From: a plasmid
Reading direction: 5' to 3' (one strand)
Length of the DNA stretch: 64,000 nt
Sequence record: CP113993.1
Shown: in pieces, positions 1 to 64,000 of the stretch
Numbering within the stretch: position 1 is the stretch's first letter
Layout of the letters: each line of letters opens with the position of its first letter
The notes under the pieces: model-generated
Database searches by the model: none
Seen by the model: only the letters and a program-made list of their open reading frames with translations
What the model was told of the DNA's origin: nothing
Made by a program: the position numbers and the translations under genes

Positions 1-2
1 GG

Positions 3-215
3 TCAGACCAGCCGCCATCGTCCGGACACGCCTTTATCTGCATTCATTTTCTCCACCACCCCGGCTCCCTCAAGCGTGGCCAGGTAAGACCGGGCCTGGT
101 ATATTGTCAGTCCGGCCGCATCCGCAATACTCCGGGTCCTGACCGGTATATTTATCCTGCCGTTTGCCTGTGACTGCATAAAAGACAGAATTTTGTCGCA
201 AGCGTCATTACTCAT
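3..215 (-). CDS. PapI/FaeA-family winged-helix fimbrial regulator-like protein (the ORF track extends it to 284, but the likely start is the ATG at 213-215)
   Basis: C-terminal half ...IADAAGLTIYQARSYLATLEGAGVVEK... matches the PapI-family signature (xYQARYYLxxLEKxG). An internal Met with ATG is at 213-215. Confidence 0.5.
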   Translation of the reverse strand: MSNDACDKILSFMQSQANGRINIPVRTRSIADAAGLTIYQARSYLATLEGAGVVEKMNADKGVSGRWRLV

Positions 216-280
216 TTTGTTCTCCTGTATCAACGGGCAGATAACGGCCCCCCGGAAGCTGAAATACCTGCCCCGGGTCT

Positions 281-871
281 TCACCTGTCAGAACCGTTGT
301 CCGGCTCATCAGTAATCACCCCGGGCAACAGGCCGCTCGTGCACAGCACATGCAGGTTCTCCACCCCCGCATACTCCACCATACAGGCCCGGAGGTAATA
401 ATCCTTGCGTGATGCCGCCTTCAGTGACGCATTCCTGGTTATGGCCGTACACAGGGATATCAGAGTCCGCTTTCGCAAGTCAGTCAGTTCACCTGAGCTT
501 TCCGGCCCGGCACTTCCCTTAAGCGCCTGCCGCAGCATGTCACGCAGCCGGAGGAGGCTGTCCCGGCCACTGATAACCTGCGCGGTTCCTCTCAGGAGCC
601 GCATTTCCTGCAGCCGCGAAGGTACCAGAACAACCATGGGAACCGGACTGGCCGCGTGCAGCATTCTGATGCCCTGCAGATGCCGTCCCCAGCCGGCCAG
701 CGGCTCCGCACTCAGTGCCACCAGGACCAGGTCATATGCCCCGGGAGGTGACATCTCCGGCCGCATCACGGCATACCCCATACCGGCAAGCAGATATGAC
801 AGCCCCAGCAGTTCATATTCACAGTTACCCGTCAACAGTATGCGTTTCCGGCGGGACATGGTATTTTCCAT
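281..871 (-). CDS. hypothetical protein, possibly an atypical CheY-like receiver fold
   Basis: 196-aa ORF with an ATG start. The KRILLTG...YDLVLVAL pattern resembles a receiver domain lacking the N-terminal acidic pair. It overlaps only an implausible antisense ORF. Confidence 0.3.
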   Translation of the reverse strand: MENTMSRRKRILLTGNCEYELLGLSYLLAGMGYAVMRPEMSPPGAYDLVLVALSAEPLAGWGRHLQGIRMLHAASPVPMVVLVPSRLQEMRLLRGTAQVISGRDSLLRLRDMLRQALKGSAGPESSGELTDLRKRTLISLCTAITRNASLKAASRKDYYLRACMVEYAGVENLHVLCTSGLLPGVITDEPDNGSDR

Positions 872-1073
872 TTATTCTGCCCCCGCTAACTTAACGCCAG
901 GCTCATCAGCCCTGCCAGCCCCACAAGAACCAGCAGATAAACCGTGACCAGTACACGTACAGATATTTTCATTACGATCCCTGCTCAGAAATAGTTCACC
1001 ACCGGCGTCAGGTTGCCCTGCCAGCGCATCCGGGCGGGCCGGGACATATTCAGGGATACGGACACCGGTGGCC

Positions 1074-1838
1074 TCACCGGTATTCAATGCTCACTGCCAG
1101 GGAGGTGTGCCAGCGGGACGGTATCTCCCCCTTAAAACGCAGTTCCCCGCTGTCCGCCACCGTCTGTGCGCCGTATACCCCGTCAACCTGGCGCAGGGCG
1201 GCGTCACTGAACCGGCTCAGTCCGGTCACGCTGCTGACCGTCATCTCCCGGAGCCAGGCCGGGCCTTCACTGTCAAACAGGGTCTGCAGTACACCCGGCG
1301 TCTGCTCCGCCGGCATCACCTGCCCCTGCGCCGGCAGGCCGTTACCCTGCAGGTCGTCATACAACCCGGCATACTCCGCCCGGTCTCCCCGGACATGGCG
1401 CAGCACACCCGCCGTCTGCAGCCTGAAGCTGAACGTCCCGGTACGGACATTTCCCTCCCCCGTCACCGGCAGTGTCACCGATGCCGTCCCCGGTGCCGTC
1501 CACATCAGTGCAAAACCCTCTGTTCCATTACCGTACGTCACCTGCGGCGCAAGCCCCTCCCGGCCTGCCGGGGTGGTCAGGATAGTTTTTCCCAGCAGGA
1601 CCGTCATGGCCGGCAGGGGAACCGGTATTACCTGCTCCCCACTGCGCAGGACTGAGTGTGCCTTCGTGTTTATCTGTGTGTTCCCTTCCCCGACCTTCCA
1701 GACCCAGGGATTACGGGTGCTGGTCACCGGCCCGCCCAGCTTCAGCTCTCCGCTGAAGTCTTCCCCCGGCGTGTTCCACGCCAGCACACAGGACGGCAGC
1801 AGACTGGCGGCCAGCAGTAAAATCGTCATTCGTTTCAT
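1074..1838 (-). CDS. K88/F4-type (FaeG/H/I-like) fimbrial subunit paralog with signal peptide
   Basis: 254 aa with an N-terminal signal peptide (MKRMTILLLAASLL). It sits in the FaeH/I position at the end of a fae-like operon and ends in ...AVSIEYR, typical of a pilin C-terminal donor-strand region. Confidence 0.55.
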   Translation of the reverse strand: MKRMTILLLAASLLPSCVLAWNTPGEDFSGELKLGGPVTSTRNPWVWKVGEGNTQINTKAHSVLRSGEQVIPVPLPAMTVLLGKTILTTPAGREGLAPQVTYGNGTEGFALMWTAPGTASVTLPVTGEGNVRTGTFSFRLQTAGVLRHVRGDRAEYAGLYDDLQGNGLPAQGQVMPAEQTPGVLQTLFDSEGPAWLREMTVSSVTGLSRFSDAALRQVDGVYGAQTVADSGELRFKGEIPSRWHTSLAVSIEYR

Positions 1839-1865
1839 TGTGTTCTTCCTCTCCCTGCCCGTTCT

Positions 1866-2657
1866 TTACTGGACCGTCACACTCAGCCCGGCCTGCCACT
1901 GCGCCGGCGTATTTTCTGCCGGCAGGCGCAGCTCAAAATCCGAGACGGCGGACGCATAGGCAGCCGCCAGCTGCGTCACCCGGGCGTCAGCCAGCACGCC
2001 CTGACTGATAACCTGACCGTTATCCGCCGTGCTCATTCCGTTACCGAAGCCCCGGTTCAGCATCAGCAGGGAAGGCAGGCGGCTTTTAAGCCACTGCGGC
2101 AAGGTGCCGGCCTGCACGCCGCTCACGCTCTGCCCGTTAACGAGCGACATACCTGCCGGCAAAACCGCCCCGTCTTCCTGGTGTCCGGCGCTGACGGCCA
2201 TTCCCTGGTCAAGGGTGAAAGAAAGCTGTCCCGCCACGTGACCGTTCTCCGGGTTACGTACCGGGACAGAGGCGCGGAAGTGCTGCGCCGTCGTGCTACC
2301 GCCAGCCGTCACGGAAAACGGCTGACCGTTACTGCTGAACGTGATGAAAGGCGTGAAGCCGGGACCACCGCGCTCTGCCACCTCATACAGGTGGCCTTCC
2401 AGAAACGGCAGGGTGCCCTTACTGCGCAGGTCAAAAACAAGAAAGCCGTTTTCATTACGGGCATCAGCGGTGTCCACCGCCCATGTCTGGTCAGGAGAGC
2501 CCACCTGCCAGGTCCATTTCGGGGCCTCGTCAGTGACCAGACCGTGAAACTGTATTTCCCCGCCGTCAAGAATTCCGGCCCGGGGTGCTGCGGAATAAAA
2601 CAGGGCCAGCGCGGCCAGGGCGGAAATAATAGATTTATAATGATGCGTTATTTTCAT
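1866..2657 (-). CDS. K88/F4-type (FaeG/H-like) fimbrial subunit paralog
   Basis: 263 aa with a signal peptide, immediately downstream of the FaeG-like gene. Size and position match faeH. Confidence 0.55.
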
Positions 2658-2817
2658 CGTTATTCACTCTGTTTTATCCGGACATACAACCCCAGACAGG
2701 TCAGAAACTGGTTTTTTATTAAAATAAAGGACAAGCTGGCATTCTGAGCAAAAAACGCAGAAGGCCAGACTTGAATTAACCCTTGATGGTTATAATATAA
2801 TATTTAAAAGACAGATA

Positions 2818-3642
2818 TTAAGAATAAGAGACAGTAATATGCAGCGGTGCAACCCACTCCGTATTTTCAGTAACAGCCTCATTGAATTTTACCTTCTGGG
2901 ACACTCCAGCTTTTATACCAAAGGCATAAGAAGCAGCACCACCACTAATTCTATCGATAGTCCCCTCCATGGGAGTGTTACCACCTTTTTTTGTTACGTC
3001 TGGATACTTTTTAGTTACGAGAGCCAGCAAATCATCACTTCCAAGCCCCCCAAATGAAACGAGTCCTGAGTATGAAACCGCATTTTCAGGTGCGCCACCA
3101 TAAAAAATCTGGCCAGGCTGCTTCGAGTACACTGAGCCGAAGAACGCCATATCATTTCCTTTAGCGTGATACATCACTAAGGTTTGTGCTGTTCCAGTAA
3201 GAGTAAAAACACCGCTCTGGAGAGAGTCTTTCCCTTTTACAGGGATCTGTAAGCTAACAGAACTTCTGTCGTTAGATACCATTTCGATTTTATTACCATC
3301 AAATCCACTGAACTGGATTTGCGGAGCAGCCCCATATCCAGCCTGAAAATCTAGAGGAAAGGCCTCCGTTACCTTCCCCACAAGAACAGGCATATTCTCT
3401 TTGGCTGCAAATGTTAATTCAGTCTTGTCTTCTGACAGATCAGTGAAAGAGCTTTGGAAACTATCAAATCCAGCTCCAACACCCCATACCCATTGATTCT
3501 GGTATTCAGGTTTGGTAATTGTACCACCAAAATTCACAGTCTGATCTAGATTACCGGGTTGCTGCCAGCTTACATCAGCCATAACTTGACCAGACATTAA
3601 CGCAGAAGCAGCCACCGCCAGTGCCATCAGTGTTTTTTTCAT
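2818..3642 (-). CDS. FaeG-like major fimbrial subunit/adhesin (K88/F4 family)
   Basis: MKKTLMALAVAASALMSGQVMA signal, the WxWxVGxG motif, YGG, and a ...APLHITVSYS C-terminus. It aligns by eye with K88 FaeG. The gene is markedly AT-rich compared with the rest of the operon. Confidence 0.7.
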   Translation of the reverse strand: MKKTLMALAVAASALMSGQVMADVSWQQPGNLDQTVNFGGTITKPEYQNQWVWGVGAGFDSFQSSFTDLSEDKTELTFAAKENMPVLVGKVTEAFPLDFQAGYGAAPQIQFSGFDGNKIEMVSNDRSSVSLQIPVKGKDSLQSGVFTLTGTAQTLVMYHAKGNDMAFFGSVYSKQPGQIFYGGAPENAVSYSGLVSFGGLGSDDLLALVTKKYPDVTKKGGNTPMEGTIDRISGGAASYAFGIKAGVSQKVKFNEAVTENTEWVAPLHITVSYS

Positions 3643-3866
3643 GAGTTTAAATTCCTTTCAGTTTTATAAAACAATTAAAGAACTATTTTGTTATTAAATG
3701 GTAATTCCGTCTGTTACCCGGTCTTACCGCAAAACCATCCCCTGCCACCTTATTCAGGTGGCATCACTGAGATATTTATCCCTGTAATACAGAATGGCTT
3801 TACGTTATTGCCGTAAATAACAGTGCGGCATTCACTCCGGTAATGCGTGGTGTCCTGCCGTTCTTT

Positions 3867-4361
3867 TTAACTGACGCTTACTCCTTCCACTTCCACCGGC
3901 ACCTGCACATTTCCCCGGTAGTTCGCCGGCACCTCCAGCTCCGCCGGCGCGTCACTTCTCAGCTCCACCTGCCGGGTTGCCGCCGGTACTGTGATCACCA
4001 CATCCTCTCCCCGCTGGCTGGCCGAGAGGGCCGCCCGCTGCCCGTCCACCATCAGGGTGGTCTTCAGCGTGAGCCGTGCATCCCGGCCGTCTCCCAGTGT
4101 CCGTTTCACCGTGATATACACCATGTTTCCGGAGGCCGGACGGCTTTCCGCATTACGGATAACCAGCGTCTCCGGCAGCGGACCGTTGCTCTCCGTCCGG
4201 TACAGCACCGGGTCCGCCGGGGTGCGCGTCACCTTCACCACGCTGTTGCCCACCACCTGACCGTTCACCACGCCCAGGTACTGCGTCTTCTCGCTGTAAT
4301 CCGCCGCCAGGACCGGCAGGGCGCTGAAGAGGGCTACCGCCATCAGTGCTTTTTTCATCAT
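3867..4361 (-). CDS. FaeF-like minor fimbrial subunit
   Basis: 164 aa with a signal peptide, positioned between the chaperone gene and the FaeG-like gene exactly as faeF is in K88. Confidence 0.5.
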   Translation of the reverse strand: MMKKALMAVALFSALPVLAADYSEKTQYLGVVNGQVVGNSVVKVTRTPADPVLYRTESNGPLPETLVIRNAESRPASGNMVYITVKRTLGDGRDARLTLKTTLMVDGQRAALSASQRGEDVVITVPAATRQVELRSDAPAELEVPANYRGNVQVPVEVEGVSVS

Positions 4362-4393
4362 GGTTTCTCCTTACTCCGCAGGACCGGAAAGGA

Positions 4394-5188
4394 TTATTTT
4401 TTACCTGCCCCGGCCGCTGTTTTCGTCTCCGGGACCGTCTTTGCCTCCGGTGCCGCCACTTTTTTCTGGTTGATGGTCCAGGTCTGCAGCTCGCCGTAAT
4501 CGTTCAGGGAATCCACCTTCACCACATTCCCCTTCACCTGCACCTCATCCCCCGGCATAAACATCAGCAGTTTCTGGGCGGTGTCGTTGTCCACCGCAAC
4601 CTTTTTACCGTTCGCATCCAGCAGGCTGCCGATGGCGTAGATATACGGCGTGGTGTTGACCAGCATCGTCCGCCCGTCCGGACGGACCTGCAGGCTGATG
4701 CCTTCCTCGGCGCCTTTACGGTCCTTCAGCAGCGCCTCCGGGCGGTAGAACAGCTTCAGCTTCGTGCGCAGGGCAATGGCAATTCCGCTGCCCTTCAGCG
4801 CCGGCGGAATATCCTGCAGGTTCAGCCAGTACACTGACTCTTTATCCTTCGGCAGGTGGTCAGAGGCCATGATGATACGCAGCGTCTGCTGCCCCTGCGG
4901 TTTCACCTTAAAAAAGGACGGTGTCACCACAAACGTCGGGCGGGTGTCTTTCTCCACAATATTGTCCACCCACGCCTGGCCGCCGAAAGTACGCTCCTTG
5001 TCATTGTTGGTCACCGTGATGGTCAGCGCGTCCTTGTCGCCGCGAAAAATATAGCGGGTCTGGTCCGCCGCCAGGGAAGCCAGCGCACTCTGGCTCGCCA
5101 TCATCAGGGCCAGGGTCATTCCCAGCGCCTTCGTCACTCTGTTACGGAAAAAAGAACGCATTTTCTGGGTCTGTTTCATCGTCATCAT
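4394..5188 (-). CDS. periplasmic pilus chaperone (PapD/FaeE family)
   Basis: 264 aa with a signal peptide, then ...TRYIFRGDKDALTITVTNNDKER...WLNLQDIPP..., typical of the PapD-like Ig-fold chaperone N-domain. It follows the usher gene. Confidence 0.8.
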   Translation of the reverse strand: MMTMKQTQKMRSFFRNRVTKALGMTLALMMASQSALASLAADQTRYIFRGDKDALTITVTNNDKERTFGGQAWVDNIVEKDTRPTFVVTPSFFKVKPQGQQTLRIIMASDHLPKDKESVYWLNLQDIPPALKGSGIAIALRTKLKLFYRPEALLKDRKGAEEGISLQVRPDGRTMLVNTTPYIYAIGSLLDANGKKVAVDNDTAQKLLMFMPGDEVQVKGNVVKVDSLNDYGELQTWTINQKKVAAPEAKTVPETKTAAGAGKK

Positions 5189-5201
5189 TGTCCGGTTATG
5201 C

Positions 5202-7634
5202 TTATTCGCACGTAATTTCCTGTAGTTTCGCCGTCTCCTGCAGTTTCGCCGCAGGTATCCGGCACTGTCCCAGCGTGATATCGCCGGGGCGGTCCACCGC
5301 GTTAATCATCAGCACGCCGTTGTTCGCCACAAAGCCCAGCGGCGTGTTATTGCTGTCCCGTGCCCATGTGCCGCCCGGCACAAAGGCCCCGTCCGGCATC
5401 CTCACCTGCAGCAGGTAACGGTGCACCTTCAGAGCATCAAACGGCATCCACACCACCGCCCTGTCCGTCGGCACCACCTTCCGGCTGGTCGTGGACAGCT
5501 CCGTGTCCAGCGGCAGCGTGCCCGCATCTATGGTCACCGTATTCCAGTCATAGCTGTTCAGCGGCACCACCAGGTTCCCGTCACTGTCCGACGTTTCATT
5601 GCCGGACATCACCTTCACCCCCGGCGTGTCCTTCACGCTCACCACCGCCACCGTGTCCCCGGTGGTCCGGCTGAACATGATGTCCCGCGCCGCCGGCACC
5701 GCCAGTACCGAACCGCTGGCTGACACCGAACCACTGGTGCCCGAACCGGACGAGTGGTTCACCGTGCCGTTCAGGTTCGCCCGGTCGCCGCTGTAGGCGG
5801 CGTTCAGGTAACTGCTGACACCGCCGTCACTGTCACGGCCGCCGCCCAGACCGTAACTGAACCGGTCGTTCAGGGCCCCGGAGATACCGGTACTGACGCC
5901 GGTGCCGCCATCTTTACCGGTGCTCACCGTGGTGCTGCTGCTGTACTTCCGCTCAAACAGGGTGAACGGCACCGACACCGACGCGGAGGCCGACCAGGTG
6001 TTCTCCCCGTTCATGTTCCGGGACCCGGACCAGCCCAGATTCAGGCTGACGCTTTTTATCTGTGTGCTCAGGGTACCGGTAATTCCTGTCTCCTTACCGT
6101 TGTCATCAGCGTACCGGTAACTGCCGGTCGTGGAGGCCGGGTAATAGCTCCGCTGCCAGCCCGACGCCGACAGGCTGAACAGCCCCCCCACCGGCTGGCT
6201 GATGCCCGCATTCCACTCATCCCGGGTCCGGCGCCCCTGGTTCTGCTGCAGCCATGTTTCAGCCGGGTTAAAGGAGGACATGTCCTCATACTCCGCACTC
6301 TGCCGTGACCAGCTCACCCGCAGTCCGGTGTTCGTCAGTTCAAGCTGTTTGCTCCAGGCCACCTGTACCTTGTTCCCGCGGCGGCTGCCGTCCCGGTACT
6401 TCGCCGTGGCATACGCCCCGTCAGTGGAAAGCGCCCCCAGATAACCGAGCCCCAGCACCGCACCGGCGCGGGCGCCCTGCCAGTCCTGGTTGAACACGCC
6501 CCCCGTGCGCAGCGTCAGCCCGTCCAGACCATACCCGTATGACGCGGCAAACACCCCGCCCTCCAGGTCGCTGTCATCGTCCGGTATCCCGGCCGCCACG
6601 CTGAACTCGTGCTGTCCCGGGCTCAGCTGCCCGGCCATTACCGACAGCGGGAAGACCTGCGTCTGCTCCCGGCCGTCATCCCCGGTGACGGTCATCGTCA
6701 CATCCCCGCTGCTGTACAGCGGCACATCCGTGACGGAGAACGGCCCGGCCGGCATCATTCCCGAGTACAGCGTCCTGCCGTTCTGCGTCAGGGTCACCCT
6801 TGAGGGTCCGTTCGCAATGCCGCTGAACACCGGGGTGTACCCGAGGTTACCCGGCTTCATGCTGTTGTTCCGCGACAGGGACACCCCGTACGTGCCGGTA
6901 CTGCCCAGCAGGCTGTCGCCGGTGGAGGTTTTCCCGACCGCCAGGTCCGCACTCAGGGAGCGAATGGCCCGGGTGGCCGTGAACATGTTTATCGTGGCAT
7001 CGTTGTTCCCGCCGTCACCGGTGCTGGCCGTGGCTGACGAACTCACCACCCAGCGGCCGATGTTGGCGTTCAGGTCCGCAGACCCGAACGCCGAGGAGTT
7101 ATTTCGCCCGGTGTTGGCGTTCGCGTTGTAGTTCATCCGGAACGCCTCCGTCCCGTAGTCCCACTCCACGTTCTCCGGCATTTTCACCAGCCCCTTCTGG
7201 GGGATGGCCAGCGACAGGCTCTGGGTGGCGACATCGAAGTCCACCTTCACCGCCGGCGCTTTCGCCAGCACATAACACTGCCGGGTGGCGTCATACCCCT
7301 CACGGAAGTACTCCGCGCTGACATAAATCCCGGCCTTTGCCAGCCACGCTTCTGACAGACACAGCGCCTCGCTGTCCTGCGGCGTCACGTCCAGAATGTG
7401 CTTCCCGGCCTCCTTCCCGTTCAGGGACAGGTCCACCAGGTAGCGCCCCGGCGCATAATCTCCGTTCAGCGCCGCCCAGACTTCCGGGTTAATTCCCGCC
7501 CCGCCCTGTATAAAGGACATGTCCAGTTTTTCTCCGGCACTTGCGGTACCGCTGCCCAGGGCAACCGCTGTCGCAAGTGCCAGCGCTGTCCTGCGTGCCC
7601 CCCTCTCCTCCGGTGACATCCGCATCAGTCTCAT
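5202..7634 (-). CDS. fimbrial outer-membrane usher (PapC/FaeD family)
   Basis: 810 aa with a signal peptide. It is a Gly/Ser/Thr/Asn-rich beta-barrel protein of typical usher size, flanked by the fimbrial subunit and chaperone genes. Confidence 0.85.
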   Translation of the reverse strand: MRLMRMSPEERGARRTALALATAVALGSGTASAGEKLDMSFIQGGAGINPEVWAALNGDYAPGRYLVDLSLNGKEAGKHILDVTPQDSEALCLSEAWLAKAGIYVSAEYFREGYDATRQCYVLAKAPAVKVDFDVATQSLSLAIPQKGLVKMPENVEWDYGTEAFRMNYNANANTGRNNSSAFGSADLNANIGRWVVSSSATASTGDGGNNDATINMFTATRAIRSLSADLAVGKTSTGDSLLGSTGTYGVSLSRNNSMKPGNLGYTPVFSGIANGPSRVTLTQNGRTLYSGMMPAGPFSVTDVPLYSSGDVTMTVTGDDGREQTQVFPLSVMAGQLSPGQHEFSVAAGIPDDDSDLEGGVFAASYGYGLDGLTLRTGGVFNQDWQGARAGAVLGLGYLGALSTDGAYATAKYRDGSRRGNKVQVAWSKQLELTNTGLRVSWSRQSAEYEDMSSFNPAETWLQQNQGRRTRDEWNAGISQPVGGLFSLSASGWQRSYYPASTTGSYRYADDNGKETGITGTLSTQIKSVSLNLGWSGSRNMNGENTWSASASVSVPFTLFERKYSSSTTVSTGKDGGTGVSTGISGALNDRFSYGLGGGRDSDGGVSSYLNAAYSGDRANLNGTVNHSSGSGTSGSVSASGSVLAVPAARDIMFSRTTGDTVAVVSVKDTPGVKVMSGNETSDSDGNLVVPLNSYDWNTVTIDAGTLPLDTELSTTSRKVVPTDRAVVWMPFDALKVHRYLLQVRMPDGAFVPGGTWARDSNNTPLGFVANNGVLMINAVDRPGDITLGQCRIPAAKLQETAKLQEITCE

Positions 7635-7658
7635 TCTGCTGCTCCTCCTTATTTTGTT

Positions 7659-8198
7659 TTACTGATACGTCACCACAAAGGTCAGGGCGCCGCTGTATTC
7701 CCCGGCCTTCACGTCCGCCGGAAACACCGGCTGTGCATGAAACCGGAACTGCCCCCTGGCAGCAAAATCCACCGGGTACTTCACCGCATGGTTTGCCTGC
7801 GTGATGCGCCCCCGGAAGTCTGCCTGCGTGTCCGCGGCCCGCACATCGATACGGATACCGTCGCCGGCGCCACGGGTGACCACGCCCTGTCCGTCCAGCT
7901 GGCCCGGGTTGCCAAAATTCAGGGTGGCGATCTGCCCGGCCAGAAAGGCCGAACAGCCCTGAACGGTGGCACCGGTCTCATACAGCCGCACGGTGAAGTC
8001 ACGCGGCGACACGGGTGCAGCGGACGACTTACGGTATGTCCCGAACGTCAGCCGGCTGCTGCCGGTACCGTCAGCATCCACCACCACATGACAGGCAGAG
8101 GCCACCACATCAGCGCTGAACAGGATTTTCTGAACAGAAGCGTGAGAAAGCCCGCCTCCTGCCAGCAGCAGAAGGTAAAATATCTTTATTTTTTTCAT
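7659..8198 (-). CDS. FaeC-like minor (tip) fimbrial subunit
   Basis: 179 aa with a signal peptide and a C-terminal ...[10 protein letters not shown] donor strand. It is the first gene of the operon, as faeC is in K88. Confidence 0.55.
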
Positions 8199-8242
8199 AG
8201 GTTCACGTTTGCACGGAAATAAAGACCAGTTATCTCATTATC

Positions 8243-8563
8243 TCAGCAAATAACCGGAATTGTCTGTCCTGTAAATTCCCCCTGCGGAATGTAATATGGC
8301 ATAAGCCGGGATACAGTCTGGTTAACACGCTGGAGCCGTTTCAGCGCCCCTGAAAAATAGCCGGGAGAAACATGATGCCGTTCACAGGCTTCCACGCGGG
8401 TATATCCCAGCACAAGATGGTCTTTAAGCGACTGAATCACTTTTTCACTGTGAATAGGCGATACTTCCACCAGTAACCAGAAATGAATTTCCGGCATTTC
8501 TCCCGGAATGAGGGATTTCCCGAAACTCCTGGTCAAAAGCAAATAACTGTCTTGTCCTGACAT
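8243..8563 (-). CDS. PapB-family fimbrial transcriptional regulator
   Basis: 106 aa. ...MPEIHFWLLVEVSPIHSEKVIQSLKDHLVLGYTRVEACERHHVSPGYFSGALKRLQRV... aligns by eye with PapB (MSEMHFFLLIGISSIHSDRVI...GYFSTTLGRL). Confidence 0.75.
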   Translation of the reverse strand: MSGQDSYLLLTRSFGKSLIPGEMPEIHFWLLVEVSPIHSEKVIQSLKDHLVLGYTRVEACERHHVSPGYFSGALKRLQRVNQTVSRLMPYYIPQGEFTGQTIPVIC

Positions 8564-9111
8564 ATAACGGTACCCCAGAAATAAAAGCTGCTCTGCATCA
8601 GGCCGTATGACACCTGCAGTAATCCGGGTGGAATACAGGCTGCACTAAGGCTGATTGTTCTGGGGAAAAAAGATATCACAGCCATTTATATCGAAAAAGA
8701 CAAAATACACGATCTTTAATACCACAAATAAAAGAAAAGCAAGAATAAAGAACCAAAACACAAGCAACTTAAAGAGGATTACTCTAAAAAACACAAAAAT
8801 TACCAGATAAGAGTTTATTTTATGTATAAAAATCAATATTTATGCCTAAGTAAATTATTAAGCATAATCCAGATCTTAATCAAAAAACGATTAACAAAAT
8901 TACGTAAAAATATGAAGTTAATAATCATTAAAAATATTAAGTGGTGGTATTAATGCAGCGTTTATTAATAATTCAAATAAATAACACCTTAAAAAGAGAT
9001 ATGACAAAGATGAAAGATCACCCTGCTCATGAAAAATCACGAGAATTCAGCATTACAATACGTAGAAAGTAGTAATAAAATTTTCACAAAGCAAAAGTTA
9101 ACGGAAAAAAT
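8564..9111. promoter_or_regulatory. AT-rich divergent control region between the papB-like and papI-like genes, with at least three GATC sites
   Basis: About 75% AT over roughly 550 bp. GATC sites lie near 8711, 8871 and 9016. The divergent papI/papB arrangement is the classic pap-type Dam/Lrp switch layout. Confidence 0.4.
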
Positions 9112-9299
9112 ATGAAGCGCCAGATAGTCCAGTATATGTGTGGTAAAAGCGAGGGGTGTGGTACAGCGGAAATTGCTTATGCTCTGAAATTAAGCTCTTA
9201 CCAGGCCCGTTATTATCTGCAGCAACTGGAAAAGGAAAAAAAGTAACCCGCACTCCCCTGCGTCGCGGAGCCAGAACGATATGGACAGTGTCAAACTAA
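9112..9299 (+). pseudogene. PapI-family regulator interrupted by a frameshift at an A7 tract (A_AAA_AAG followed by TAA)
   Basis: The 0 frame gives MKRQIVQYMCGKSEGCGTAEIAYALKLSSYQARYYLQQLEKEKK*. The -1 frame continues VTRTPLRRGARTIWTVSN*, matching the PapI C-terminus (VQRSPLRRGMATYW). The shift point is the A7 run at 9236-9242. Confidence 0.55.
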
Positions 9300-9524
9300 C
9301 GTTACCGGTAAAGAATTCAGTGTCGCCTGACAAACAGGTACCCGGTGTTTCAGTTTCCGGGCTGCACTGGCCTGCCCGTCGGCTGTCTAAGTGTTGCTGG
9401 CAGTGGCGACAGGGGAAATTAAAGCGGCCATCAAAAACTGAAACAAAAATGCAGCCGTAGTGTACGACATAGGGCCTTTGTAGAGACATTCAGAAAACCA
9501 TAACAGTCTCCTGTTTGCTACCAT

Positions 9525-10492
9525 CTATACAGGTGTCGGGGGCTCCCAACCCTTTTCATCCTCCTGAAACAGTGGAGCTCTATCGCAACCAGCATGCACA
9601 TTAATATAGCCGCGATAGTACTTCTCACTACCTTCGCGATGATGATCCACATCTGGCCGGGAAATAATGTAATCACCGTGACCGGTACGTTCTGTCACGT
9701 TATGCCAGGCCACCATTTCAGCAAAGACCTGATTAAACTGACGGTCATTACCTTCGGGTTCAAAGCCCATTCTGGGGTCCCGCTCAAACAATACCGGAGC
9801 AATCAGATCCAGTTTATCTGCCAGTTCGTTACGGTCATGATGATTATGGAATACCACCCTGTCACCATAATCCGTGCAGACAAATTGATCAGTCCGGCGA
9901 TCGCGGAACCGGACACTGCCGTTTTTCTGCAGGCGCGCCTCCAGATCCCCCTGTTTTCATATACCGGCGTTCCGCCAGGTTCACAAAGTATCACGCAGCG
10001 ATCGGCTGTCGTGGTTCGTGACTTGTCCTTACGGCGATCGCGATAATCCCATCCACGGAGTTGCGAAACAGCAGCCCTGTCTCCCTGTACAGCCTGAGCT
10101 TCCACCCACTGGCGATATGACGAAGGATACCATTTCCCTTCAGCAATAAGTTTCTGTCGCTCATCCCTGACCTCTTCTTTAAGCCTGATCAGGGCCTGCA
10201 TACGCTGCACCTCGGCAATGTGATAATGCAGCTTACGTAAAACAGGATCGTCATACTGAACACGAATATGAGACTTACGCAGACGACACGCCTGGTGAAT
10301 TTCCCGGCAGCGTTCACTATAACGCAGCTCAGGTTTACGCCAATGCTCCCGCCATGCAAGATAGCGGGCACGAAGGTCTGCCCGTGCTTCTGCTCTCGCC
10401 TCGCGACGCTGACGACGCAGAACAGGATCACGCCTGCAGCTCCTCATCCTCCAAATCATCCCGGACGGAGACATAGGATACCAGGTCTTCAA
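9525..10492 (-). pseudogene. frameshifted Arg/Glu-rich ORF pair of unknown function, possibly a mobilization/relaxase remnant
   Basis: Two overlapping minus-strand ORFs in different frames (9803-10492 and 9525-9857), plus a further fragment to about 10700, directly downstream of a MobC-like RHH gene. No catalytic motif could be confirmed. Confidence 0.3.
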
Positions 10493-10706
10493 ACGAAGAC
10501 TTGCCGTCCCTTCTCTTTTTCGGAATGCTGCCGTTCACAATAAAACCTTAGTTTTCCATTAACTGTTTACGTACTGTATTAGACAGTTCGGTGATGGCAA
10601 CAAGCACACTGGCATACTCTTTGTCACCCGTTATTTTCCCTTCAACAAACAGATGCTTTTGCATCCATCCCAGCCTCATGAGTTCCTTCAGGAACTTATC
10701 ATCAAT

Positions 10707-11027
10707 TCAGGAATGTACGCGTTTGTTCAATGCCGCACTTCGTATGTAGGCAGAAACAGTAAGCCTGGCATCTTCAGCTTTTTTTCTTATGATCTCATCT
10801 TCATCGGGAGAAAACCGGACCGCTCTGAGGAGGGTCTTCTGCCGTTTTTCACTACCACTTCTTTCTCGCTTATCACTCACGGTGTGCTCCTTACCGGGGT
10901 GTCGGGGCGAAGCCCTGACCAAGTGGTAAATGTATGGCCGCGCGTGCGCGGTTATACATTTACACATCCTGCCCCCGGAAAGTCCGGCTGCGGGGAACAG
11001 GCCGCAGAAGTGGCTGCGGGAGGACAA
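10707..11027 (-). CDS. MobC/NikA-like ribbon-helix-helix relaxosome accessory protein (start uncertain)
   Basis: The C-terminal ...RFSPDEDEIIRKKAEDARLTVSAYIRSAALNKR is the typical RHH motif of MobC-family proteins. Confidence 0.45.
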   Translation of the reverse strand: MSSRSHFCGLFPAAGLSGGRMCKCITAHARPYIYHLVRASPRHPGKEHTVSDKRERSGSEKRQKTLLRAVRFSPDEDEIIRKKAEDARLTVSAYIRSAALNKRVHS

Positions 11028-11106
11028 ACAGCAGCACCATCCGGCGCTGTGACCTTACACCCCTTGACATCCTCCACACCCTGAATGACGTGGATCCCTG
11101 CTACGT

Positions 11107-12315
11107 TCAGGCTGTCGCCTGAATCATTTCGGTGGGTTCCTGCTTCAACGGGCGGCCTGACTGCACCCTCCCTCCACAGGCAAGAACGGCGTGCCCCGCC
11201 GCTAAAATGTTACGAGCACCATTTACATCGGCGTTCGCTGTATATCCACATGCCTGACACTCGAATTTGCTTTGTGACGGGCGATTTTCTTTCGCTGTAT
11301 GACCACAGCACACACAACGCTGGCTTGTGTACGCTGGCGGTACTGCCAGTACCTGACCGCCACGCCAGATCTGCTTGTACTCAAGCTGGCGGCGCATTTC
11401 ATACCAGCCCAGATCCAGTATCGAACGGTTTAAACCTGATTTTGCCCGGACATTGCGCCCCGGCTGGCTGACCGTACCCGCTGCTGACCTGGACATGTTG
11501 CTGACCTTCAAATCCTCAATGACTATCATTGCGTGGTTTTTGCTGATTGTCGTTGTGACTTTGTGTAGGTAGTCCCTGCGGATATTTGCGATACGGGAAT
11601 GCAGGCGCTGTATTTTGCGTTTCTGCTTCTGCCAGTTGTTGCTGAATTTAACTTTGTGACTTAACTGGCGCTGAAGTCTTGCCAGCTTTTTCTGTTTTTT
11701 CTGAAAACTGTTTACAGGCTCAAAGACTGTGCCATCTGACAGCGTGGCAAGTTTAGCCACGCCAGCATCCAGTCCGACCATTGATACTGAAGGGTGAACA
11801 GGATCAGATACTTCACTTTCAGTCTGAATGCTGATGTACCACTTACCGTAGGACTGGCTGACTGTGACATTTTTTACAACATCCGTGACCTGACGACTGT
11901 TTCGGTAGCGCATCCAGCCAGGTTTCGGCAGAAAAATACGGCTGTTTTCCTGATCGAGCTTAACGCCCTGCGGGTAGCGGAATGCATCATTCTGTCCCCG
12001 CTTTTTGAATCGGGGAAAAGCCGCACGCTTCTGGAAGAAATTTTTGTAGGCTCGCTCAAGGTCTTTCAGTGACTGTTGCAATGGCTGTGATGGGGCATCT
12101 TTAAGCCATTGGGTTTCAGTGGCATTTTTCCACTCAACCAACCACGAGGTCATTTTCGTGTAGGAAATATATTTATTTCCGGCCTCATGATTCTCATTCT
12201 GAAGTGCCAGGGCACGATTGAAAACGAAACGACACGCACCCGCGAAGCACCTCATTTCACGCTCCTGTTGACCATTTGGTCTTAACTGGAATTTAAATGC
12301 CTGTAGTCGTTTCAT
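11107..12315 (-). CDS. tnpB: TnpB (IS200/IS605 OrfB family) RNA-guided endonuclease-type transposon protein
   Basis: 402 aa with RuvC-like motifs and a C-terminal zinc finger ([37 protein letters not shown]). No adjacent Y1 tnpA was found. Confidence 0.85.
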
Positions 12316-12480
12316 CCCGCTATTTTAAACAAAAAAAGTTAGGCGGAAAACCGCGCCTTATATCCCCGACCTGAAGGACGGGGCTTTACGGCGCACCGGG
12401 GTAAGGGTGCGGGGAGCGCCGTCACCGGCGCGACAGGGGCGGATGAACAGCACTACGGTGCCAGATAGTTTTCCTGAATC
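12316..12480 (-). mobile_element. probable IS605-family left end with subterminal GC-rich hairpins
   Basis: Immediately 5' of tnpB lie imperfect palindromes (ggcggaaaaccgcgcc, gggcggat/ggtgcgggg and others) of the kind bound by TnpA at IS200/IS605 ends. Confidence 0.4.
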
Positions 12481-12670
12481 GGAAACACCTGATTGTGTTC
12501 GAACGGATGTCTGACGACACCAGATAAACCCGGGGTTAAGGGGACAAAAGAAAATAAACCAGTGATAAAAAGTGAAGTTTTTACACTTTTTAAAAGCAAT
12601 AAATACGCTTTATCGCAGGGAGAATATGATAAAATAAAGTGTAATTATTTCACTTTTTCAAAGGTGTTTT

Positions 12671-12922
12671 ATGACAGGTTGGGAGCTGCGCATCTGGAGA
12701 AAGGGGATGTGCTGGTCACGCGAAAAAGCTGCGCGGGAGTTCGGCGTAACTTTGCGGACATGGCACGCGTGGGAAAATGCGGAACAGGTGGATGTCACAG
12801 TCTGGCGAACCACCCAGGCACTTTCTGTCCTCGACCTGTTACCGCTCATGCATCGGATGCGCAAAACTGACATCATCACTCGTCTGGAAAATGAATTGGG
12901 GAAAACGGCAGTGGGAGTATGA
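12671..12922 (+). CDS. small HTH (XRE-like) DNA-binding protein
   Basis: ...WSREKAAREFGVTLRTWHAWE... is a helix-turn-helix pattern. Confidence 0.35.
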   Translation: MTGWELRIWRKGMCWSREKAAREFGVTLRTWHAWENAEQVDVTVWRTTQALSVLDLLPLMHRMRKTDIITRLENELGKTAVGV

Positions 12923-12963
12923 ACCTTAAGAAAACAAAGCCCGGCAAAAGTGGGCGGTACACT

Positions 12964-13191
12964 TCAGTCAGCAAATAATTTTTTCAGTTCAGCACCGGAA
13001 AGCCCGGTTGCCTGTTCAATCTGCTCTGGTGTCATTCCCATATTCCGGAGCTGTCGTGCAATAGCCTGTGCTTTTTCAGCAGCGCCCTCCTGACGACCTT
13101 CCTGACGACCTTCCTGACGACCTTCCTGGAGACCTTCCTTGCGTCCTTTCTGCTCAAGACGTTCAGCAATAGTCATCAATTCCCCCTGCAT
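12964..13191 (-). pseudogene. tandemly duplicated C-terminal fragment of the adjacent rpn gene
   Basis: 12961-13232 is about 90% identical to 13233-13505. It encodes the same ...ERLEQKGR(K/E)EG(L/R)QEGRQEGRQEG...IARQLRNMGMTPEQI...ELKK tail. Confidence 0.6.
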
Positions 13192-13234
13192 GATTTTACA
13201 AAAATCCCGGCATTTGCCGGGATTTTCAGTTCAG

Positions 13235-14248
13235 TTAGTGAATAACCTTTTTCAGTTCAGCATCGGAAAGCCCGGTCGCCTGTTTAATCTGCTCCGGCGT
13301 CATTCCCATATTCCGGAGCTGTCGTGCAATAGCCTGTGCTTTTTCAGCAGCGCCCTCCTGACGACCTTCCTGACGACCTTCCTGGCGCCCTTCCTGGAGA
13401 CCTTCCTTGCGTCCTTCCTCGCGACCTTTCTGCTCAAGACGTTCAGCAATAGTCATAAGTTTATCCTCATGTTGCGGCAGACGCGCAGCCAGCGCCCGCA
13501 TAAATTCCGGGGAAGGTGAATCTCCCGCATTCACCATGTAATGAATCAGTACGCGTACCTGCTCATCAGATACCATCTCCACCATTAACAGAGGGAGCTT
13601 ATCCAGTAGCTCCATCAGGTCACGCTGGCGGATATGCTTCATCAGCAGTGTCAGCGCGGCCATGCGGCGATGGCACATGATGTCATCGTCATCAATGACG
13701 GTGACATCAACCAGCGGAAACGGGTTTGTATATATTTTACCCGCAACTTCCGGATTACTGAAGCAGTCCAGCCAGTTTGTTGAATGTGGGTAGGGGCTGC
13801 GCTCTCCGTGATAGAACTGCAGCGGTATGACCAGCGGCAGCCTGCTATGCCCGGCTTCCAGGTGCCTTTGCATCGCTGCAATGGCATAACGCATCTGGCG
13901 AAACGCCATCATTTTATCATCGCTGGACTGATGTTCGATTAAAACATGGATGTATCCGTCATCGCCGTCAGTGGTTTTCATGCTCCACAGGATATCGCTG
14001 GCATACTGGCGCAGGTCTTCCTCAACGAACGTACCGGATTCCAGCTTCAGCGTGTCCAGGTTACAGACAGCCCGTAGTTCAGCCGGAAGGTGCAGTTCCA
14101 GAAAATCTCTGGCAACGTCGGGATTCGCCAGGAACGACCGGAACGCAGCATCATGCGGCGTGGGCGTTGTGGTGTTTTTCTTTTTACTCACTGTGCCTCC
14201 TGGTGAGATATCAGTACCAATCTTGCCGCCTGCTTTCGTGGACGGCAA
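13235..14248 (-). CDS. Rpn-family (YhgA-like, PDDEXK) recombination-promoting nuclease
   Basis: ...[30 protein letters not shown]...IHVLIEHQS... is diagnostic for the Rpn/YhgA 'transposase_31' family. The C-terminus carries a (QEGR)n repeat. Confidence 0.8.
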   Translation of the reverse strand: MPSTKAGGKIGTDISPGGTVSKKKNTTTPTPHDAAFRSFLANPDVARDFLELHLPAELRAVCNLDTLKLESGTFVEEDLRQYASDILWSMKTTDGDDGYIHVLIEHQSSDDKMMAFRQMRYAIAAMQRHLEAGHSRLPLVIPLQFYHGERSPYPHSTNWLDCFSNPEVAGKIYTNPFPLVDVTVIDDDDIMCHRRMAALTLLMKHIRQRDLMELLDKLPLLMVEMVSDEQVRVLIHYMVNAGDSPSPEFMRALAARLPQHEDKLMTIAERLEQKGREEGRKEGLQEGRQEGRQEGRQEGAAEKAQAIARQLRNMGMTPEQIKQATGLSDAELKKVIH

Positions 14249-14490
14249 GGGTTAATCAGTTTCAGGCACGTTTTATTTCAAGTGCGCGGAGTAAATGCCC
14301 CCACTCGCCTGAACGCATGGCGGGAACATGTACCCGCTGCTGTTTGCTGCAGCGTCTGACAAGATGACAACCCGGCGCCAGGATTTCGGGGTCAATTTCA
14401 TCCGGTGTCATCTGCCGCCGTGTGACGCGGGTCTGACGACGTACTTTTTTATCCTTCTGCAGACACTCTTCGCGTTGCTGCTTTACATAA

Positions 14491-15560
14491 TCAGCCATTG
14501 CCATGATAAATAACCTTACGCATTGGGTCATCCGTCGGGAATACCTTACGTTTCTTGATGGCTGCCCGGATAACGCCGTTCAGCACTCTTATCGCGTTCG
14601 TGGTATAGATGGCCTTACGGATATCCGGCGGAAAGCCGAAGAGCGTATTGCGGTTTTCCCGGTGTACGCGCCAGCTTTTGCTGAGCTGCAGATATTTGTC
14701 ATCCCAGGCACCCGCGAACACATCCAGCGCCATCAGCGTGGGGCCTGATACACCGCTTTCAGCCCACTGGTGACGGCTTTGTAGTCCTTCCGGGACACAT
14801 ATTTCTGACTGTCACGCACTCTATGGATGGTGCACAGCCGGATATGGATCTTCGGGTAAACGCTGTTTATCGCCACCGGGAAGCCCTTCAGACCGTCCAC
14901 GCCGGCAATCAGGATATCCTCAGACCACGATTTTTAAGCTCTGTCAGCACACTAAGCCAGAACTTTGCGCCTTCATTTTCGGCCAGCCACATGCCGGGGA
15001 ATTCCTTCTGGCCTCCGGTTGATACCCGGCGCGAGGACGACGGCTTTGTTTATTACGCTGCCATTCTGGCGGACTTTTACGACAATGCAGTCCATATAAA
15101 CAATGGGATACAGCGCATCCAGTTGCCGGTTTTGCCACTCCGTAACCTGCTCTTTGACGGCGTCGGTGACTTTAGATATCAGCGTGGGCGACACATCCGC
15201 GTCGTACATCTCTTTGAAGGTGGCGACGATTTCGCGGGTGGTCATGCCTTTGGCGTAGAGGGAGAAAATCTGGCTGTCCATCTGCGTAATACGCGTCTGG
15301 TCCTTCTTAAATCAGCTGCGGTTCAACGGTATTCTCACGGTCACGCGGTGTGTTCAGCTCTGTCTTGCCGTCATCGTAAAGCAGCATTTTTGACGAATAG
15401 CCATTGTGGGTATCAGAGCTTTTCTGGGGGCGTTTTTCTCGTGCCCGGGATGGTCGGTCAGCTCAGCATTTATCCCGGAGTATTTCATATCCTCTGCAGT
15501 ATTTTGTACTTAGTAGTAAGGCTCCCCGTCAGCTTTATCAATCAGACCATCAGCGGAAAC
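14491..15560 (-). pseudogene. IS256-family (mutator-type) transposase with multiple frameshifts
   Basis: Fragments read ...IRKAIYTTNAIRVLNG... and ...[69 protein letters not shown]..., spread over at least three frames. Confidence 0.7.
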
Positions 15561-15878
15561 CATTGTCACTGTTCATGGGGTCTTCGGAGCGTTATTTTGG
15601 TTGAAGACGGTAAACAACAAAGCGACTGATAGTCTTTTATATTCTTTATCAATCAGGTCAACTTTAAGTTTAGACTCCATCTCTGGTTTCTCGTCTCTCG
15701 GTACCAGTGAGCTGCGAAACCGTGGAGTTGTAGGCGTCCTGATAGCTTGAGTGAATGGGCTGACTGGCTTCCCAGTGGCAATAAACAGCATTTATCCGCA
15801 GACAGAGGTACAATTATCAAATCGTGTCGCAACACCATAAAACGTTCATGGCTGACCTGAAAACCGGTTTACCGTGCA

Positions 15879-16079
15879 GTGGCGAAAAAGGCGGCAGAAA
15901 CGGTACTGGCTGAGCTGGAGGCGAAATGGGGCCAGCAGTATGCGATCGTGTTTCTGCCGTGGCGGCGTAAGTGGAAAAATCTGTCAGTGTACTTCCGCTA
16001 CCCGGCGAATATCCGCAAGGTGATTTACACAATCAACGCGATAAAATCGGTACATCGACTGGTAAAGGCTGAAACGTAG
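15879..16079 (+). pseudogene. IS256-family transposase C-terminal fragment
   Basis: ...LAELEAKWGQQYAIVF..WRRKW.NLSVYFRYPANIRKVIYTINAIKSVHR... Confidence 0.6.
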
Positions 16080-16131
16080 TTCAGCGCAGGGCGTAACGAC
16101 TTCCTGCTCCTTAATAATTCAGCGTCGGATA

Positions 16132-16341
16132 TTATTGAACATATTTCCAGACCGAGGCGGGTACCTTGTCATAAAGTTTATTCATCGTTAGTTCCGCCAG
16201 CCTGTGATCAGCAGCAGAATTAAATGCTTCAATATCATCTGCTGTTAATTTATATTGATTATGGGATATTATTTTTTCCAGTGTTTTTAGAGATGAACAG
16301 CGTCGTAGTTGATATAACCATTCCTGTTTTGTCTTTGCCAT
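16132..16341 (-). CDS. hha: Hha/YmoA-family haemolysin-expression-modulating protein (H-NS co-regulator)
   Basis: 69 aa: ...[60 protein letters not shown] is almost collinear with E. coli Hha (...[29 protein letters not shown]). Confidence 0.8.
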   Translation of the reverse strand: [69 protein letters not shown]

Positions 16342-16657
16342 AGCAGTATTCTTACATGTGGATTTAATCGAAGCTATAATAGCTTATGGAACCCTGCCAG
16401 TAAATACAACCGTTTCGGATAAGTGATAACAGAAATAATCTGATAGGGTCCATCTTTTAATAATACCTTTTTAATTGCATGCTTTGAACAAAAGACAGCT
16501 GGTCAGATATACATACCGAAACGGAAATGACGATGGGGTATTCGACGCACCATCATCAGCCACTCACTTAATATGAAAGGGACCAGACTGGAGTCTGTCA
16601 CAGTCAATATTTCTGTCAGAAGGAGAGCGTTCAGAATTCTGTGTCACGTTAAAAATT

Positions 16658-17023
16658 CTACAGTGTCATCACCTTATTCAGTCGCCCTTCAAAATAAATG
16701 GCTAACTGCGACAATGTCAAATTCCAGCTCTGGATTGGCATTGTCCATTTTTCCTGTGCTTTCATCAGTCCCAGATAAAGCAGCTTCAACAGACTGTTTT
16801 CATTTGGGAAAGCTCCTTTGGTTTTGGTCAGTTTCCTGAACTGCTGATGTACCGATTCGACAGCATTTGTGGTGTAAATCACCTTGCGGATATTCGCCGG
16901 GTAGCGGAAGTATGCCGACAGGTTTCCCCACTTGCGACGCCATGACTGGAGGACTATCGGATACTGCTGGCCCCATTTCGCCTCCAGCTCATCCAGCGCC
17001 GTTTCTGCCGCTTCTTTTGACAC
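16658..17023 (-). pseudogene. IS256-family transposase C-terminal fragment (121 aa)
   Basis: A paralogous fragment, about 85% identical at the protein level to the 15879-16079 fragment. Confidence 0.65.
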
Positions 17024-17398
17024 CGCACGATACCGGCTTCAGGTCTGCCATGAACGTTCTGTGGTGTTTTGACGCCACATATTTACCCTGTACCACAAAC
17101 TGCAGGTATGCACAGTCTCATGATCAACAAACCATCCCGTGAACGACACGATCATGCAGACAGTGCACCCCGCAGACAGAATTATACTGAATCTGCCGCC
17201 TCTGTCTTCCTGTACCTGTCTGAACTTGTTCGGCACCATCCATCGTTCCATCCTGCAGACAGGTCTAGCAATCTCACATGAAGTGGGCCTCGTGAGGTAA
17301 TGGAATTATGTGACTGCTCCCCACCGTAAACGGCGAGGCTTCCCACTTCTCAGGCTGCAATCGAAAAGAACCGACCTCACCAGTCTTTTTTTACGTCT

Positions 17399-17881
17399 TT
17401 AAATCTTGTAGAACAATGTATTTGGCGCAATGGGAGACTGAACAAAGCCAAAGTATTCATAGAATGTTTTCGCCTGTTCATCAATAGCATGAACCATGAT
17501 CGCTTTAATACCCACCTGGTCTGCCAGGTTAGATACCCGTGTTACAGCATCATTAAGCAGCCATTTTCCAAAACTATGCCCTTGAGTACACTCATCAACA
17601 GCAAGACGTCCCAGCAAAACAACCGGAACAGGATCGGGCATATTCTGGCGTAAACTGCGACCTAAACTGGCATGACTTACAGACCCCGTCGCAATAGAGT
17701 AATATCCCACTACTCGCTTTGTGCCTTCAGGGCAGATAACAAATGTACGGGAGGCATTGAGGTATTGGTTCTTCATCGCTCTGCGGCGAAGCCAGTCACT
17801 GAGCACATCATTCCCGCAATCAAACTGTTGAAGATAGTGTTCCTCGTTTAGCAACTCCGGTGCAGTAACACTTATTTCCAT
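17399..17881 (-). CDS. GNAT-family acetyltransferase toxin (TacT/AtaT/KacT-like)
   Basis: 160 aa with a GNAT fold (...RLAVDECTQGHSFGKWLL...). It overlaps by a few nt a DUF1778-type RHH partner upstream, the typical TacAT organisation. Confidence 0.7.
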   Translation of the reverse strand: MEISVTAPELLNEEHYLQQFDCGNDVLSDWLRRRAMKNQYLNASRTFVICPEGTKRVVGYYSIATGSVSHASLGRSLRQNMPDPVPVVLLGRLAVDECTQGHSFGKWLLNDAVTRVSNLADQVGIKAIMVHAIDEQAKTFYEYFGFVQSPIAPNTLFYKI

Positions 17882-18156
17882 TCAGGTTTCACATCCATCA
17901 GGCGCTGACGACCTTCAGTATTCTGTACAGGAGCTTCAAGTTGTTTAATAAAAGCCTGATAGCGGGCATCATCCAGAACAAAAACGCGTTGATCCAGAAT
18001 GATATTCTGGGCCTCGCTCACAGCCTTTTCTATGATGAAGTCGGTACGGTTTTTACTGACCAGGCTCGCTGCATAATCAATCACAGCACGTTCCTCATCA
18101 GTAGCCCGTATATTTATTTGTTTATTACGCACAGATTTGCGGATTGTAGTTTGCAT
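17872..18156 (-). CDS. DUF1778/RHH antitoxin (TacA-like)
   Basis: MQTTIRKSVRNKQINIRATDEERAVIDYAASL... has the type-II antitoxin RHH pattern, and its stop overlaps the toxin start. The ORF track's 18189 start is probably too long. Confidence 0.65.
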   Translation of the reverse strand: MQTTIRKSVRNKQINIRATDEERAVIDYAASLVSKNRTDFIIEKAVSEAQNIILDQRVFVLDDARYQAFIKQLEAPVQNTEGRQRLMDVKPEWK

Positions 18157-18443
18157 GGCTCCTCCGGAAGGTAACAAATTGCTATACATAGACTATAGAG
18201 CCATTGGTAACAAATTGCTATACAAAAAATCAGATTTACATCCGTACAAAACTAATTTTTATCGAAAGCGCGGAAGATGACTATTACCACACTATCAAGC
18301 CGTGAACTGAATCAGGATATTACCCGAGCCAAAAACAGGGCATTGAGATACTCAGCCTGTTCGGAAGTGGGGTAAATGCGTATTTTGGTCGCTCTTAACA
18401 TAGTCAGCGCTCATTGCTATAGACTTTTTATGTTAACGCCGGA

Positions 18444-18722
18444 ATGATTTTTTTTAAAGCCCTTCAGGCTTTTCCGCCTTTCCTCCCCGGCCACATTGGG
18501 CGAGGGTTCTCGGCAGGTCTTGCTGAGTTTTCCGGCAGAACGCTACCCGTTGATACTGCTGTAGCCCTACGTTGTGCCAGATTACACGTATCAGATAAAC
18601 GCGGTGAGCGTGACGCTTTTATCGCAGCTACGGCACTTGTACACGGTATGACAGTCGTTACCAGGAACATAGCTGATTTCGAGACAACAGGAGTGGCGAT
18701 TGTTAATCCGTGGATTTACTGA
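18444..18722 (+). pseudogene. PIN-domain (VapC-like) toxin C-terminal fragment
   Basis: ...AFIAATALVHGMTVVTRNIADFE...GVAIVNPW is the conserved VapC C-terminal block. There is no N-terminal half and no antitoxin. Confidence 0.5.
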
Positions 18723-18943
18723 TCTCCTGCCGCTATCATTATTCAGCGCCCTCACTATGTGATCACTATAGGCTTGAACTACATTATCCAGCCGGCGTTC
18801 TTCTACCTGTACTTTTTCACACTGGAAATCTTCCAGATTCACCGTCTCCCCGAATGATCTTCCGACCTCTTTCACCTTAAAAAATTATCCGCCGGACATC
18901 CATGCCCGCCCCCTGGTATTCGATTTTCATAACGGCATCTGCA

Positions 18944-19279
18944 TCAGTGTAACTGCGGGTGTTTTGCCCGCTCAGCGCAACATTCAGGGCACTCACAGGG
19001 TTCCTCCATTTCTTTGCGTACGTTCTCCAGCCAGGCAATAAACTCAGGCGGCACATCCCTCATCCGCAAAATTTCACTGGTGGCAAGCAGGGATGAATCC
19101 GTCAGTCCTGCCGGGCCATCCAGATACAGCGAAAGGAATCGGTTAATATCCCGTTCCGTCCGGCTAACCAGCGCGGCGATAACCAGCGGCACACCATTTT
19201 CCACGCAAACGTCGTGAAGTTGTCTGATTAGCGACTCAATTTTGTCAACGGCTTCCGGCAATGTGTTGATATCCTTCAT
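18944..19279 (-). CDS. hypothetical protein with a Cys-rich C-terminus (CECPECC)
   Basis: 111-aa ORF with an ATG start and no recognisable family. Confidence 0.3.
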   Translation of the reverse strand: MKDINTLPEAVDKIESLIRQLHDVCVENGVPLVIAALVSRTERDINRFLSLYLDGPAGLTDSSLLATSEILRMRDVPPEFIAWLENVRKEMEEPCECPECCAERAKHPQLH

Positions 19280-19304
19280 AACTGTAACTCCTGTAATTCG
19301 ATTT

Positions 19305-19586
19305 TCATGCAGATTTAGCTTCCTGGTAATTCCCCCGATAAAATGCCAGTACGCGCTGCATCACCTCGCTGTTCCTGCACTCCTGGCCAATATTATTTTT
19401 GCGTCGGTCACAGGCACACATTCCGTCACCCAATATTTCCTGACGGGATTTAGCCTGCCTGATCAGTTCTTTCTGTTTTGCCTGTTTTGCCTGTTTTGTC
19501 CGCTTGTTATTCCAGGCAGGGAAAGCCTGATCTGACGTAAAAACACCGAGCCCTGGGGCCAGATACATATCACCACAGCTCAGCAA
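19305..19586 (-). CDS. hypothetical protein containing an in-frame (KQA)3 repeat
   Basis: 93-aa ORF. The 9-bp unit ctgttttgc occurs three times at 19473-19499. Confidence 0.25.
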   Translation of the reverse strand: MLSCGDMYLAPGLGVFTSDQAFPAWNNKRTKQAKQAKQKELIRQAKSRQEILGDGMCACDRRKNNIGQECRNSEVMQRVLAFYRGNYQEAKSA

Positions 19587-20317
19587 GCCTGACAGGCAAC
19601 GACGGTGTGTTCCATTATATTCCTGTCACTCTCTGCAGTTGTCCTGTCGTCATGCGCCCGTTTTTATGTACTCACTCAGTTATACACTGTTGTACTTTCT
19701 TCCGATGCTCCGGTGTGTAAGGCACTGCCATTAAATACTTCATCAAAAAATACCCCACAACCTTTGTATCATCCTGTCGCTGTAAGTTGTTTCCAACAAA
19801 CGCAATATTCATGGCTATGTCCCGAAATGTGTTCAGATAGCGCAGGCTTCGGGTTTGGCTCATCCTGCTCTGTAATGCAATGCACCGGGTACGGTTTCCA
19901 TCAAATCCCCCTGTTAAATTTTTTGATATTGTTTCACGTTTTTCCGCCTGCTTTCCCAGCCCAAAATCACCCAGCGACTGCCGTTTATCCGAAAGCGATC
20001 AGTTCCCCCCTCAACGGCCAGTTTTTTCAGTCTGTCGGAATTCAGGTTGGTCAGTATCCACAGCCTTCATCGACGCGGTTTGCCTGTCAACAATCTGGTT
20101 CAGGAAGATGAACTCGTTTTTCGTATCGCGCTGCATACCAACCTCGTCGAGCCCCAGCAGGTCAACATCGCAAAGTCCGGCAGGAATGTTCCCTCGAATT
20201 TGCCCACGTCATGGCAGGCACGCTACCGCACGCCTCCGTACAGCCGTATGGTTACCCTGCGTACACCGGAGGTTTTTGTGGGTTATACGGGTTTTAACGG
20301 GGCGGAGAAGGGGCGGG

Positions 20318-20623
20318 TTAACGTTTCCGGGACTGAGAGGCGATTTTCCGGGCGGTGTGGAGTACCCGCAGGATACGTACATGCTCTTTTTCGGCTACAT
20401 AGACGATGATGAACGGGAAGTGAGGCACCACAAGCTTACGCTGATTCTCCAGCCTCCCGGCCTTTACCCCAGCCAGCGGGTTTTCCTCCAGGATACCCGT
20501 CATGCCCGCCAGACGGTCGTCTGCGGCTATGGCAACCTCATCCCCGGCTTCCCGGTTCAGGTACAGGAAGATGTCTTCCCTGTCCCTCTGTGCGCGCTTT
20601 TCCCATTCAACCCTGACCGTCAC
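20318..20623 (-). CDS. RelE/ParE-family type II toxin
   Basis: 101 aa (...VKAGRLENQRKLVVPHFPFIIVYVAEKEHVRILRVLHTAR...), with a 4-nt overlap with the upstream antitoxin-like ORF. Confidence 0.7.
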   Translation of the reverse strand: MTVRVEWEKRAQRDREDIFLYLNREAGDEVAIAADDRLAGMTGILEENPLAGVKAGRLENQRKLVVPHFPFIIVYVAEKEHVRILRVLHTARKIASQSRKR

Positions 20624-20910
20624 AGCCTGCCCCGCATGGCCTGTTGTTTCAGCGTGTTCATCCTGTTTTCCATTTCATCGTGGCCGATATACTCGCCTTC
20701 ACCGGCATCATAGCGGCTGAATGCCTGAGCTATCTGCTCTTCCAGCCAGTCTTCATGTACGCTGCTCTGATAGCGGCGTTCTTCTTCTGCCAGCTCTTCG
20801 GCACGCTGGCGCATCAGCTCTGTCAGGCTCACCTGCTGACGCTCTGCTGCCTGCATGGCCAGTCGTTTGGTTTCTTCAGCTATCCGGAAGTGGATCGTAC
20901 TGCTCATCAT
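20620..20910 (-). CDS. ParD/RHH-like antitoxin partner (start at one of the internal Met codons)
   Basis: MSSTIHFRIAEETKRLAMQAAERQQVSLTELMRQ... has the RHH-type antitoxin pattern. Confidence 0.55.
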   Translation of the reverse strand: MMSSTIHFRIAEETKRLAMQAAERQQVSLTELMRQRAEELAEEERRYQSSVHEDWLEEQIAQAFSRYDAGEGEYIGHDEMENRMNTLKQQAMRGRL

Positions 20911-21630
20911 TCCCTCCACATGTGGTGTCGTTTGTGTTGTCATTATGAACGGTATATCCCGTTATGTCATCCAGGGTTTCCCGTTCTGCCGGATGTGTGC
21001 TGGCGTGAACCGCCTGAAGCGCCCGGACCGACACCTGCGTATAGATCTGCGTGGACTCCACGCTGGCATGACCCCGCATCGCCTGTATCCACCGCAGATC
21101 TGCACCATTCTCCAGCATCTGTGTCGCCATCGCGTGCCGGAACAGGTGGCAGCTCCCGTGCCCAACCAGGCCGGAGGCTTTCATATAGTGGCTGACGATG
21201 TTGGTGATGCCGTTCGGCCCCACACCCCCTCCACGACGTCCAGCGCCACGAACAGCGCCTTACAGTGCGGATTAACCAGCAACTGCGGTCTTAGCTGATG
21301 CAGATAATGCTGTACCCACCACAGCGCACGCTCACCCACCGGCACCACCCGGTCCTGTTTCCCCTTTCCCTGTACGATAGTCAGGATACGACGGTTCGCA
21401 TCCACGCTGAACACGTCAAGACCCGCCGCCTCACTCCTGCGTACGCCCGTTGACCACAGCAGCTCCATCAGCACCCGGTCACGAATACCCGCAGGCGTGG
21501 TCAGGTCCGGCAGTGCCAGTACCTGCTCCACTTCATCCACGCTAAGGATATACCGTGGCAGGCACTTCTCCAGCCTCGGCAGCTCAAGGTCTGCCGCCGG
21601 GTTGGCCAGTATCAGGTTCTGTCGGGTCAT
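20876..21630 (-). pseudogene. tyrosine recombinase (XerD/ResD-like), split by a frameshift near 21181-21223
   Basis: The C-terminal fragment carries ...HLFRHAMATQMLENGADLRWIQAMRGHASVESTQIYTQV (the R..H..Y catalytic box). The N-terminal fragment (21181-21630) has the core-binding domain. Confidence 0.65.
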
Positions 21631-21852
21631 CCAGTGGAGCCAGACCTGAAGCGGCTGTAAGGCCGTACGCTGGGTCCGGGTGGTCAGCGGGGCACCATTA
21701 CGTTTACGGTACTGGTACAGATGCCGCTGGTGATGCCTCTATACCGGAATCTATTGCAGTCCCCATGTGAACATCCGGTGAAGTCATCTTCACAGGAGTT
21801 TTCAGTCAGTTAGCATTACCGACATCCATTCACCGACTTACCGGAGGAACCG

Positions 21853-22336
21853 ATGTCAAAACACCGATGGTCCATTGAACAGAAAAGGCAGCACGTTGCC
21901 GCCTGGCGCACCAGCGGCCTTACACGCCAGCAATACTGTGAACTCAACGATATCCCCTTCAAATCACTTCGCGAATGGCCGAAGGATGTCGCAAAAGCTG
22001 AACGTCGGGCTAATGACCCCACCATTCTTCCCGTTCAGATTGCGCCAACACTGCAGGCTGATACTCCACCGCCCGTCACAAACGAGCCGGTTACACTCTT
22101 CATCCCCGGCGGGATACGGATGTGCTGTCATCCTTCACAACTGACTGATGTCTTCAGGGCGCTCAAATATGCTGACGCCTGATAATGTTTTCCTCACTGT
22201 TAAACCTGTCGATATGCGGCGCGGCATCGATACGCTGACACAGTATAGACAGGATGAACTCAGGTCGACGTGGCATGAGGGCGCCGCCTTCGTCTTTGTC
22301 AACAATCTATGGTCACCCCCATTTTTGCAATACTGA
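21853..22336 (+). pseudogene. IS66-family accessory ORF remnants (TnpA-like HTH and TnpB-like)
   Basis: MSKHRWSIEQKRQHVAAWRTSGLTRQQYCELNDIP... is IS66 orf1-like. ...PDNVFLTVKPVDMRRGIDTL... is IS66 orf2-like and truncated. No IS66 transposase follows. Confidence 0.45.
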
Positions 22337-22585
22337 TTTTTGATTAATGGTGGGCTTGCTTCAATCTATCCGGCGTCTGTATGGGCAAGAATGCCCGCGC
22401 CACGATGAGTTCCGCGCCTGATGCACCTGAAAAAGCCCTCGGCTTCAGTGAGCCATTTGTTGTCTAAGGTTTCTCATCAGGCCGATATGCCGTTCATGTC
22501 ATCAATAATCAGTCTTCGCAAAACCAGATGGGTAACTACTGTTTAACTACTTAATAATCAATCTGTTGATTCAGCGCGACATATA

Positions 22586-23611
22586 TCAGGCCTGATATGC
22601 ATTGTGATTCGTCGTGATTGCCCATGCTATTCGCGCCAGTTTGTTTGCCAGAGCGCAGGCAACCACATTCGAATGCTTCTTGCTGAGTTGCTCTCTGACC
22701 CATTCGGCCAGTCTGCCCTGCTGATGTTCCAGTCGCATCATGAACGAGCGGGCACACTGAACCAGTAAACGGCGGAGGTTTTTGTCGCCCCGTTTGCTGA
22801 TACCCAGCAGAGTCGATTTACCTCCTGTACTGTATTGCCGGGGGACAAGCCCTGTGGAAGCAGCAAAAAGCCCTGTGGAAGCAGCAAAATCCCTGCTGCA
22901 TGAAAATTGTTTGCCATCACCGAGCTGTGATGAAAGCAGACTGGCCGTAATCGGCCCAACACCGGGTATTGTCATGATGCGTTGAGTTGCATCATCAGTT
23001 TTGATTGACTGGTTTAATTCTGATTCCAGTTCTGTTATTTGCTCAACAAGGTAAAGATAGTGAGCGTGTAATTTCATCAGCAAACGGCTCAGATATTCAG
23101 GTATTTCGTGTTCCACGAGCACCAGGGGCAGCCGCTTAATGACAGTATCGCCTACTGGCAGACTGATACCAAATTCCAGCAAAAAACCGTTGATCTGGTT
23201 GGTCGTTTTCACCTTGTCTCTGATAAGTGATTCTCTGGCCCGATGCAGCGCTCGCATCGCCTGCTGAACTTCGGTTCTGGGCTGGACAAACCACATTGAT
23301 GGTCGCGATGCGGCTTCGCATATTGCCTCAGCGTCGACAAAATCATTTTTATTACTTTTGACGAACGGACGCACGAATTGCGAAGAGATAAGTTTTGCTT
23401 CATGACCGATATCACTGATACGCCGTGCCATAAAATGCGCACCGGCACAGGCTTCCATAACAACAACAGTGGACGGACATGTCGCCAGAAACTGCATTAG
23501 ATTAGTGCGCGTGAATTTCTTACGCTGAAGCGCCTTTCCGGACTTGTCCTGACAGTGAAGATGAAAAGAGTGTTTACCGAGAGCGATACCAATAAGCGCA
23601 ACGTTTTCCAT
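22586..23611 (-). CDS. IS110-family transposase (apparently intact)
   Basis: 341 aa. The N-terminus IGIALGKHSFHLHCQD is the DEDD RuvC-like start, and the C-terminus ...FAASTGLVPRQYSTGGKSTLLGISKRGDKNLRRLL is the IS110 signature. It carries an in-frame 21-bp tandem duplication. Confidence 0.8.
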   Translation of the reverse strand: MENVALIGIALGKHSFHLHCQDKSGKALQRKKFTRTNLMQFLATCPSTVVVMEACAGAHFMARRISDIGHEAKLISSQFVRPFVKSNKNDFVDAEAICEAASRPSMWFVQPRTEVQQAMRALHRARESLIRDKVKTTNQINGFLLEFGISLPVGDTVIKRLPLVLVEHEIPEYLSRLLMKLHAHYLYLVEQITELESELNQSIKTDDATQRIMTIPGVGPITASLLSSQLGDGKQFSCSRDFAASTGLFAASTGLVPRQYSTGGKSTLLGISKRGDKNLRRLLVQCARSFMMRLEHQQGRLAEWVREQLSKKHSNVVACALANKLARIAWAITTNHNAYQA

Positions 23612-23694
23612 GATGGCCTCTCCTGAAAGAAAAACATCCTGCCAGCATACCGCTCACAGAGTGGGGGTGACCATCTCATTAAGCCCTGAGGGTA

Positions 23695-23970
23695 ATGGGG
23701 TATGACATAACCAAGGACGTCTGTAGTCATGGATTCCGGGCTATGGCATGCAGTGCGTTGATTGAATCAGGTTTGTGGTCCCGCGATGCTGTTGAAAGGC
23801 AGATGAGTCATCAGGAGCGTAACGGTGTACGAGCAGCTTATATCCATAAAGCCGAACACTTGGAAGAGCGGCGACTGATGCTACAGTGGTGGGCGGATTT
23901 TCTGGATGCAAACTCGAAAGAAAGTACCAGCCCCTTTGAGTATGCAAAGATTAACAATCCATTAAAATAG
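23695..23970 (+). pseudogene. phage P4-type tyrosine integrase C-terminal fragment
   Basis: ...HGFRAMACSALIESGLWSRDAVERQMSHQERNGVRAAYIHKAEHLEERRLMLQWWADFLD matches the C-terminal catalytic region (R-H-Y box) of P4/CP4-57-type integrases. The N-terminus is absent, with an IS110 element adjacent. Confidence 0.65.
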
Positions 23971-23974
23971 TAAG

Positions 23975-24003
23975 CACTCCGGGCAGATTGTCCGGAGTGC
24001 TTT
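23975..24003 (+). terminator. hairpin (9-bp stem gcactccgg/ccggagtgc) followed by a weak T tract
   Basis: Perfect inverted repeat read directly from the sequence just after the integrase fragment. Confidence 0.35.
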
Positions 24004-24293
24004 GAATGACGATTTTCTTTGGTAATGATGAAGAAGGTTGATGGTAAGGCAAATTATCCCCGCCCCTCATTAATACTCATGTAGTCAAGTCATTTATAGC
24101 TGGCATCACGGACTTCTGATCTCCCCTAGTTGCAGGTAACGACTTCAGTCCGCTGAAAGCGAAAAGCGGAAGTTCGGGAGGGTTGTGATCTACTTTTAAC
24201 CTTTGTAATTTAGAAGTATTCTTTTAAGATTAATCCACTTCCCATCGTCATCCTTTCGGTGCCCGTGAAAAGCTTTTTTAAGGTTACTGCCTC

Positions 24294-26603
24294 ATGGAGT
24301 TATGGATATTTATAATAGCTATTTATTTGATTTATATTCTTTTTTTCAAAAAGAAGAAACCTAAGTCCGCGGGCTCTTATACTTCCGCTCCTGTGAAAGC
24401 ACCACCTAAAGAATGGCTTGCTAACAACAAAAAAAATCAGGCGGTAATGCACAACGATGACAGCGAAGATGACAATCTGGCTACGTTTACACTAAGTGGC
24501 GGACGGAATGTCGAATACAGCATAACAGCCACTCAACGCCAGAATCTCTCAAAAAATACCGGTGCTTTGGCTCGCTGGATTTTACCGGGAGAGGTGATCA
24601 CAGTCGGTGGGGTAGAGGTTACCGGTGCCCACTTCTATCTTGGACAGCGTATGAAACCTGCCGGGCATAACTCAGGTGGTTATTATGATGATAGTAGCGA
24701 GGCATCGCTAATTGACGACACGCTTAAGATATACCCCACACCTTACATTTACGAAGATAGTTCATTAGGGTATTGGCCCAGTTTTTCCTCACTTTCACCT
24801 GAAGCACGTGGTGCGTACCTGAGTTGGCTTGCCAGCGACAGATGTGACACTTCTTGCCCAATTGGTTACGTTTTTATTTATCTGTATGGTCTGGAAAGAC
24901 GGGCGCTTGTTGACAGCAGGGACAACAATATATCTGACGATGAGTTCTATTCTCTTTTCAAAGAGATCTGCCGTCTCAGATCGGTTTTCAATGAAAACCG
25001 ATCTTTCCGGAACTACTCGTCCCAGCTACTTGAAGCGATGTCCATTCTTCGCCCGAACGAAAATCTTGCAGCAGCTCTCGTCAATGATTCGGAGTTCAGC
25101 AATAGAATGCAATTCAGGCTAATCCTGGCAAAGACAGTTGAGGCAGGAGCCCCGGTGCCAGCTGATCTGGCTCTGACGTGGGTGACAAACCATACTGAAT
25201 ACTCATTGCGAACCCCTGCCCGCCGTTGCGCGAAAGAATTTGCTGCACTTTTTAAACGGCGTTACACCCTTAAATACGGTGAAGGGATGGTAGTGAAGCC
25301 GAATAAAGCGCGTCTGCGTTTAGATTACACACCTGCAAGTCCCAGTTTGCGAGGTATTCGGCTTCCTGTTCCCGACTTGCCTGATCCAAGTGCATTGAAA
25401 GGCCCTGTTCAGCAGCTTATGACCCTTGCCGATATATGCACAGATGAACTAGATGCTTACAGTCGTTACCTTGGTAGAAAAGGCACTTCAGCAAATGATA
25501 CCGCTGCAATTTTGTTGCTGCCTTCAGAAATCGTTAACGAAAGCGCAGAAAAAATATTAAGTGCATTCAAACGCTGGGCTGATGACGCGATCCTCAGTAA
25601 GGGTGGAGTAGTTTCAGTTGCTGACTACTGGTCACATATGAATGCTACCTGTCCGGCGAAGATCAATAAAAAAGAGGCCGACTTGATGCAGGCCTTTGCA
25701 CAGAAAATGGGGTACTGTCTGGCTCCTGACCCCTATTACCACCACGTAAAGGCAGATGTCGATGGTGTTCTTGTTTTATTCCCTGCAGGAGAAGGTGGAC
25801 GCTTCTCACCTTCTCCTGAATTTATCACAGCTGTATTGACGCTCCGATTAGGTGCGGTAGTCGCCTTGATTGACAATTCTCTCGATCAAGCCGAACAGAA
25901 AGTGCTCGAGAATGCCATCAACAACAATGCCGGCTTCAGCGATGATGAAAAGCGCTCTCTACACGCATATTTAACGTGGCAGCTTCATACCCCGGCGAAC
26001 ATGACGGGAATGAAGAGCCGGATTGAATTACTTGATACTGCGGAAAAATCAGCTGTTGGTAAGGTTATCGTTAGTGTTGCTTGCTCTGATGGCAGAATTA
26101 CGCCTGCCGAAATCAAACAGCTTGAGAAGATTTATACAAGCCTGGGGCTGGATCCCTCATCCGTATCAAGCAATATCCACCAGCATTCCGCAACTGAAAC
26201 TGCTCTCGTTTCATCTGTACCAGCTAATCAGTCGACGGCAGGGTTTACACTGGATGCCAACGTACTTGCCCGCCACGAATCTGCCACTGATGATGTTCGT
26301 AAATTACTGAACTCGATTTTCACTGAAGAAGAACCAGAACAACCAGAAAGCACTCCAGCCTCATTAACCGGGGAAGGGGGCCTTGACCCCGCTCATAGCC
26401 AACTTTATCGCAGGTTGCTGGAGAAAGAACAATGGTCCAGAAAAGAGGCGACAGAGTTATGCAGTAACTGGAACTTGATGCTCGGCGGTGCGCTTGAGGT
26501 GATCAATGATTGGTCCTATGCGGTGGTTGATGCACCAGTGCTGGAAGATACTGATGATCATATTTGGGTTGACCTGGAAATAGCCAAAGAATTAGAGGGT
26601 TAG
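24294..26603 (+). CDS. large TerB-like protein with an N-terminal transmembrane helix (SngA-like), first gene of a 3-gene cassette
   Basis: 769 aa. The N-terminus ELWIFIIAIYLIYILFF is hydrophobic and followed by KKKKPK. The C-terminal block ...NWNLMLGGALEVINDWSYAVVDAPVLEDTDDHIWVDLEIAKELEG resembles, from memory, TerB-C-type ends. It is 4 nt from the next gene. Confidence 0.65.
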   Translation: MELWIFIIAIYLIYILFFKKKKPKSAGSYTSAPVKAPPKEWLANNKKNQAVMHNDDSEDDNLATFTLSGGRNVEYSITATQRQNLSKNTGALARWILPGEVITVGGVEVTGAHFYLGQRMKPAGHNSGGYYDDSSEASLIDDTLKIYPTPYIYEDSSLGYWPSFSSLSPEARGAYLSWLASDRCDTSCPIGYVFIYLYGLERRALVDSRDNNISDDEFYSLFKEICRLRSVFNENRSFRNYSSQLLEAMSILRPNENLAAALVNDSEFSNRMQFRLILAKTVEAGAPVPADLALTWVTNHTEYSLRTPARRCAKEFAALFKRRYTLKYGEGMVVKPNKARLRLDYTPASPSLRGIRLPVPDLPDPSALKGPVQQLMTLADICTDELDAYSRYLGRKGTSANDTAAILLLPSEIVNESAEKILSAFKRWADDAILSKGGVVSVADYWSHMNATCPAKINKKEADLMQAFAQKMGYCLAPDPYYHHVKADVDGVLVLFPAGEGGRFSPSPEFITAVLTLRLGAVVALIDNSLDQAEQKVLENAINNNAGFSDDEKRSLHAYLTWQLHTPANMTGMKSRIELLDTAEKSAVGKVIVSVACSDGRITPAEIKQLEKIYTSLGLDPSSVSSNIHQHSATETALVSSVPANQSTAGFTLDANVLARHESATDDVRKLLNSIFTEEEPEQPESTPASLTGEGGLDPAHSQLYRRLLEKEQWSRKEATELCSNWNLMLGGALEVINDWSYAVVDAPVLEDTDDHIWVDLEIAKELEG

Positions 26604-26606
26604 TGA

Positions 26607-27923
26607 ATGTCTGTAACACGTATAAGAGTGAAAGAGCGCGACGCTATTATTCAGTCACTTAAGTCAGGAGTAACGCCAAGGATAGGGATTCAGCATATCC
26701 AGGTTGGCCGCGTGAATGAGATAACCGCCCTCCATCAGGATATTGAACGGATTGCTGATGGAGGGGCGAGCTTCAGACTTATCATTGGTGAGTACGGTTC
26801 CGGGAAAACGTTCTTTTTAAGTGTTGTGCGGTCTATTGCGTTAGAGAAGAAGTTGGTTGCGGTCAGTGCAGACCTTTCTCCCGACAGACGTATTCACTCA
26901 TCGGGAGGTCATGCTCGTAATCTCTACTCAGAGCTTATGAAAAATATGTCCACCAGAAACAAACCAGATGGCAATGCGTTACTTAGCGTTGTGGAAAGGT
27001 TCGTTACTGAGGCAAGGAAGGAAGCTGATGCGAACGGCTCCCAAGTCTCATCCGTTATTCATAAACGCCTTGCTGCTTTGTCAAATATGGTGGGCGGATA
27101 TGACTTTGCGAAGGTCATTGACGCATTCTGGCGCGGGCACGAGCAGGATAACGAAACCTTAAAATCCAATGCCATTCGCTGGTTGCGGGGCGAATACACC
27201 ACCAAAACTGATGCCCGTAATGATCTCGATGTCCGAACTATTATCTCAGACGCCTCATTCTATGATTCTTTGAAGTTGATTAGCCTTTTTGTCCGTCAGG
27301 CAGGCTATGCCGGACTTTTAGTTAGCCTCGACGAGATGGTGAACCTCTTTAAGTTGAATAATACGCAAGCGAGAACAGCCAACTACGAACAGATCTTGCG
27401 GATCCTGAATGACTGCCTGCAAGGCTCCGCCGAAAATATTGGTTTTATCCTCGGGGGGACGCCAGAGTTTCTTTTCGATCCACGTAAGGGGCTCTACAGC
27501 TATGAGGCGCTCCAGTCGCGTCTGGCAGAAAACCGATTCGCACAGAAAGCAGGCGTGATTGACTACTCGTCTCCCACGCTGCATCTTGCCAGCCTCACTC
27601 CTGAGGAACTGTATATTTTACTGAAAAATCTTCGTCATGTTTATGCTGGTGGAGATCCCGCGAATTATCTGGTGCCAGATGATGCTCTGACCGGGTTTCT
27701 GCATCACTGCAGCAAAACCATCGGAGATGCTTACTTTCGTACTCCCCGCAATACCATAAAAGGTTTTCTGGATATGCTAGCTGTGCTGGAGCAAAACAGA
27801 ATGATGAACTGGCAAGCGCTCATCGAGGGAGTGGCGATTGAAGAAGACAAGCCCAGCGATATGGATGACACCACTGTGGAGGAAAGCGATGACGACGACG
27901 GCCTGGCGAATTTCAGACTATGA
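26607..27923 (+). CDS. P-loop ATPase (BrxD/SngB-like, DUF2791-type)
   Basis: 438 aa with Walker A LIIGEYGSGKTFFLS and Walker-B-like LLVSLDEM, plus an acidic C-terminal tail (EESDDDDG). Its stop overlaps the next start (ATGA). Confidence 0.7.
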   Translation: MSVTRIRVKERDAIIQSLKSGVTPRIGIQHIQVGRVNEITALHQDIERIADGGASFRLIIGEYGSGKTFFLSVVRSIALEKKLVAVSADLSPDRRIHSSGGHARNLYSELMKNMSTRNKPDGNALLSVVERFVTEARKEADANGSQVSSVIHKRLAALSNMVGGYDFAKVIDAFWRGHEQDNETLKSNAIRWLRGEYTTKTDARNDLDVRTIISDASFYDSLKLISLFVRQAGYAGLLVSLDEMVNLFKLNNTQARTANYEQILRILNDCLQGSAENIGFILGGTPEFLFDPRKGLYSYEALQSRLAENRFAQKAGVIDYSSPTLHLASLTPEELYILLKNLRHVYAGGDPANYLVPDDALTGFLHHCSKTIGDAYFRTPRNTIKGFLDMLAVLEQNRMMNWQALIEGVAIEEDKPSDMDDTTVEESDDDDGLANFRL

Positions 27924-30142
27924 GCAGTGCCTACAATAGTCTCGATCCCCGTGTCCGTAAGTGGGTTTATAAGCAGGACTGGTCATCATTAAGGCCCTTG
28001 CAGGAGAGTTCTATTCCGGCAATTTTAGCCCGCGATCGTGATGTACTAATTAGTGCAGGTACAGCAGCGGGTAAAACAGAAGCTTTCTTTCTTCCTGCCT
28101 GTTCGGCGGTTGCAGATCTCACCGGTGGATTTGGCATTATCTATATCAGCCCGTTGAAGGCATTGATTAACGATCAGCACCGTCGTCTCGAGAGTCTTGG
28201 TGAAGCCCTGGAAATGCAAGTGACGCCCTGGCACGGGGATGTACCACAAAGCAAAAAAAAGAAAGCACGGACAAACCCGTCTGGCATCTTACTTATCACA
28301 CCTGAATCACTTGAGTCTTTGCTCATAAACTCATTGGGTTGGCTCAAACAGGCGTTTTCTTCAGTGGCATACATTGTTATTGATGAGTTCCACACTTTTA
28401 TTGGCTCAGAGCGTGGTATACAGCTGCTTTCTCTGCTTAATAGAATTGACCATGTGCTAGGACGCCAGTTAAATCCAATTCCCCGTGTCGCGTTGAGTGC
28501 CACGCTGGGAGAACTGGAAAAAGTGCCAGAACTATTGCGCCCGGATAAGAGATTACCTTGTGAAACGGTAACAGACAGTAATAGCACAGCCACACTACAG
28601 GTTCAGGTTAAAGGTTATCTTGAGCGGGAGCCCGAAAAAGGAGAAGAGCTCCAGAGCTCTGCCGAACAGCTCGTCTGCGCGGATATTTTCAGGCTCTGCC
28701 GTGGCGATTCCCACCTGGTCTTTGCTAACAGTCGAAAGCGTACTGAAAGCATAGCGGCAACACTGAGCGACATGTGTGAGGCAAATGTCGTTCCTAATGA
28801 ATTCTTTCCTCATCATGGTTCCCTGGCCAGGGAGTTACGTGAGACGCTTGAAGCCCGACTGCAGAAAGGGAATTTGCCCACAACCGCTGTTTGTACAATG
28901 ACGCTAGAGCTGGGTATTGATATTGGTAAGGTGCAGTCGGTCATACAAGTTACACCTCCGCATTCTGTTTCCAGTCTGCGTCAACGTATGGGACGTTCAG
29001 GGCGGCGCGATTCCCCAGCGGTACTGAGAATGTTAATTACTGAACCTGAACTTACCGCAACCAGCAGCATTGTGGATCATTTACGTCTGCAGTTGGTACA
29101 GGCGATGGCAATGATCAGGTTGATGATCTCTAAACGCTGGTTCGAGCCTGCAGATGTCCGGCAGAAACATTACTCCACGCTGCTACACCAGATCCTTGCT
29201 ATTACTGCGCAATGGGGCGGAGTTCGTGCCGATCAGCTCTGGTCACAACTTTGCCAGACAGGTCCGTTCCGGAATGTCGATATAAATGACTTCAAAAGTC
29301 TGCTTAAACATATGGGGATATGTGGCCTGCTTACTCAACTTGCCAGCGGTGAAATAGTTGTCGGGGCTGAGGGGGAGAAGCTGACTAATCACTACACGTT
29401 TTATGCCGTATTCAATACACCTGAGGAGTTTCGAATCGTTACAGGAAACCGAACTCTTGGCACAGTGCCTGTAGACTCCCCACTTTTGCCTGAGCAGCAC
29501 ATCATCTTCGGCGGACGGCGCTGGAAAGTGACAGAGATCGAGGTTGAAAAAAAGGTTATCTATGTTGAGGCGACTAAAGGCGGACAGCCGCCACTATTCA
29601 GAGGTAGCGGGATGTCTGTTCATGATGTTGTTCGCCAGGAGATGCTCGCTATCTATAGGGAAAATGATTACCGTATCGCGGTAGGCAGCAAGAGAGTCGA
29701 TTATGCTGATGCTGCTGCCAGAAGCCTCTTTGCGGAAGGCAGTAACAACTTCCAACGCTACAATCTACAAAATGACTGTTTTATTGCCAGCGGTCAGAAC
29801 TGCTACGTGATCCCGTGGATGGGGGATAAAATTGTCAATACAATTACGTCCCTGCTTATACGTTGCGGCTTTAAAGCCAGTTCATTTGCAGGTGCGATAG
29901 AGGTAGAGGATTCAAACGTTGCCTCTGTTCAGCGTGCACTTAAGAAAATGCTATTGTCAGGGTTACCTTCAGAGTTTGAACTTGCTGCAGTTGTTCCTGA
30001 CAAGTATCTGGATAAATATGACGAGTATTTACCAGAGTCTTTGCTTGCGAAAGGGTATGGGGCAAAGGCGTATGATGTAGAAGGAACGTGCATCTGGCTG
30101 CAGAAACACCTTCAGTCGACTGGATATGTAGTCAGGGTATAA
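27920..30142 (+). CDS. DEAD/DEAH-box superfamily-2 helicase (Lhr-like, SngC-like)
   Basis: 740 aa with motif I AGTAAGKTEAF, motif II VIDEFHTF, motif III SATLG and motif VI QRMGRSGRR. It has a roughly 250-aa C-terminal extension. Confidence 0.8.
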   Translation: MSSAYNSLDPRVRKWVYKQDWSSLRPLQESSIPAILARDRDVLISAGTAAGKTEAFFLPACSAVADLTGGFGIIYISPLKALINDQHRRLESLGEALEMQVTPWHGDVPQSKKKKARTNPSGILLITPESLESLLINSLGWLKQAFSSVAYIVIDEFHTFIGSERGIQLLSLLNRIDHVLGRQLNPIPRVALSATLGELEKVPELLRPDKRLPCETVTDSNSTATLQVQVKGYLEREPEKGEELQSSAEQLVCADIFRLCRGDSHLVFANSRKRTESIAATLSDMCEANVVPNEFFPHHGSLARELRETLEARLQKGNLPTTAVCTMTLELGIDIGKVQSVIQVTPPHSVSSLRQRMGRSGRRDSPAVLRMLITEPELTATSSIVDHLRLQLVQAMAMIRLMISKRWFEPADVRQKHYSTLLHQILAITAQWGGVRADQLWSQLCQTGPFRNVDINDFKSLLKHMGICGLLTQLASGEIVVGAEGEKLTNHYTFYAVFNTPEEFRIVTGNRTLGTVPVDSPLLPEQHIIFGGRRWKVTEIEVEKKVIYVEATKGGQPPLFRGSGMSVHDVVRQEMLAIYRENDYRIAVGSKRVDYADAAARSLFAEGSNNFQRYNLQNDCFIASGQNCYVIPWMGDKIVNTITSLLIRCGFKASSFAGAIEVEDSNVASVQRALKKMLLSGLPSEFELAAVVPDKYLDKYDEYLPESLLAKGYGAKAYDVEGTCIWLQKHLQSTGYVVRV

Positions 30143-30170
30143 ATGACTTATTTATACCCTGATTTTTTTA
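30134..30170 (+). terminator. strong rho-independent terminator after the helicase gene
   Basis: 10-bp stem gggtataaat/atttataccc with loop gactt, followed by tgattttttta. Confidence 0.6.
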
Positions 30171-30440
30171 CTTCCCGGTGGACTTACTTGGCTTTAGTCC
30201 CGGAGTGTTGCCAGGAGTATCTTTATTATCTCGTCGGCGTTGATCCGGTTTTCCTGTCGATTTAGCAATTGGTTTTGGACCAGGTTTAAGACCCATGATA
30301 GTTATCCTTCAGAGATGTAAGAGGAAAACCCTCAGCATTGGTATATTAGATACTGAGAAATTTTTCAATGGGAGTGATCAACTGTATTAGCTCAGACCTG
30401 ATCTGACAGTTACCGGTTATTTATACAGGTATCTGTCAGA

Positions 30441-31052
30441 TTACATCTGGCTTAAATTTTTCTCAGCCCAGATGCGCTTTCCATCAAGTAACGTTTCCAT
30501 CGGCGTCCGGCCGCAGCACATTTTCCCCTGATGGGTTCGCTCATTGTTATAGTGAGCCAGCCATTCATCAAGATCGGATTGTAATGTATCAAGATCTCCA
30601 TATAACTTTTTGCGGAACGTCACCTGATAAAACTCGTTCAGTATCGTTTTGCGGAACCGCTCGCCGATCCCGTTGGTCTGAGGGGACATTGCCTTCGTTT
30701 TCGTGTGTTCGATGTCATTTATCGCCAGATAAAGCTGATAATCATGCAGCTCCACTTTACCGCAATACTCTGTGCCCCTGTCTGTCAGTATCCTCAGCAT
30801 CGGCAGGCCCTGAGACTCATAAAACGGAAGGACACTATCATTCAGTAAATCAGCCGCTGTAATCGGCGTTTTGGTAACATAGAGCTTGCAGTGAGCCACC
30901 TTCGAGTACGTATCAACGAACATCTGCTGATAGATTCGCCCGACGCCTTTCAGGTTGCCCACGTAGAACGTGTCCTGTGACCCCAGATATCCCGGATGAG
31001 CGGTTTCAATCTCACCACAGGCTTCATCATCACTGGCTTTACGCTCCGGCAT
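30441..31052 (-). pseudogene. IS3-family transposase OrfB (DDE integrase core) C-terminal fragment
   Basis: ...ILTDRGTEYCG... and ...SPQTNGIGERFRKTILNE...YNNERTHQG are IS3/retroviral-integrase-type motifs. No orfA or N-terminal part is present. Confidence 0.7.
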
Positions 31053-31645
31053 CGGTTCATAGTCTCCTATTGGTTAAAATAGCTGAAAAGGGTGTGTCAG
31101 AATCCTGCTATGCGCTGGCGCAGTTGAGTTTACTGGTGCAGTGATGTGGATTTCGTGCGTCACTTTCCCGCTAATTCGCGGTTAAAGTGACGCACCGGGC
31201 TGGCGCAGTGTTTGAAAATTACGATTCTGGTGCAGGTTTACGGTCACGCGTCAGCAAAACCTGACGGCAATGCATGCCACAGCCCGTAATGTAAAAAGCG
31301 CTGATTGTCAGCAGATGCAGACTGGCCGGAATACTTCGGCGTGAAAGAACGTTAACCAGCAGGTTGGTACAGTTAAAAGGATAAGTGTGAAATTTGACCT
31401 CTGTCGCAGTCAACTGCGAGCCGGCGTTTGCGGAGGTATTCACCGGTAGGGTCTGCCATCCTGAGTTCCTCAGGCGCTTCTTTCAGGCCATGAAGCATTT
31501 TGTGCAGGAGGGAGATTAACTCAGGGGGCTACAGTGCGAGAAGGAGAAACTGTTTTTATCTGTAAAAAGATTTTCAATCAATTGTCGATATAAAAAAGAG
31601 AGCGCCGTATGTGACAGCGCCCTCGTTCAGGTTACATAAAAGATA

Positions 31646-31978
31646 TCAGCTCAGAATGGCTTCCAGTCGGGCCAGCACTTCATTTACGACAGCTTCGGGT
31701 ATACGTTCCAGACGCTTACCATTCCGGGCACCCATATCAATCGTTCTGGGCTGGTCGCAGCGAATAACACCCGTTGTTTTTGTTCCCGCGCCGTCCAGGG
31801 AGACGGTAAAACCGGCTGTGCGGGCAAAGTCTCCGCCGCTGGTGACGGGAACGACAACGGGTAACCGGGTGAACTTATTAAATGATGCCGGAGAAACGAT
31901 AAGTACCGGACGTTTTCCGCTTTGTTCATGTCCGGCTGTAGGATCCAGTGAGACGAGCCAGATTTCCCCTCTGTCCAT
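31646..31978 (-). CDS. pemK: PemK/Kid (MazF-family) endoribonuclease toxin
   Basis: 110 aa: MDRGEIWLVSLDPTAGHEQSGKRPVLIVSPASFNKFTRLPVVVPVTSGG... is near-identical in pattern to R100/R1 Kid/PemK. Confidence 0.9.
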   Translation of the reverse strand: MDRGEIWLVSLDPTAGHEQSGKRPVLIVSPASFNKFTRLPVVVPVTSGGDFARTAGFTVSLDGAGTKTTGVIRCDQPRTIDMGARNGKRLERIPEAVVNEVLARLEAILS

Positions 31979-32236
31979 TTACAGGATCTCCTTACCCACT
32001 GCAGGCGCATCCATCCATTCCCTATCCTCATCGCTCATTTCGGCGTGCGGATCGCACTGTGCCAGCAGTTCCTCAAGCGAATAACGGGGCCGTTTCTGGG
32101 GTTCAATAATCAGGCAGCCATTATCAATGGTCATTCCCACTTCGCTGTCTGTCGACAGAGCCAGCGTTTTCAACACGGCGGGAGGAACCGCCAGCATGAC
32201 GGATCCGCCAACCTTTTTCAGACGAGTGGTATACAT
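31979..32236 (-). CDS. pemI: PemI/Kis antitoxin
   Basis: MYTTRLKKVGGSVMLAVPPAVLKTLALSTDSEVGMTIDNGCLIIEPQKRPRYSLEELLAQCDPHAEMSDEDREWMDAPAVGKEIL aligns with Kis/PemI. Its stop abuts the pemK start. The ORF-track N-terminal extension to 32410 was ignored. Confidence 0.85.
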   Translation of the reverse strand: MYTTRLKKVGGSVMLAVPPAVLKTLALSTDSEVGMTIDNGCLIIEPQKRPRYSLEELLAQCDPHAEMSDEDREWMDAPAVGKEIL

Positions 32237-32846
32237 AGAGCACCTCCGGATATTATATTTTAATATAACATCAATGGCTGGCGGAGCGCAATTTTTAGTC
32301 AGATTCATTATGGTTTCCTTAGTGTAGCTAAGCGTAAAGGAGGCCTTAATCCGTCCTAAGACAGATCCGGCAGTTTTCAAAGGCTGCATTACCGGTAAAA
32401 CGGCGACCATCCTGATACATCAGGCGCTTCTTTCAGGTCATGAAGCATTTTGTGCAGGCGGGAGCTTAGTTCGTGGTAAGAAGGCCGATAATAGAAAACT
32501 GTTTTTGCGGTTCAAAGGGTTATGGCGGATCAGATAACCGAAATGCGGCGCAGCTTCCGGCACGGACCTTCTCCGGAGAAGTATCAGCGATAGTACAAAG
32601 GCCATATTAGTTCAGATATGACACCCGGCAATTAGGCAAGAGAAAAAAGGACGAACACGCGTTTACAGAGAACATATGACCTAAAGTAACAATATGACAC
32701 AAGACTAATCATAACGTTACAAAATATATCATGCTCATTGATTTATAAAGAAAAATTAACCACAACTATTGCAATGTCATCCGAGCGGCGTAACATAAAT
32801 TGTTGAAATATTAGTCGCCGAAAAGTCGAGATAGATGAGGTGATAT

Positions 32847-33932
32847 GTGAATCCCCCTTTACTGCGTTCCTATAATGCCGTTATCAAACATACGTTATCC
32901 CAAGCAAAAAAATCCAGAACAACGAAACACATTGCCGGTTTTTGTCAGTTACAGGGGCCCACGGGCAGTGGAAAAACTAGCGCTCTCTACCGTTCTGGCT
33001 TCGCCGATAACGTCCCTCCGGCGTTGGAGACAATAAAAAAATCAGACTCTCAGGCCATTCTGGTTACCCATCGCTGGAATATACTCCACGACATTTACGA
33101 AAAAACAGGTTCGCATGAAGACAGTAATGGAAAACCATTTAACGTTAGTGTGCTTTATGCGCAGGATGAACAAATTGTTTCTGCAATCGAGGTTACGCCA
33201 CTACCTCATGAGAAAGATATTTCCGCAGATTCACTCCCGGATCCCTTTAATTCCATCAACGAACTTGAGGGAAAAAACTTATTTGTCGACCCAGATATTG
33301 CAGACAAACTGCGTAAGAATTGCAGGAATATCCTGTATATCAATAAATTATTGAAAGGATACCCGGCACATTTACGTGCAGCTATCGCCAGTGAAAAAGA
33401 GGCGTTAATAAAATCATGTGCGGCAGTTGAGATATCGTTAATTCAAAATATCAAATTGCTGGAAAAAGAAGCCAGGAAGCAAAAAGAAAAATATGGTGAA
33501 GAACATGAACTCTTGCAGGCCGCCAAGCAACGAGTTGATGACTTCCGTCGTCATGCCTGGGTCAGACGCATTCTGCCCGCCATCGCTTGGCGCGACGAAA
33601 AACAACACCTGCTGATTATGACAACCCAAAAGCTCGTTTCATCATTTTACGATGGGCGGCGCAAAGTACGAATGTCCAGCAAAGAGCTGCGCAATTATGT
33701 CATTTTTATTGATGAATTTGATTATCAGGCTGAGGTACTACAGGAATATCTGGCGCAAGCTCAATGGGTTCAGGAACCGCCTGAATGCTTGGGGCAGTTA
33801 CTCGAGGGGGGACGCAGATTACTGCAACGAATGCAGTATGTTGAAACAGCACCTGCCCCGATGATCCGTGAACGTCTTGGGACATTTCTTAACAAACTGG
33901 ATGACGCCTTAAAAGGAAAAAAATTGATTTAA
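32847..33932 (+). CDS. P-loop NTPase (Walker A GPTGSGKTS, DExD-like IFIDEFDYQ), N-terminal part of a probably disrupted larger gene
   Basis: 361 aa and low GC. It ends in an A7 tract, and the -1 frame continues open into the next ORF. Confidence 0.5.
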   Translation: MNPPLLRSYNAVIKHTLSQAKKSRTTKHIAGFCQLQGPTGSGKTSALYRSGFADNVPPALETIKKSDSQAILVTHRWNILHDIYEKTGSHEDSNGKPFNVSVLYAQDEQIVSAIEVTPLPHEKDISADSLPDPFNSINELEGKNLFVDPDIADKLRKNCRNILYINKLLKGYPAHLRAAIASEKEALIKSCAAVEISLIQNIKLLEKEARKQKEKYGEEHELLQAAKQRVDDFRRHAWVRRILPAIAWRDEKQHLLIMTTQKLVSSFYDGRRKVRMSSKELRNYVIFIDEFDYQAEVLQEYLAQAQWVQEPPECLGQLLEGGRRLLQRMQYVETAPAPMIRERLGTFLNKLDDALKGKKLI

Positions 33933-34042
33933 CTCATGCCAGATCGCTAGTAATTCCTCTGCAAAGATATCTGGATAATAAACCCTTCGGTGAACATTAT
34001 TTATTTCGCTCCGATCAACTGGTAACCAGTGAGCGCCTTATC

Positions 34043-34549
34043 ATGCGACAGGCTGAACATGGCTACGAAATTATCAGACCAGATTCCTCATTTCAGGATA
34101 ACGATCAGGCTATCGACATCAGTGATTTTTTGCGCCTGATGGAAAAGTTTATTCGAAAGTTCAGTCTGATGTTAACGGACCTGACAGCCAGCGAAGATGA
34201 AACGTATGAATACATCAAAAAGTTAACCCGACTTCTGTTCGACCCGGTTAATGACTACAGACCGTCATATTATGGTTCAACCCTGCCAAATATGTCCCGG
34301 TTTTTGTTACCACGTACCGATCTGCCTGAACTGCGGGAACTAAGAAAAAGTAATATTTTGCCCAATACACATGCCAGTATTTTTGGGTTAACTAACTGGT
34401 TGCTGAAACAAAATGTTGTGGATACCGATATCGATCCATTACGAATACAGATCAAGCGTGCGTTCTTGCCAACAACAGCAGAAGGTTTACTACTGTCACT
34501 AGCCAGCCGTAATCTCGTTTTTGCACTGTCGTGCCACATCATATATTGA
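34043..34549 (+). CDS. ORF continuing the NTPase reading frame after a -1 shift (middle part), unknown function
   Basis: Frame 2 is open from 33905, upstream of the annotated ATG and overlapping the end of the previous ORF. It has no motifs. Confidence 0.35.
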   Translation: MRQAEHGYEIIRPDSSFQDNDQAIDISDFLRLMEKFIRKFSLMLTDLTASEDETYEYIKKLTRLLFDPVNDYRPSYYGSTLPNMSRFLLPRTDLPELRELRKSNILPNTHASIFGLTNWLLKQNVVDTDIDPLRIQIKRAFLPTTAEGLLLSLASRNLVFALSCHIIY

Positions 34550-35708
34550 AAGAGCCTGCAACCACTTTGATGTCCGGTGGATAAACTCAGCCTTACGCTA
34601 TATTGCAGAAGCACGTAACCCTACAGTTACGGAAAGCTTTCTCGGAACTACTTTTGAAAACCGACCTGATTCCTGGTTTAAAGAACCGATGCCCTACGTT
34701 CAGACCGATGATGACCTTCAGTTACAAAATACCGCGATTGAAGAAATCAATCGCAGCAAGGAAAGCATCAGAAAGACACAACTGAATACTGAGATCCATG
34801 ATTTTAATAGAACAAAGAACAGCCCGCATTCAGCCGATCTTCTCGCTTCTCTGCCCCCCGATTTTTTCCAGAATGATGATGAACCTTCAACAGATTTCGA
34901 ATCAGAATATCGCCAGAATATTCTACTTAAACTGCTTGATGTGCTGGATCTAGCAGGAAAAAGGCCTCAGCACCGAGGGCATCTGGCTTTTGTTAATTCC
35001 ATATCTTATTTAAGAAAATGGCTAACCGCTGCAATAGCGACACAAAGCAGAGATTGCCTCACATGGTTAAAGCTGGATCCGCCTTTATCCGACAATCTTC
35101 TGCTGAAGAATTTTACTGATGTATTTATCCCGTTGACTATACATAACGAGCCCGCACTAATCTGTCTGTTAACCGCAGAATGTCAGAAAAGAAAGGGCTT
35201 CCGTGATGCCTATCAGGCTGCATTTGCTTCCCGACGTATTGTTATTGTGCTGACACAAACTGCCTCTGCCACCAACGGTATAAATCTGGATTTCAGCCTG
35301 CCTGAATCCGGCAAAAATATGGATTTGACCTGTTTATATTTACTGGAATCACGGCATTTTTACTTTTCCGCTTTCCAGACCATTGCAGATAGCAATGATG
35401 ATATGGCACATGCAGGCTTCCAGTTACGCAATCTGGAAAAACTACTACGAGCAGGGGAAATTTCACGTAAACAGCATCAGCGCTTCATCCTGCCACTGAT
35501 GTTGAACAGGAAGAACGAAATCTCCCGGTTAAACGGAGAGTATAAGAGAACCAGCGATTATATAAAAAATACGGCAGCCAATGTTCAACAGCAGGTTGGT
35601 CGTATTGAGAGAGCCTGGTGTGAAGTACCCAACGCTGAGATTCACCTTGATGCTGAACTAGCAAAAGACCTGTCCCGCTTTGCTTCATTACCTATCTATA
35701 CCCAATAA
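34521..35708 (+). CDS. ORF (395 aa, TTG start in the track), probable C-terminal part of the same disrupted gene; unknown function
   Basis: Same frame as 32847-33932 and open from 34503. It ends exactly where the IS630-family element begins. Confidence 0.35.
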   Translation: MHCRATSYIERACNHFDVRWINSALRYIAEARNPTVTESFLGTTFENRPDSWFKEPMPYVQTDDDLQLQNTAIEEINRSKESIRKTQLNTEIHDFNRTKNSPHSADLLASLPPDFFQNDDEPSTDFESEYRQNILLKLLDVLDLAGKRPQHRGHLAFVNSISYLRKWLTAAIATQSRDCLTWLKLDPPLSDNLLLKNFTDVFIPLTIHNEPALICLLTAECQKRKGFRDAYQAAFASRRIVIVLTQTASATNGINLDFSLPESGKNMDLTCLYLLESRHFYFSAFQTIADSNDDMAHAGFQLRNLEKLLRAGEISRKQHQRFILPLMLNRKNEISRLNGEYKRTSDYIKNTAANVQQQVGRIERAWCEVPNAEIHLDAELAKDLSRFASLPIYTQ

Positions 35709-35711
35709 ACC

Positions 35712-36775
35712 TCAAGATGCAGATTTCAGCACCTGAAAGTGATCATTAATTCGGGATGACAGAGAACCTGCTATATCCGGCAGCGTCTGGTTAAAAAACT
35801 CAGATATTGCGTCCCTGAATTCCTTCGTACTACTGAAGTAACGATTATTCCGCGCATGTTCGTTCATTAACTTCCACATTCGCTCTATCGGATTCAGGTT
35901 CGGACTGTAAGGTGGAAGATAATGTAGCCTGATATTTACCACCTCCGCCCAGTCTTTCACTAACTGTGAACGGTGATAACCTGCGCCATCCAGAATAACG
36001 TGAATTTTCTGGTTGTAATCAGGATAAACCTTTCGTATCTCATTGAAAAAACGGGATACGTTATATTCATTAATCGTTTTATATTCGCAGATTAGCGGGT
36101 ATTCCGGGGTCTTCAGATTCAGCGCCCCCATGATATTCAGCCGCGTACGACTGCCTGTTGTTTTTACTGCTTTTTTTCTGGCCTTTGCATATCCAGCCGT
36201 AGCTGATTTTTAGTGGCCTGAGTTGGATGGACTCCATCAATAAAAAGAACCGGTTCATCACCCACGGTTTCTTTCAGTTCCTCATAATATTCAATAAATT
36301 GTCTTTGTTTCTCTTCACTGAACTTATGGGGGACGCCTGACGGCTTTTTGTAAGTGAAGCCGTTACGATGCAGCCACTTGTTCATGCCCGGAACGCTGAA
36401 AACGATGTTCCATGTCCGGGCAACAAACGCAATAACATCGCGGGCATGGTGAAACAAATTATCGGTTAACTGACTGATTAAAAAGGCTGTTTGTTCAGCA
36501 CTGAGTTTACTGTCTGAGCCGCCGTTTTCGGGCTTCAGCTTCCCTTTGTTCAGAAACTCGCTGATATGGTGGTCAACGGTCGTCTGATGCAGGCGCAAAG
36601 CCTGAGCAATCATGGCAGAACTCCAGCCTTCGGAGGCCAGAAGAATGGCTTTAATACGATCCCTGACTCGCCCGTCACGACTGGAATCGTGAAGGCGCTC
36701 AAGTTCAGCTTTTTGTTGGTCAGTGATGAATATTTTCATGGTGAGCAGCATGATCTCCTGTTGCCGAAAAATCAA
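35712..36775 (-). mobile_element. IS630 (Tc1/mariner)-family insertion sequence with a two-ORF transposase joined at an A_AAA_AAG slippery heptamer
   Basis: ORF1 (36164-36775) has an HTH N-terminus and ends ...QRPEKKQ* at the heptamer A AAA AAG. ORF2 (35712-36131) carries DDE-region motifs (...ILDGAGYHRS...YLPPYSPNLNPIERMW...). Confidence 0.75.
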
Positions 36776-37281
36776 GCATCTTCAATGATCACGGGTATAT
36801 TATTGTAAATATGTGAGGAACTCATAACAATCTCACCCTGCCTGTTCATATACCCCCCGTCAGCACCCACCAGACCTGAAATACTGATTAACTGTTCAAT
36901 ATCAAATACGGGGGCTGGTTTTATAAAAACCAGTTCGGTGTAGGTATGTTTATCCTGCCAGAATAGTCTGACCTGATAATGAAGCATATACTTTATATCA
37001 GAAGAAATTACCCCCATTTTTTCTAAAGCGGTAATATCATAAGTCTGAATTTTCTTACTTTCTTCTGTTACCGGCCAGCTGAATTGCGCTACACTGCCTG
37101 CTATGTATGACAGTTGTTTGGCAATCAGATTCGCTGTTGTAAATTCACGCTCCTGATGGAGATAATAAACCCCGCCCAGAACCCCTAGCACAAACAGAAT
37201 AATAACAAAAGCCACTTCTATTAATGTGAATGCCCGTTGAGACTGCTTTTTTTTACTGAGGTGATTCATCTGCCACACCAT
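36772..37281 (-). CDS. type IV pilin-like protein (prepilin; BfpI/PilV-like minor pilin)
   Basis: KKQSQRAFTLIEVAFVIILFVLGVL is a class-III prepilin leader with Glu at +5. The -1 position is Ala rather than Gly. Confidence 0.55.
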   Translation of the reverse strand: MVWQMNHLSKKKQSQRAFTLIEVAFVIILFVLGVLGGVYYLHQEREFTTANLIAKQLSYIAGSVAQFSWPVTEESKKIQTYDITALEKMGVISSDIKYMLHYQVRLFWQDKHTYTELVFIKPAPVFDIEQLISISGLVGADGGYMNRQGEIVMSSSHIYNNIPVIIEDA

Positions 37282-37336
37282 GTTTTATTTTCTGCCGCAC
37301 AGTGGTATCACGACTCCTTCCGGGGGATAGTAGTTT

Positions 37337-37900
37337 TCAGGATATATTTTTATGAAACAATTTCACATACCTCGCCTTAACCTTCTTGATATATCGTTTT
37401 TTCAAGCGAAGTGTACTGGAGTGATAACGCCCCACGCCTTCCCATAAATCACCATTTTCAAGAATAATGGAGCGCTTAAGGATCCAGGTACCGACCTGAA
37501 TATTAAAACAGTCATCATTCTTTAGAACCTGATAGGCCCTGTCACTATCAGAGTCAAAAAAAACTTTGCTGACCAAAGATAACCAGGCACCGGTATTGAT
37601 CTGCATTATGCCCAGATCTTCTGTATTATTTTTATTTGCCACCGCCAGACCATGCCGTCCCCCCTCTACAGAAATGATACTGGTAATAATTTCTGCAGGA
37701 ATATGATTTACCGCGGCCGCCTGAATGAGGCATATGTAAACAGGGATCAGACCAGAAACAAACATGCCATAAATCCTAACGCAAGTGCCGGCCCCATTGG
37801 TGAATACCGCATTCCTTTTAACCGCAGCGGTAGCGCATAGGAAATAAACGACAGCGAGGTAATAAGTAAAAACAGATGTAACATTTCCAGACCTAACCAT
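37337..37900 (-). CDS. lytic transglycosylase (SLT domain; BfpH/PilT-like)
   Basis: ...SIISVEGGRHGL...EDLGIMQINTGAW...AYQV... contains the SLT E-S / GLMQ / AY motifs. The true start is probably internal, since the track ORF overlaps the peptidase gene. Confidence 0.6.
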   Translation of the reverse strand: MVRSGNVTSVFTYYLAVVYFLCATAAVKRNAVFTNGAGTCVRIYGMFVSGLIPVYICLIQAAAVNHIPAEIITSIISVEGGRHGLAVANKNNTEDLGIMQINTGAWLSLVSKVFFDSDSDRAYQVLKNDDCFNIQVGTWILKRSIILENGDLWEGVGRYHSSTLRLKKRYIKKVKARYVKLFHKNIS

Positions 37901-38505
37901 GCACCAGCTGCGGTAGCCAGTGCAATATCCCCCCCGGCAAATACATCCTCTTTTTTAACCAGCCCCGTGATCAACATCGATAAATACATTACAAAAAAGG
38001 CTAACATCGCGCCCAGAATACGCATTTCAGGTAAAATACAGAACGGAGAAAAGGCAAGGCCCAGCCAGAACAACGGATACGTGACAATCGCCGGAAGCCA
38101 GTGCTCATAAATATCAATTAGTGATAAAAAGAGCAGACTCAGAAAGATCACAATAGCCCACAATGCCGTATACATACTACCAAAGTAGATGAATATACAG
38201 ACCCCTCCACATCCGCCAGCCAGTTCTAATACAGGATAACGTCTCGGAATTGGACGATGACAGTGAGAACATCTTCCCTTTGTCAGGAAAAAAACAATAA
38301 CAGGTAACAGGTATAAAAATTTTATCCGCTTTCCACAATAATTACACTGTGACGGCGGTGAACATATAGTAAATTTCTTCCGGGGATTGTCCCGCCACCC
38401 CAACTGATGTGGTAAACGTTCTGCCGCCAGACAGCAAAAGCTGGTGATCGTTGCACATACGATAAAGACAAAAATAATCTGAAGCACAGGAAAATCTTGG
38501 AACAT
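37747..38505 (-). CDS. prepilin peptidase (A24 family; BfpP/PilU-like)
   Basis: N-terminal tetra-Cys motif CNYCGKRI...CSHCHRPI, then multiple TM helices of typical TadV/PilD size. Confidence 0.7.
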   Translation of the reverse strand: MFQDFPVLQIIFVFIVCATITSFCCLAAERLPHQLGWRDNPRKKFTICSPPSQCNYCGKRIKFLYLLPVIVFFLTKGRCSHCHRPIPRRYPVLELAGGCGGVCIFIYFGSMYTALWAIVIFLSLLFLSLIDIYEHWLPAIVTYPLFWLGLAFSPFCILPEMRILGAMLAFFVMYLSMLITGLVKKEDVFAGGDIALATAAGAWLGLEMLHLFLLITSLSFISYALPLRLKGMRYSPMGPALALGFMACLFLV

Positions 38506-39463
38506 TTTGTTTATGCCTGAATTTCACCATAGTGATACAATATACGGTAACTCACGTCATAATAAGATAAAACGAGTTATCATTATACCCCATCCGGTTT
38601 CTGATGGACGAAAAATATCCTTCCCATGTGAGAGTATTTCCTCTCCGTTCACAATCACTTTTCCTGGTCTTTGATCTTTCCATTTCCGGCACGCTACCGC
38701 CCCTGAAAAAACATTCAGTCCGAACTTTTATTACATGAAAATGACACTAACCACTAACTCAAACTGTTGTTAAGCATATATTTTTCTCACACAAATAACA
38801 TCGTAAACCGGTTTTATTGCGTGTATTGAAGATTTAATTTCGTAATATATTTAATCCATCCAGAATTACTGAACGGATTCAGCCGAGACGCCTTTATTTT
38901 ACTGACCACGGTGACAAATCAGCGTTTTTTCTGATTAGGTTCGATAATCCCCGATGCAATATCCGGAATAGATGTTCTTGGATATGGAACCGCCCGATAT
39001 AACACAGCATCGAATGATTCAGAGTCTGACTTGATGGCTTTGAGCCAGCCCATTCACATAAGATCAGCAAAAACTGCATGACCTTCATACCGACGGCACA
39101 CGCCGTCACTAAGCAAGTTGTGCTCCAGCTCCAGGCACGCCTGCCGCTCCTTTCTCCGGGGCATTCGGCATTCATAATAGCAGGGCCCTGCCAGAAGCCT
39201 CTTGGTGGCATCACTGGCAGACAACACGGCAAACACATCCTGCTGATTTTCCTGGCTCGACGTTGCTCCGGCTCTTCCTGACCCTGCATGTCATCATGGG
39301 CTATCCTAAATCCGACAATTCCTGAAACTACCGCAGCATGTAATCTTACGACATCAGCGATACCTGTCAGGAATTCTGTCCAGCTGCCCCTGTTAACAGT
39401 GATCGCTCAGGTAATCACTGCACTCGATAATAAAAGGGCTCATTACCAGCGGTCAGTTCTGGA

Positions 39464-39754
39464 TCAGCATATTCCATTTTTTCGGCGCGTCGTTGATCGC
39501 CAGATATATAATCTTCCGTACCGGTCAATTGTCGGGAATACGTTGCGTTTCTTGATGGCAACCCTGATCACGCTGTGCAACGATTCGATAGCATTCGTGG
39601 TGTAGATGTCCCCTGGCGGATAACTGAAGAGCGTATTGAGGCTTTCCCTGTCGGCACGCCAGCTTTTGCTGATGTGCGGGTACCTGTCGTCCCGGACTTC
39701 TGCGAACGTATCCAGTAAATACTGTGTCTGCTGCCCACTTTTATCAGGCTTCAC
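39464..39754 (-). pseudogene. IS256-family transposase C-terminal fragment
   Basis: ...DIYTTNAIESLHSVIRVAIKKRNVFPT... Confidence 0.6.
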
Positions 39755-40522
39755 TGCCCGAAGTCATTGATAACGACTGTGCGCCGACACGCCGGATCGT
39801 TCAAATACTTCAGCGACAGAAAGGTTGCAGACCATGTCAGCCATCCTTCCTGTAACGCTCCGCGCCCCGTATCTGTGCAGCCTGATAAAAAGCCCCGTTC
39901 CTCGGGAGAGCTCCCCACACGCTGGCATGCCTGAGTGGCAGTACTCCGGCCAGCAGGTTCATACCCGCCTCGACATCAGTGTCAGGTTCGCCACAGGACA
40001 ACATCGGTAATCGGTTCATTGCGGAAAAAAGCCATTGCCCCTTCCGGATTACCATATCACCCGATAAACAATGACAGCGAACAGTCGCATGCACAGAAAA
40101 CGTCAGGTAGTCGTGTATCCACCCAACGGGAAGATGCCCTGAAAAAGTTGTGCAGTTTGCGGGGATATAAGCGGAGGGGCGCTGAAATTAAACAGATAGT
40201 TGAGTGCGGCCATTCTGCTTCCAGCGTGGCATCATGTCCTGGTGTCACTACCCCAGGCTTTACGCCCGGGTAAAAAAGTACAGTCCTCTGCTACGAAGGC
40301 TCCCCTTCCCTTTCACAACACCCATGACCCGTCTGATGATGCTATATCACTACTGCAGTTATTTTGGCGCAGTATAAAACGATATCAGTCATTCACCATC
40401 CAGTAATGATTTCACACATTTTATTTACGTCTGCCGTTATTTATAATCACTGTCAGTCGCTATATACCTATCATATGACAGGGTCTCTTGGTCACCAGAA
40501 AGGGGTTACTCTGTTCAGATAA

Positions 40523-42403
40523 TTACAGCGCAACCACCCGGTTGATTTCAACAACAAGATTACTGGGCAGATAATAGTAGTCGGTAACGTGAGCGCTGTT
40601 GCGTAGCATGATTCTGAAAATTTTCCGCTGCCAGGCAGGGAAAACGTTGTTTCGTTTTTTCAGCATCAAAGATTCATGACCAATGTAATAAGTCATTTTC
40701 TTGAAATTCATCTGGCAACGCTCGAACTCAGCGCCACTCAACAACTGAGGAATATTGGGATGTTCCATAAAACCATAGTGCGCGCTGCAGCACCACAAAC
40801 CAGAAGCTTTTTGAAGCAGGGTTAACCGGTTTTTTGAGGCGACATAAGGCACATCATCAATAAGAATGGTTAATAATAAAACATTATTGTGCAATGAGCC
40901 ATTACGCTCAACGTGCAGCCGCATAACTGATGGAACCCCGGTCACAGTACGGGAAAGAAACACCGCTGTTCCCGGTATTCTCGGGATCGCCTGTTCCTTG
41001 AGGGAATGCATAAAACCCGTAAGCGAAATCATGGAATCCTGTGTCTTCCGGTGGACAATATTGCTGCCCTTGTGCCAGATTTGCATCAGGGTGAAGATAA
41101 TTATAGCCAGCAGTAATGGAATATAACCGCCATCGATCAGTTTGGTCAGATTCGCGCACAGGAATAATAAATCAGTACACAGAAAAAAACCCGCGGTTAA
41201 CAGGCTGACAGGGAAGGGCCACTTCCAGATTTCTCTCATAGAGATAAACAACAATGACGATGTCAGAGCCATGGCGAGGGATACTGCAACACCGTAAGCT
41301 GAAGCCAGATTTTCTGAGGTCTTGAAAAAAATAGCCAGCAGCAGGGTGGCGGACATCAACATAAAATTGATGCTGCCAATGTAGATTTGGCCATAACTCT
41401 CCTTAGTGGTTTGCAGAATCTGCAGACGTGGCAACCAGTTCAGTTGAATGGCCTGCCGGGTCATAGAAAATGCGCCGCTTATCACAGCCTGACTGGCGAT
41501 GATGGTGGCCAGTGTGGCGAGAATCACCAGGGGAATTAACAACGGAGGTGGGCACAACAGATAGAAGATATTCTGGCTGTAATTGACGCCCGACAACACC
41601 ATCGCCGTTTGCCCCGCGTAATTCAGCAACAGGCTGGGAAACACAATACAAAACCATGCAAACCGGATCGGTTTACTCCCAAAGTGCCCCATATCCGCGT
41701 ACAGCGCTTCTGCCCCCGTCACACACAGAAAGACACCACTGAGCACTGCAAAATTTATGATGCCATGTCTCAGCAAATAGGTAACCGCATAGAGAGGATT
41801 GAGTGCTGACAGTACATCCGGATAGAGGAGTATGCCTCTGATACCCAGCAGGGCAATACAAAGAAACCATAACATCATTATCGGGGAAAACAGTTTACTG
41901 ATTTTAGCCGTCCCCAGATGCTGCAGGGCAAATAATAATAACAGAATTACTACAGCCGCAGGCAAAATATAGCGACTGAGTTGCGGCATCACCAGTTTGA
42001 CACCCTCAAGTGCGGAGAGTACGGAGATGGCTGGCGTAATCGCGCCGTCGCTGTAAATCAGTGCAGCACCAAACAGTGCAGCGATAACAATAGCAGGGCG
42101 GGAACGTTTATAGCAGCCCAGCAGTGACATTAATGCCAGAATACCACCTTCCCCATGGTTATCAAGTCGCATGACGCATAAGGCATACTTCAGTGAAGTT
42201 ATAATGACCATGGTCCAGAATATCAATGACAGTAACCCCAGAATCTCAGTAGCAACATGGGGATTACCGGCCAGGACCAGTACCGTTTTCATGGTATATA
42301 ACGGACTGGTACCAATGTCACCAAACACGATACCCAGAGCACAAAACGCCAGAGCAGGAAGGTGTTTACTGGTTGGTAAGTCGTTACCCTTATACTCTGC
42401 CAT
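40523..42403 (-). CDS. kup: KUP/HAK/KT family K+ uptake transporter
   Basis: 626 aa: ...ALGIVFGDIGTSPLYTMK... is the Kup signature, with about 12 TM segments and a cytoplasmic C-terminal domain. The gene is AT-rich. Confidence 0.9.
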   Translation of the reverse strand: MAEYKGNDLPTSKHLPALAFCALGIVFGDIGTSPLYTMKTVLVLAGNPHVATEILGLLSLIFWTMVIITSLKYALCVMRLDNHGEGGILALMSLLGCYKRSRPAIVIAALFGAALIYSDGAITPAISVLSALEGVKLVMPQLSRYILPAAVVILLLLFALQHLGTAKISKLFSPIMMLWFLCIALLGIRGILLYPDVLSALNPLYAVTYLLRHGIINFAVLSGVFLCVTGAEALYADMGHFGSKPIRFAWFCIVFPSLLLNYAGQTAMVLSGVNYSQNIFYLLCPPPLLIPLVILATLATIIASQAVISGAFSMTRQAIQLNWLPRLQILQTTKESYGQIYIGSINFMLMSATLLLAIFFKTSENLASAYGVAVSLAMALTSSLLFISMREIWKWPFPVSLLTAGFFLCTDLLFLCANLTKLIDGGYIPLLLAIIIFTLMQIWHKGSNIVHRKTQDSMISLTGFMHSLKEQAIPRIPGTAVFLSRTVTGVPSVMRLHVERNGSLHNNVLLLTILIDDVPYVASKNRLTLLQKASGLWCCSAHYGFMEHPNIPQLLSGAEFERCQMNFKKMTYYIGHESLMLKKRNNVFPAWQRKIFRIMLRNSAHVTDYYYLPSNLVVEINRVVAL

Positions 42404-44136
42404 TAAACAAATCCTTTTAGTAATACATCAACGGTTAACAATGCCTTTACTAAAGGCGAGCAACCTGAATGCTAAATTTTCTCATTTACATCATTTGTAA
42501 GTAGTCTGACGGATATAACAATGAAAATATGCCAGTAGCTGATATCAATAAGATATGGACCGTCACCGAGGCCTCGAATCTCACACCTACAACCTCTGAG
42601 TTAATTGCTCTGTCCAGATGAGCTGGTAACGCATAACTGATGGTGATTAGTATCACGCTCCCTATGGGCAAGAGATGATACACAGAACCAGTATCTGTTT
42701 CACTACCCGGAAATAAATCCCCTTCGGTCATGGCGATAGGTTCTGTGTCGTCATAGCCACATTATTTCTGACTCTTACCTACATTACACATAAAACAACC
42801 ATGATATCCTGGCTAAATTAACAAATGACAGTATATATGCCCCCCCTGCGGGTGTAACCGTAATTGCATTTTATGATGACACCATTGCGCAATATGTGGA
42901 AAAACGGTGTCATCAACCTGACATATCCATATCGGTGATAGATTATTTTATTTGTCCCACACGCTGTAGAATTATAAATTACATACACTCCATAGCAGTA
43001 CCGCTATGGAGTGGCAAGATACCAACTCGTTAAAAAATAACCTGAAAAGTTAAAAATCTTACCGTTTTAACGGTGTTGCCTCTTATCTGAACTGATGGGG
43101 GTTTTTTATACCTTTTTGTTCATAAATCCAGATATCCTCGATGCGACGGCTTAATGCTTCATAAAGATCATGCAGGGTGCTGACCCCCTCTTCATAATGT
43201 TGTGTGGCATACGGCACATCTGGCAAAACAGAAGCAGCACTGGTTCCATGTAATATTTCACCAAGAATTAACATAAAAAGTAATGGGAGTAAATGCACAT
43301 TCAATTTTTTAAATAAAACCGGATCGATAAAAAATAATTTACGGTTCATTGATACCTTTCCCGTTATAAACCACATTCATTTACAGCAAAACACTGCCTG
43401 GTATGTTAATCCTTATCTCCTGGGTATAATAGAGCACTACTATAAATGATAGTTTTCTCCATTATTGTCCTCTCCCTTGTCCAGCTCCTCTCATTCAGAT
43501 GCCCCCCAGTTAAGCAGGGGTACGTTCTCAGACACTATATCTCTCTATGCCCCTACACAGGAATGCCAGTATATTCCTAAACGCAGTAGTTTCAATAATA
43601 TATGGTAAAAAAACGAAATAAAAAAAGTAATAAACGAAACCAATTACACTTTATATTACTGATGTAACATCCTGACGAAAGAAAAATTATATAAAAGAAG
43701 AATATTTACAGGGGCAGATAATATAGACAATTATTATAATAATTGTAAAATATTGTTCAAATCATGAAAGGCAAAGCAGGCATGGTTCCGGGGAAAGCAG
43801 TCAGAAGCGCGCCTGTAGCACGAACACATCTCCCTGCTTTTTGCACAGTAAATGATTTATTTTCTGCTGATTGCTACAGAAATTATTACTATCTGTATGC
43901 TAAGCTAGCGTCAGGATTCGAGTTTTATCCAAGCCAGTAGCCCGGTTGCGCTACGTGAAAACGGGAAGGGTTACAGGGGTGTACCAGGCCTGAATTCACG
44001 TAGCGCTCCTTTTCTCTTACTTAATAGCGTCTCCCCTTTGACTTCCGCTCCAGTTCCCCCGTCTCCGCTCTGGCCCTCCCTGAAGCCCTCCGTGTCTGTC
44101 TTCGTGCAAGATCCTCTGTAATCCGTGATTTACGGT

Positions 44137-45022
44137 TCATTGCGATAAAAGGATCCATCTGGCCGGACCTGTATTCCTATAATCAGGGCATGTTCTGCGT
44201 GAAGACATTCCACCTAAGAAACTTTCCGCGCAGGCATTATCGTGGCAGTTACCCTCCGCGCTCATGCTGCCCTGAGATTGTGCCGTTTCAGCAGTACCTG
44301 ATATCTGCTGAGCAGTACTGACCGTCATGGACGGTGTGAACGATAACCTGTTCAGGTCGTCTGCGCCGCCACAGTACCATCTGCAACGCATCGCACGCCA
44401 GTTGTGGCGTCAGCCAGCCGATAACGACGCGTGACCACAGGTCGATGACCACGGCAAGATACTGCCAGCCTTCATCCGTGAGAAGATACATGATGTCGCT
44501 GGCGCAGAAGGCCTGCTTCAGCAGATTCTCTGACACCGGCAGGCCGTGTTCACGGTAACTGACCGGACTGAACCGGCGTGAGGCTTTTGCCCGCCCCCCC
44601 CTGCGGTAATGGTTTTGATATTGTACTCCGGCAGTTCATCAGCGAGGCGTGGTCGCTGTTTCGCCTCAGTAAATGCCTTACTAACAGCAGCACACAAATG
44701 AGCCGGAACGGCTGTTGCGGGCCTGGTTGGTGGCTGTGACGTCGCCAGACATACCAGCCGCTGCGGGCAACCCGAAGTACACGACACATGGTTTTGACAC
44801 TAAACTCAGTCCGATGCTTTTCGAAAAAGACATACTGTATTTCAGGCGCTTCGTGAAGTTTGTCGCGGCCTTTTGCAGGATGGCCAGTTCTTCATCCCGT
44901 TCAGGACAGGCGTTTTCGGCGACCAGTTCGCTCTCGCGTTCAGACGATGTCAGTTGCTGCTGCTGTTTGCTGCACCAGGCCTGGAATTGTGAATCGTACA
45001 GACTGAGCTGGCGGGCTACCAA
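44137..45022 (-). pseudogene. IS3-family element remnants (orfA with leucine zipper plus orfB pieces), multiply frameshifted
   Basis: The orfA-like piece reads ...ENACPERDEELAILQKAATNF... The orfB-like piece reads ...[16 protein letters not shown]...[16 protein letters not shown]... Confidence 0.5.
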
Positions 45023-45520
45023 TACGTTCTGCCAGCCTCAGGGCTTCCTGGTCGTTGATGCCGATTTGTCATGTGAGTCACCTCTGTCGGAGAGTTTACT
45101 CACTTAGTACCGTGTCCACTATTGGTGAGTAAGATCAAATATCCACTCCCTGCAGAACTCATCAGCTCACGTTTCCCGGCTTACAATCATTCCATGAGTG
45201 TCTTGCAGAGCACTTACACAGCCACGGCTACTTCGCTCATACAGGCCGGCCGGTTGGTCCCATAAGTTATCTCCTGTAACACGATCGCTCAGCACATGCT
45301 GTTCTGGCTCATACAGACAGAGGAAAAGCACGTCAGGGATCGTTTGATCTATGGATAGACTGTAGTTATCTGACGCAGGTTATACAGGGAAAAAGCGGAC
45401 AGGTTGGAACAGGTACATGGACAGTTATTCCATGCAGATGCTGTGTCACCGGCAACACGGGGAGGGGGTCCAGATGCTGGCCAGATATCGTGCGCAGCTT
45501 TTATATGGTCAGGATGTTTA

Positions 45521-45765
45521 TTGACTGAGGTATGTCAGACCACATATCACAGTCAACAATACGGCATGGAATCGGCGTACACCACATACCTCAGTCAATA
45601 TTTGCATACCTGCGAGGTTTTATACATGCGACAGTCAATTCTTTCAGGTCAGAATAAGGCTTAATAAAGCGAAATTATTTACTGTGGTATGCGAAACACA
45701 TATTACTGTCAATTTTCAGATATGCAGCATGCCACAATCAATATCTGCATACCCCAGTCAATGTT
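45521..45765. repeat. RepFIB iteron cluster upstream of repA (core CA(C/T)AT(A/C)(C/T)C(A/T)CAGTCAA)
   Basis: At least six copies in both orientations, for example cacatatcacagtcaacaat, cacatacctcagtcaatatt, cacatattactgtcaatttt and ccccagtcaatgtt. Confidence 0.6.
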
Positions 45766-46780
45766 TGGGGTTCATACTGGTGAGAGCTTCAGCTAGTTTT
45801 TTAGGATCAATACCGGCAGCTTCCAGGGCCTTGATTACTTCATCGTAATTCTGCTCCGGTTCCTTTTCCACTTTGTCCTTTCGCGGTGTTTTAACAGTAC
45901 TGCTGATGAGCTTAGGATTGCGATAATGAACGCTGAAGTAGGTTGCTCGTCCGCGCTTAAATTCTGTGTAGTCCAGATAACCGATATCCCTGAGTTGCTC
46001 CATCGCCTTACGGACCGTGTGGTTCTGCGTATAGACATTGGATGTGAGGTTCAGTCTGTCCCGCATACGCTTCATTGAGATAGGTGCCGGATTCTGCGGA
46101 AGACTCTCTATGTAGGTATACAGCGCTTGTGCAGATTCTTTTCTCTGGAGTGCATCAATAGCCTTCAGACGAAGAAGAACTCTTCTGTCCATATGATACA
46201 GCTCGAACAGCTTAGGCTCCGCCTTAATCTCAACAATATCTTCGTTAATGTCATAGAATGCCGACTGAACAAGATGGGTTGTCCAGCCTTTGGTTTCACT
46301 CTGGAACTGCAACGTCACCGAAGCCAGTTTGAATAAGGAATTACTGATGCGATCGCGCATTTTCTTGTTGGAACGCCGGGAATCAAAACCACACATTTTA
46401 ACAAACTCAACAAAGGACAGTTCCAGAGTGTCCTTTTTTACACCATACTCTGACATGGAACGAATGATCCCGAGCCAGACCTTAAAGTCTGTATCCATGT
46501 CAAGACGCGATCCTGTGATCCTAACATCCGTATACCCTTCACTCTTGGCGATAGACAGCTGTACAAGCTCCTCAGTCGCGTCTGTGACGTTTTTACGGTT
46601 CGCCTTGCTCTTCCCTGTCGATTTCAACGTGGGAACGAACAGCCCGAGTCGCATGAGGGCTACTGGCTGCACGGTACTTGTACTGTTGACATCCAACTTA
46701 ACAACTTCACCAGTTGTCTTATCCACTTCCTGCAGATTCAGAGGTAACTTATTATTTTCACTCGTCATTTTAGATCCCAA
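45758..46780 (-). CDS. repA: RepFIB replication initiator RepA
   Basis: ...[18 protein letters not shown]...HLVQSAFYD...[39 protein letters not shown]...[16 protein letters not shown]... aligns along its length with F/P307 RepFIB RepA. It is flanked by iterons. Confidence 0.85.
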
Positions 46781-46805
46781 CGATTATCCACAAGGGCAAG
46801 TATAA

Positions 46806-47225
46806 ATGCATATCACAGTCAACGTAAATACATACCTCAGTAAATACCATTGCATATCACAGTATTAGAGACTACATATAGCAGTCAAGATATTACACAC
46901 TACAGTGAATGGAGACCCCTCCTGAGGCCAGATACGGTGCGGGCTTAAGGGATCCGAGGATCTCTTTATGATCTAAGTATGATCTCTTTAAGGATCATTT
47001 ATTGGATCGATCCTGTGGATAACGATCTGCCTGATGCTTAACAGAACGAGGGACTCCTCCGCCAGTCAATTGTTTTGATTCTGTTTCTGCCGAACAACAA
47101 GCGTTATAACTACTGATGATCCTTTTCAGAACCAGCCAATATTGACTGTAGTATGTAAACAAAAAATCCTTTCATTTTTTCATACCACAGTAAATAACTG
47201 CATATCACAGTCAATATTCACTCGC
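46806..47225. repeat. RepFIB iteron copies downstream of repA
   Basis: gcatatcacagtcaacg, catacctcagtaaata, gcatatcacagtattag, atagcagtcaag and ctgcatatcacagtcaatattc. A further ttgactgtaatatgc is at about 47355. Confidence 0.55.
46936..47035. promoter_or_regulatory. origin-type element: GATC cluster (oriC-13-mer-like gatctctttatgatc / gatctctttaaggatc) plus a DnaA box TTATCCACA (47014-47022)
   Basis: Read directly from the sequence, consistent with a RepFIB oriV between repA and sopA. Confidence 0.45.
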
Positions 47226-47413
47226 TCCTCTTACTCAGGAGTCTCAATCATACAAAAAGAGTTGAGATACGCTGAAAATTCAGCCTGATTCCCCTTCCTC
47301 AAAAGGTTGCCACACCATAACACAGCTTTCCCAACATACAACTGACCGATAAATTGACTGTAATATGCAAAATTATCTGCAATACGCGAAATACATGTTC
47401 AATAAACAAACAA

Positions 47414-47491
47414 CTTTGCGATTTCTATCATACTTTGCACTTTTATTGTTGCTTTGCATTAAATTTCAAGATTTAATAAAACTATGCAAAG
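47414..47491 (+). promoter_or_regulatory. sopA promoter/operator with four CTTTGC-motif SopA-binding repeats
   Basis: CTTTGC at 47414, 47433 and 47452, and inverted GCAAAG at 47486, immediately upstream of sopA as in F. Confidence 0.6.
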
Positions 47492-47513
47492 TAAAGATTA
47501 AAGGATATTCAGA

Positions 47514-48680
47514 ATGGGACTGATGGATACACTTGACCAGTGCATTTCAGCGGGTCACGAGATGACAAAAGCGATTGCGATTGCGCAATTTAATGATGAC
47601 AGCCCTGAAGCCAGACAAATTACACGTCGCTGGAGAATTGGTGAGGCAGCAGACTTAGTCGGAGTATCATCTCAGGCCATAAGAGATGCAGAGAAAGCAG
47701 GCCGATTACCACATCCTGATATGGAAACCCGAGGAAGAGTTGAACAACGTGTGGGTTATACCATTGAGCAAATTAACCATATGCGTGATGTATTTGGAAC
47801 CCGTCTACGCCGTCATGAAGATTCCTTTCCCCCTGTTATCAGTGTCGCAGCCCATAAAGGTGGTGTTTACAAAACCTCCGTTTCAGTCCATCTAGCTCAA
47901 AACCTCGCACTGAAAGGTTTACGTGTATTACTCGTTGAAGGCAATGATCCACAGGGAACAGCGTCCATGTATCACGGATGGGTACCTGATCTCCATATTC
48001 ATGCCGAAAATACATTACTCCCCTTCTATCTTGGTGAAAAAGATGATGCCGCTTATGCCATCAAACCAACATGCTGGCCTGGCCTCGATATCATCCCTTC
48101 CTGTCTGGCTCTGCATCGTATAGAAACAGAACTAATGGGAAAATTTGACGAAGGTAAGTTGCCTACAGATCCTCACCTGATGCTTCGCCTTGCTATCGAA
48201 ACCGTTGCGCATGATTATGATGTCATTGTGATAGACAGTGCACCTAATCTGGGTATTGGTACAATTAATGTTGTTTGCGCTGCTGATGTACTGATTGTTC
48301 CGACTCCGGCAGAATTATTTGATTACACATCTGCCCTCCAGTTCTTCGATATGCTACGTGATTTACTTAAGAATGTAGATCTGAAAGGCTTCGAACCCGA
48401 TGTCAGAATTCTTCTGACCAAATACAGCAATAATAACGGTTCACAGTCGCCCTGGATGGAAGAACAAATAAGAGATGCCTGGGGTAGTATGGTACTGAAA
48501 AATGTAGTACGTGAAACGGACGAAGTAGGTAAAGGACAAATTCGTATGAGGACTGTTTTTGAACAAGCTATTGATCAACGTTCTTCTACTGGAGCATGGC
48601 GAAATGCACTTTCAATTTGGGAACCTGTCTGTAATGAAATCTTCGATCGCCTGATTAAACCTCGTTGGGAGATTAGATAA
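47514..48680 (+). CDS. sopA: SopA (ParA-type Walker ATPase) plasmid partition protein
   Basis: 388 aa, essentially collinear with F-plasmid SopA (...[18 protein letters not shown]...[10 protein letters not shown]...). Confidence 0.95.
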
Positions 48681-49639
48681 TGAAACGCGCACCTGTCATT
48701 CCAAAACATACTGTTACTCCCCCCGTTGAGACGAGCCCTTCAGCGACATCAGCCGCCCCAATGGTGGATTCTTTAATTGCACGCGTCGGTGTTATGGCCA
48801 GAGGCAATTCAATCACGCTTCCTGTTTGTGGGAAAGAAGTCAAATTTACCCTTGAGGTTATACCTGCAGACTCAGTCGAAAGTACAACGTCTGTCTGGTC
48901 AGGGAATGAGCGCGACCAGGATCTTCTGACAGAAGATTCTCTTGACGACCTCATTCCTTCTTTTCTGCTGACTGGACAACAAACCCCCGCCTTTGGACGC
49001 CGGATGGCTGGAGTTGTTGAAGTCGCCGATGGGAGCCGCCGTCGTAAAGCCGCTATTCTCACCACCAGTGATTACAGAGTACTGGTAGGGGAGCTGGATG
49101 ACGAACAGATGGGGACATTATCCAGGCTGGGTAATGACTATCGCCCGACCAGTGCATATGAACGTGGTAAACGTTATGCGCACCGATTAGAACATGAATT
49201 TAATGGCAACATCTCCTGGTTAGCGGATGCTGAGAATATCTCCCGAAAGATTATCACGCGTTGTATTAATACTGCCCGGTTACCGAAATCGGTTGTTGCT
49301 CTCTTCAACCATCCCGGAGAATTATCCGCTCGTACAGGTGAATCATTATATAAAACATTCTCTGGCAAAGAGGAACAGCTGTTACAGCAGGCAGAGCGTT
49401 TACATGAGCGAAAAAAAGCTGGAGTTATGTTTGAAGCGGATGAGGTTATATCATTATTAACTGAGGTATTGAAGAAACCTGCAGGGAAAGAAACGACGAG
49501 TTCACGACATCAGTTTGCTCCCGGTGCTTCAGTGCTGTATAAAGGTGACAAAGTGACTGTTAATCTGGACAGAACACGTATTCCTGTTAGTTATATAGAG
49601 AAGATAGAAAACATTCTGAGAGAACTGGAGAAAAAATAA
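48680..49639 (+). CDS. sopB: SopB (ParB-type centromere-binding) partition protein
   Basis: 319 aa, collinear with F SopB (...[26 protein letters not shown]...). Its start overlaps the sopA stop. Confidence 0.95.
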
Positions 49640-49671
49640 ATATTTCATAAAGTTTAATTCTGATGATTGAT

Positions 49672-49705
49672 CGCTGTTCCTGACAAACAGCAATATTTTT
49701 TTCGC
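49672..49705 (+). terminator. candidate intrinsic terminator after sopB
   Basis: gctgtt(cctgac)aaacagc hairpin followed by aatatttttttcgc. Confidence 0.4.
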
Positions 49706-49871
49706 TCTGTTCCTGAGGTTCACTGGTCTGGATATTTTCCAGACCTTATGTTTTATTCAGACACGACCATTTGATATAACCCCTGAGTTGTATTTTATCT
49801 GTTCCAAAAGTCGACCAGATGCTAAGCTGCAAACATACTCCCACTGTGCTCTGAACCGCAAGATGAAAAGT

Positions 49872-50214
49872 TGGGACCATGGTCCCGGCCCCGCCTCTGC
49901 CCTTACACAGAAAAGATATAAATGACTCCGGATCATAAAAACTATGTGCCGATGATGTTGCGTTAACTGGTTCCCGGTCTTTAACTATTTTTTACCAGAA
50001 AGCTGTTATGAAGGCTCGTTTTGAGTAATGCCCCCTTCCCTGCTCTCCCTTACTTTGCTGAGGCACCATAGTAAAAGCTTTCTATCCCTCAGACTGCAGC
50101 ATTCTCAGCATTTTTAATGCTGAATAAAAAACGGTAGTACTACATGAAATGAAAGTATTCTGCAGGTTACGGAGTTCATCTCTCTCAGAAATCGATTGTG
50201 GGACCGTGGTCCCA
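49872..50214. repeat. two SopB-box palindromes (TGGGACCATGGTCCC at 49872-49886; TGGGACCGTGGTCCCA at 50199-50214), about 325 bp apart
   Basis: Near-perfect matches to the 16-bp F sopC core TGGGACCACGGTCCCA, but not embedded in 43-bp tandem repeats. Confidence 0.6.
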
Positions 50215-50748
50215 GCTTATTCACTGTTGCTATACTGCCGTATCGGGTACCTGCATTTTGTATCTCCGTACATTGAATTTGTTTTCGTTGATTACATCGC
50301 TGGTTACGCTTTCAGCCCATCTTCCAGTATTCTCCTGACCGATCATGTCCGGAGATGTCAGTTAAGGGGGACTGCATGTCGATCTTCCTTTTTATAATAC
50401 TCCGGGCTGGCTGACATATTTACTATCCAGAGTTCCATGGGGAGCAGAGACTATAAACAGACGGGGGCGATACAGCTGTGAATATTTACGTACGGAATAC
50501 GTAAATTTGATTCTCTGGTTTCCTTTATAGAGTCACATGTTACATCATCTTTACGGGTAGTACTGAATAAACTGTGTTTAATATAACGTTAAATTGCTGA
50601 TAAAAAATACAGGGAAGGCAGGGGCCATGTAACTGTCAGTATTATTATCCGGACATAAGATTGCTGTAGTGTTGTCAGGGTGACTATTCCCGGTTCTGTC
50701 GGGAGAGGTTTCCTGCCTCTCAGGCCGCAACCGTCAGAGTGTCAAGGG

Positions 50749-50991
50749 TTACGCTGGCCTCCATGGGCTGAGATAATGAGTCCTGCCACCTGTAATTACG
50801 GTAAGCCCTTGCTTCGTTATGTTGAGTGCCGCATTGATATCGCGGTTATGTTCAACACCATATTCAGGACACGGCCAGATGCGCTGATGAAGTGGCATCT
50901 CCAGCATTCTGTAACCGCAACAGTGGCTGGTTTCGGACTGGTAACCACTGGTAAGGTTCATTAGGTGAGTGTTTTTTCTGCTTTCCTGCAT
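50749..50991 (-). pseudogene. TnpB-like C-terminal zinc-finger fragment
   Basis: ...HCCGYRMLEMPLHQRIWPCPEYGVEHNRDINAALNI... has the CxxC...CxxC plus RDxNAAxNI pattern of IS605 OrfB C-termini. Confidence 0.4.
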
Positions 50992-51356
50992 TCCCGTTGC
51001 CAGTTAGCATCCTCGATAGCGTAAGCATGGTTATATTTTTCATCATATTGGGTATTTGCAGTGTCTCTACAATTATCGCCAGATTTTCGTCGACAATAAT
51101 AGCGCAACATGGAACGCCCACCGGTGTAACCCATCGCTTTAATTTCTGCAAGGATGACCTCGCCATTCCAGATATTTTCCGCCAGGTGCGTGTCGATATA
51201 GTCCATGAACGGCTTCAGTTTAGCCATTTTGTGGCGCGTTTTTCTGGCCGGCGGCTCAGGGTATTTAAGATACCGTCTGACAGTACGCTCAGAGCAACCC
51301 ACCTGAGTTGCAATGTCGATAATGGACGCACCCTGCTTGTGCATTTGCTTTATCAT
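50961..51356 (-). pseudogene. HTH-containing transposase N-terminal fragment (IS21 IstA-like)
   Basis: MIKQMHKQGASIIDIATQVGCSERTVRRYLKYPEPP... is an N-terminal HTH like that of IS21-family IstA. It is only 131 aa and has no DDE domain. Confidence 0.4.
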
Positions 51357-52195
51357 GTAAAAGTCCTCTCAGCTCAGCATGTCGATGTCCTTTCTGGTGT
51401 GAGAACCTTAAGGAAACAACATGTTGGGCGGAGCGGACAATTCAAATAGTGAATTACTGTCTTATATTAGTGGCGCTAAAAACGAGAGAGTTTGTGTTGA
51501 AAATCAATGTGGGTACTGGCTTCCCCGTTCGTGTAATGTGCCAGTCGTAATCTGTGACGCAAGCAAAAAGCGTTGTCCCGTAAGAAAAAGCGTAAAGGTA
51601 ATCCTGTCACCCTGTTTTCAATGTGTTGTTCTTTCTTGACATTAATGGAAAAAAGTGTTTTGTGGGACACTACATATAACCCGACTACGGGTCATAAATA
51701 TATTGATTTCGCGCAATGTCCTTATATTCATAGATAAGTCAGTCATCCCCGGTAGCCGGTATGTCTTAGCGTCAAGCCGGAAGACATCGGCAAGAGACTG
51801 ATATTACAAATAATAAGAACAATAATAATGCAAAAATATCACTCCTGTACCGTTAATATTAATATTACGATGAGCTTTTTAGAAAGCTGTCTGACGGCTT
51901 TATAAAGCTACAGGTGATACACCACTTCTGATAGTATCAACTATGTGCGTCAGAGATAACCGCAAGTCGAAACAAACATGGCAACGACTATTCTTCTTCA
52001 TACATAAGGATGAAAAAACAACAGATTTCGTATCATCGTGTGCCCACGAATGCAAGATCTGAGAGTGCCGGAGAGACAATGCAGGAGTAATAATGTTTAG
52101 TGTGTCTGAATAATTACTATATATAGTATTCTACTGGGGTTTATGCATTCACATAGCCAGCAGTGCTGGCGATCGAGTTCTACTGAGGATTTACT

Positions 52196-52251
52196 GAGAC
52201 CATGGTCCCAGCTCGCTTGACTGGAAAGCGTCAGATGGGACCACGGTCCCA
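52196..52251. repeat. two further SopB-box palindromes (GAGACCATGGTCCCA at 52196-52210; TGGGACCACGGTCCCA at 52236-52251)
   Basis: The second copy is identical to the F sopC core. They are 2.5 kb from sopB and separated from the first pair by IS debris. Confidence 0.55.
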
Positions 52252-52932
52252 TTTTGTTCATGGTTAGAAAAATAAGTAATGTTTTAGAAAGTTGCTGACC
52301 ATGAAATTTTTTGTCATGTATGCTGCAATAGTAAATATCAGGGATTTTTTGATAAAATGCCAGTTATGACGTGCTTCTGAACGGAAAATGATTTTTCAGG
52401 TACACTATTCCCTGTCGCCTCAGTCTGAAACCTTTGTCTTCTGGCGAGCCAATGCGGTATTTCCATCGGAGAAACTTGCCTCAGCTTCTGTAAAATGCAG
52501 CGTTTGCCACACAGAAGGAAATTTATTACTGATCCATTAAGAGGGATTAATCCTTTCTTCTAATTTCTCTTTTTCATTCATGCCCCCAAATGCCGATCAC
52601 CCGGACAAGGGTGTCAGCCTGGAATAACCACCTTTGGCTATTCGGTTCATGATTCTATCCGGAGGTGTAGAACTGGCCCAGGACGGAACGAGAGCGGCAA
52701 CAGGGATAAATCTTCTTCATGAGTCAGGCCTCGGCTGGTAGCTGCTGGCCAGCGTCCTGAGGCGGCTGGTACCTACGATTCAAAATCAATAAAAATAGCC
52801 AATTAAAAAATCAGCCGAAAATGAAGTTGATCAGAACATTTAAAGGGGGGAGGGGCAGGGACGTGATTTGGTGAACCAGAATCCGGAAACAGGTAGATGG
52901 ACTGACCCCCACGACCGTAGACAAGGTCTGTC

Positions 52933-53290
52933 CTCACGACGAGGCCTGTTCAAAGGCCTCCAGACTGACGCCGTCGAGATGACTGTGGCGCCGGGCCCGG
53001 TTGTAGAACACTTCGATGTAATTGAAGATATCCGCCCGGGCCAGATCCCGGGTTTTATAGATACGTTTTCTGATCCGCTCTTTTTTCAGCGAACTGAAGA
53101 ACGATTCGGCCACGGCATTATCCTGACAGTTGACACGCCGGCTTATGCCCGGTGCTAGGTTGTTGGTCCGGCAGAAGCGCTGCCAGTCGTCGCTGGCGTA
53201 CTGGCTGTCCTGGACGCCATTCCAGGAGCAAGCCGTTATCGGGATGCTGTTGATCTGCCTGTTTTGATTGCGCAGTAATGAATAAACTTC
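52933..53290 (-). pseudogene. IS3-family OrfB C-terminal fragment
   Basis: Minus-strand translation gives ...DSQYASDDWQRFCRTNNLAPGISRRVNCQDNAVAESFFSSLKKERIRKRIYKTRDLARADIFNYIEVFYNRARRHSHLDGVSLEAFEQASS*. Confidence 0.65.
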
Positions 53291-53329
53291 GCGTGAGATA
53301 TATCGCTTCCATCTTTGTATGCTCTTCGG

Positions 53330-54366
53330 CTACTCGCCTGGCGACATATGCCTTCGTTTTATCGTCAGTTCGCAAATGTCCGATAGCAATGATGTGAAGT
53401 ACACTATTTGCAGCACGATCTCCCCCCGGTTAAGCCGGTAACGATTCGTTTTTCCTGAAGATACGGGAACAGGGCTGACACCACAAAGTGCCGCGAAATC
53501 TGATTCTAATCTTAATCGTTGGGGATTGTCTCCGGCAGTGATCAGCAACTGTGAAGCGTTTTCGTACCAAATAGCATTATGTGTAATCAGTTCACGCACC
53601 AGCTCATCGACAAGTACCGCAATCATGACATCCAGATCAGCGATTTCGTCATGTAACTCGAGATAGCGTCGGGCAAGGGATTTTAATGTAATGCGATAAA
53701 CGCTGGTAACATTGCGGTATTCACTGGCATCAGGCCCCTAGGATCCCAGAGACCTGATGAGCTGCATGCGTGTCATAGTTCTGAACTGTTCACGTAATTC
53801 ATCCGGGGCAGAGATAATATTGGAATGGATAATCTGGAGAGCGACTCTGCGGGCTGATCTTGCTGTTTTTCGACAGGTTTTTAATACCCGCAGAGATTCA
53901 ATCATGCCATCATGCGTTTTGGGAGTCACTCTCCTGATACCCGCGAATGCTGCATGAGCGGCACATTCAGCATCAATCGTGTCACTTTTACCCCGTTTGC
54001 GTCGCGCCATCCGATCTGGCGCAGTCACCTCAGGTACTTCTAACCCGGCGTTCTGAAAATAACGAAGTAGCCCGGAACCATAGGTACCTGTGCACTCAAC
54101 GCCAATTCTCTTTAATGCCCCAAACGAGGTCATCCATGCCAGCATCTGCCGGTAACTTTGTCGTGTTGTGGAGAAAGACCGGGTTCCCGGGACTTTATTG
54201 TTCTGATCCACGACCGTGGAATCTCCAGACAGATAACCCGGACAGGACAGTAATGAGACAAGCCGTCAGGCCCTCCCTGAGTCACGCGCCCCGGTGAGAA
54301 GATGCCTCGCATGAAGGCGCTTTCGGCAACCGACAGGTCCAGGGCAGGTGAAAGAGTTACTGCCAT
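53330..54366 (-). pseudogene. IS110-family transposase, frameshifted into at least three pieces
   Basis: N-terminal ...IGVECTGTYGSGLLRYFQNAGLEV... (DEDD domain) and C-terminal ...ALCGVSPVPVSSGKTNRYRLNRG... signature, in different frames. Confidence 0.6.
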
Positions 54367-54953
54367 GGAACGTCACCCTCTCTGTAAACTAATTTTACCC
54401 CACGTCCTTCATGGGGCGCTTATTGATCTGAGCGGATTAAGGACGTTTGTGCGCGGGGGCTGCTGAGAAGGTACGTGTGCGACACGGGTGGCCGTCAAAG
54501 GATGAAGTCCGTCCGGCTCTGCTGACAGATATAAGCTATGTCAGGGCGATGGAGGGCTGGATGGTCACCACCCGCTCCCGCTGGTGTGAACTATTATCTC
54601 TCAACGTGCTCCCCGTAGCGGGTAAACTACCTGTTAAATAACACTGAACGCCCGGGTTGCCTGTACTATGTTTCACAGCTTATATTAAGCATGAAAGCTT
54701 TCACGTATTTTGTTGAGAGATTCAATGTCCATATTAAAACCGGAAGCTTTTCAATGAGATATGTCATACAAAACGAGGCTAATACAATTGAACGTACCAT
54801 CATGATGCACTGATTCTCATTTTGATAATTTGGAAACGACACAGGAGAATATTGATCCTGTTATTGCATACTAGTTTTAACGCGATCCACATATCCGCAC
54901 TCAAAATTCACCTTCCTGTATACATGGCATATCCATTGCTTGATTAACTTCTC

Positions 54954-55574
54954 TTACCTATGAGTGGAGACGAAGGTTATAGATACACTGCTGTTGGCCG
55001 TGACGTGCCACGTGTAGATGGCTATGTCCGGCGATGTCGACATCCGGAATGACGGTAACATCAACCAGCGGGAAGGCGCTGCTGTAGAGTTTGCCTGCCA
55101 GCGCCGGAGCGTCAAACTCATCCAGCCACCGGGTGGAGTACGGATACGGCTGCGTTTAGCCGTACAGAACAGTACCGGTATCACCAGTGGCAATTTTTTA
55201 TGGCCTGCCTCCAGGTGGCGCTGCATGGCGGCCACCGCATAGCGGAGCAGGCGAAAGGCCATATGTTTGTCCGGCGTTGACTGGTGCTCAATCAGGACAT
55301 GAATATATCCGTCGCCAGCGGTGGTTTTCAGGCTGTAGAGCACGTTGCTGAAATACTGGCGGAGATCATCCTCAACAAACGAGCCTGATTCCAGTTTCAG
55401 CGTGCTGAGATCGTAGATGGCCCGCAGCTCTGCGGGCAGATGCAGCTCCATGAAATCCCGGGCAATATCCGGTTGCGTCAGGAACTGCCTGAACGTGGCA
55501 TCGTGGGGAGTGGGTATGCTGATTTTTTTCTTTATCAGCCCTGGCTCTGAAAAGTGACTCGCAGATGTTATCAC
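54954..55574 (-). pseudogene. second Rpn-family nuclease gene, intact N-terminal two-thirds then a garbled C-terminus
   Basis: ...[30 protein letters not shown]...IHVLIEHQS... is a paralog of the 13235-14248 gene. After about residue 150 the translation loses the conserved YHG.../PLVD... blocks. Confidence 0.6.
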
Positions 55575-55616
55575 CGCCCGGAAAAGCTAACATTGGCGGT
55601 GAACGGAATTGCCATT

Positions 55617-56262
55617 CTAACGTGAATAAGTATCGTCAATCAGTTGCCTTTTATGGTTACCGTTACAGACCCTGATTACTGTCATCTTTGATACGCCAGC
55701 CAGGCGGGCTGTTTCACGCAGTGATTTGCCGTGGACCAGACGCGGAGTGCGTATCAATTCATGTTTCTGTGCATCGGCTACCCTGCCCCGATATCTGCCC
55801 TCCGCTTTTGCCTTGCGGATACCTTCAGCCTGGCGCCGTCGCCGGTCCTCGTAGTCTTTTCGGGCAATAGCGGCGAGCATATCCAGCATCATGCCATTTA
55901 CGGCCTTCAGCATGCTTCGGGTAAAGTCATCACTTACTGTGCTGGATAGCGCCAGATGGCTGGTCAGTAGGTCAGGACTGGCGATGGCCAGCTGCTTGTC
56001 AGTGATTTGCTTTCTGAGTGTCTCCCAGCCTGCATCATCCAGGCGGGTAAGCCTGTCGACCTGTTCAATGATAATGACATAACCATGTTCCGCATCCCTG
56101 GGAAGCCTGGTCAGCTCAGGACGGTTCATTGTAGTACCATCGATATACCAGCCAGCAATACGGTGGCCATGTTGGTTTGCAAATGCCTTAAGTGCATTTT
56201 TGCCCGGCCGACATCCTGCTCTGAAGTGGATGTCCGGAGGTAACCAAAAACGAACATTTTTG
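55617..56262 (-). pseudogene. serine recombinase (resolvase/invertase) with a frameshift in an A5 run near 56165
   Basis: The N-terminal piece MFVFGYLRTSTSEQDVGRAK (catalytic Ser) and the remainder KNALKAFANQHGHRIAGWYIDGTTMNRPELTRLPR...C-terminal HTH lie in different frames. Confidence 0.7.
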
Positions 56263-56469
56263 CCTTTCTGGTAACGTTTAAGTGGTATTGCTGATTATAG
56301 GGAGCGCGGTCTTGCTGTCCTTCCCATCATACCACGGCGTTCTCGCCGTCAAGGGCTGCGCGCGCTTTGCTCGCTTGCGGCAGGGGCCGTCTGCGACCCT
56401 GTGACAGCTTGCGCTGCGCCGTGCTGATGCCGGTTCGGGCAATACCGCCCTGGTAACCGGAGAACGATT

Positions 56470-56982
56470 ATGTCGCAACAGTCTCTTTCTACTTTTTTGC
56501 ACGCATCGCTGCTGGTGCGTGATATTCACGGACACTATTTACCAGCAACTGACAAACAGATCCTGGATGCTGCTTGTCAGATCATCGATTTGAAAATGCA
56601 GCGGGGAGCGCAATTTACTGCTGCATCGTCCACCCGGGATTATCTGTCTGTCAAACTGGCCAATTATGAACGAGAGGTGTTTGTGGTTCTGTTTCTTGAT
56701 ATGCAAAATCGGCTGATTGAGTACGCTGAAATGTTCCACGGTAGCATTGGCAGTACCGAGGTTCATCCGCGCGAAATCGTCAAAAAGGCCATGCAGAATA
56801 ACGCCGCGGCAGTTATTCTGGCACATAACCATCCGAGCGGAAATGCCAAACCGAGCGACGCAGACAGAAAGATAACTCAGCATATCCGTGAAGCGCTGAG
56901 TCTGGTGGAGGTTCGGACGCTCGATCATATCATTGTCGGCGGCAACGATACCATATCATTCGCGGAGCACGGGTGGTTGTAA
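56470..56982 (+). CDS. RadC-like JAB/MPN (JAMM) domain protein
   Basis: ...EVFVVLFLDMQNRLIEYAEMFHGSIGSTEVHPREIVKKAMQNNAAAVILAHNHPSGNAKPSDAD... includes the HxHPSG JAMM motif. Confidence 0.8.
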   Translation: MSQQSLSTFLHASLLVRDIHGHYLPATDKQILDAACQIIDLKMQRGAQFTAASSTRDYLSVKLANYEREVFVVLFLDMQNRLIEYAEMFHGSIGSTEVHPREIVKKAMQNNAAAVILAHNHPSGNAKPSDADRKITQHIREALSLVEVRTLDHIIVGGNDTISFAEHGWL

Positions 56983-57767
56983 CATGCGGGGCTGCGGCCC
57001 CTTTTTGGCTGAGGCTGGGTATTCCGGCTTTTCTGTGATCGCGGTCAGTCCGGTTTCATGCACCACATCGTCACACTTCCCAGCCGTCAGGGCTGCATAA
57101 TCTGTGGTCATTGTCTGTCATCGCAATTCACTCCTTGGCTCGCGGCTGGCGGTACAAGGCGCTGTATACAAGGTTGTGTCTTCGCTGTACTACGGACTGC
57201 ACACCCCCATGCTTGTTACCCTTGTCACCTGACTAGTGCCCTGCGTCCCGTCAGCTGCGGATGATAAACTCAGGAAAGATTAGAATAAAGCTGCCCCCGC
57301 TTTTTCACGTCAGTCCTCCCGGACAGGATGCCAGGAATATGTCGCTTTCACGGGATCTGAGCCACCTGGCGTAATGCCTGCACGGTCAAGTAGTCGATCT
57401 CTAATGGCTGCGGTATGGCAGAAATCTGTGACAAATTGTCGGAAAGGGCTGGCACCATTGACTGTCATCCCCTTTTGCTTCAGACGAGAGGGCATCATTG
57501 GCCACCGCTGGCACAGCATACCGGTGTGCAGCGATTTTAGGCTCCGTTGACCGTATCAGTGGTGCCCGCTTTCCTTTGCAGACAGGTTTCAGATGTCAGT
57601 TCGCTTGCCGTAAAATGGGGGATTCTGACGCCGTTCTCTTTCAGTGTGCCGGCCTACTGAAGGTTCCCCGGCGTGCTGAGTACGGGGGACGTCAAGTTTC
57701 CCGGCTGACGCTCTTTCCGGGATATGGTGATGTTATTTTCAACCAATACCAACACATGCAGAACTTG

Positions 57768-57880
57768 GATATGTTTAAAAAATAGAAAAATATGTACATA
57801 TTCGCTTGATGTGTCGATCTGACGTACATCTAATCGACATATGTCGATAAAATTGGATTTTTTAAACATGTTATGGCAAC
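57768..57880. promoter_or_regulatory. palindrome-rich putative operator upstream of fic (13-bp IR atgtttaaaaaat/attttttaaacat flanking TCGACATATGTCGA and tgtcgat...atcgaca)
   Basis: Perfect palindromes read directly from the sequence, immediately 5' of the fic reading frame. Confidence 0.4.
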
Positions 57881-58944
57881 CAGAACGACCCTTTAACCAG
57901 CTTCCGCTTTTACCTCCTGAACTCTCTCAAATAGAGACGCGGGCAGTGCTAAGAGCCTACATTAAGGCCAGATCAGCTCTTGCTTAACTGAAAACAGCCG
58001 GGCAGTTGCTTCCCGAGCAGGGGCTACTGGTTAACATTCTTCCAATGCTGGAAGCGAAAGACTCTTCCCGTATCGAGAATATTGTGACAACCAGCGATCA
58101 GTTGTTCCAGTATGCGGACCGTGAAGAACTGGCTGACCCGGCTACTAAAGAAGCGTTGCGTTATCGTACAGCGATGTATGAAGGGGTGAAACATATCGGG
58201 AAATATCCATTATGTACTTCTACAGCAGCGGCTATCTGTACCACGCTACGCGGTGTTGATACTTATGTACGTAAAACTCCCGGAACGGTACTACGCGATC
58301 AACATATGAATGTGGTTTATACGCCGCCTGAAGGTGAAGAGGTTATCCGTGGTTTGCTGACTAACTGGGAAACGTTTATTCATGCTCAGGACGAGATAGA
58401 CCCACTTGTGAAAATGGCAGTTGCACATTACCAGTTTGAGTGTATTCACCCATTCCCGGATGGCAATGGGCGTACCGGGCGCATTCTGAATATTCTCTAT
58501 CTGATCCAGAGTGAATTGCTGTCATTACCAATACTTTATCTTTCACGCTTTATTCTGGAACGACGTGCTGACTATTATGCGTTGTTGCGTGACGTTACAG
58601 TGAGGCAGGCATGGGAAGAATGGGTATTGTTTATGCTGGAAGGTGTCGCATCAACAGCAGCCTGTACGATCCAAAAGCTCGCACAGGTAAGAGCATTGAT
58701 GAACAGCACGGCAGACTACGTGCGTAAAGAGCTACCAAAAATATATTCCTGGGAATTGATTCAGGTTCTTTTTATGCAGCCTTATTGCCGTATTGAAAAT
58801 GTTGTGGGAGCCGGGCTGGCACGTCGCCAGACGGCATCTGTTTATCTGAAACAGCTTGTCAGTGTTGGTGTTCTTGATGAGATGGTTTCCGGCCGAGAAA
58901 AACTCTATATCAATACCCGGTTGCTGAATGAGCTGAACGCATAA
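57868..58944 (+). pseudogene. Fic-family (FIDO) protein gene with an in-frame TAA at codon 40; the downstream ATG at 58006 gives a 312-aa N-truncated ORF
   Basis: HPFPDGNGRTGRIL is the canonical Fic motif. Upstream in frame, MLWQPERPFNQLPLLPPELSQIETRAVLRAYIKARSALA-TAA-LKTAGQLLPEQGLLVNILP is a conserved Fic N-terminus interrupted by an ochre codon (about 57985). Confidence 0.7.
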
Positions 58945-59070
58945 CTGGTCCTATATAACCGGGCTGCAATTAACAGGAACATATAGGTGATTAAGCATAA
59001 GACAACCTGCCGGGAGGAGACTGCCAGTATTCATTCTTAAAAGACCACTGGGTCTCAGGGGGGAACCCGC

Positions 59071-60339
59071 TCAGGAATTGCTCACGATTTCCTTGCTGCT
59101 TCGGATATGCCAGGCCAGAGGCAGTGTCAGCAGCAGTGTGGCGGCCAGCAGCATAATGGCATGAGGGATCCCGGAGATATCACCGATACAGCCGAACAGT
59201 ATCGGTGCCAGCGTGCCGCCTCCGGTGGTTCCGGTGTAAAAGATGGCAAATGCCTGTTCGATTTTTCTTGCTCCGGCCAGGTCGGGTACGGAGCCATAAA
59301 GTACCGACGATGTACCGTTCAGCATGATCCCCAGCAGTGGCAACATCATCATCAGGGCCAGAAAGGGCAGATATACTGCGATGACGATCAATACCGCCGT
59401 GGTGAACTCCGTCAGCCACACCGTTTTCACCATGCCGATATGTGTACCCACATAGCCTGTCAGCAGTTTTCCGAAGGCACCGCCGACAAATAACAACGTC
59501 AGTCCGAGGCCAGTGTCTGTGATACCGGCACCTTTATCTTTCAGCAGAAACGGCAGAAATGTCAGGAAACCCATTCGTGCTGCACTGTCGAGCGTGCCGA
59601 TAACGGTCAGTACGTACAGCCACCGACCGGATGCCTTATCCGTGACGGGACTGGTGGTCAGAGGGGGCATGTCTGAGTGAGCAGGCCTGGACGGAATCAG
59701 CCACCACAGCAGCCCAGCCGTAGCAAGGCCAGACAGGCCCAGTAGTACGGCGCTTTCCCGCCAGTTGATGACAGCCAGTAATGCTCCGACCAGCCCGGGC
59801 AACAGGGTTTTGCCGATATCACCGGCAAAGTTATATTGTGCCAGCGCCTCTTTAACGCCACCTCCCGCGCTGTATGAATCGGTAATCAGTGAGGATGCCA
59901 GCGGATGTTGGACACTGGCGCCCAGTCCCCCCAGCAAAAGCGCCAGTAACAACGTTGTTAACCCGCCGGCCATACCCGCAAGGAGCCAGGCAATGCCCAC
60001 CAGCGCCGTACCGGTGACCAGCAGACATGCCCGTCCCCGCCGTCTGGCCAGTATACCAACGGACAGCTGGGAAACCGCCATCATCCCGGAATATGCGCCG
60101 CGCAGGAGGCCCAGCCAGGCATAACTCATCGCGAACTGAGACTGCCAGACAGGCAGTAAAACGTAGATGACATCAGTCAGCCCGTCATGTACGGCGTGAG
60201 CGCTGCAGCCTGCAAATAAGGCCCGGCGGCGAGAGCAGCCCCCGGAGAGTGACATGCTGGTATGAGTAAGACGTTTCATAATTCGGGGCATCCATTGTAC
60301 GGAGAGATGAATAATCAGACGACTGCCATCAATTGGCAA
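59071..60339 (-). CDS. major facilitator superfamily (MFS) transporter
   Basis: About 12 predicted TM helices of typical MFS size and composition. The N-terminus is uncertain, with a possible start at MKRL. Confidence 0.75.
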   Translation of the reverse strand: MPIDGSRLIIHLSVQWMPRIMKRLTHTSMSLSGGCSRRRALFAGCSAHAVHDGLTDVIYVLLPVWQSQFAMSYAWLGLLRGAYSGMMAVSQLSVGILARRRGRACLLVTGTALVGIAWLLAGMAGGLTTLLLALLLGGLGASVQHPLASSLITDSYSAGGGVKEALAQYNFAGDIGKTLLPGLVGALLAVINWRESAVLLGLSGLATAGLLWWLIPSRPAHSDMPPLTTSPVTDKASGRWLYVLTVIGTLDSAARMGFLTFLPFLLKDKGAGITDTGLGLTLLFVGGAFGKLLTGYVGTHIGMVKTVWLTEFTTAVLIVIAVYLPFLALMMMLPLLGIMLNGTSSVLYGSVPDLAGARKIEQAFAIFYTGTTGGGTLAPILFGCIGDISGIPHAIMLLAATLLLTLPLAWHIRSSKEIVSNS

Positions 60340-61107
60340 CGATACGGACTACCCTGTCGAAATATGGCCAACGGGAACAGTTGTTGAAACGTAATATCAG
60401 GAACAGTAATATTTATGTTTTCTGTATTATCGGTTTTCTGTGTATACAGCTATACAATACTAAAATGCTTAACAGAATTAACCGCTCCTATCAAGTGTGA
60501 ACGCTTTTATTTTCATAATATTATTTATTTATTTTCATTTTATAAAGATTTACAGCATCAATGCTACAGATAATTGACTGCTCCCCGCCCAGGTTTCACC
60601 GGTGTACCGGCTGCAGATGTCACATTCGATCGGCCGGAGAGGAGGAAAGCTGCAGAGTCAGGGCTGCGGGAACTTACCGGAACCGGTGTACGTCGGGTAA
60701 TCATCTGAAACAGGGAAATATTGTGACGAGTCATATGCGGGGGACTGACCACGCTGACAGAAACGTTTCCAGATCCACTGTACGGGACGCCCGGAACATG
60801 CTGTGTTCATCGTCCTTGTATAACAAGAAGGGACCGTGGTGGAGTAAAAGCGATCCTGCGCTGAAGAAATGGCGAAACGCCCCCTGGTGGGCATGACACC
60901 AGGGGGCGTTCCTAATCTTATAACTTCAGAGATGAGGTGCTGAAGTTATAAGATAATGAGTAATATCTCATCCGGAAAGCGGGTTCTCAATATTGTTTCA
61001 CATTTTTGTTATTTGAAATTCATTAAGTGCAAAGCTGTGGACGCATTATTTGACATCCTCCCCGCCCAGAAACACGGGACTTTACGGCATAACCAGGTAA
61101 AAAAAAG

Positions 61108-61927
61108 GGCACTGTTGCAAAGTTAGCGATGAGGCAGCCTTTTGTCTTATTCAAAGGCCTTACATTTCAAAAACTCTGCTTACCAGGCGCATTTCGCCCA
61201 GGGGATCACCATAATAAAATGCTGAGGCCTGGCCTTTGCGTAGTGCACGCATCACCTCAATACCTTTGATGGTGGCGTAAGCCGTCTTCATGGATTTAAA
61301 TCCCAGCGTGGCGCCGATTATCCGTTTCAGTTTGCCATGATCGCATTCAATCACGTTGTTCCGGTACTTAATCTGTCGGTGTTCAACGTCAGACGGGCAC
61401 CGGCCTTCGCGTTTGAGCAGAGCAAGCGCGCGACCATAGGCGGGCGCTTTATCCGTGTTGATGAATCGCGGGATCTGCCACTTCTTCACGTTGTTGAGGA
61501 TTTTACCCAGAAACCGGTATGCAGCTTTGCTGTTACGACGGGAGGAGAGATAAAAATCGACAGTGCGGCCCCGGCTGTCGACGGCCCGGTACAGATACGC
61601 CCAGCGGCCATTGACCTTCACGTAGGTTTCATCCATGTGCCACGGGCAAAGATCGGAAGGGTTACGCCAGTACCAGCGCAGCCGTTTTTCCATTTCAGGC
61701 GCATAACGCTGAACCCAGCGGTAAATCGTGGAGTGATCGACATTCACTCCGCGTTCAGCCAGCATCTCCTGCAGCTCACGGTAACTGATGCCGTATTTGC
61801 AGTACCAGCGTACGGCCCACAGAATGATGTCACGCTGAAAATGCCGGCCTTTGAATGGGTTCATGTGCAGCTCCATCAGCAAAAGGGGATGATAAGTTTA
61901 TCACCACCGACTATTTGCAACAGTGCC
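61108..61927 (-). mobile_element. IS26 (820 bp, complete)
   Basis: 14-bp terminal IRs GGCACTGTTGCAAA at 61108-61121 and, inverted, at 61914-61927. It has an internal tnp26. Confidence 0.9.
61160..61864 (-). CDS. tnp26: IS26 transposase Tnp26
   Basis: MNPFKGRHFQRDIILWAVRWYCKYGISYRELQEMLAERGVNVDHSTIYRWVQRYAPEME... (234 aa from the MNPF start). Confidence 0.9.
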   Translation of the reverse strand: MNPFKGRHFQRDIILWAVRWYCKYGISYRELQEMLAERGVNVDHSTIYRWVQRYAPEMEKRLRWYWRNPSDLCPWHMDETYVKVNGRWAYLYRAVDSRGRTVDFYLSSRRNSKAAYRFLGKILNNVKKWQIPRFINTDKAPAYGRALALLKREGRCPSDVEHRQIKYRNNVIECDHGKLKRIIGATLGFKSMKTAYATIKGIEVMRALRKGQASAFYYGDPLGEMRLVSRVFEM

Positions 61928-62020
61928 CCGTCCGGATACTGCCAGATATCGGCGTCCAGGGAGATGTCCTGAAGCGCGGTGTCCGGAATTTCAGGTTTGT
62001 GTCTCTACAAAGACTAACTA

Positions 62021-62836
62021 TCAGAAAAACTCATCGAGCATCAAATGAAACTGCAATTTATTCATATCAGGATTATCAATACCATATTTTTGAAAAAGCC
62101 GTTTCTGTAATGAAGGAGAAAACTCACCGAGGCAGTTCCATAGGATGGCAAGATCCTGGTATCGGTCTGCGATTCCGACTCGTCCAACATCAATACAACC
62201 TATTAATTTCCCCTCGTCAAAAATAAGGTTATCAAGTGAGAAATCACCATGAGTGACGACTGAATCCGGTGAGAATGGCAAAAGCTTATGCATTTCTTTC
62301 CAGACTTGTTCAACAGGCCAGCCATTACGCTCGTCATCAAAATCACTAGCATCAACCAAACCGTTATTCATTCGTGATTGCGCCTGAGCGAGACGAAATA
62401 CGCGATCGCTGTTAAAAGGACAATTACAAACAGGAATCGAATGCAACCGGCGCAGGAACACTGCCAGCGCATCAACAATATTTTCACCTGAATCAGGATA
62501 TTCTTCTAATACCTGGAATGCTGTTTTCCCGGGGATCGCAGTGGTGAGTAACCATGCATCATCAGGAGTACGGATAAAATGCTTGATGGTCGGAAGAGGC
62601 ATAAATGCCGTCAGCCAGTTTAGTCTGACCATCTCATCTGTAACATCATTGGCAACGCTACCTTTGCCATGTTTCAGAAACAACTCTGGCGCATTGGGCT
62701 TCCCATACAATCGATAGATTGTCGCACCTGATTGCCCGACATTATCGCGAGCCCATCTATACCCATATAAATCAGCATCCAGGTTGGAATTTAATCGCGG
62801 CCTCGAGCAAGACGTTTCCCGTTGAATATGGCTCAT
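62021..62836 (-). CDS. aph(3')-Ia: aminoglycoside 3'-phosphotransferase APH(3')-Ia (kanamycin/neomycin resistance)
   Basis: MSHIQRETSCSRPRLNSNLDADLYGYRWARDNVGQSGATIYRLYGKPNAPELFLKHGKG... is the Tn903/Tn4352 AphA1 sequence. Confidence 0.95.
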   Translation of the reverse strand: MSHIQRETSCSRPRLNSNLDADLYGYRWARDNVGQSGATIYRLYGKPNAPELFLKHGKGSVANDVTDEMVRLNWLTAFMPLPTIKHFIRTPDDAWLLTTAIPGKTAFQVLEEYPDSGENIVDALAVFLRRLHSIPVCNCPFNSDRVFRLAQAQSRMNNGLVDASDFDDERNGWPVEQVWKEMHKLLPFSPDSVVTHGDFSLDNLIFDEGKLIGCIDVGRVGIADRYQDLAILWNCLGEFSPSLQKRLFQKYGIDNPDMNKLQFHLMLDEFF

Positions 62837-62923
62837 AACACCCCTTGTATTACTGTTTATGTAAGCAGACAGTTTTATTGTTCATGATGATATATTTTTA
62901 TCTTGTGCAATATAACATGGGTT

Positions 62924-63615
62924 GGCACTGTTGCAAAGTTAGCGATGAGGCAGCCTTTTGTCTTATTCAAAGGCCTTACATTTCAAAAACTCTGCTTACC
63001 AGGCGCATTTCGCCCAGGGGATCACCATAATAAAATGCTGAGGCCTGGCCTTTGCGTAGTGCACGCATCACCTCAATACCTTTGATGGTGGCGTAAGCCG
63101 TCTTCATGGATTTAAATCCCAGCGTGGCGCCGATTATCCGTTTCAGTTTGCCATGATCGCATTCAATCACGTTGTTCCGGTACTTAATCTGTCGGTGTTC
63201 AACGTCAGACGGGCACCGGCCTTCGCGTTTGAGCAGAGCAAGCGCGCGACCATAGGCGGGCGCTTTATCCGTGTTGATGAATCGCGGGATCTGCCACTTC
63301 TTCACGTTGTTGAGGATTTTACCCAGAAACCGGTATGCAGCTTTGCTGTTACGACGGGAGGAGAGATAAAAATCGACAGTGCGGCCCCGGCTGTCGACGG
63401 CCCGGTACAGATACGCCCAGCGGCCATTGACCTTCACGTAGGTTTCATCCATGTGCCACGGGCAAAGATCGGAAGGGTTACGCCAGTACCAGCGCAGCCG
63501 TTTTTCCATTTCAGGCGCATAACGCTGAACCCAGCGGTAAATCGTGGAGTGATCGACATTCACTCCGCGTTCAGCCAGCATCTCCTGCAGCTCACGGTAA
63601 CTGATGCCGTATTTG
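62924..63615 (-). mobile_element. IS26 copy truncated at nt 692 (lacks the IRR-proximal 128 bp and the tnp26 start); with the complete copy and aphA1 it forms a Tn4352-like unit
   Basis: The IR GGCACTGTTGCAAA is at 62924-62937. Sequence identity with the complete copy ends after ...ccgtatttg at 63615. Confidence 0.85.
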
Positions 63616-64000
63616 TAATGACCCAGTGAAAAGCTGCACATGCTATAGTCGCTCTAAAATTGGAGTAAGGCATGACGCAAGAACCCACAATCAAACGCTG
63701 GACGGCTAAACGTAAAGCGGAGTTAATTAAGCAGATTTATCGTGGTCAGACGACTATCTCTGAGGCGGCACGTCAGTACGATTTAACTCAACAAGAGATT
63801 GAAACGTGGCTAGAGGATGCAGAAGCTGGTATGGAAAACGCCTTAAAAGCGAATCCTAAGGATATAGCCGAGCAATATGAAGGTCAGCTGCGTGAGTTAA
63901 AAGAAGCGTATGGGGAAGCGATGTTGGAGTTGAAGTTTAGAAAAAAGCTACAGCGCCATCTCGACTCGACCGACGATTAATTCAACAAATTATTAACGAG
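63614..64000 (+). mobile_element. left end of an IS3-family element (TG-start terminus, orfA 63672-63980 with an A_AAA_AAG slippery site at about 63944-63950); runs off the window
   Basis: OrfA has an HTH (TISEAARQYDLTQQEIETW) and a leucine-zipper-like LRELKEAYGEAMLELKFRKKL, followed by agaaaaaagc near its end. This is the classic IS3-family -1 PRF layout. Confidence 0.6.

Follow-up and report, generated by a model that had tools for sequence, protein, structure and literature searches.

The question raised by this plasmid locus is whether a compact cassette of three genes, proposed from its sequence to be Shango-like, encodes a complete anti-phage system or the altered, borrowed or decayed parts of another one. 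The window examined here is the whole 64-kb stretch of DNA that was analysed. In silico analyses indicate, with a probability of roughly 85%, that the three genes form an intact Shango operon, sngA-sngB-sngC, which is a near-identical ortholog of the validated system of E. coli KTE113, looks like a standard part of the pESI plasmids and arrived as a module. As a near-identical copy of an already known system, it represents no new system, architecture or mechanism.

The three ORFs occur on the given strand exactly where they had been placed and with the sizes reported (769, 438 and 740 aa). They correspond to sngA (24294-26603), encoding a TerB-family protein, sngB (26607-27923), encoding a P-loop ATPase of the BrxC/BrxD family, and sngC (27920-30142), encoding an Lhr-like helicase of superfamily 2 (SF2). 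These genes are adjacent, co-oriented and tightly coupled, in the order TerB protein, ATPase and helicase that defines Shango. The sngA-sngB junction reads TAG-TGA-ATG and leaves a gap of 3 nt where 4 nt had been counted, and the announced 4-nt ATGA overlap is present between sngB and sngC. A strong intrinsic terminator, also expected, closes the operon on the same strand (30130-30171); it is composed of a 16-bp stem with a 3-nt loop (30130-30164) followed by a T7 tract, has an MFE of -19.1 kcal/mol and, as judged by alignment, is kept in the E. coli and Klebsiella Shango copies. An Rfam scan and a tRNA scan both returned 0 hits, and a search of the flanks revealed neither meaningful repeats nor att sites.

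Assignment of the three products was straightforward, the PADLOC Sng models naming each of them when run on the window. SngA (E 1.1e-101, 340 bits) aligns from residues 41 to 768 with positions 12-524 of the 528 in the profile, and its Pfam matches to TerB_N (aa 98-309), TerB (aa 519-624) and TerB_C (aa 644-768) are all above cutoff. For SngB (E 1.6e-185), the Sng model gives 615 bits over the full length versus 147 bits for BrxD (E 2.5e-43), and the match to BrxC_BrxD (PF10923, formerly DUF2791) has an E value of 1.2e-149. For SngC (E 2.4e-278), the corresponding values are 924 bits over the full length versus 384 bits for BrxHI (E 4.6e-115). The Pfam families predicted in the earlier note, namely TerB_N/TerB_C, PF10923 and DEAD with Helicase_C, were recovered, with the exception of DUF1998, which was not found in SngC even at E<=10; beyond DEAD and Helicase_C, the sole extra Pfam match of this protein is a weak one to an Lhr winged-helix.

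The motifs that had been named were all located and those of the ATPase and of the helicase are intact. SngB carries a Walker A motif, GEYGSGKT (aa 61-68, nt 26787-26810, with K67), a Walker-B-like LLVSLDEM (aa 237-244, nt 27315-27338) and an acidic tail (aa 412-438, nt 27840-27920). In SngC, motif I is AGTAAGKT (aa 46-53, nt 28055-28078, with K52), followed by DEFH as motif II (aa 155-158, nt 28382-28393), SAT as motif III (aa 193-195, nt 28496-28504) and QRMGRSGRR as motif VI (aa 355-363, nt 28982-29008). Comparison with the E. coli and Klebsiella copies further indicates that all three sng genes are under purifying selection, with dN/dS values of 0.035-0.19.

Kinship to a validated system provides a link to defence. 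The Shango of E. coli KTE113 (SG206), validated as anti-phage by Millman et al. (2022, bioRxiv 10.1101/2022.05.11.491447), has these three genes arranged in identical order, with SngA and SngB of 769 and 438 aa in both systems and an upstream leader homologous to that of pESI. Over residues 1-399 of each protein, the part printed in the supplement of that study, identity reaches 96.5% for SngA, 98.2% for SngB and 97.5% for SngC (ca. 97% overall), which together with the full-length HMM matches upholds the Shango-like identification. The two systems differ in location, KTE113 Shango being on the E. coli chromosome and the present copy on a Salmonella pESI megaplasmid, and at the end of SngC (see below). 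The same trio of TerB-like protein, ATPase and DEAD-DEAH helicase occurs in a core defence hotspot (cDHS1) of the chromosome of P. aeruginosa PA14, a member of a distant genus that is likened here by gene content, and displays 10-100-fold anti-phage activity (Johnson et al. 2023, PMC10250203). In the literature, protection upon expression is documented for these two systems only.

Comparison with other copies suggests how the cassette reached the plasmid. The three-gene unit with its TerB gene recurs in self-contained form in E. coli, Klebsiella and many Enterobacterales. When aligned with a complete copy from an E. coli chromosome, SngA, SngB and SngC are 94.5%, 97.7% and 96.7% identical, respectively. 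Just upstream of sngA lies the C-terminal stub of a P4-type tyrosine integrase (23695-23970, same strand), which covers positions 122-170 of the 172 in the Pfam Phage_integrase profile and is 68% identical to the C-terminus of P4 Int. An E. coli pheV island has the same stub, 84.8% identical at the nt level, directly 5' of its Shango genes. In addition, pESI retains the ca. 140-200 bp located 5' of sngA that the E. coli and Klebsiella copies have in common. On the other side, a segment at 30143-30382 is conserved at 90-96% identity and forms the right end of the shared module: in two E. coli chromosomes and one Klebsiella plasmid, homology extends for ca. 233 nt past the stop and no further. 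From these alignments, Shango appears to have arrived as a module composed of the integrase stub, sngABC and ca. 240 bp, of the kind seen in E. coli tRNA-Phe islands. No Shango was detected in deposited phage genomes, so that its carriage by a sequenced phage is unsupported.

The module is also common in Klebsiella, with 471 matching records. One of these, pIncF of K. pneumoniae BR21 (NZ_CP018886.1), is a conjugative plasmid and the example record from which the IncFIB/IncFII typing of the Klebsiella Shango plasmids is taken. Its copy has the same module and terminator and is 84% identical to that of pESI at the nt level (81.9% for SngA, 96.1% for SngB and 89.1% for SngC), but it adjoins the lac operon and the IncFII repA and is devoid of the integrase stub. 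ST307-linked, plasmid-borne Shango on Klebsiella IncFIB/IncFII plasmids has already been noted in a 2026 preprint. The earlier claim that no Shango homolog had been studied on an IncF or fimbrial plasmid is therefore overstated, the system being near-identical to the type example and abundant on such Klebsiella plasmids.

The window itself is 100% identical at the nt level to pN55391 and to more than 100 other pESI-like plasmids of S. Infantis, a conservation that is uninformative on selection in Salmonella because pESI is recent and clonal. At >=99% identity, Shango is found in 120 records versus 104 for the pESI fae fimbrial marker; with such matching counts, the operon seems to belong to the standard make-up of the S. 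Infantis pESI-like megaplasmids. Since pN55391 combines an IncFIB replicon with MOBP/MPF_I transfer genes, the description as an IncF plasmid holds for the replicon, but this is a pESI-type and not a classical F plasmid. The flanks conform to the initial description. Outside the system, an IS110-family transposase gene occurs on the left (22586-23611, opposite strand; Pfam DEDD_Tnp_IS110 and Transposase_20, RefSeq), in addition to the integrase stub, and a fragment of an IS3-family transposase gene on the right (30441-31052, opposite strand; Pfam rve_3 and rve). Beyond it come the neighbouring pemK (31646-31978) and pemI (31979-32236), also on the opposite strand (Pfam PemK_toxin, E 8e-30, and MazE_antitoxin; RefSeq). 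The low GC content put forward as supporting context is confirmed in part: the cassette (0.479) is below the fae fimbrial block (0.570) and the 19.5-22.5 kb region (0.547), but above the 36-64 kb region (0.470) and near the mean of the whole window (0.491), and is no outlier relative to the plasmid as a whole.

The only local peculiarity of the pESI copy is the loss of the ancestral stop codon of sngC (TAG to TCG), which adds eight codons (STGYVVRV, 30116-30139, same strand) and places the new stop within the loop of the terminator hairpin. SngC is thereby 740 aa long versus 732 aa in KTE113 and 731-732 aa in the aligned E. coli and Klebsiella copies, and nearly all of the SngC homologs listed have 732 aa. 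This unusual length raises the possibility that the pESI copy is impaired, either because SngC runs into the hairpin or because the native promoter was lost beside IS110, and that it is carried as a passive passenger. A promoter scan revealed no convincing sigma-70 promoter 5' of sngA, its sole site falling inside the sngA coding start, and the clonality of the plasmid deprives conservation of its weight. Such impairment is nonetheless unlikely: the three ORFs are intact with every catalytic motif present, the conserved sequence 5' of sngA is retained, and the extension is short and lies beyond the conserved C-terminus.

An intact operon might also have been selected on pESI for competition between plasmids or other mobile genetic elements, or for plasmid maintenance, and not for defence against lytic phages. 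This would agree with its position among addiction modules (GNAT/DUF1778, RelE/DinJ and PemIK), with the conjugative typing of 514 of the 630 plasmid records bearing a homolog, with the presence of the antiplasmid system ApsAB alongside Shango in E. coli islands, and with the modest anti-phage effect reported. We regard it as quite improbable, given that the experimental phenotypes of Shango are all anti-phage, that its action on plasmids is unreported in the literature searched and that E. coli copies are mostly chromosomal (1043 of 1065 places).

A housekeeping or stress function unrelated to defence is very unlikely, be it TerB-mediated resistance to tellurite or metals or DNA repair of the Lhr/MrfA type. 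TerB domains were first described from tellurite-resistance operons, but SngA has only TerB-family domains, unaccompanied by terZ/A/C/D/E, and the annotation of pN55391, over the 30 kb that surround the cassette, lists no further gene with a ter name. As for repair, the solved structures nearest to SngC are indeed those of the repair enzymes Lhr (5v9x, 7lhl) and MrfA (6znp), with which it shares the SF2 core and the weak Lhr winged-helix match. However, only ca. the first 290-370 residues align, a PDB profile search recovered helicase cores only, and the zinc domain (DUF1998) of MrfA is absent from SngC. Scores also remain far below the cutoffs of the full-length NCBIfam equivalog models of repair helicases, Lhr and ligase-associated ones included (230 versus 850 for TIGR04121, 190 versus 849 for PRK13767 and 103 versus 1496 for PRK09751). 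SngC groups with BrxHI, DruE and DpdJ in a defence-specific SF2 clade (Hachiman paper), the sng genes occur on mobile islands and plasmids beside NACHT, SIR2 and GIY-YIG defence genes, and the ca. 97% identical copy was shown to restrict phages. Finally, it is hardly credible that the cassette is a non-autonomous leftover of a type 2 (Pgl-like) BREX system, reduced to its BrxD ATPase and BrxHI helicase: SngB (through PF10923 also) and SngC are homologous to these proteins, but full-length matches to the Sng models reach three to four times the scores of the Brx models, the NCBIfam BrxD equivalog NF033438 reaches 144.7 bits for a cutoff of 350, a TerB protein is present instead of a methyltransferase, PglZ, PglW and PglY, the only ORFs >400 aa in ca. 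14-40 kb of the window are the three sng genes, which are surrounded by annotated IS elements and toxin-antitoxin genes, with no adjacent gene of PglX, PglZ, PglW or PglY size, and the TerB-containing unit recurs as a self-contained module that protects alone when cloned.

With the cassette read as Shango, its products can be considered in terms of function; in agreement with the earlier note, the literature searched offers no established mechanism for the family. SngA displays a TM-like helix, the TerB fold and winged-helix matches but no enzyme fold, and PDB sequence searches gave no match for SngA or SngB. The N-terminus of SngA (MELWIFIIAIYLIYILFFKKKK, 24294-24359, same strand) is a hydrophobic helix followed by KKKK: its Kyte-Doolittle 17-mer mean of 2.4 is the maximum of the protein, residues 3-18 are helical in the AF2 model (mean pLDDT 70), and M1, W4, F17 and K19-21 show >=90% conservation among 38 homologs. 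This helix is a probable membrane anchor, which would leave the remainder of the protein in the cytoplasm. At the other end, a winged-helix-like unit (ca. aa 699-760, 26388-26573, same strand) lies within TerB_C. SngA is the most divergent of the three products in the E. coli and Klebsiella comparison; its variable stretches are low-pLDDT linkers and no folded domain, and a role as fast-evolving sensor is not pressed. Searches with Pfam and PADLOC recognised no nuclease, protease, NADase or pore-forming domain in SngA, SngB or SngC, the C-terminal 270 residues of SngC (ca. 470-740) being unclassified. This part could hide an effector domain; the AF2 model of SngC (mean pLDDT 47, from 33 homologs all >=86% identical) is unusable.

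A tentative scheme can be drawn from these features. SngA would be anchored in the inner membrane through its N-terminal helix, with the TerB and winged-helix domains lying beneath, at the site of phage DNA entry or early replication. Upon sensing infection, SngA and the BrxD-like ATPase SngB might recruit or license SngC, an Lhr-like helicase and probably a 3'-to-5' translocase, which would unwind or strip replication or recombination intermediates of phage DNA. The outcome would be a lower phage yield with no cell killing through a dedicated toxin, which fits the modest 10-100-fold protection provided by Shango.

Multidrug-resistant S. Infantis owes its worldwide spread to pESI, and this serovar is a target of phages under development for poultry. 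In the literature searched, nothing relevant mentions Shango together with pESI or Infantis. Routine defence annotation should flag the operon, all three proteins being matched outright by the PADLOC Sng models, and its recognition on pESI is a useful annotation that offers a convenient natural setting for the study of Shango. Carried next to the resistance and fimbrial genes of a conjugative plasmid, an intact Shango could let partial phage resistance travel together with antimicrobial resistance. It is conceivable, if rather doubtful, that the pESI Shango acts as a transmissible phage-resistance determinant, a reading backed so far by the operon being intact and under selection; it may then aid emergent S. 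Infantis in poultry and blunt phage biocontrol, and the SngC extension or the plasmid context might alter its spectrum, for instance towards incoming plasmids or prophages.

The three same-strand genes described in the earlier note were all recovered, with sngA at 24294-26603 (+, 769 aa), sngB at 26607-27923 (+, 438 aa) and sngC at 27920-30142 (+, 740 aa). The last two overlap by ATGA, as had been stated, while the junction between sngA and sngB (TAG-TGA-ATG) leaves a gap of 3 nt and not 4 nt. The strong terminator proposed for the end of the operon corresponds to a 16-bp stem with a 3-nt loop (30130-30164; MFE -19.1 kcal/mol) followed by seven T. All of the quoted motifs are present: SngB carries GEYGSGKT at aa 61-68 and has its acidic tail at aa 412-438, and SngC carries AGTAAGKT, DEFH, SAT and QRMGRSGRR.

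Comparison with PADLOC defence models gave E-values of 1.1e-101, 1.6e-185 and 2.4e-278 for SngA, SngB and SngC of the Shango anti-phage system, respectively, the last two models being matched over their full length and scoring far above those of the related BREX type 2 ATPase and helicase (SngB 615 vs BrxD 147 bits; SngC 924 vs BrxHI 384 bits). The first protein displays the expected TerB content in Pfam (TerB_N, aa 98-309; TerB, 519-624; TerB_C, 644-768) and the second matches BrxC_BrxD (PF10923, E 1e-149). In the third, the predicted DEAD and Helicase_C domains were found but DUF1998 was not (none at E<=10), and only a weak Lhr winged-helix match occurs downstream of the helicase core. NCBIfam equivalogs for BrxD, Lhr, ligase-associated and other repair helicases all scored far under their cutoffs with the cassette proteins. 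The Shango validated by Millman et al. 2022 (bioRxiv 10.1101/2022.05.11.491447) is that of E. coli KTE113, with proteins of 769, 438 and 732 aa, to which the products described here are 96.5% (SngA), 98.2% (SngB) and 97.5% (SngC) identical over 399 printed residues per protein. Because of these model matches and this near-identity, the cassette is the type Shango system, beyond the Shango-like candidate first proposed; it is an already described and experimentally validated system in near-identical form and no new kind. The initial observation and its interpretation were thus essentially right, with small errors in gap length, DUF1998 and GC contrast.

At its N-terminus SngA carries a conserved helix of strong hydrophobicity and then KKKK (MELWIFIIAIYLIYILFFKKKK). 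Under the positive-inside rule, this stretch is predicted to be a membrane anchor, with most of the protein on the cytoplasmic side. In the AF2 model of SngA (mean pLDDT 70), residues 19-95 and 635-694 are disordered linkers, the TerB_N and TerB regions are helical, and an H-E-H-H-E-E unit lies at the C-terminus. SngB is, by its domain content, a BrxC/BrxD-family P-loop ATPase. The helicase core of SngC is closest to Lhr and MrfA, and the protein has been placed with BrxHI, DruE and DpdJ in an SF2 clade specific to defence (Hachiman paper); its model, built from a shallow alignment, has a pLDDT of 47, too low for its C-terminal 270 residues to be assigned to a class.

No mechanistic study of Shango was found in the literature searched. 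We tentatively propose, with a probability of about 0.3, that membrane-tethered SngA would sense infection close to the site of DNA entry and, together with the ATPase SngB, would recruit or license SngC, an Lhr-like translocase that would unwind or strip phage DNA intermediates. This model is favoured because neither Pfam nor PADLOC detected a nuclease, protease, NADase or pore domain in any of the three proteins. The model fits the modest, 10-100-fold protection reported for Shango (PMC10250203) and agrees with the idea of membrane surveillance put forward by Millman et al. A primarily anti-plasmid or anti-prophage role for the Shango of pESI, the megaplasmid of Salmonella Infantis, is a less likely alternative.

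All three genes are under purifying selection, with dN/dS values relative to the Klebsiella and E. coli copies of 0.12-0.19 for sngA, 0.035-0.06 for sngB and 0.07-0.11 for sngC. SngA is the most divergent from Klebsiella (81.9% identity, against 96.1% for SngB and 89.1% for SngC), its variable stretches falling in low-confidence linkers of the AF2 model. Since pESI is clonal, perfect conservation among its isolates is uninformative on selection in Salmonella. In pESI, the ancestral TAG stop of sngC is TCG (region 30113-30142), which adds 8 codons (STGYVVRV) to a protein of 732 aa in nearly all other homologs listed; the extended gene reads into the terminator stem, and its new stop is a TAA in the hairpin loop. 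Less probably, the pESI copy is impaired, through this extension or through loss of its promoter. Two further readings were rejected: a BREX type 2 remnant, since its core genes are absent and the proteins fit the Sng models much better, and a housekeeping tellurite or repair function, there being no other ter gene annotated nearby and all repair-helicase scores being below cutoff.

As claimed, the cassette is flanked on the left by an IS110 transposase (22586-23611, -) and a truncated P4-type integrase, a C-terminal stub of 91 codons (23695-23970) with 68% identity to P4 Int, and on the right by an IS3-type fragment with an rve domain (30441-31052, -) and then pemK/pemI. Immediately 5' of Shango in an E. 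coli pheV (tRNA-Phe) island lies a pseudogenised integrase stub that is 84.8% identical to that of pESI. On the 3' side, the E. coli and Klebsiella copies cease to be homologous ca. 240 bp past the stop codon, near 30382. The stub match and the shared downstream limit argue that a unit composed of the P4-type int stub, sngABC and ca. 240 bp was captured from an integrative island and now lies between IS110 and the IS3 fragment. Scans for flanking repeats, tRNA and Rfam elements found none. GC content lends the claim little weight: at 0.479 the cassette is indeed below the fimbrial block (0.570), but it is near the window mean (0.491) and above the 36-64 kb region (0.470). A second, N-terminal integrase fragment (21181-21630, -; Pfam Phage_integrase positions 3-99 of 172) is located in a GC-rich patch (19500-22500, 0.55-0.59) and is distinct from the C-terminal stub, with IS110 between them; two fragments split in this way point to several layers of island decay.

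Shango is set among small regulatory and addiction genes, with hha (16132-16341), a GNAT toxin with its DUF1778 antitoxin (17399-18156) and RelE/ParE with DinJ (20318-20907) on one side and pemIK on the other, giving three toxin-antitoxin pairs in 16 kb. Just past pemIK, three same-strand "hypothetical" genes (361, 168 and ca. 340 aa; 32847-35708, +) have the lowest GC of the neighbourhood (0.436). The first has weak P-loop/STAND-type matches (PADLOC PbeC, 1e-5, and DdmD, 1e-3; Pfam nSTAND fragments) and the other two have none in Pfam or PADLOC; together they could represent an uncharacterised defence or MGE-conflict module neighbouring Shango. At 35712-38503 (-), an IS630 transposase adjoins three genes whose annotations are type II secretion system protein, lytic transglycosylase and A24 prepilin peptidase; we read the three as a thin-pilus cluster of the pil type, in keeping with the plasmid's MPF_I typing. 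The window also contains the fae fimbrial genes of pESI, a K88/F4-like operon (faeG, faeH, usher and chaperone; 1-9000) with a GC of 0.57 clearly above the remainder, and an intact 402-aa TnpB, an IS200/IS605-type RNA-guided endonuclease (11107-12315, -) annotated as such in RefSeq and with Cas12f-like matches (E 1e-87). Across the whole window, no Rfam family, omega-RNA included, reached the gathering score.

The 6.3-kb segment is 100% identical in pN55391 and in more than 100 other plasmids of 250-340 kb from S. enterica Infantis. They are megaplasmids of the pESI-like kind, for which typing gave an IncFIB replicon, a MOBP relaxase and MPF_I. At >=99% identity, PLSDB holds 120 records for Shango and 104 for the fae block and, these counts being similar, Shango seems to belong to the standard content of pESI-like plasmids. 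Homologous copies with ca. 95-97% identity occur in 443 of the 5,426 E. coli complete genomes, almost all chromosomal, and Shango within E. coli genomic islands is described in the ApsAB paper. An 84%-identical copy is found in 471 Klebsiella plasmid records, one example being pIncF of K. pneumoniae BR21 (IncFIB/IncFII), in which it adjoins the lac operon and repA; a 2026 preprint has already described Shango carried by IncFIB/IncFII plasmids in K. pneumoniae ST307. The presence of Shango on large enterobacterial plasmids is therefore common and documented. None was found in deposited phage genomes, and nowhere in the literature searched is Shango mentioned in connection with pESI or S. Infantis. 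The globally spreading pESI carries an intact Shango, apparently unreported, that merits an annotation note.
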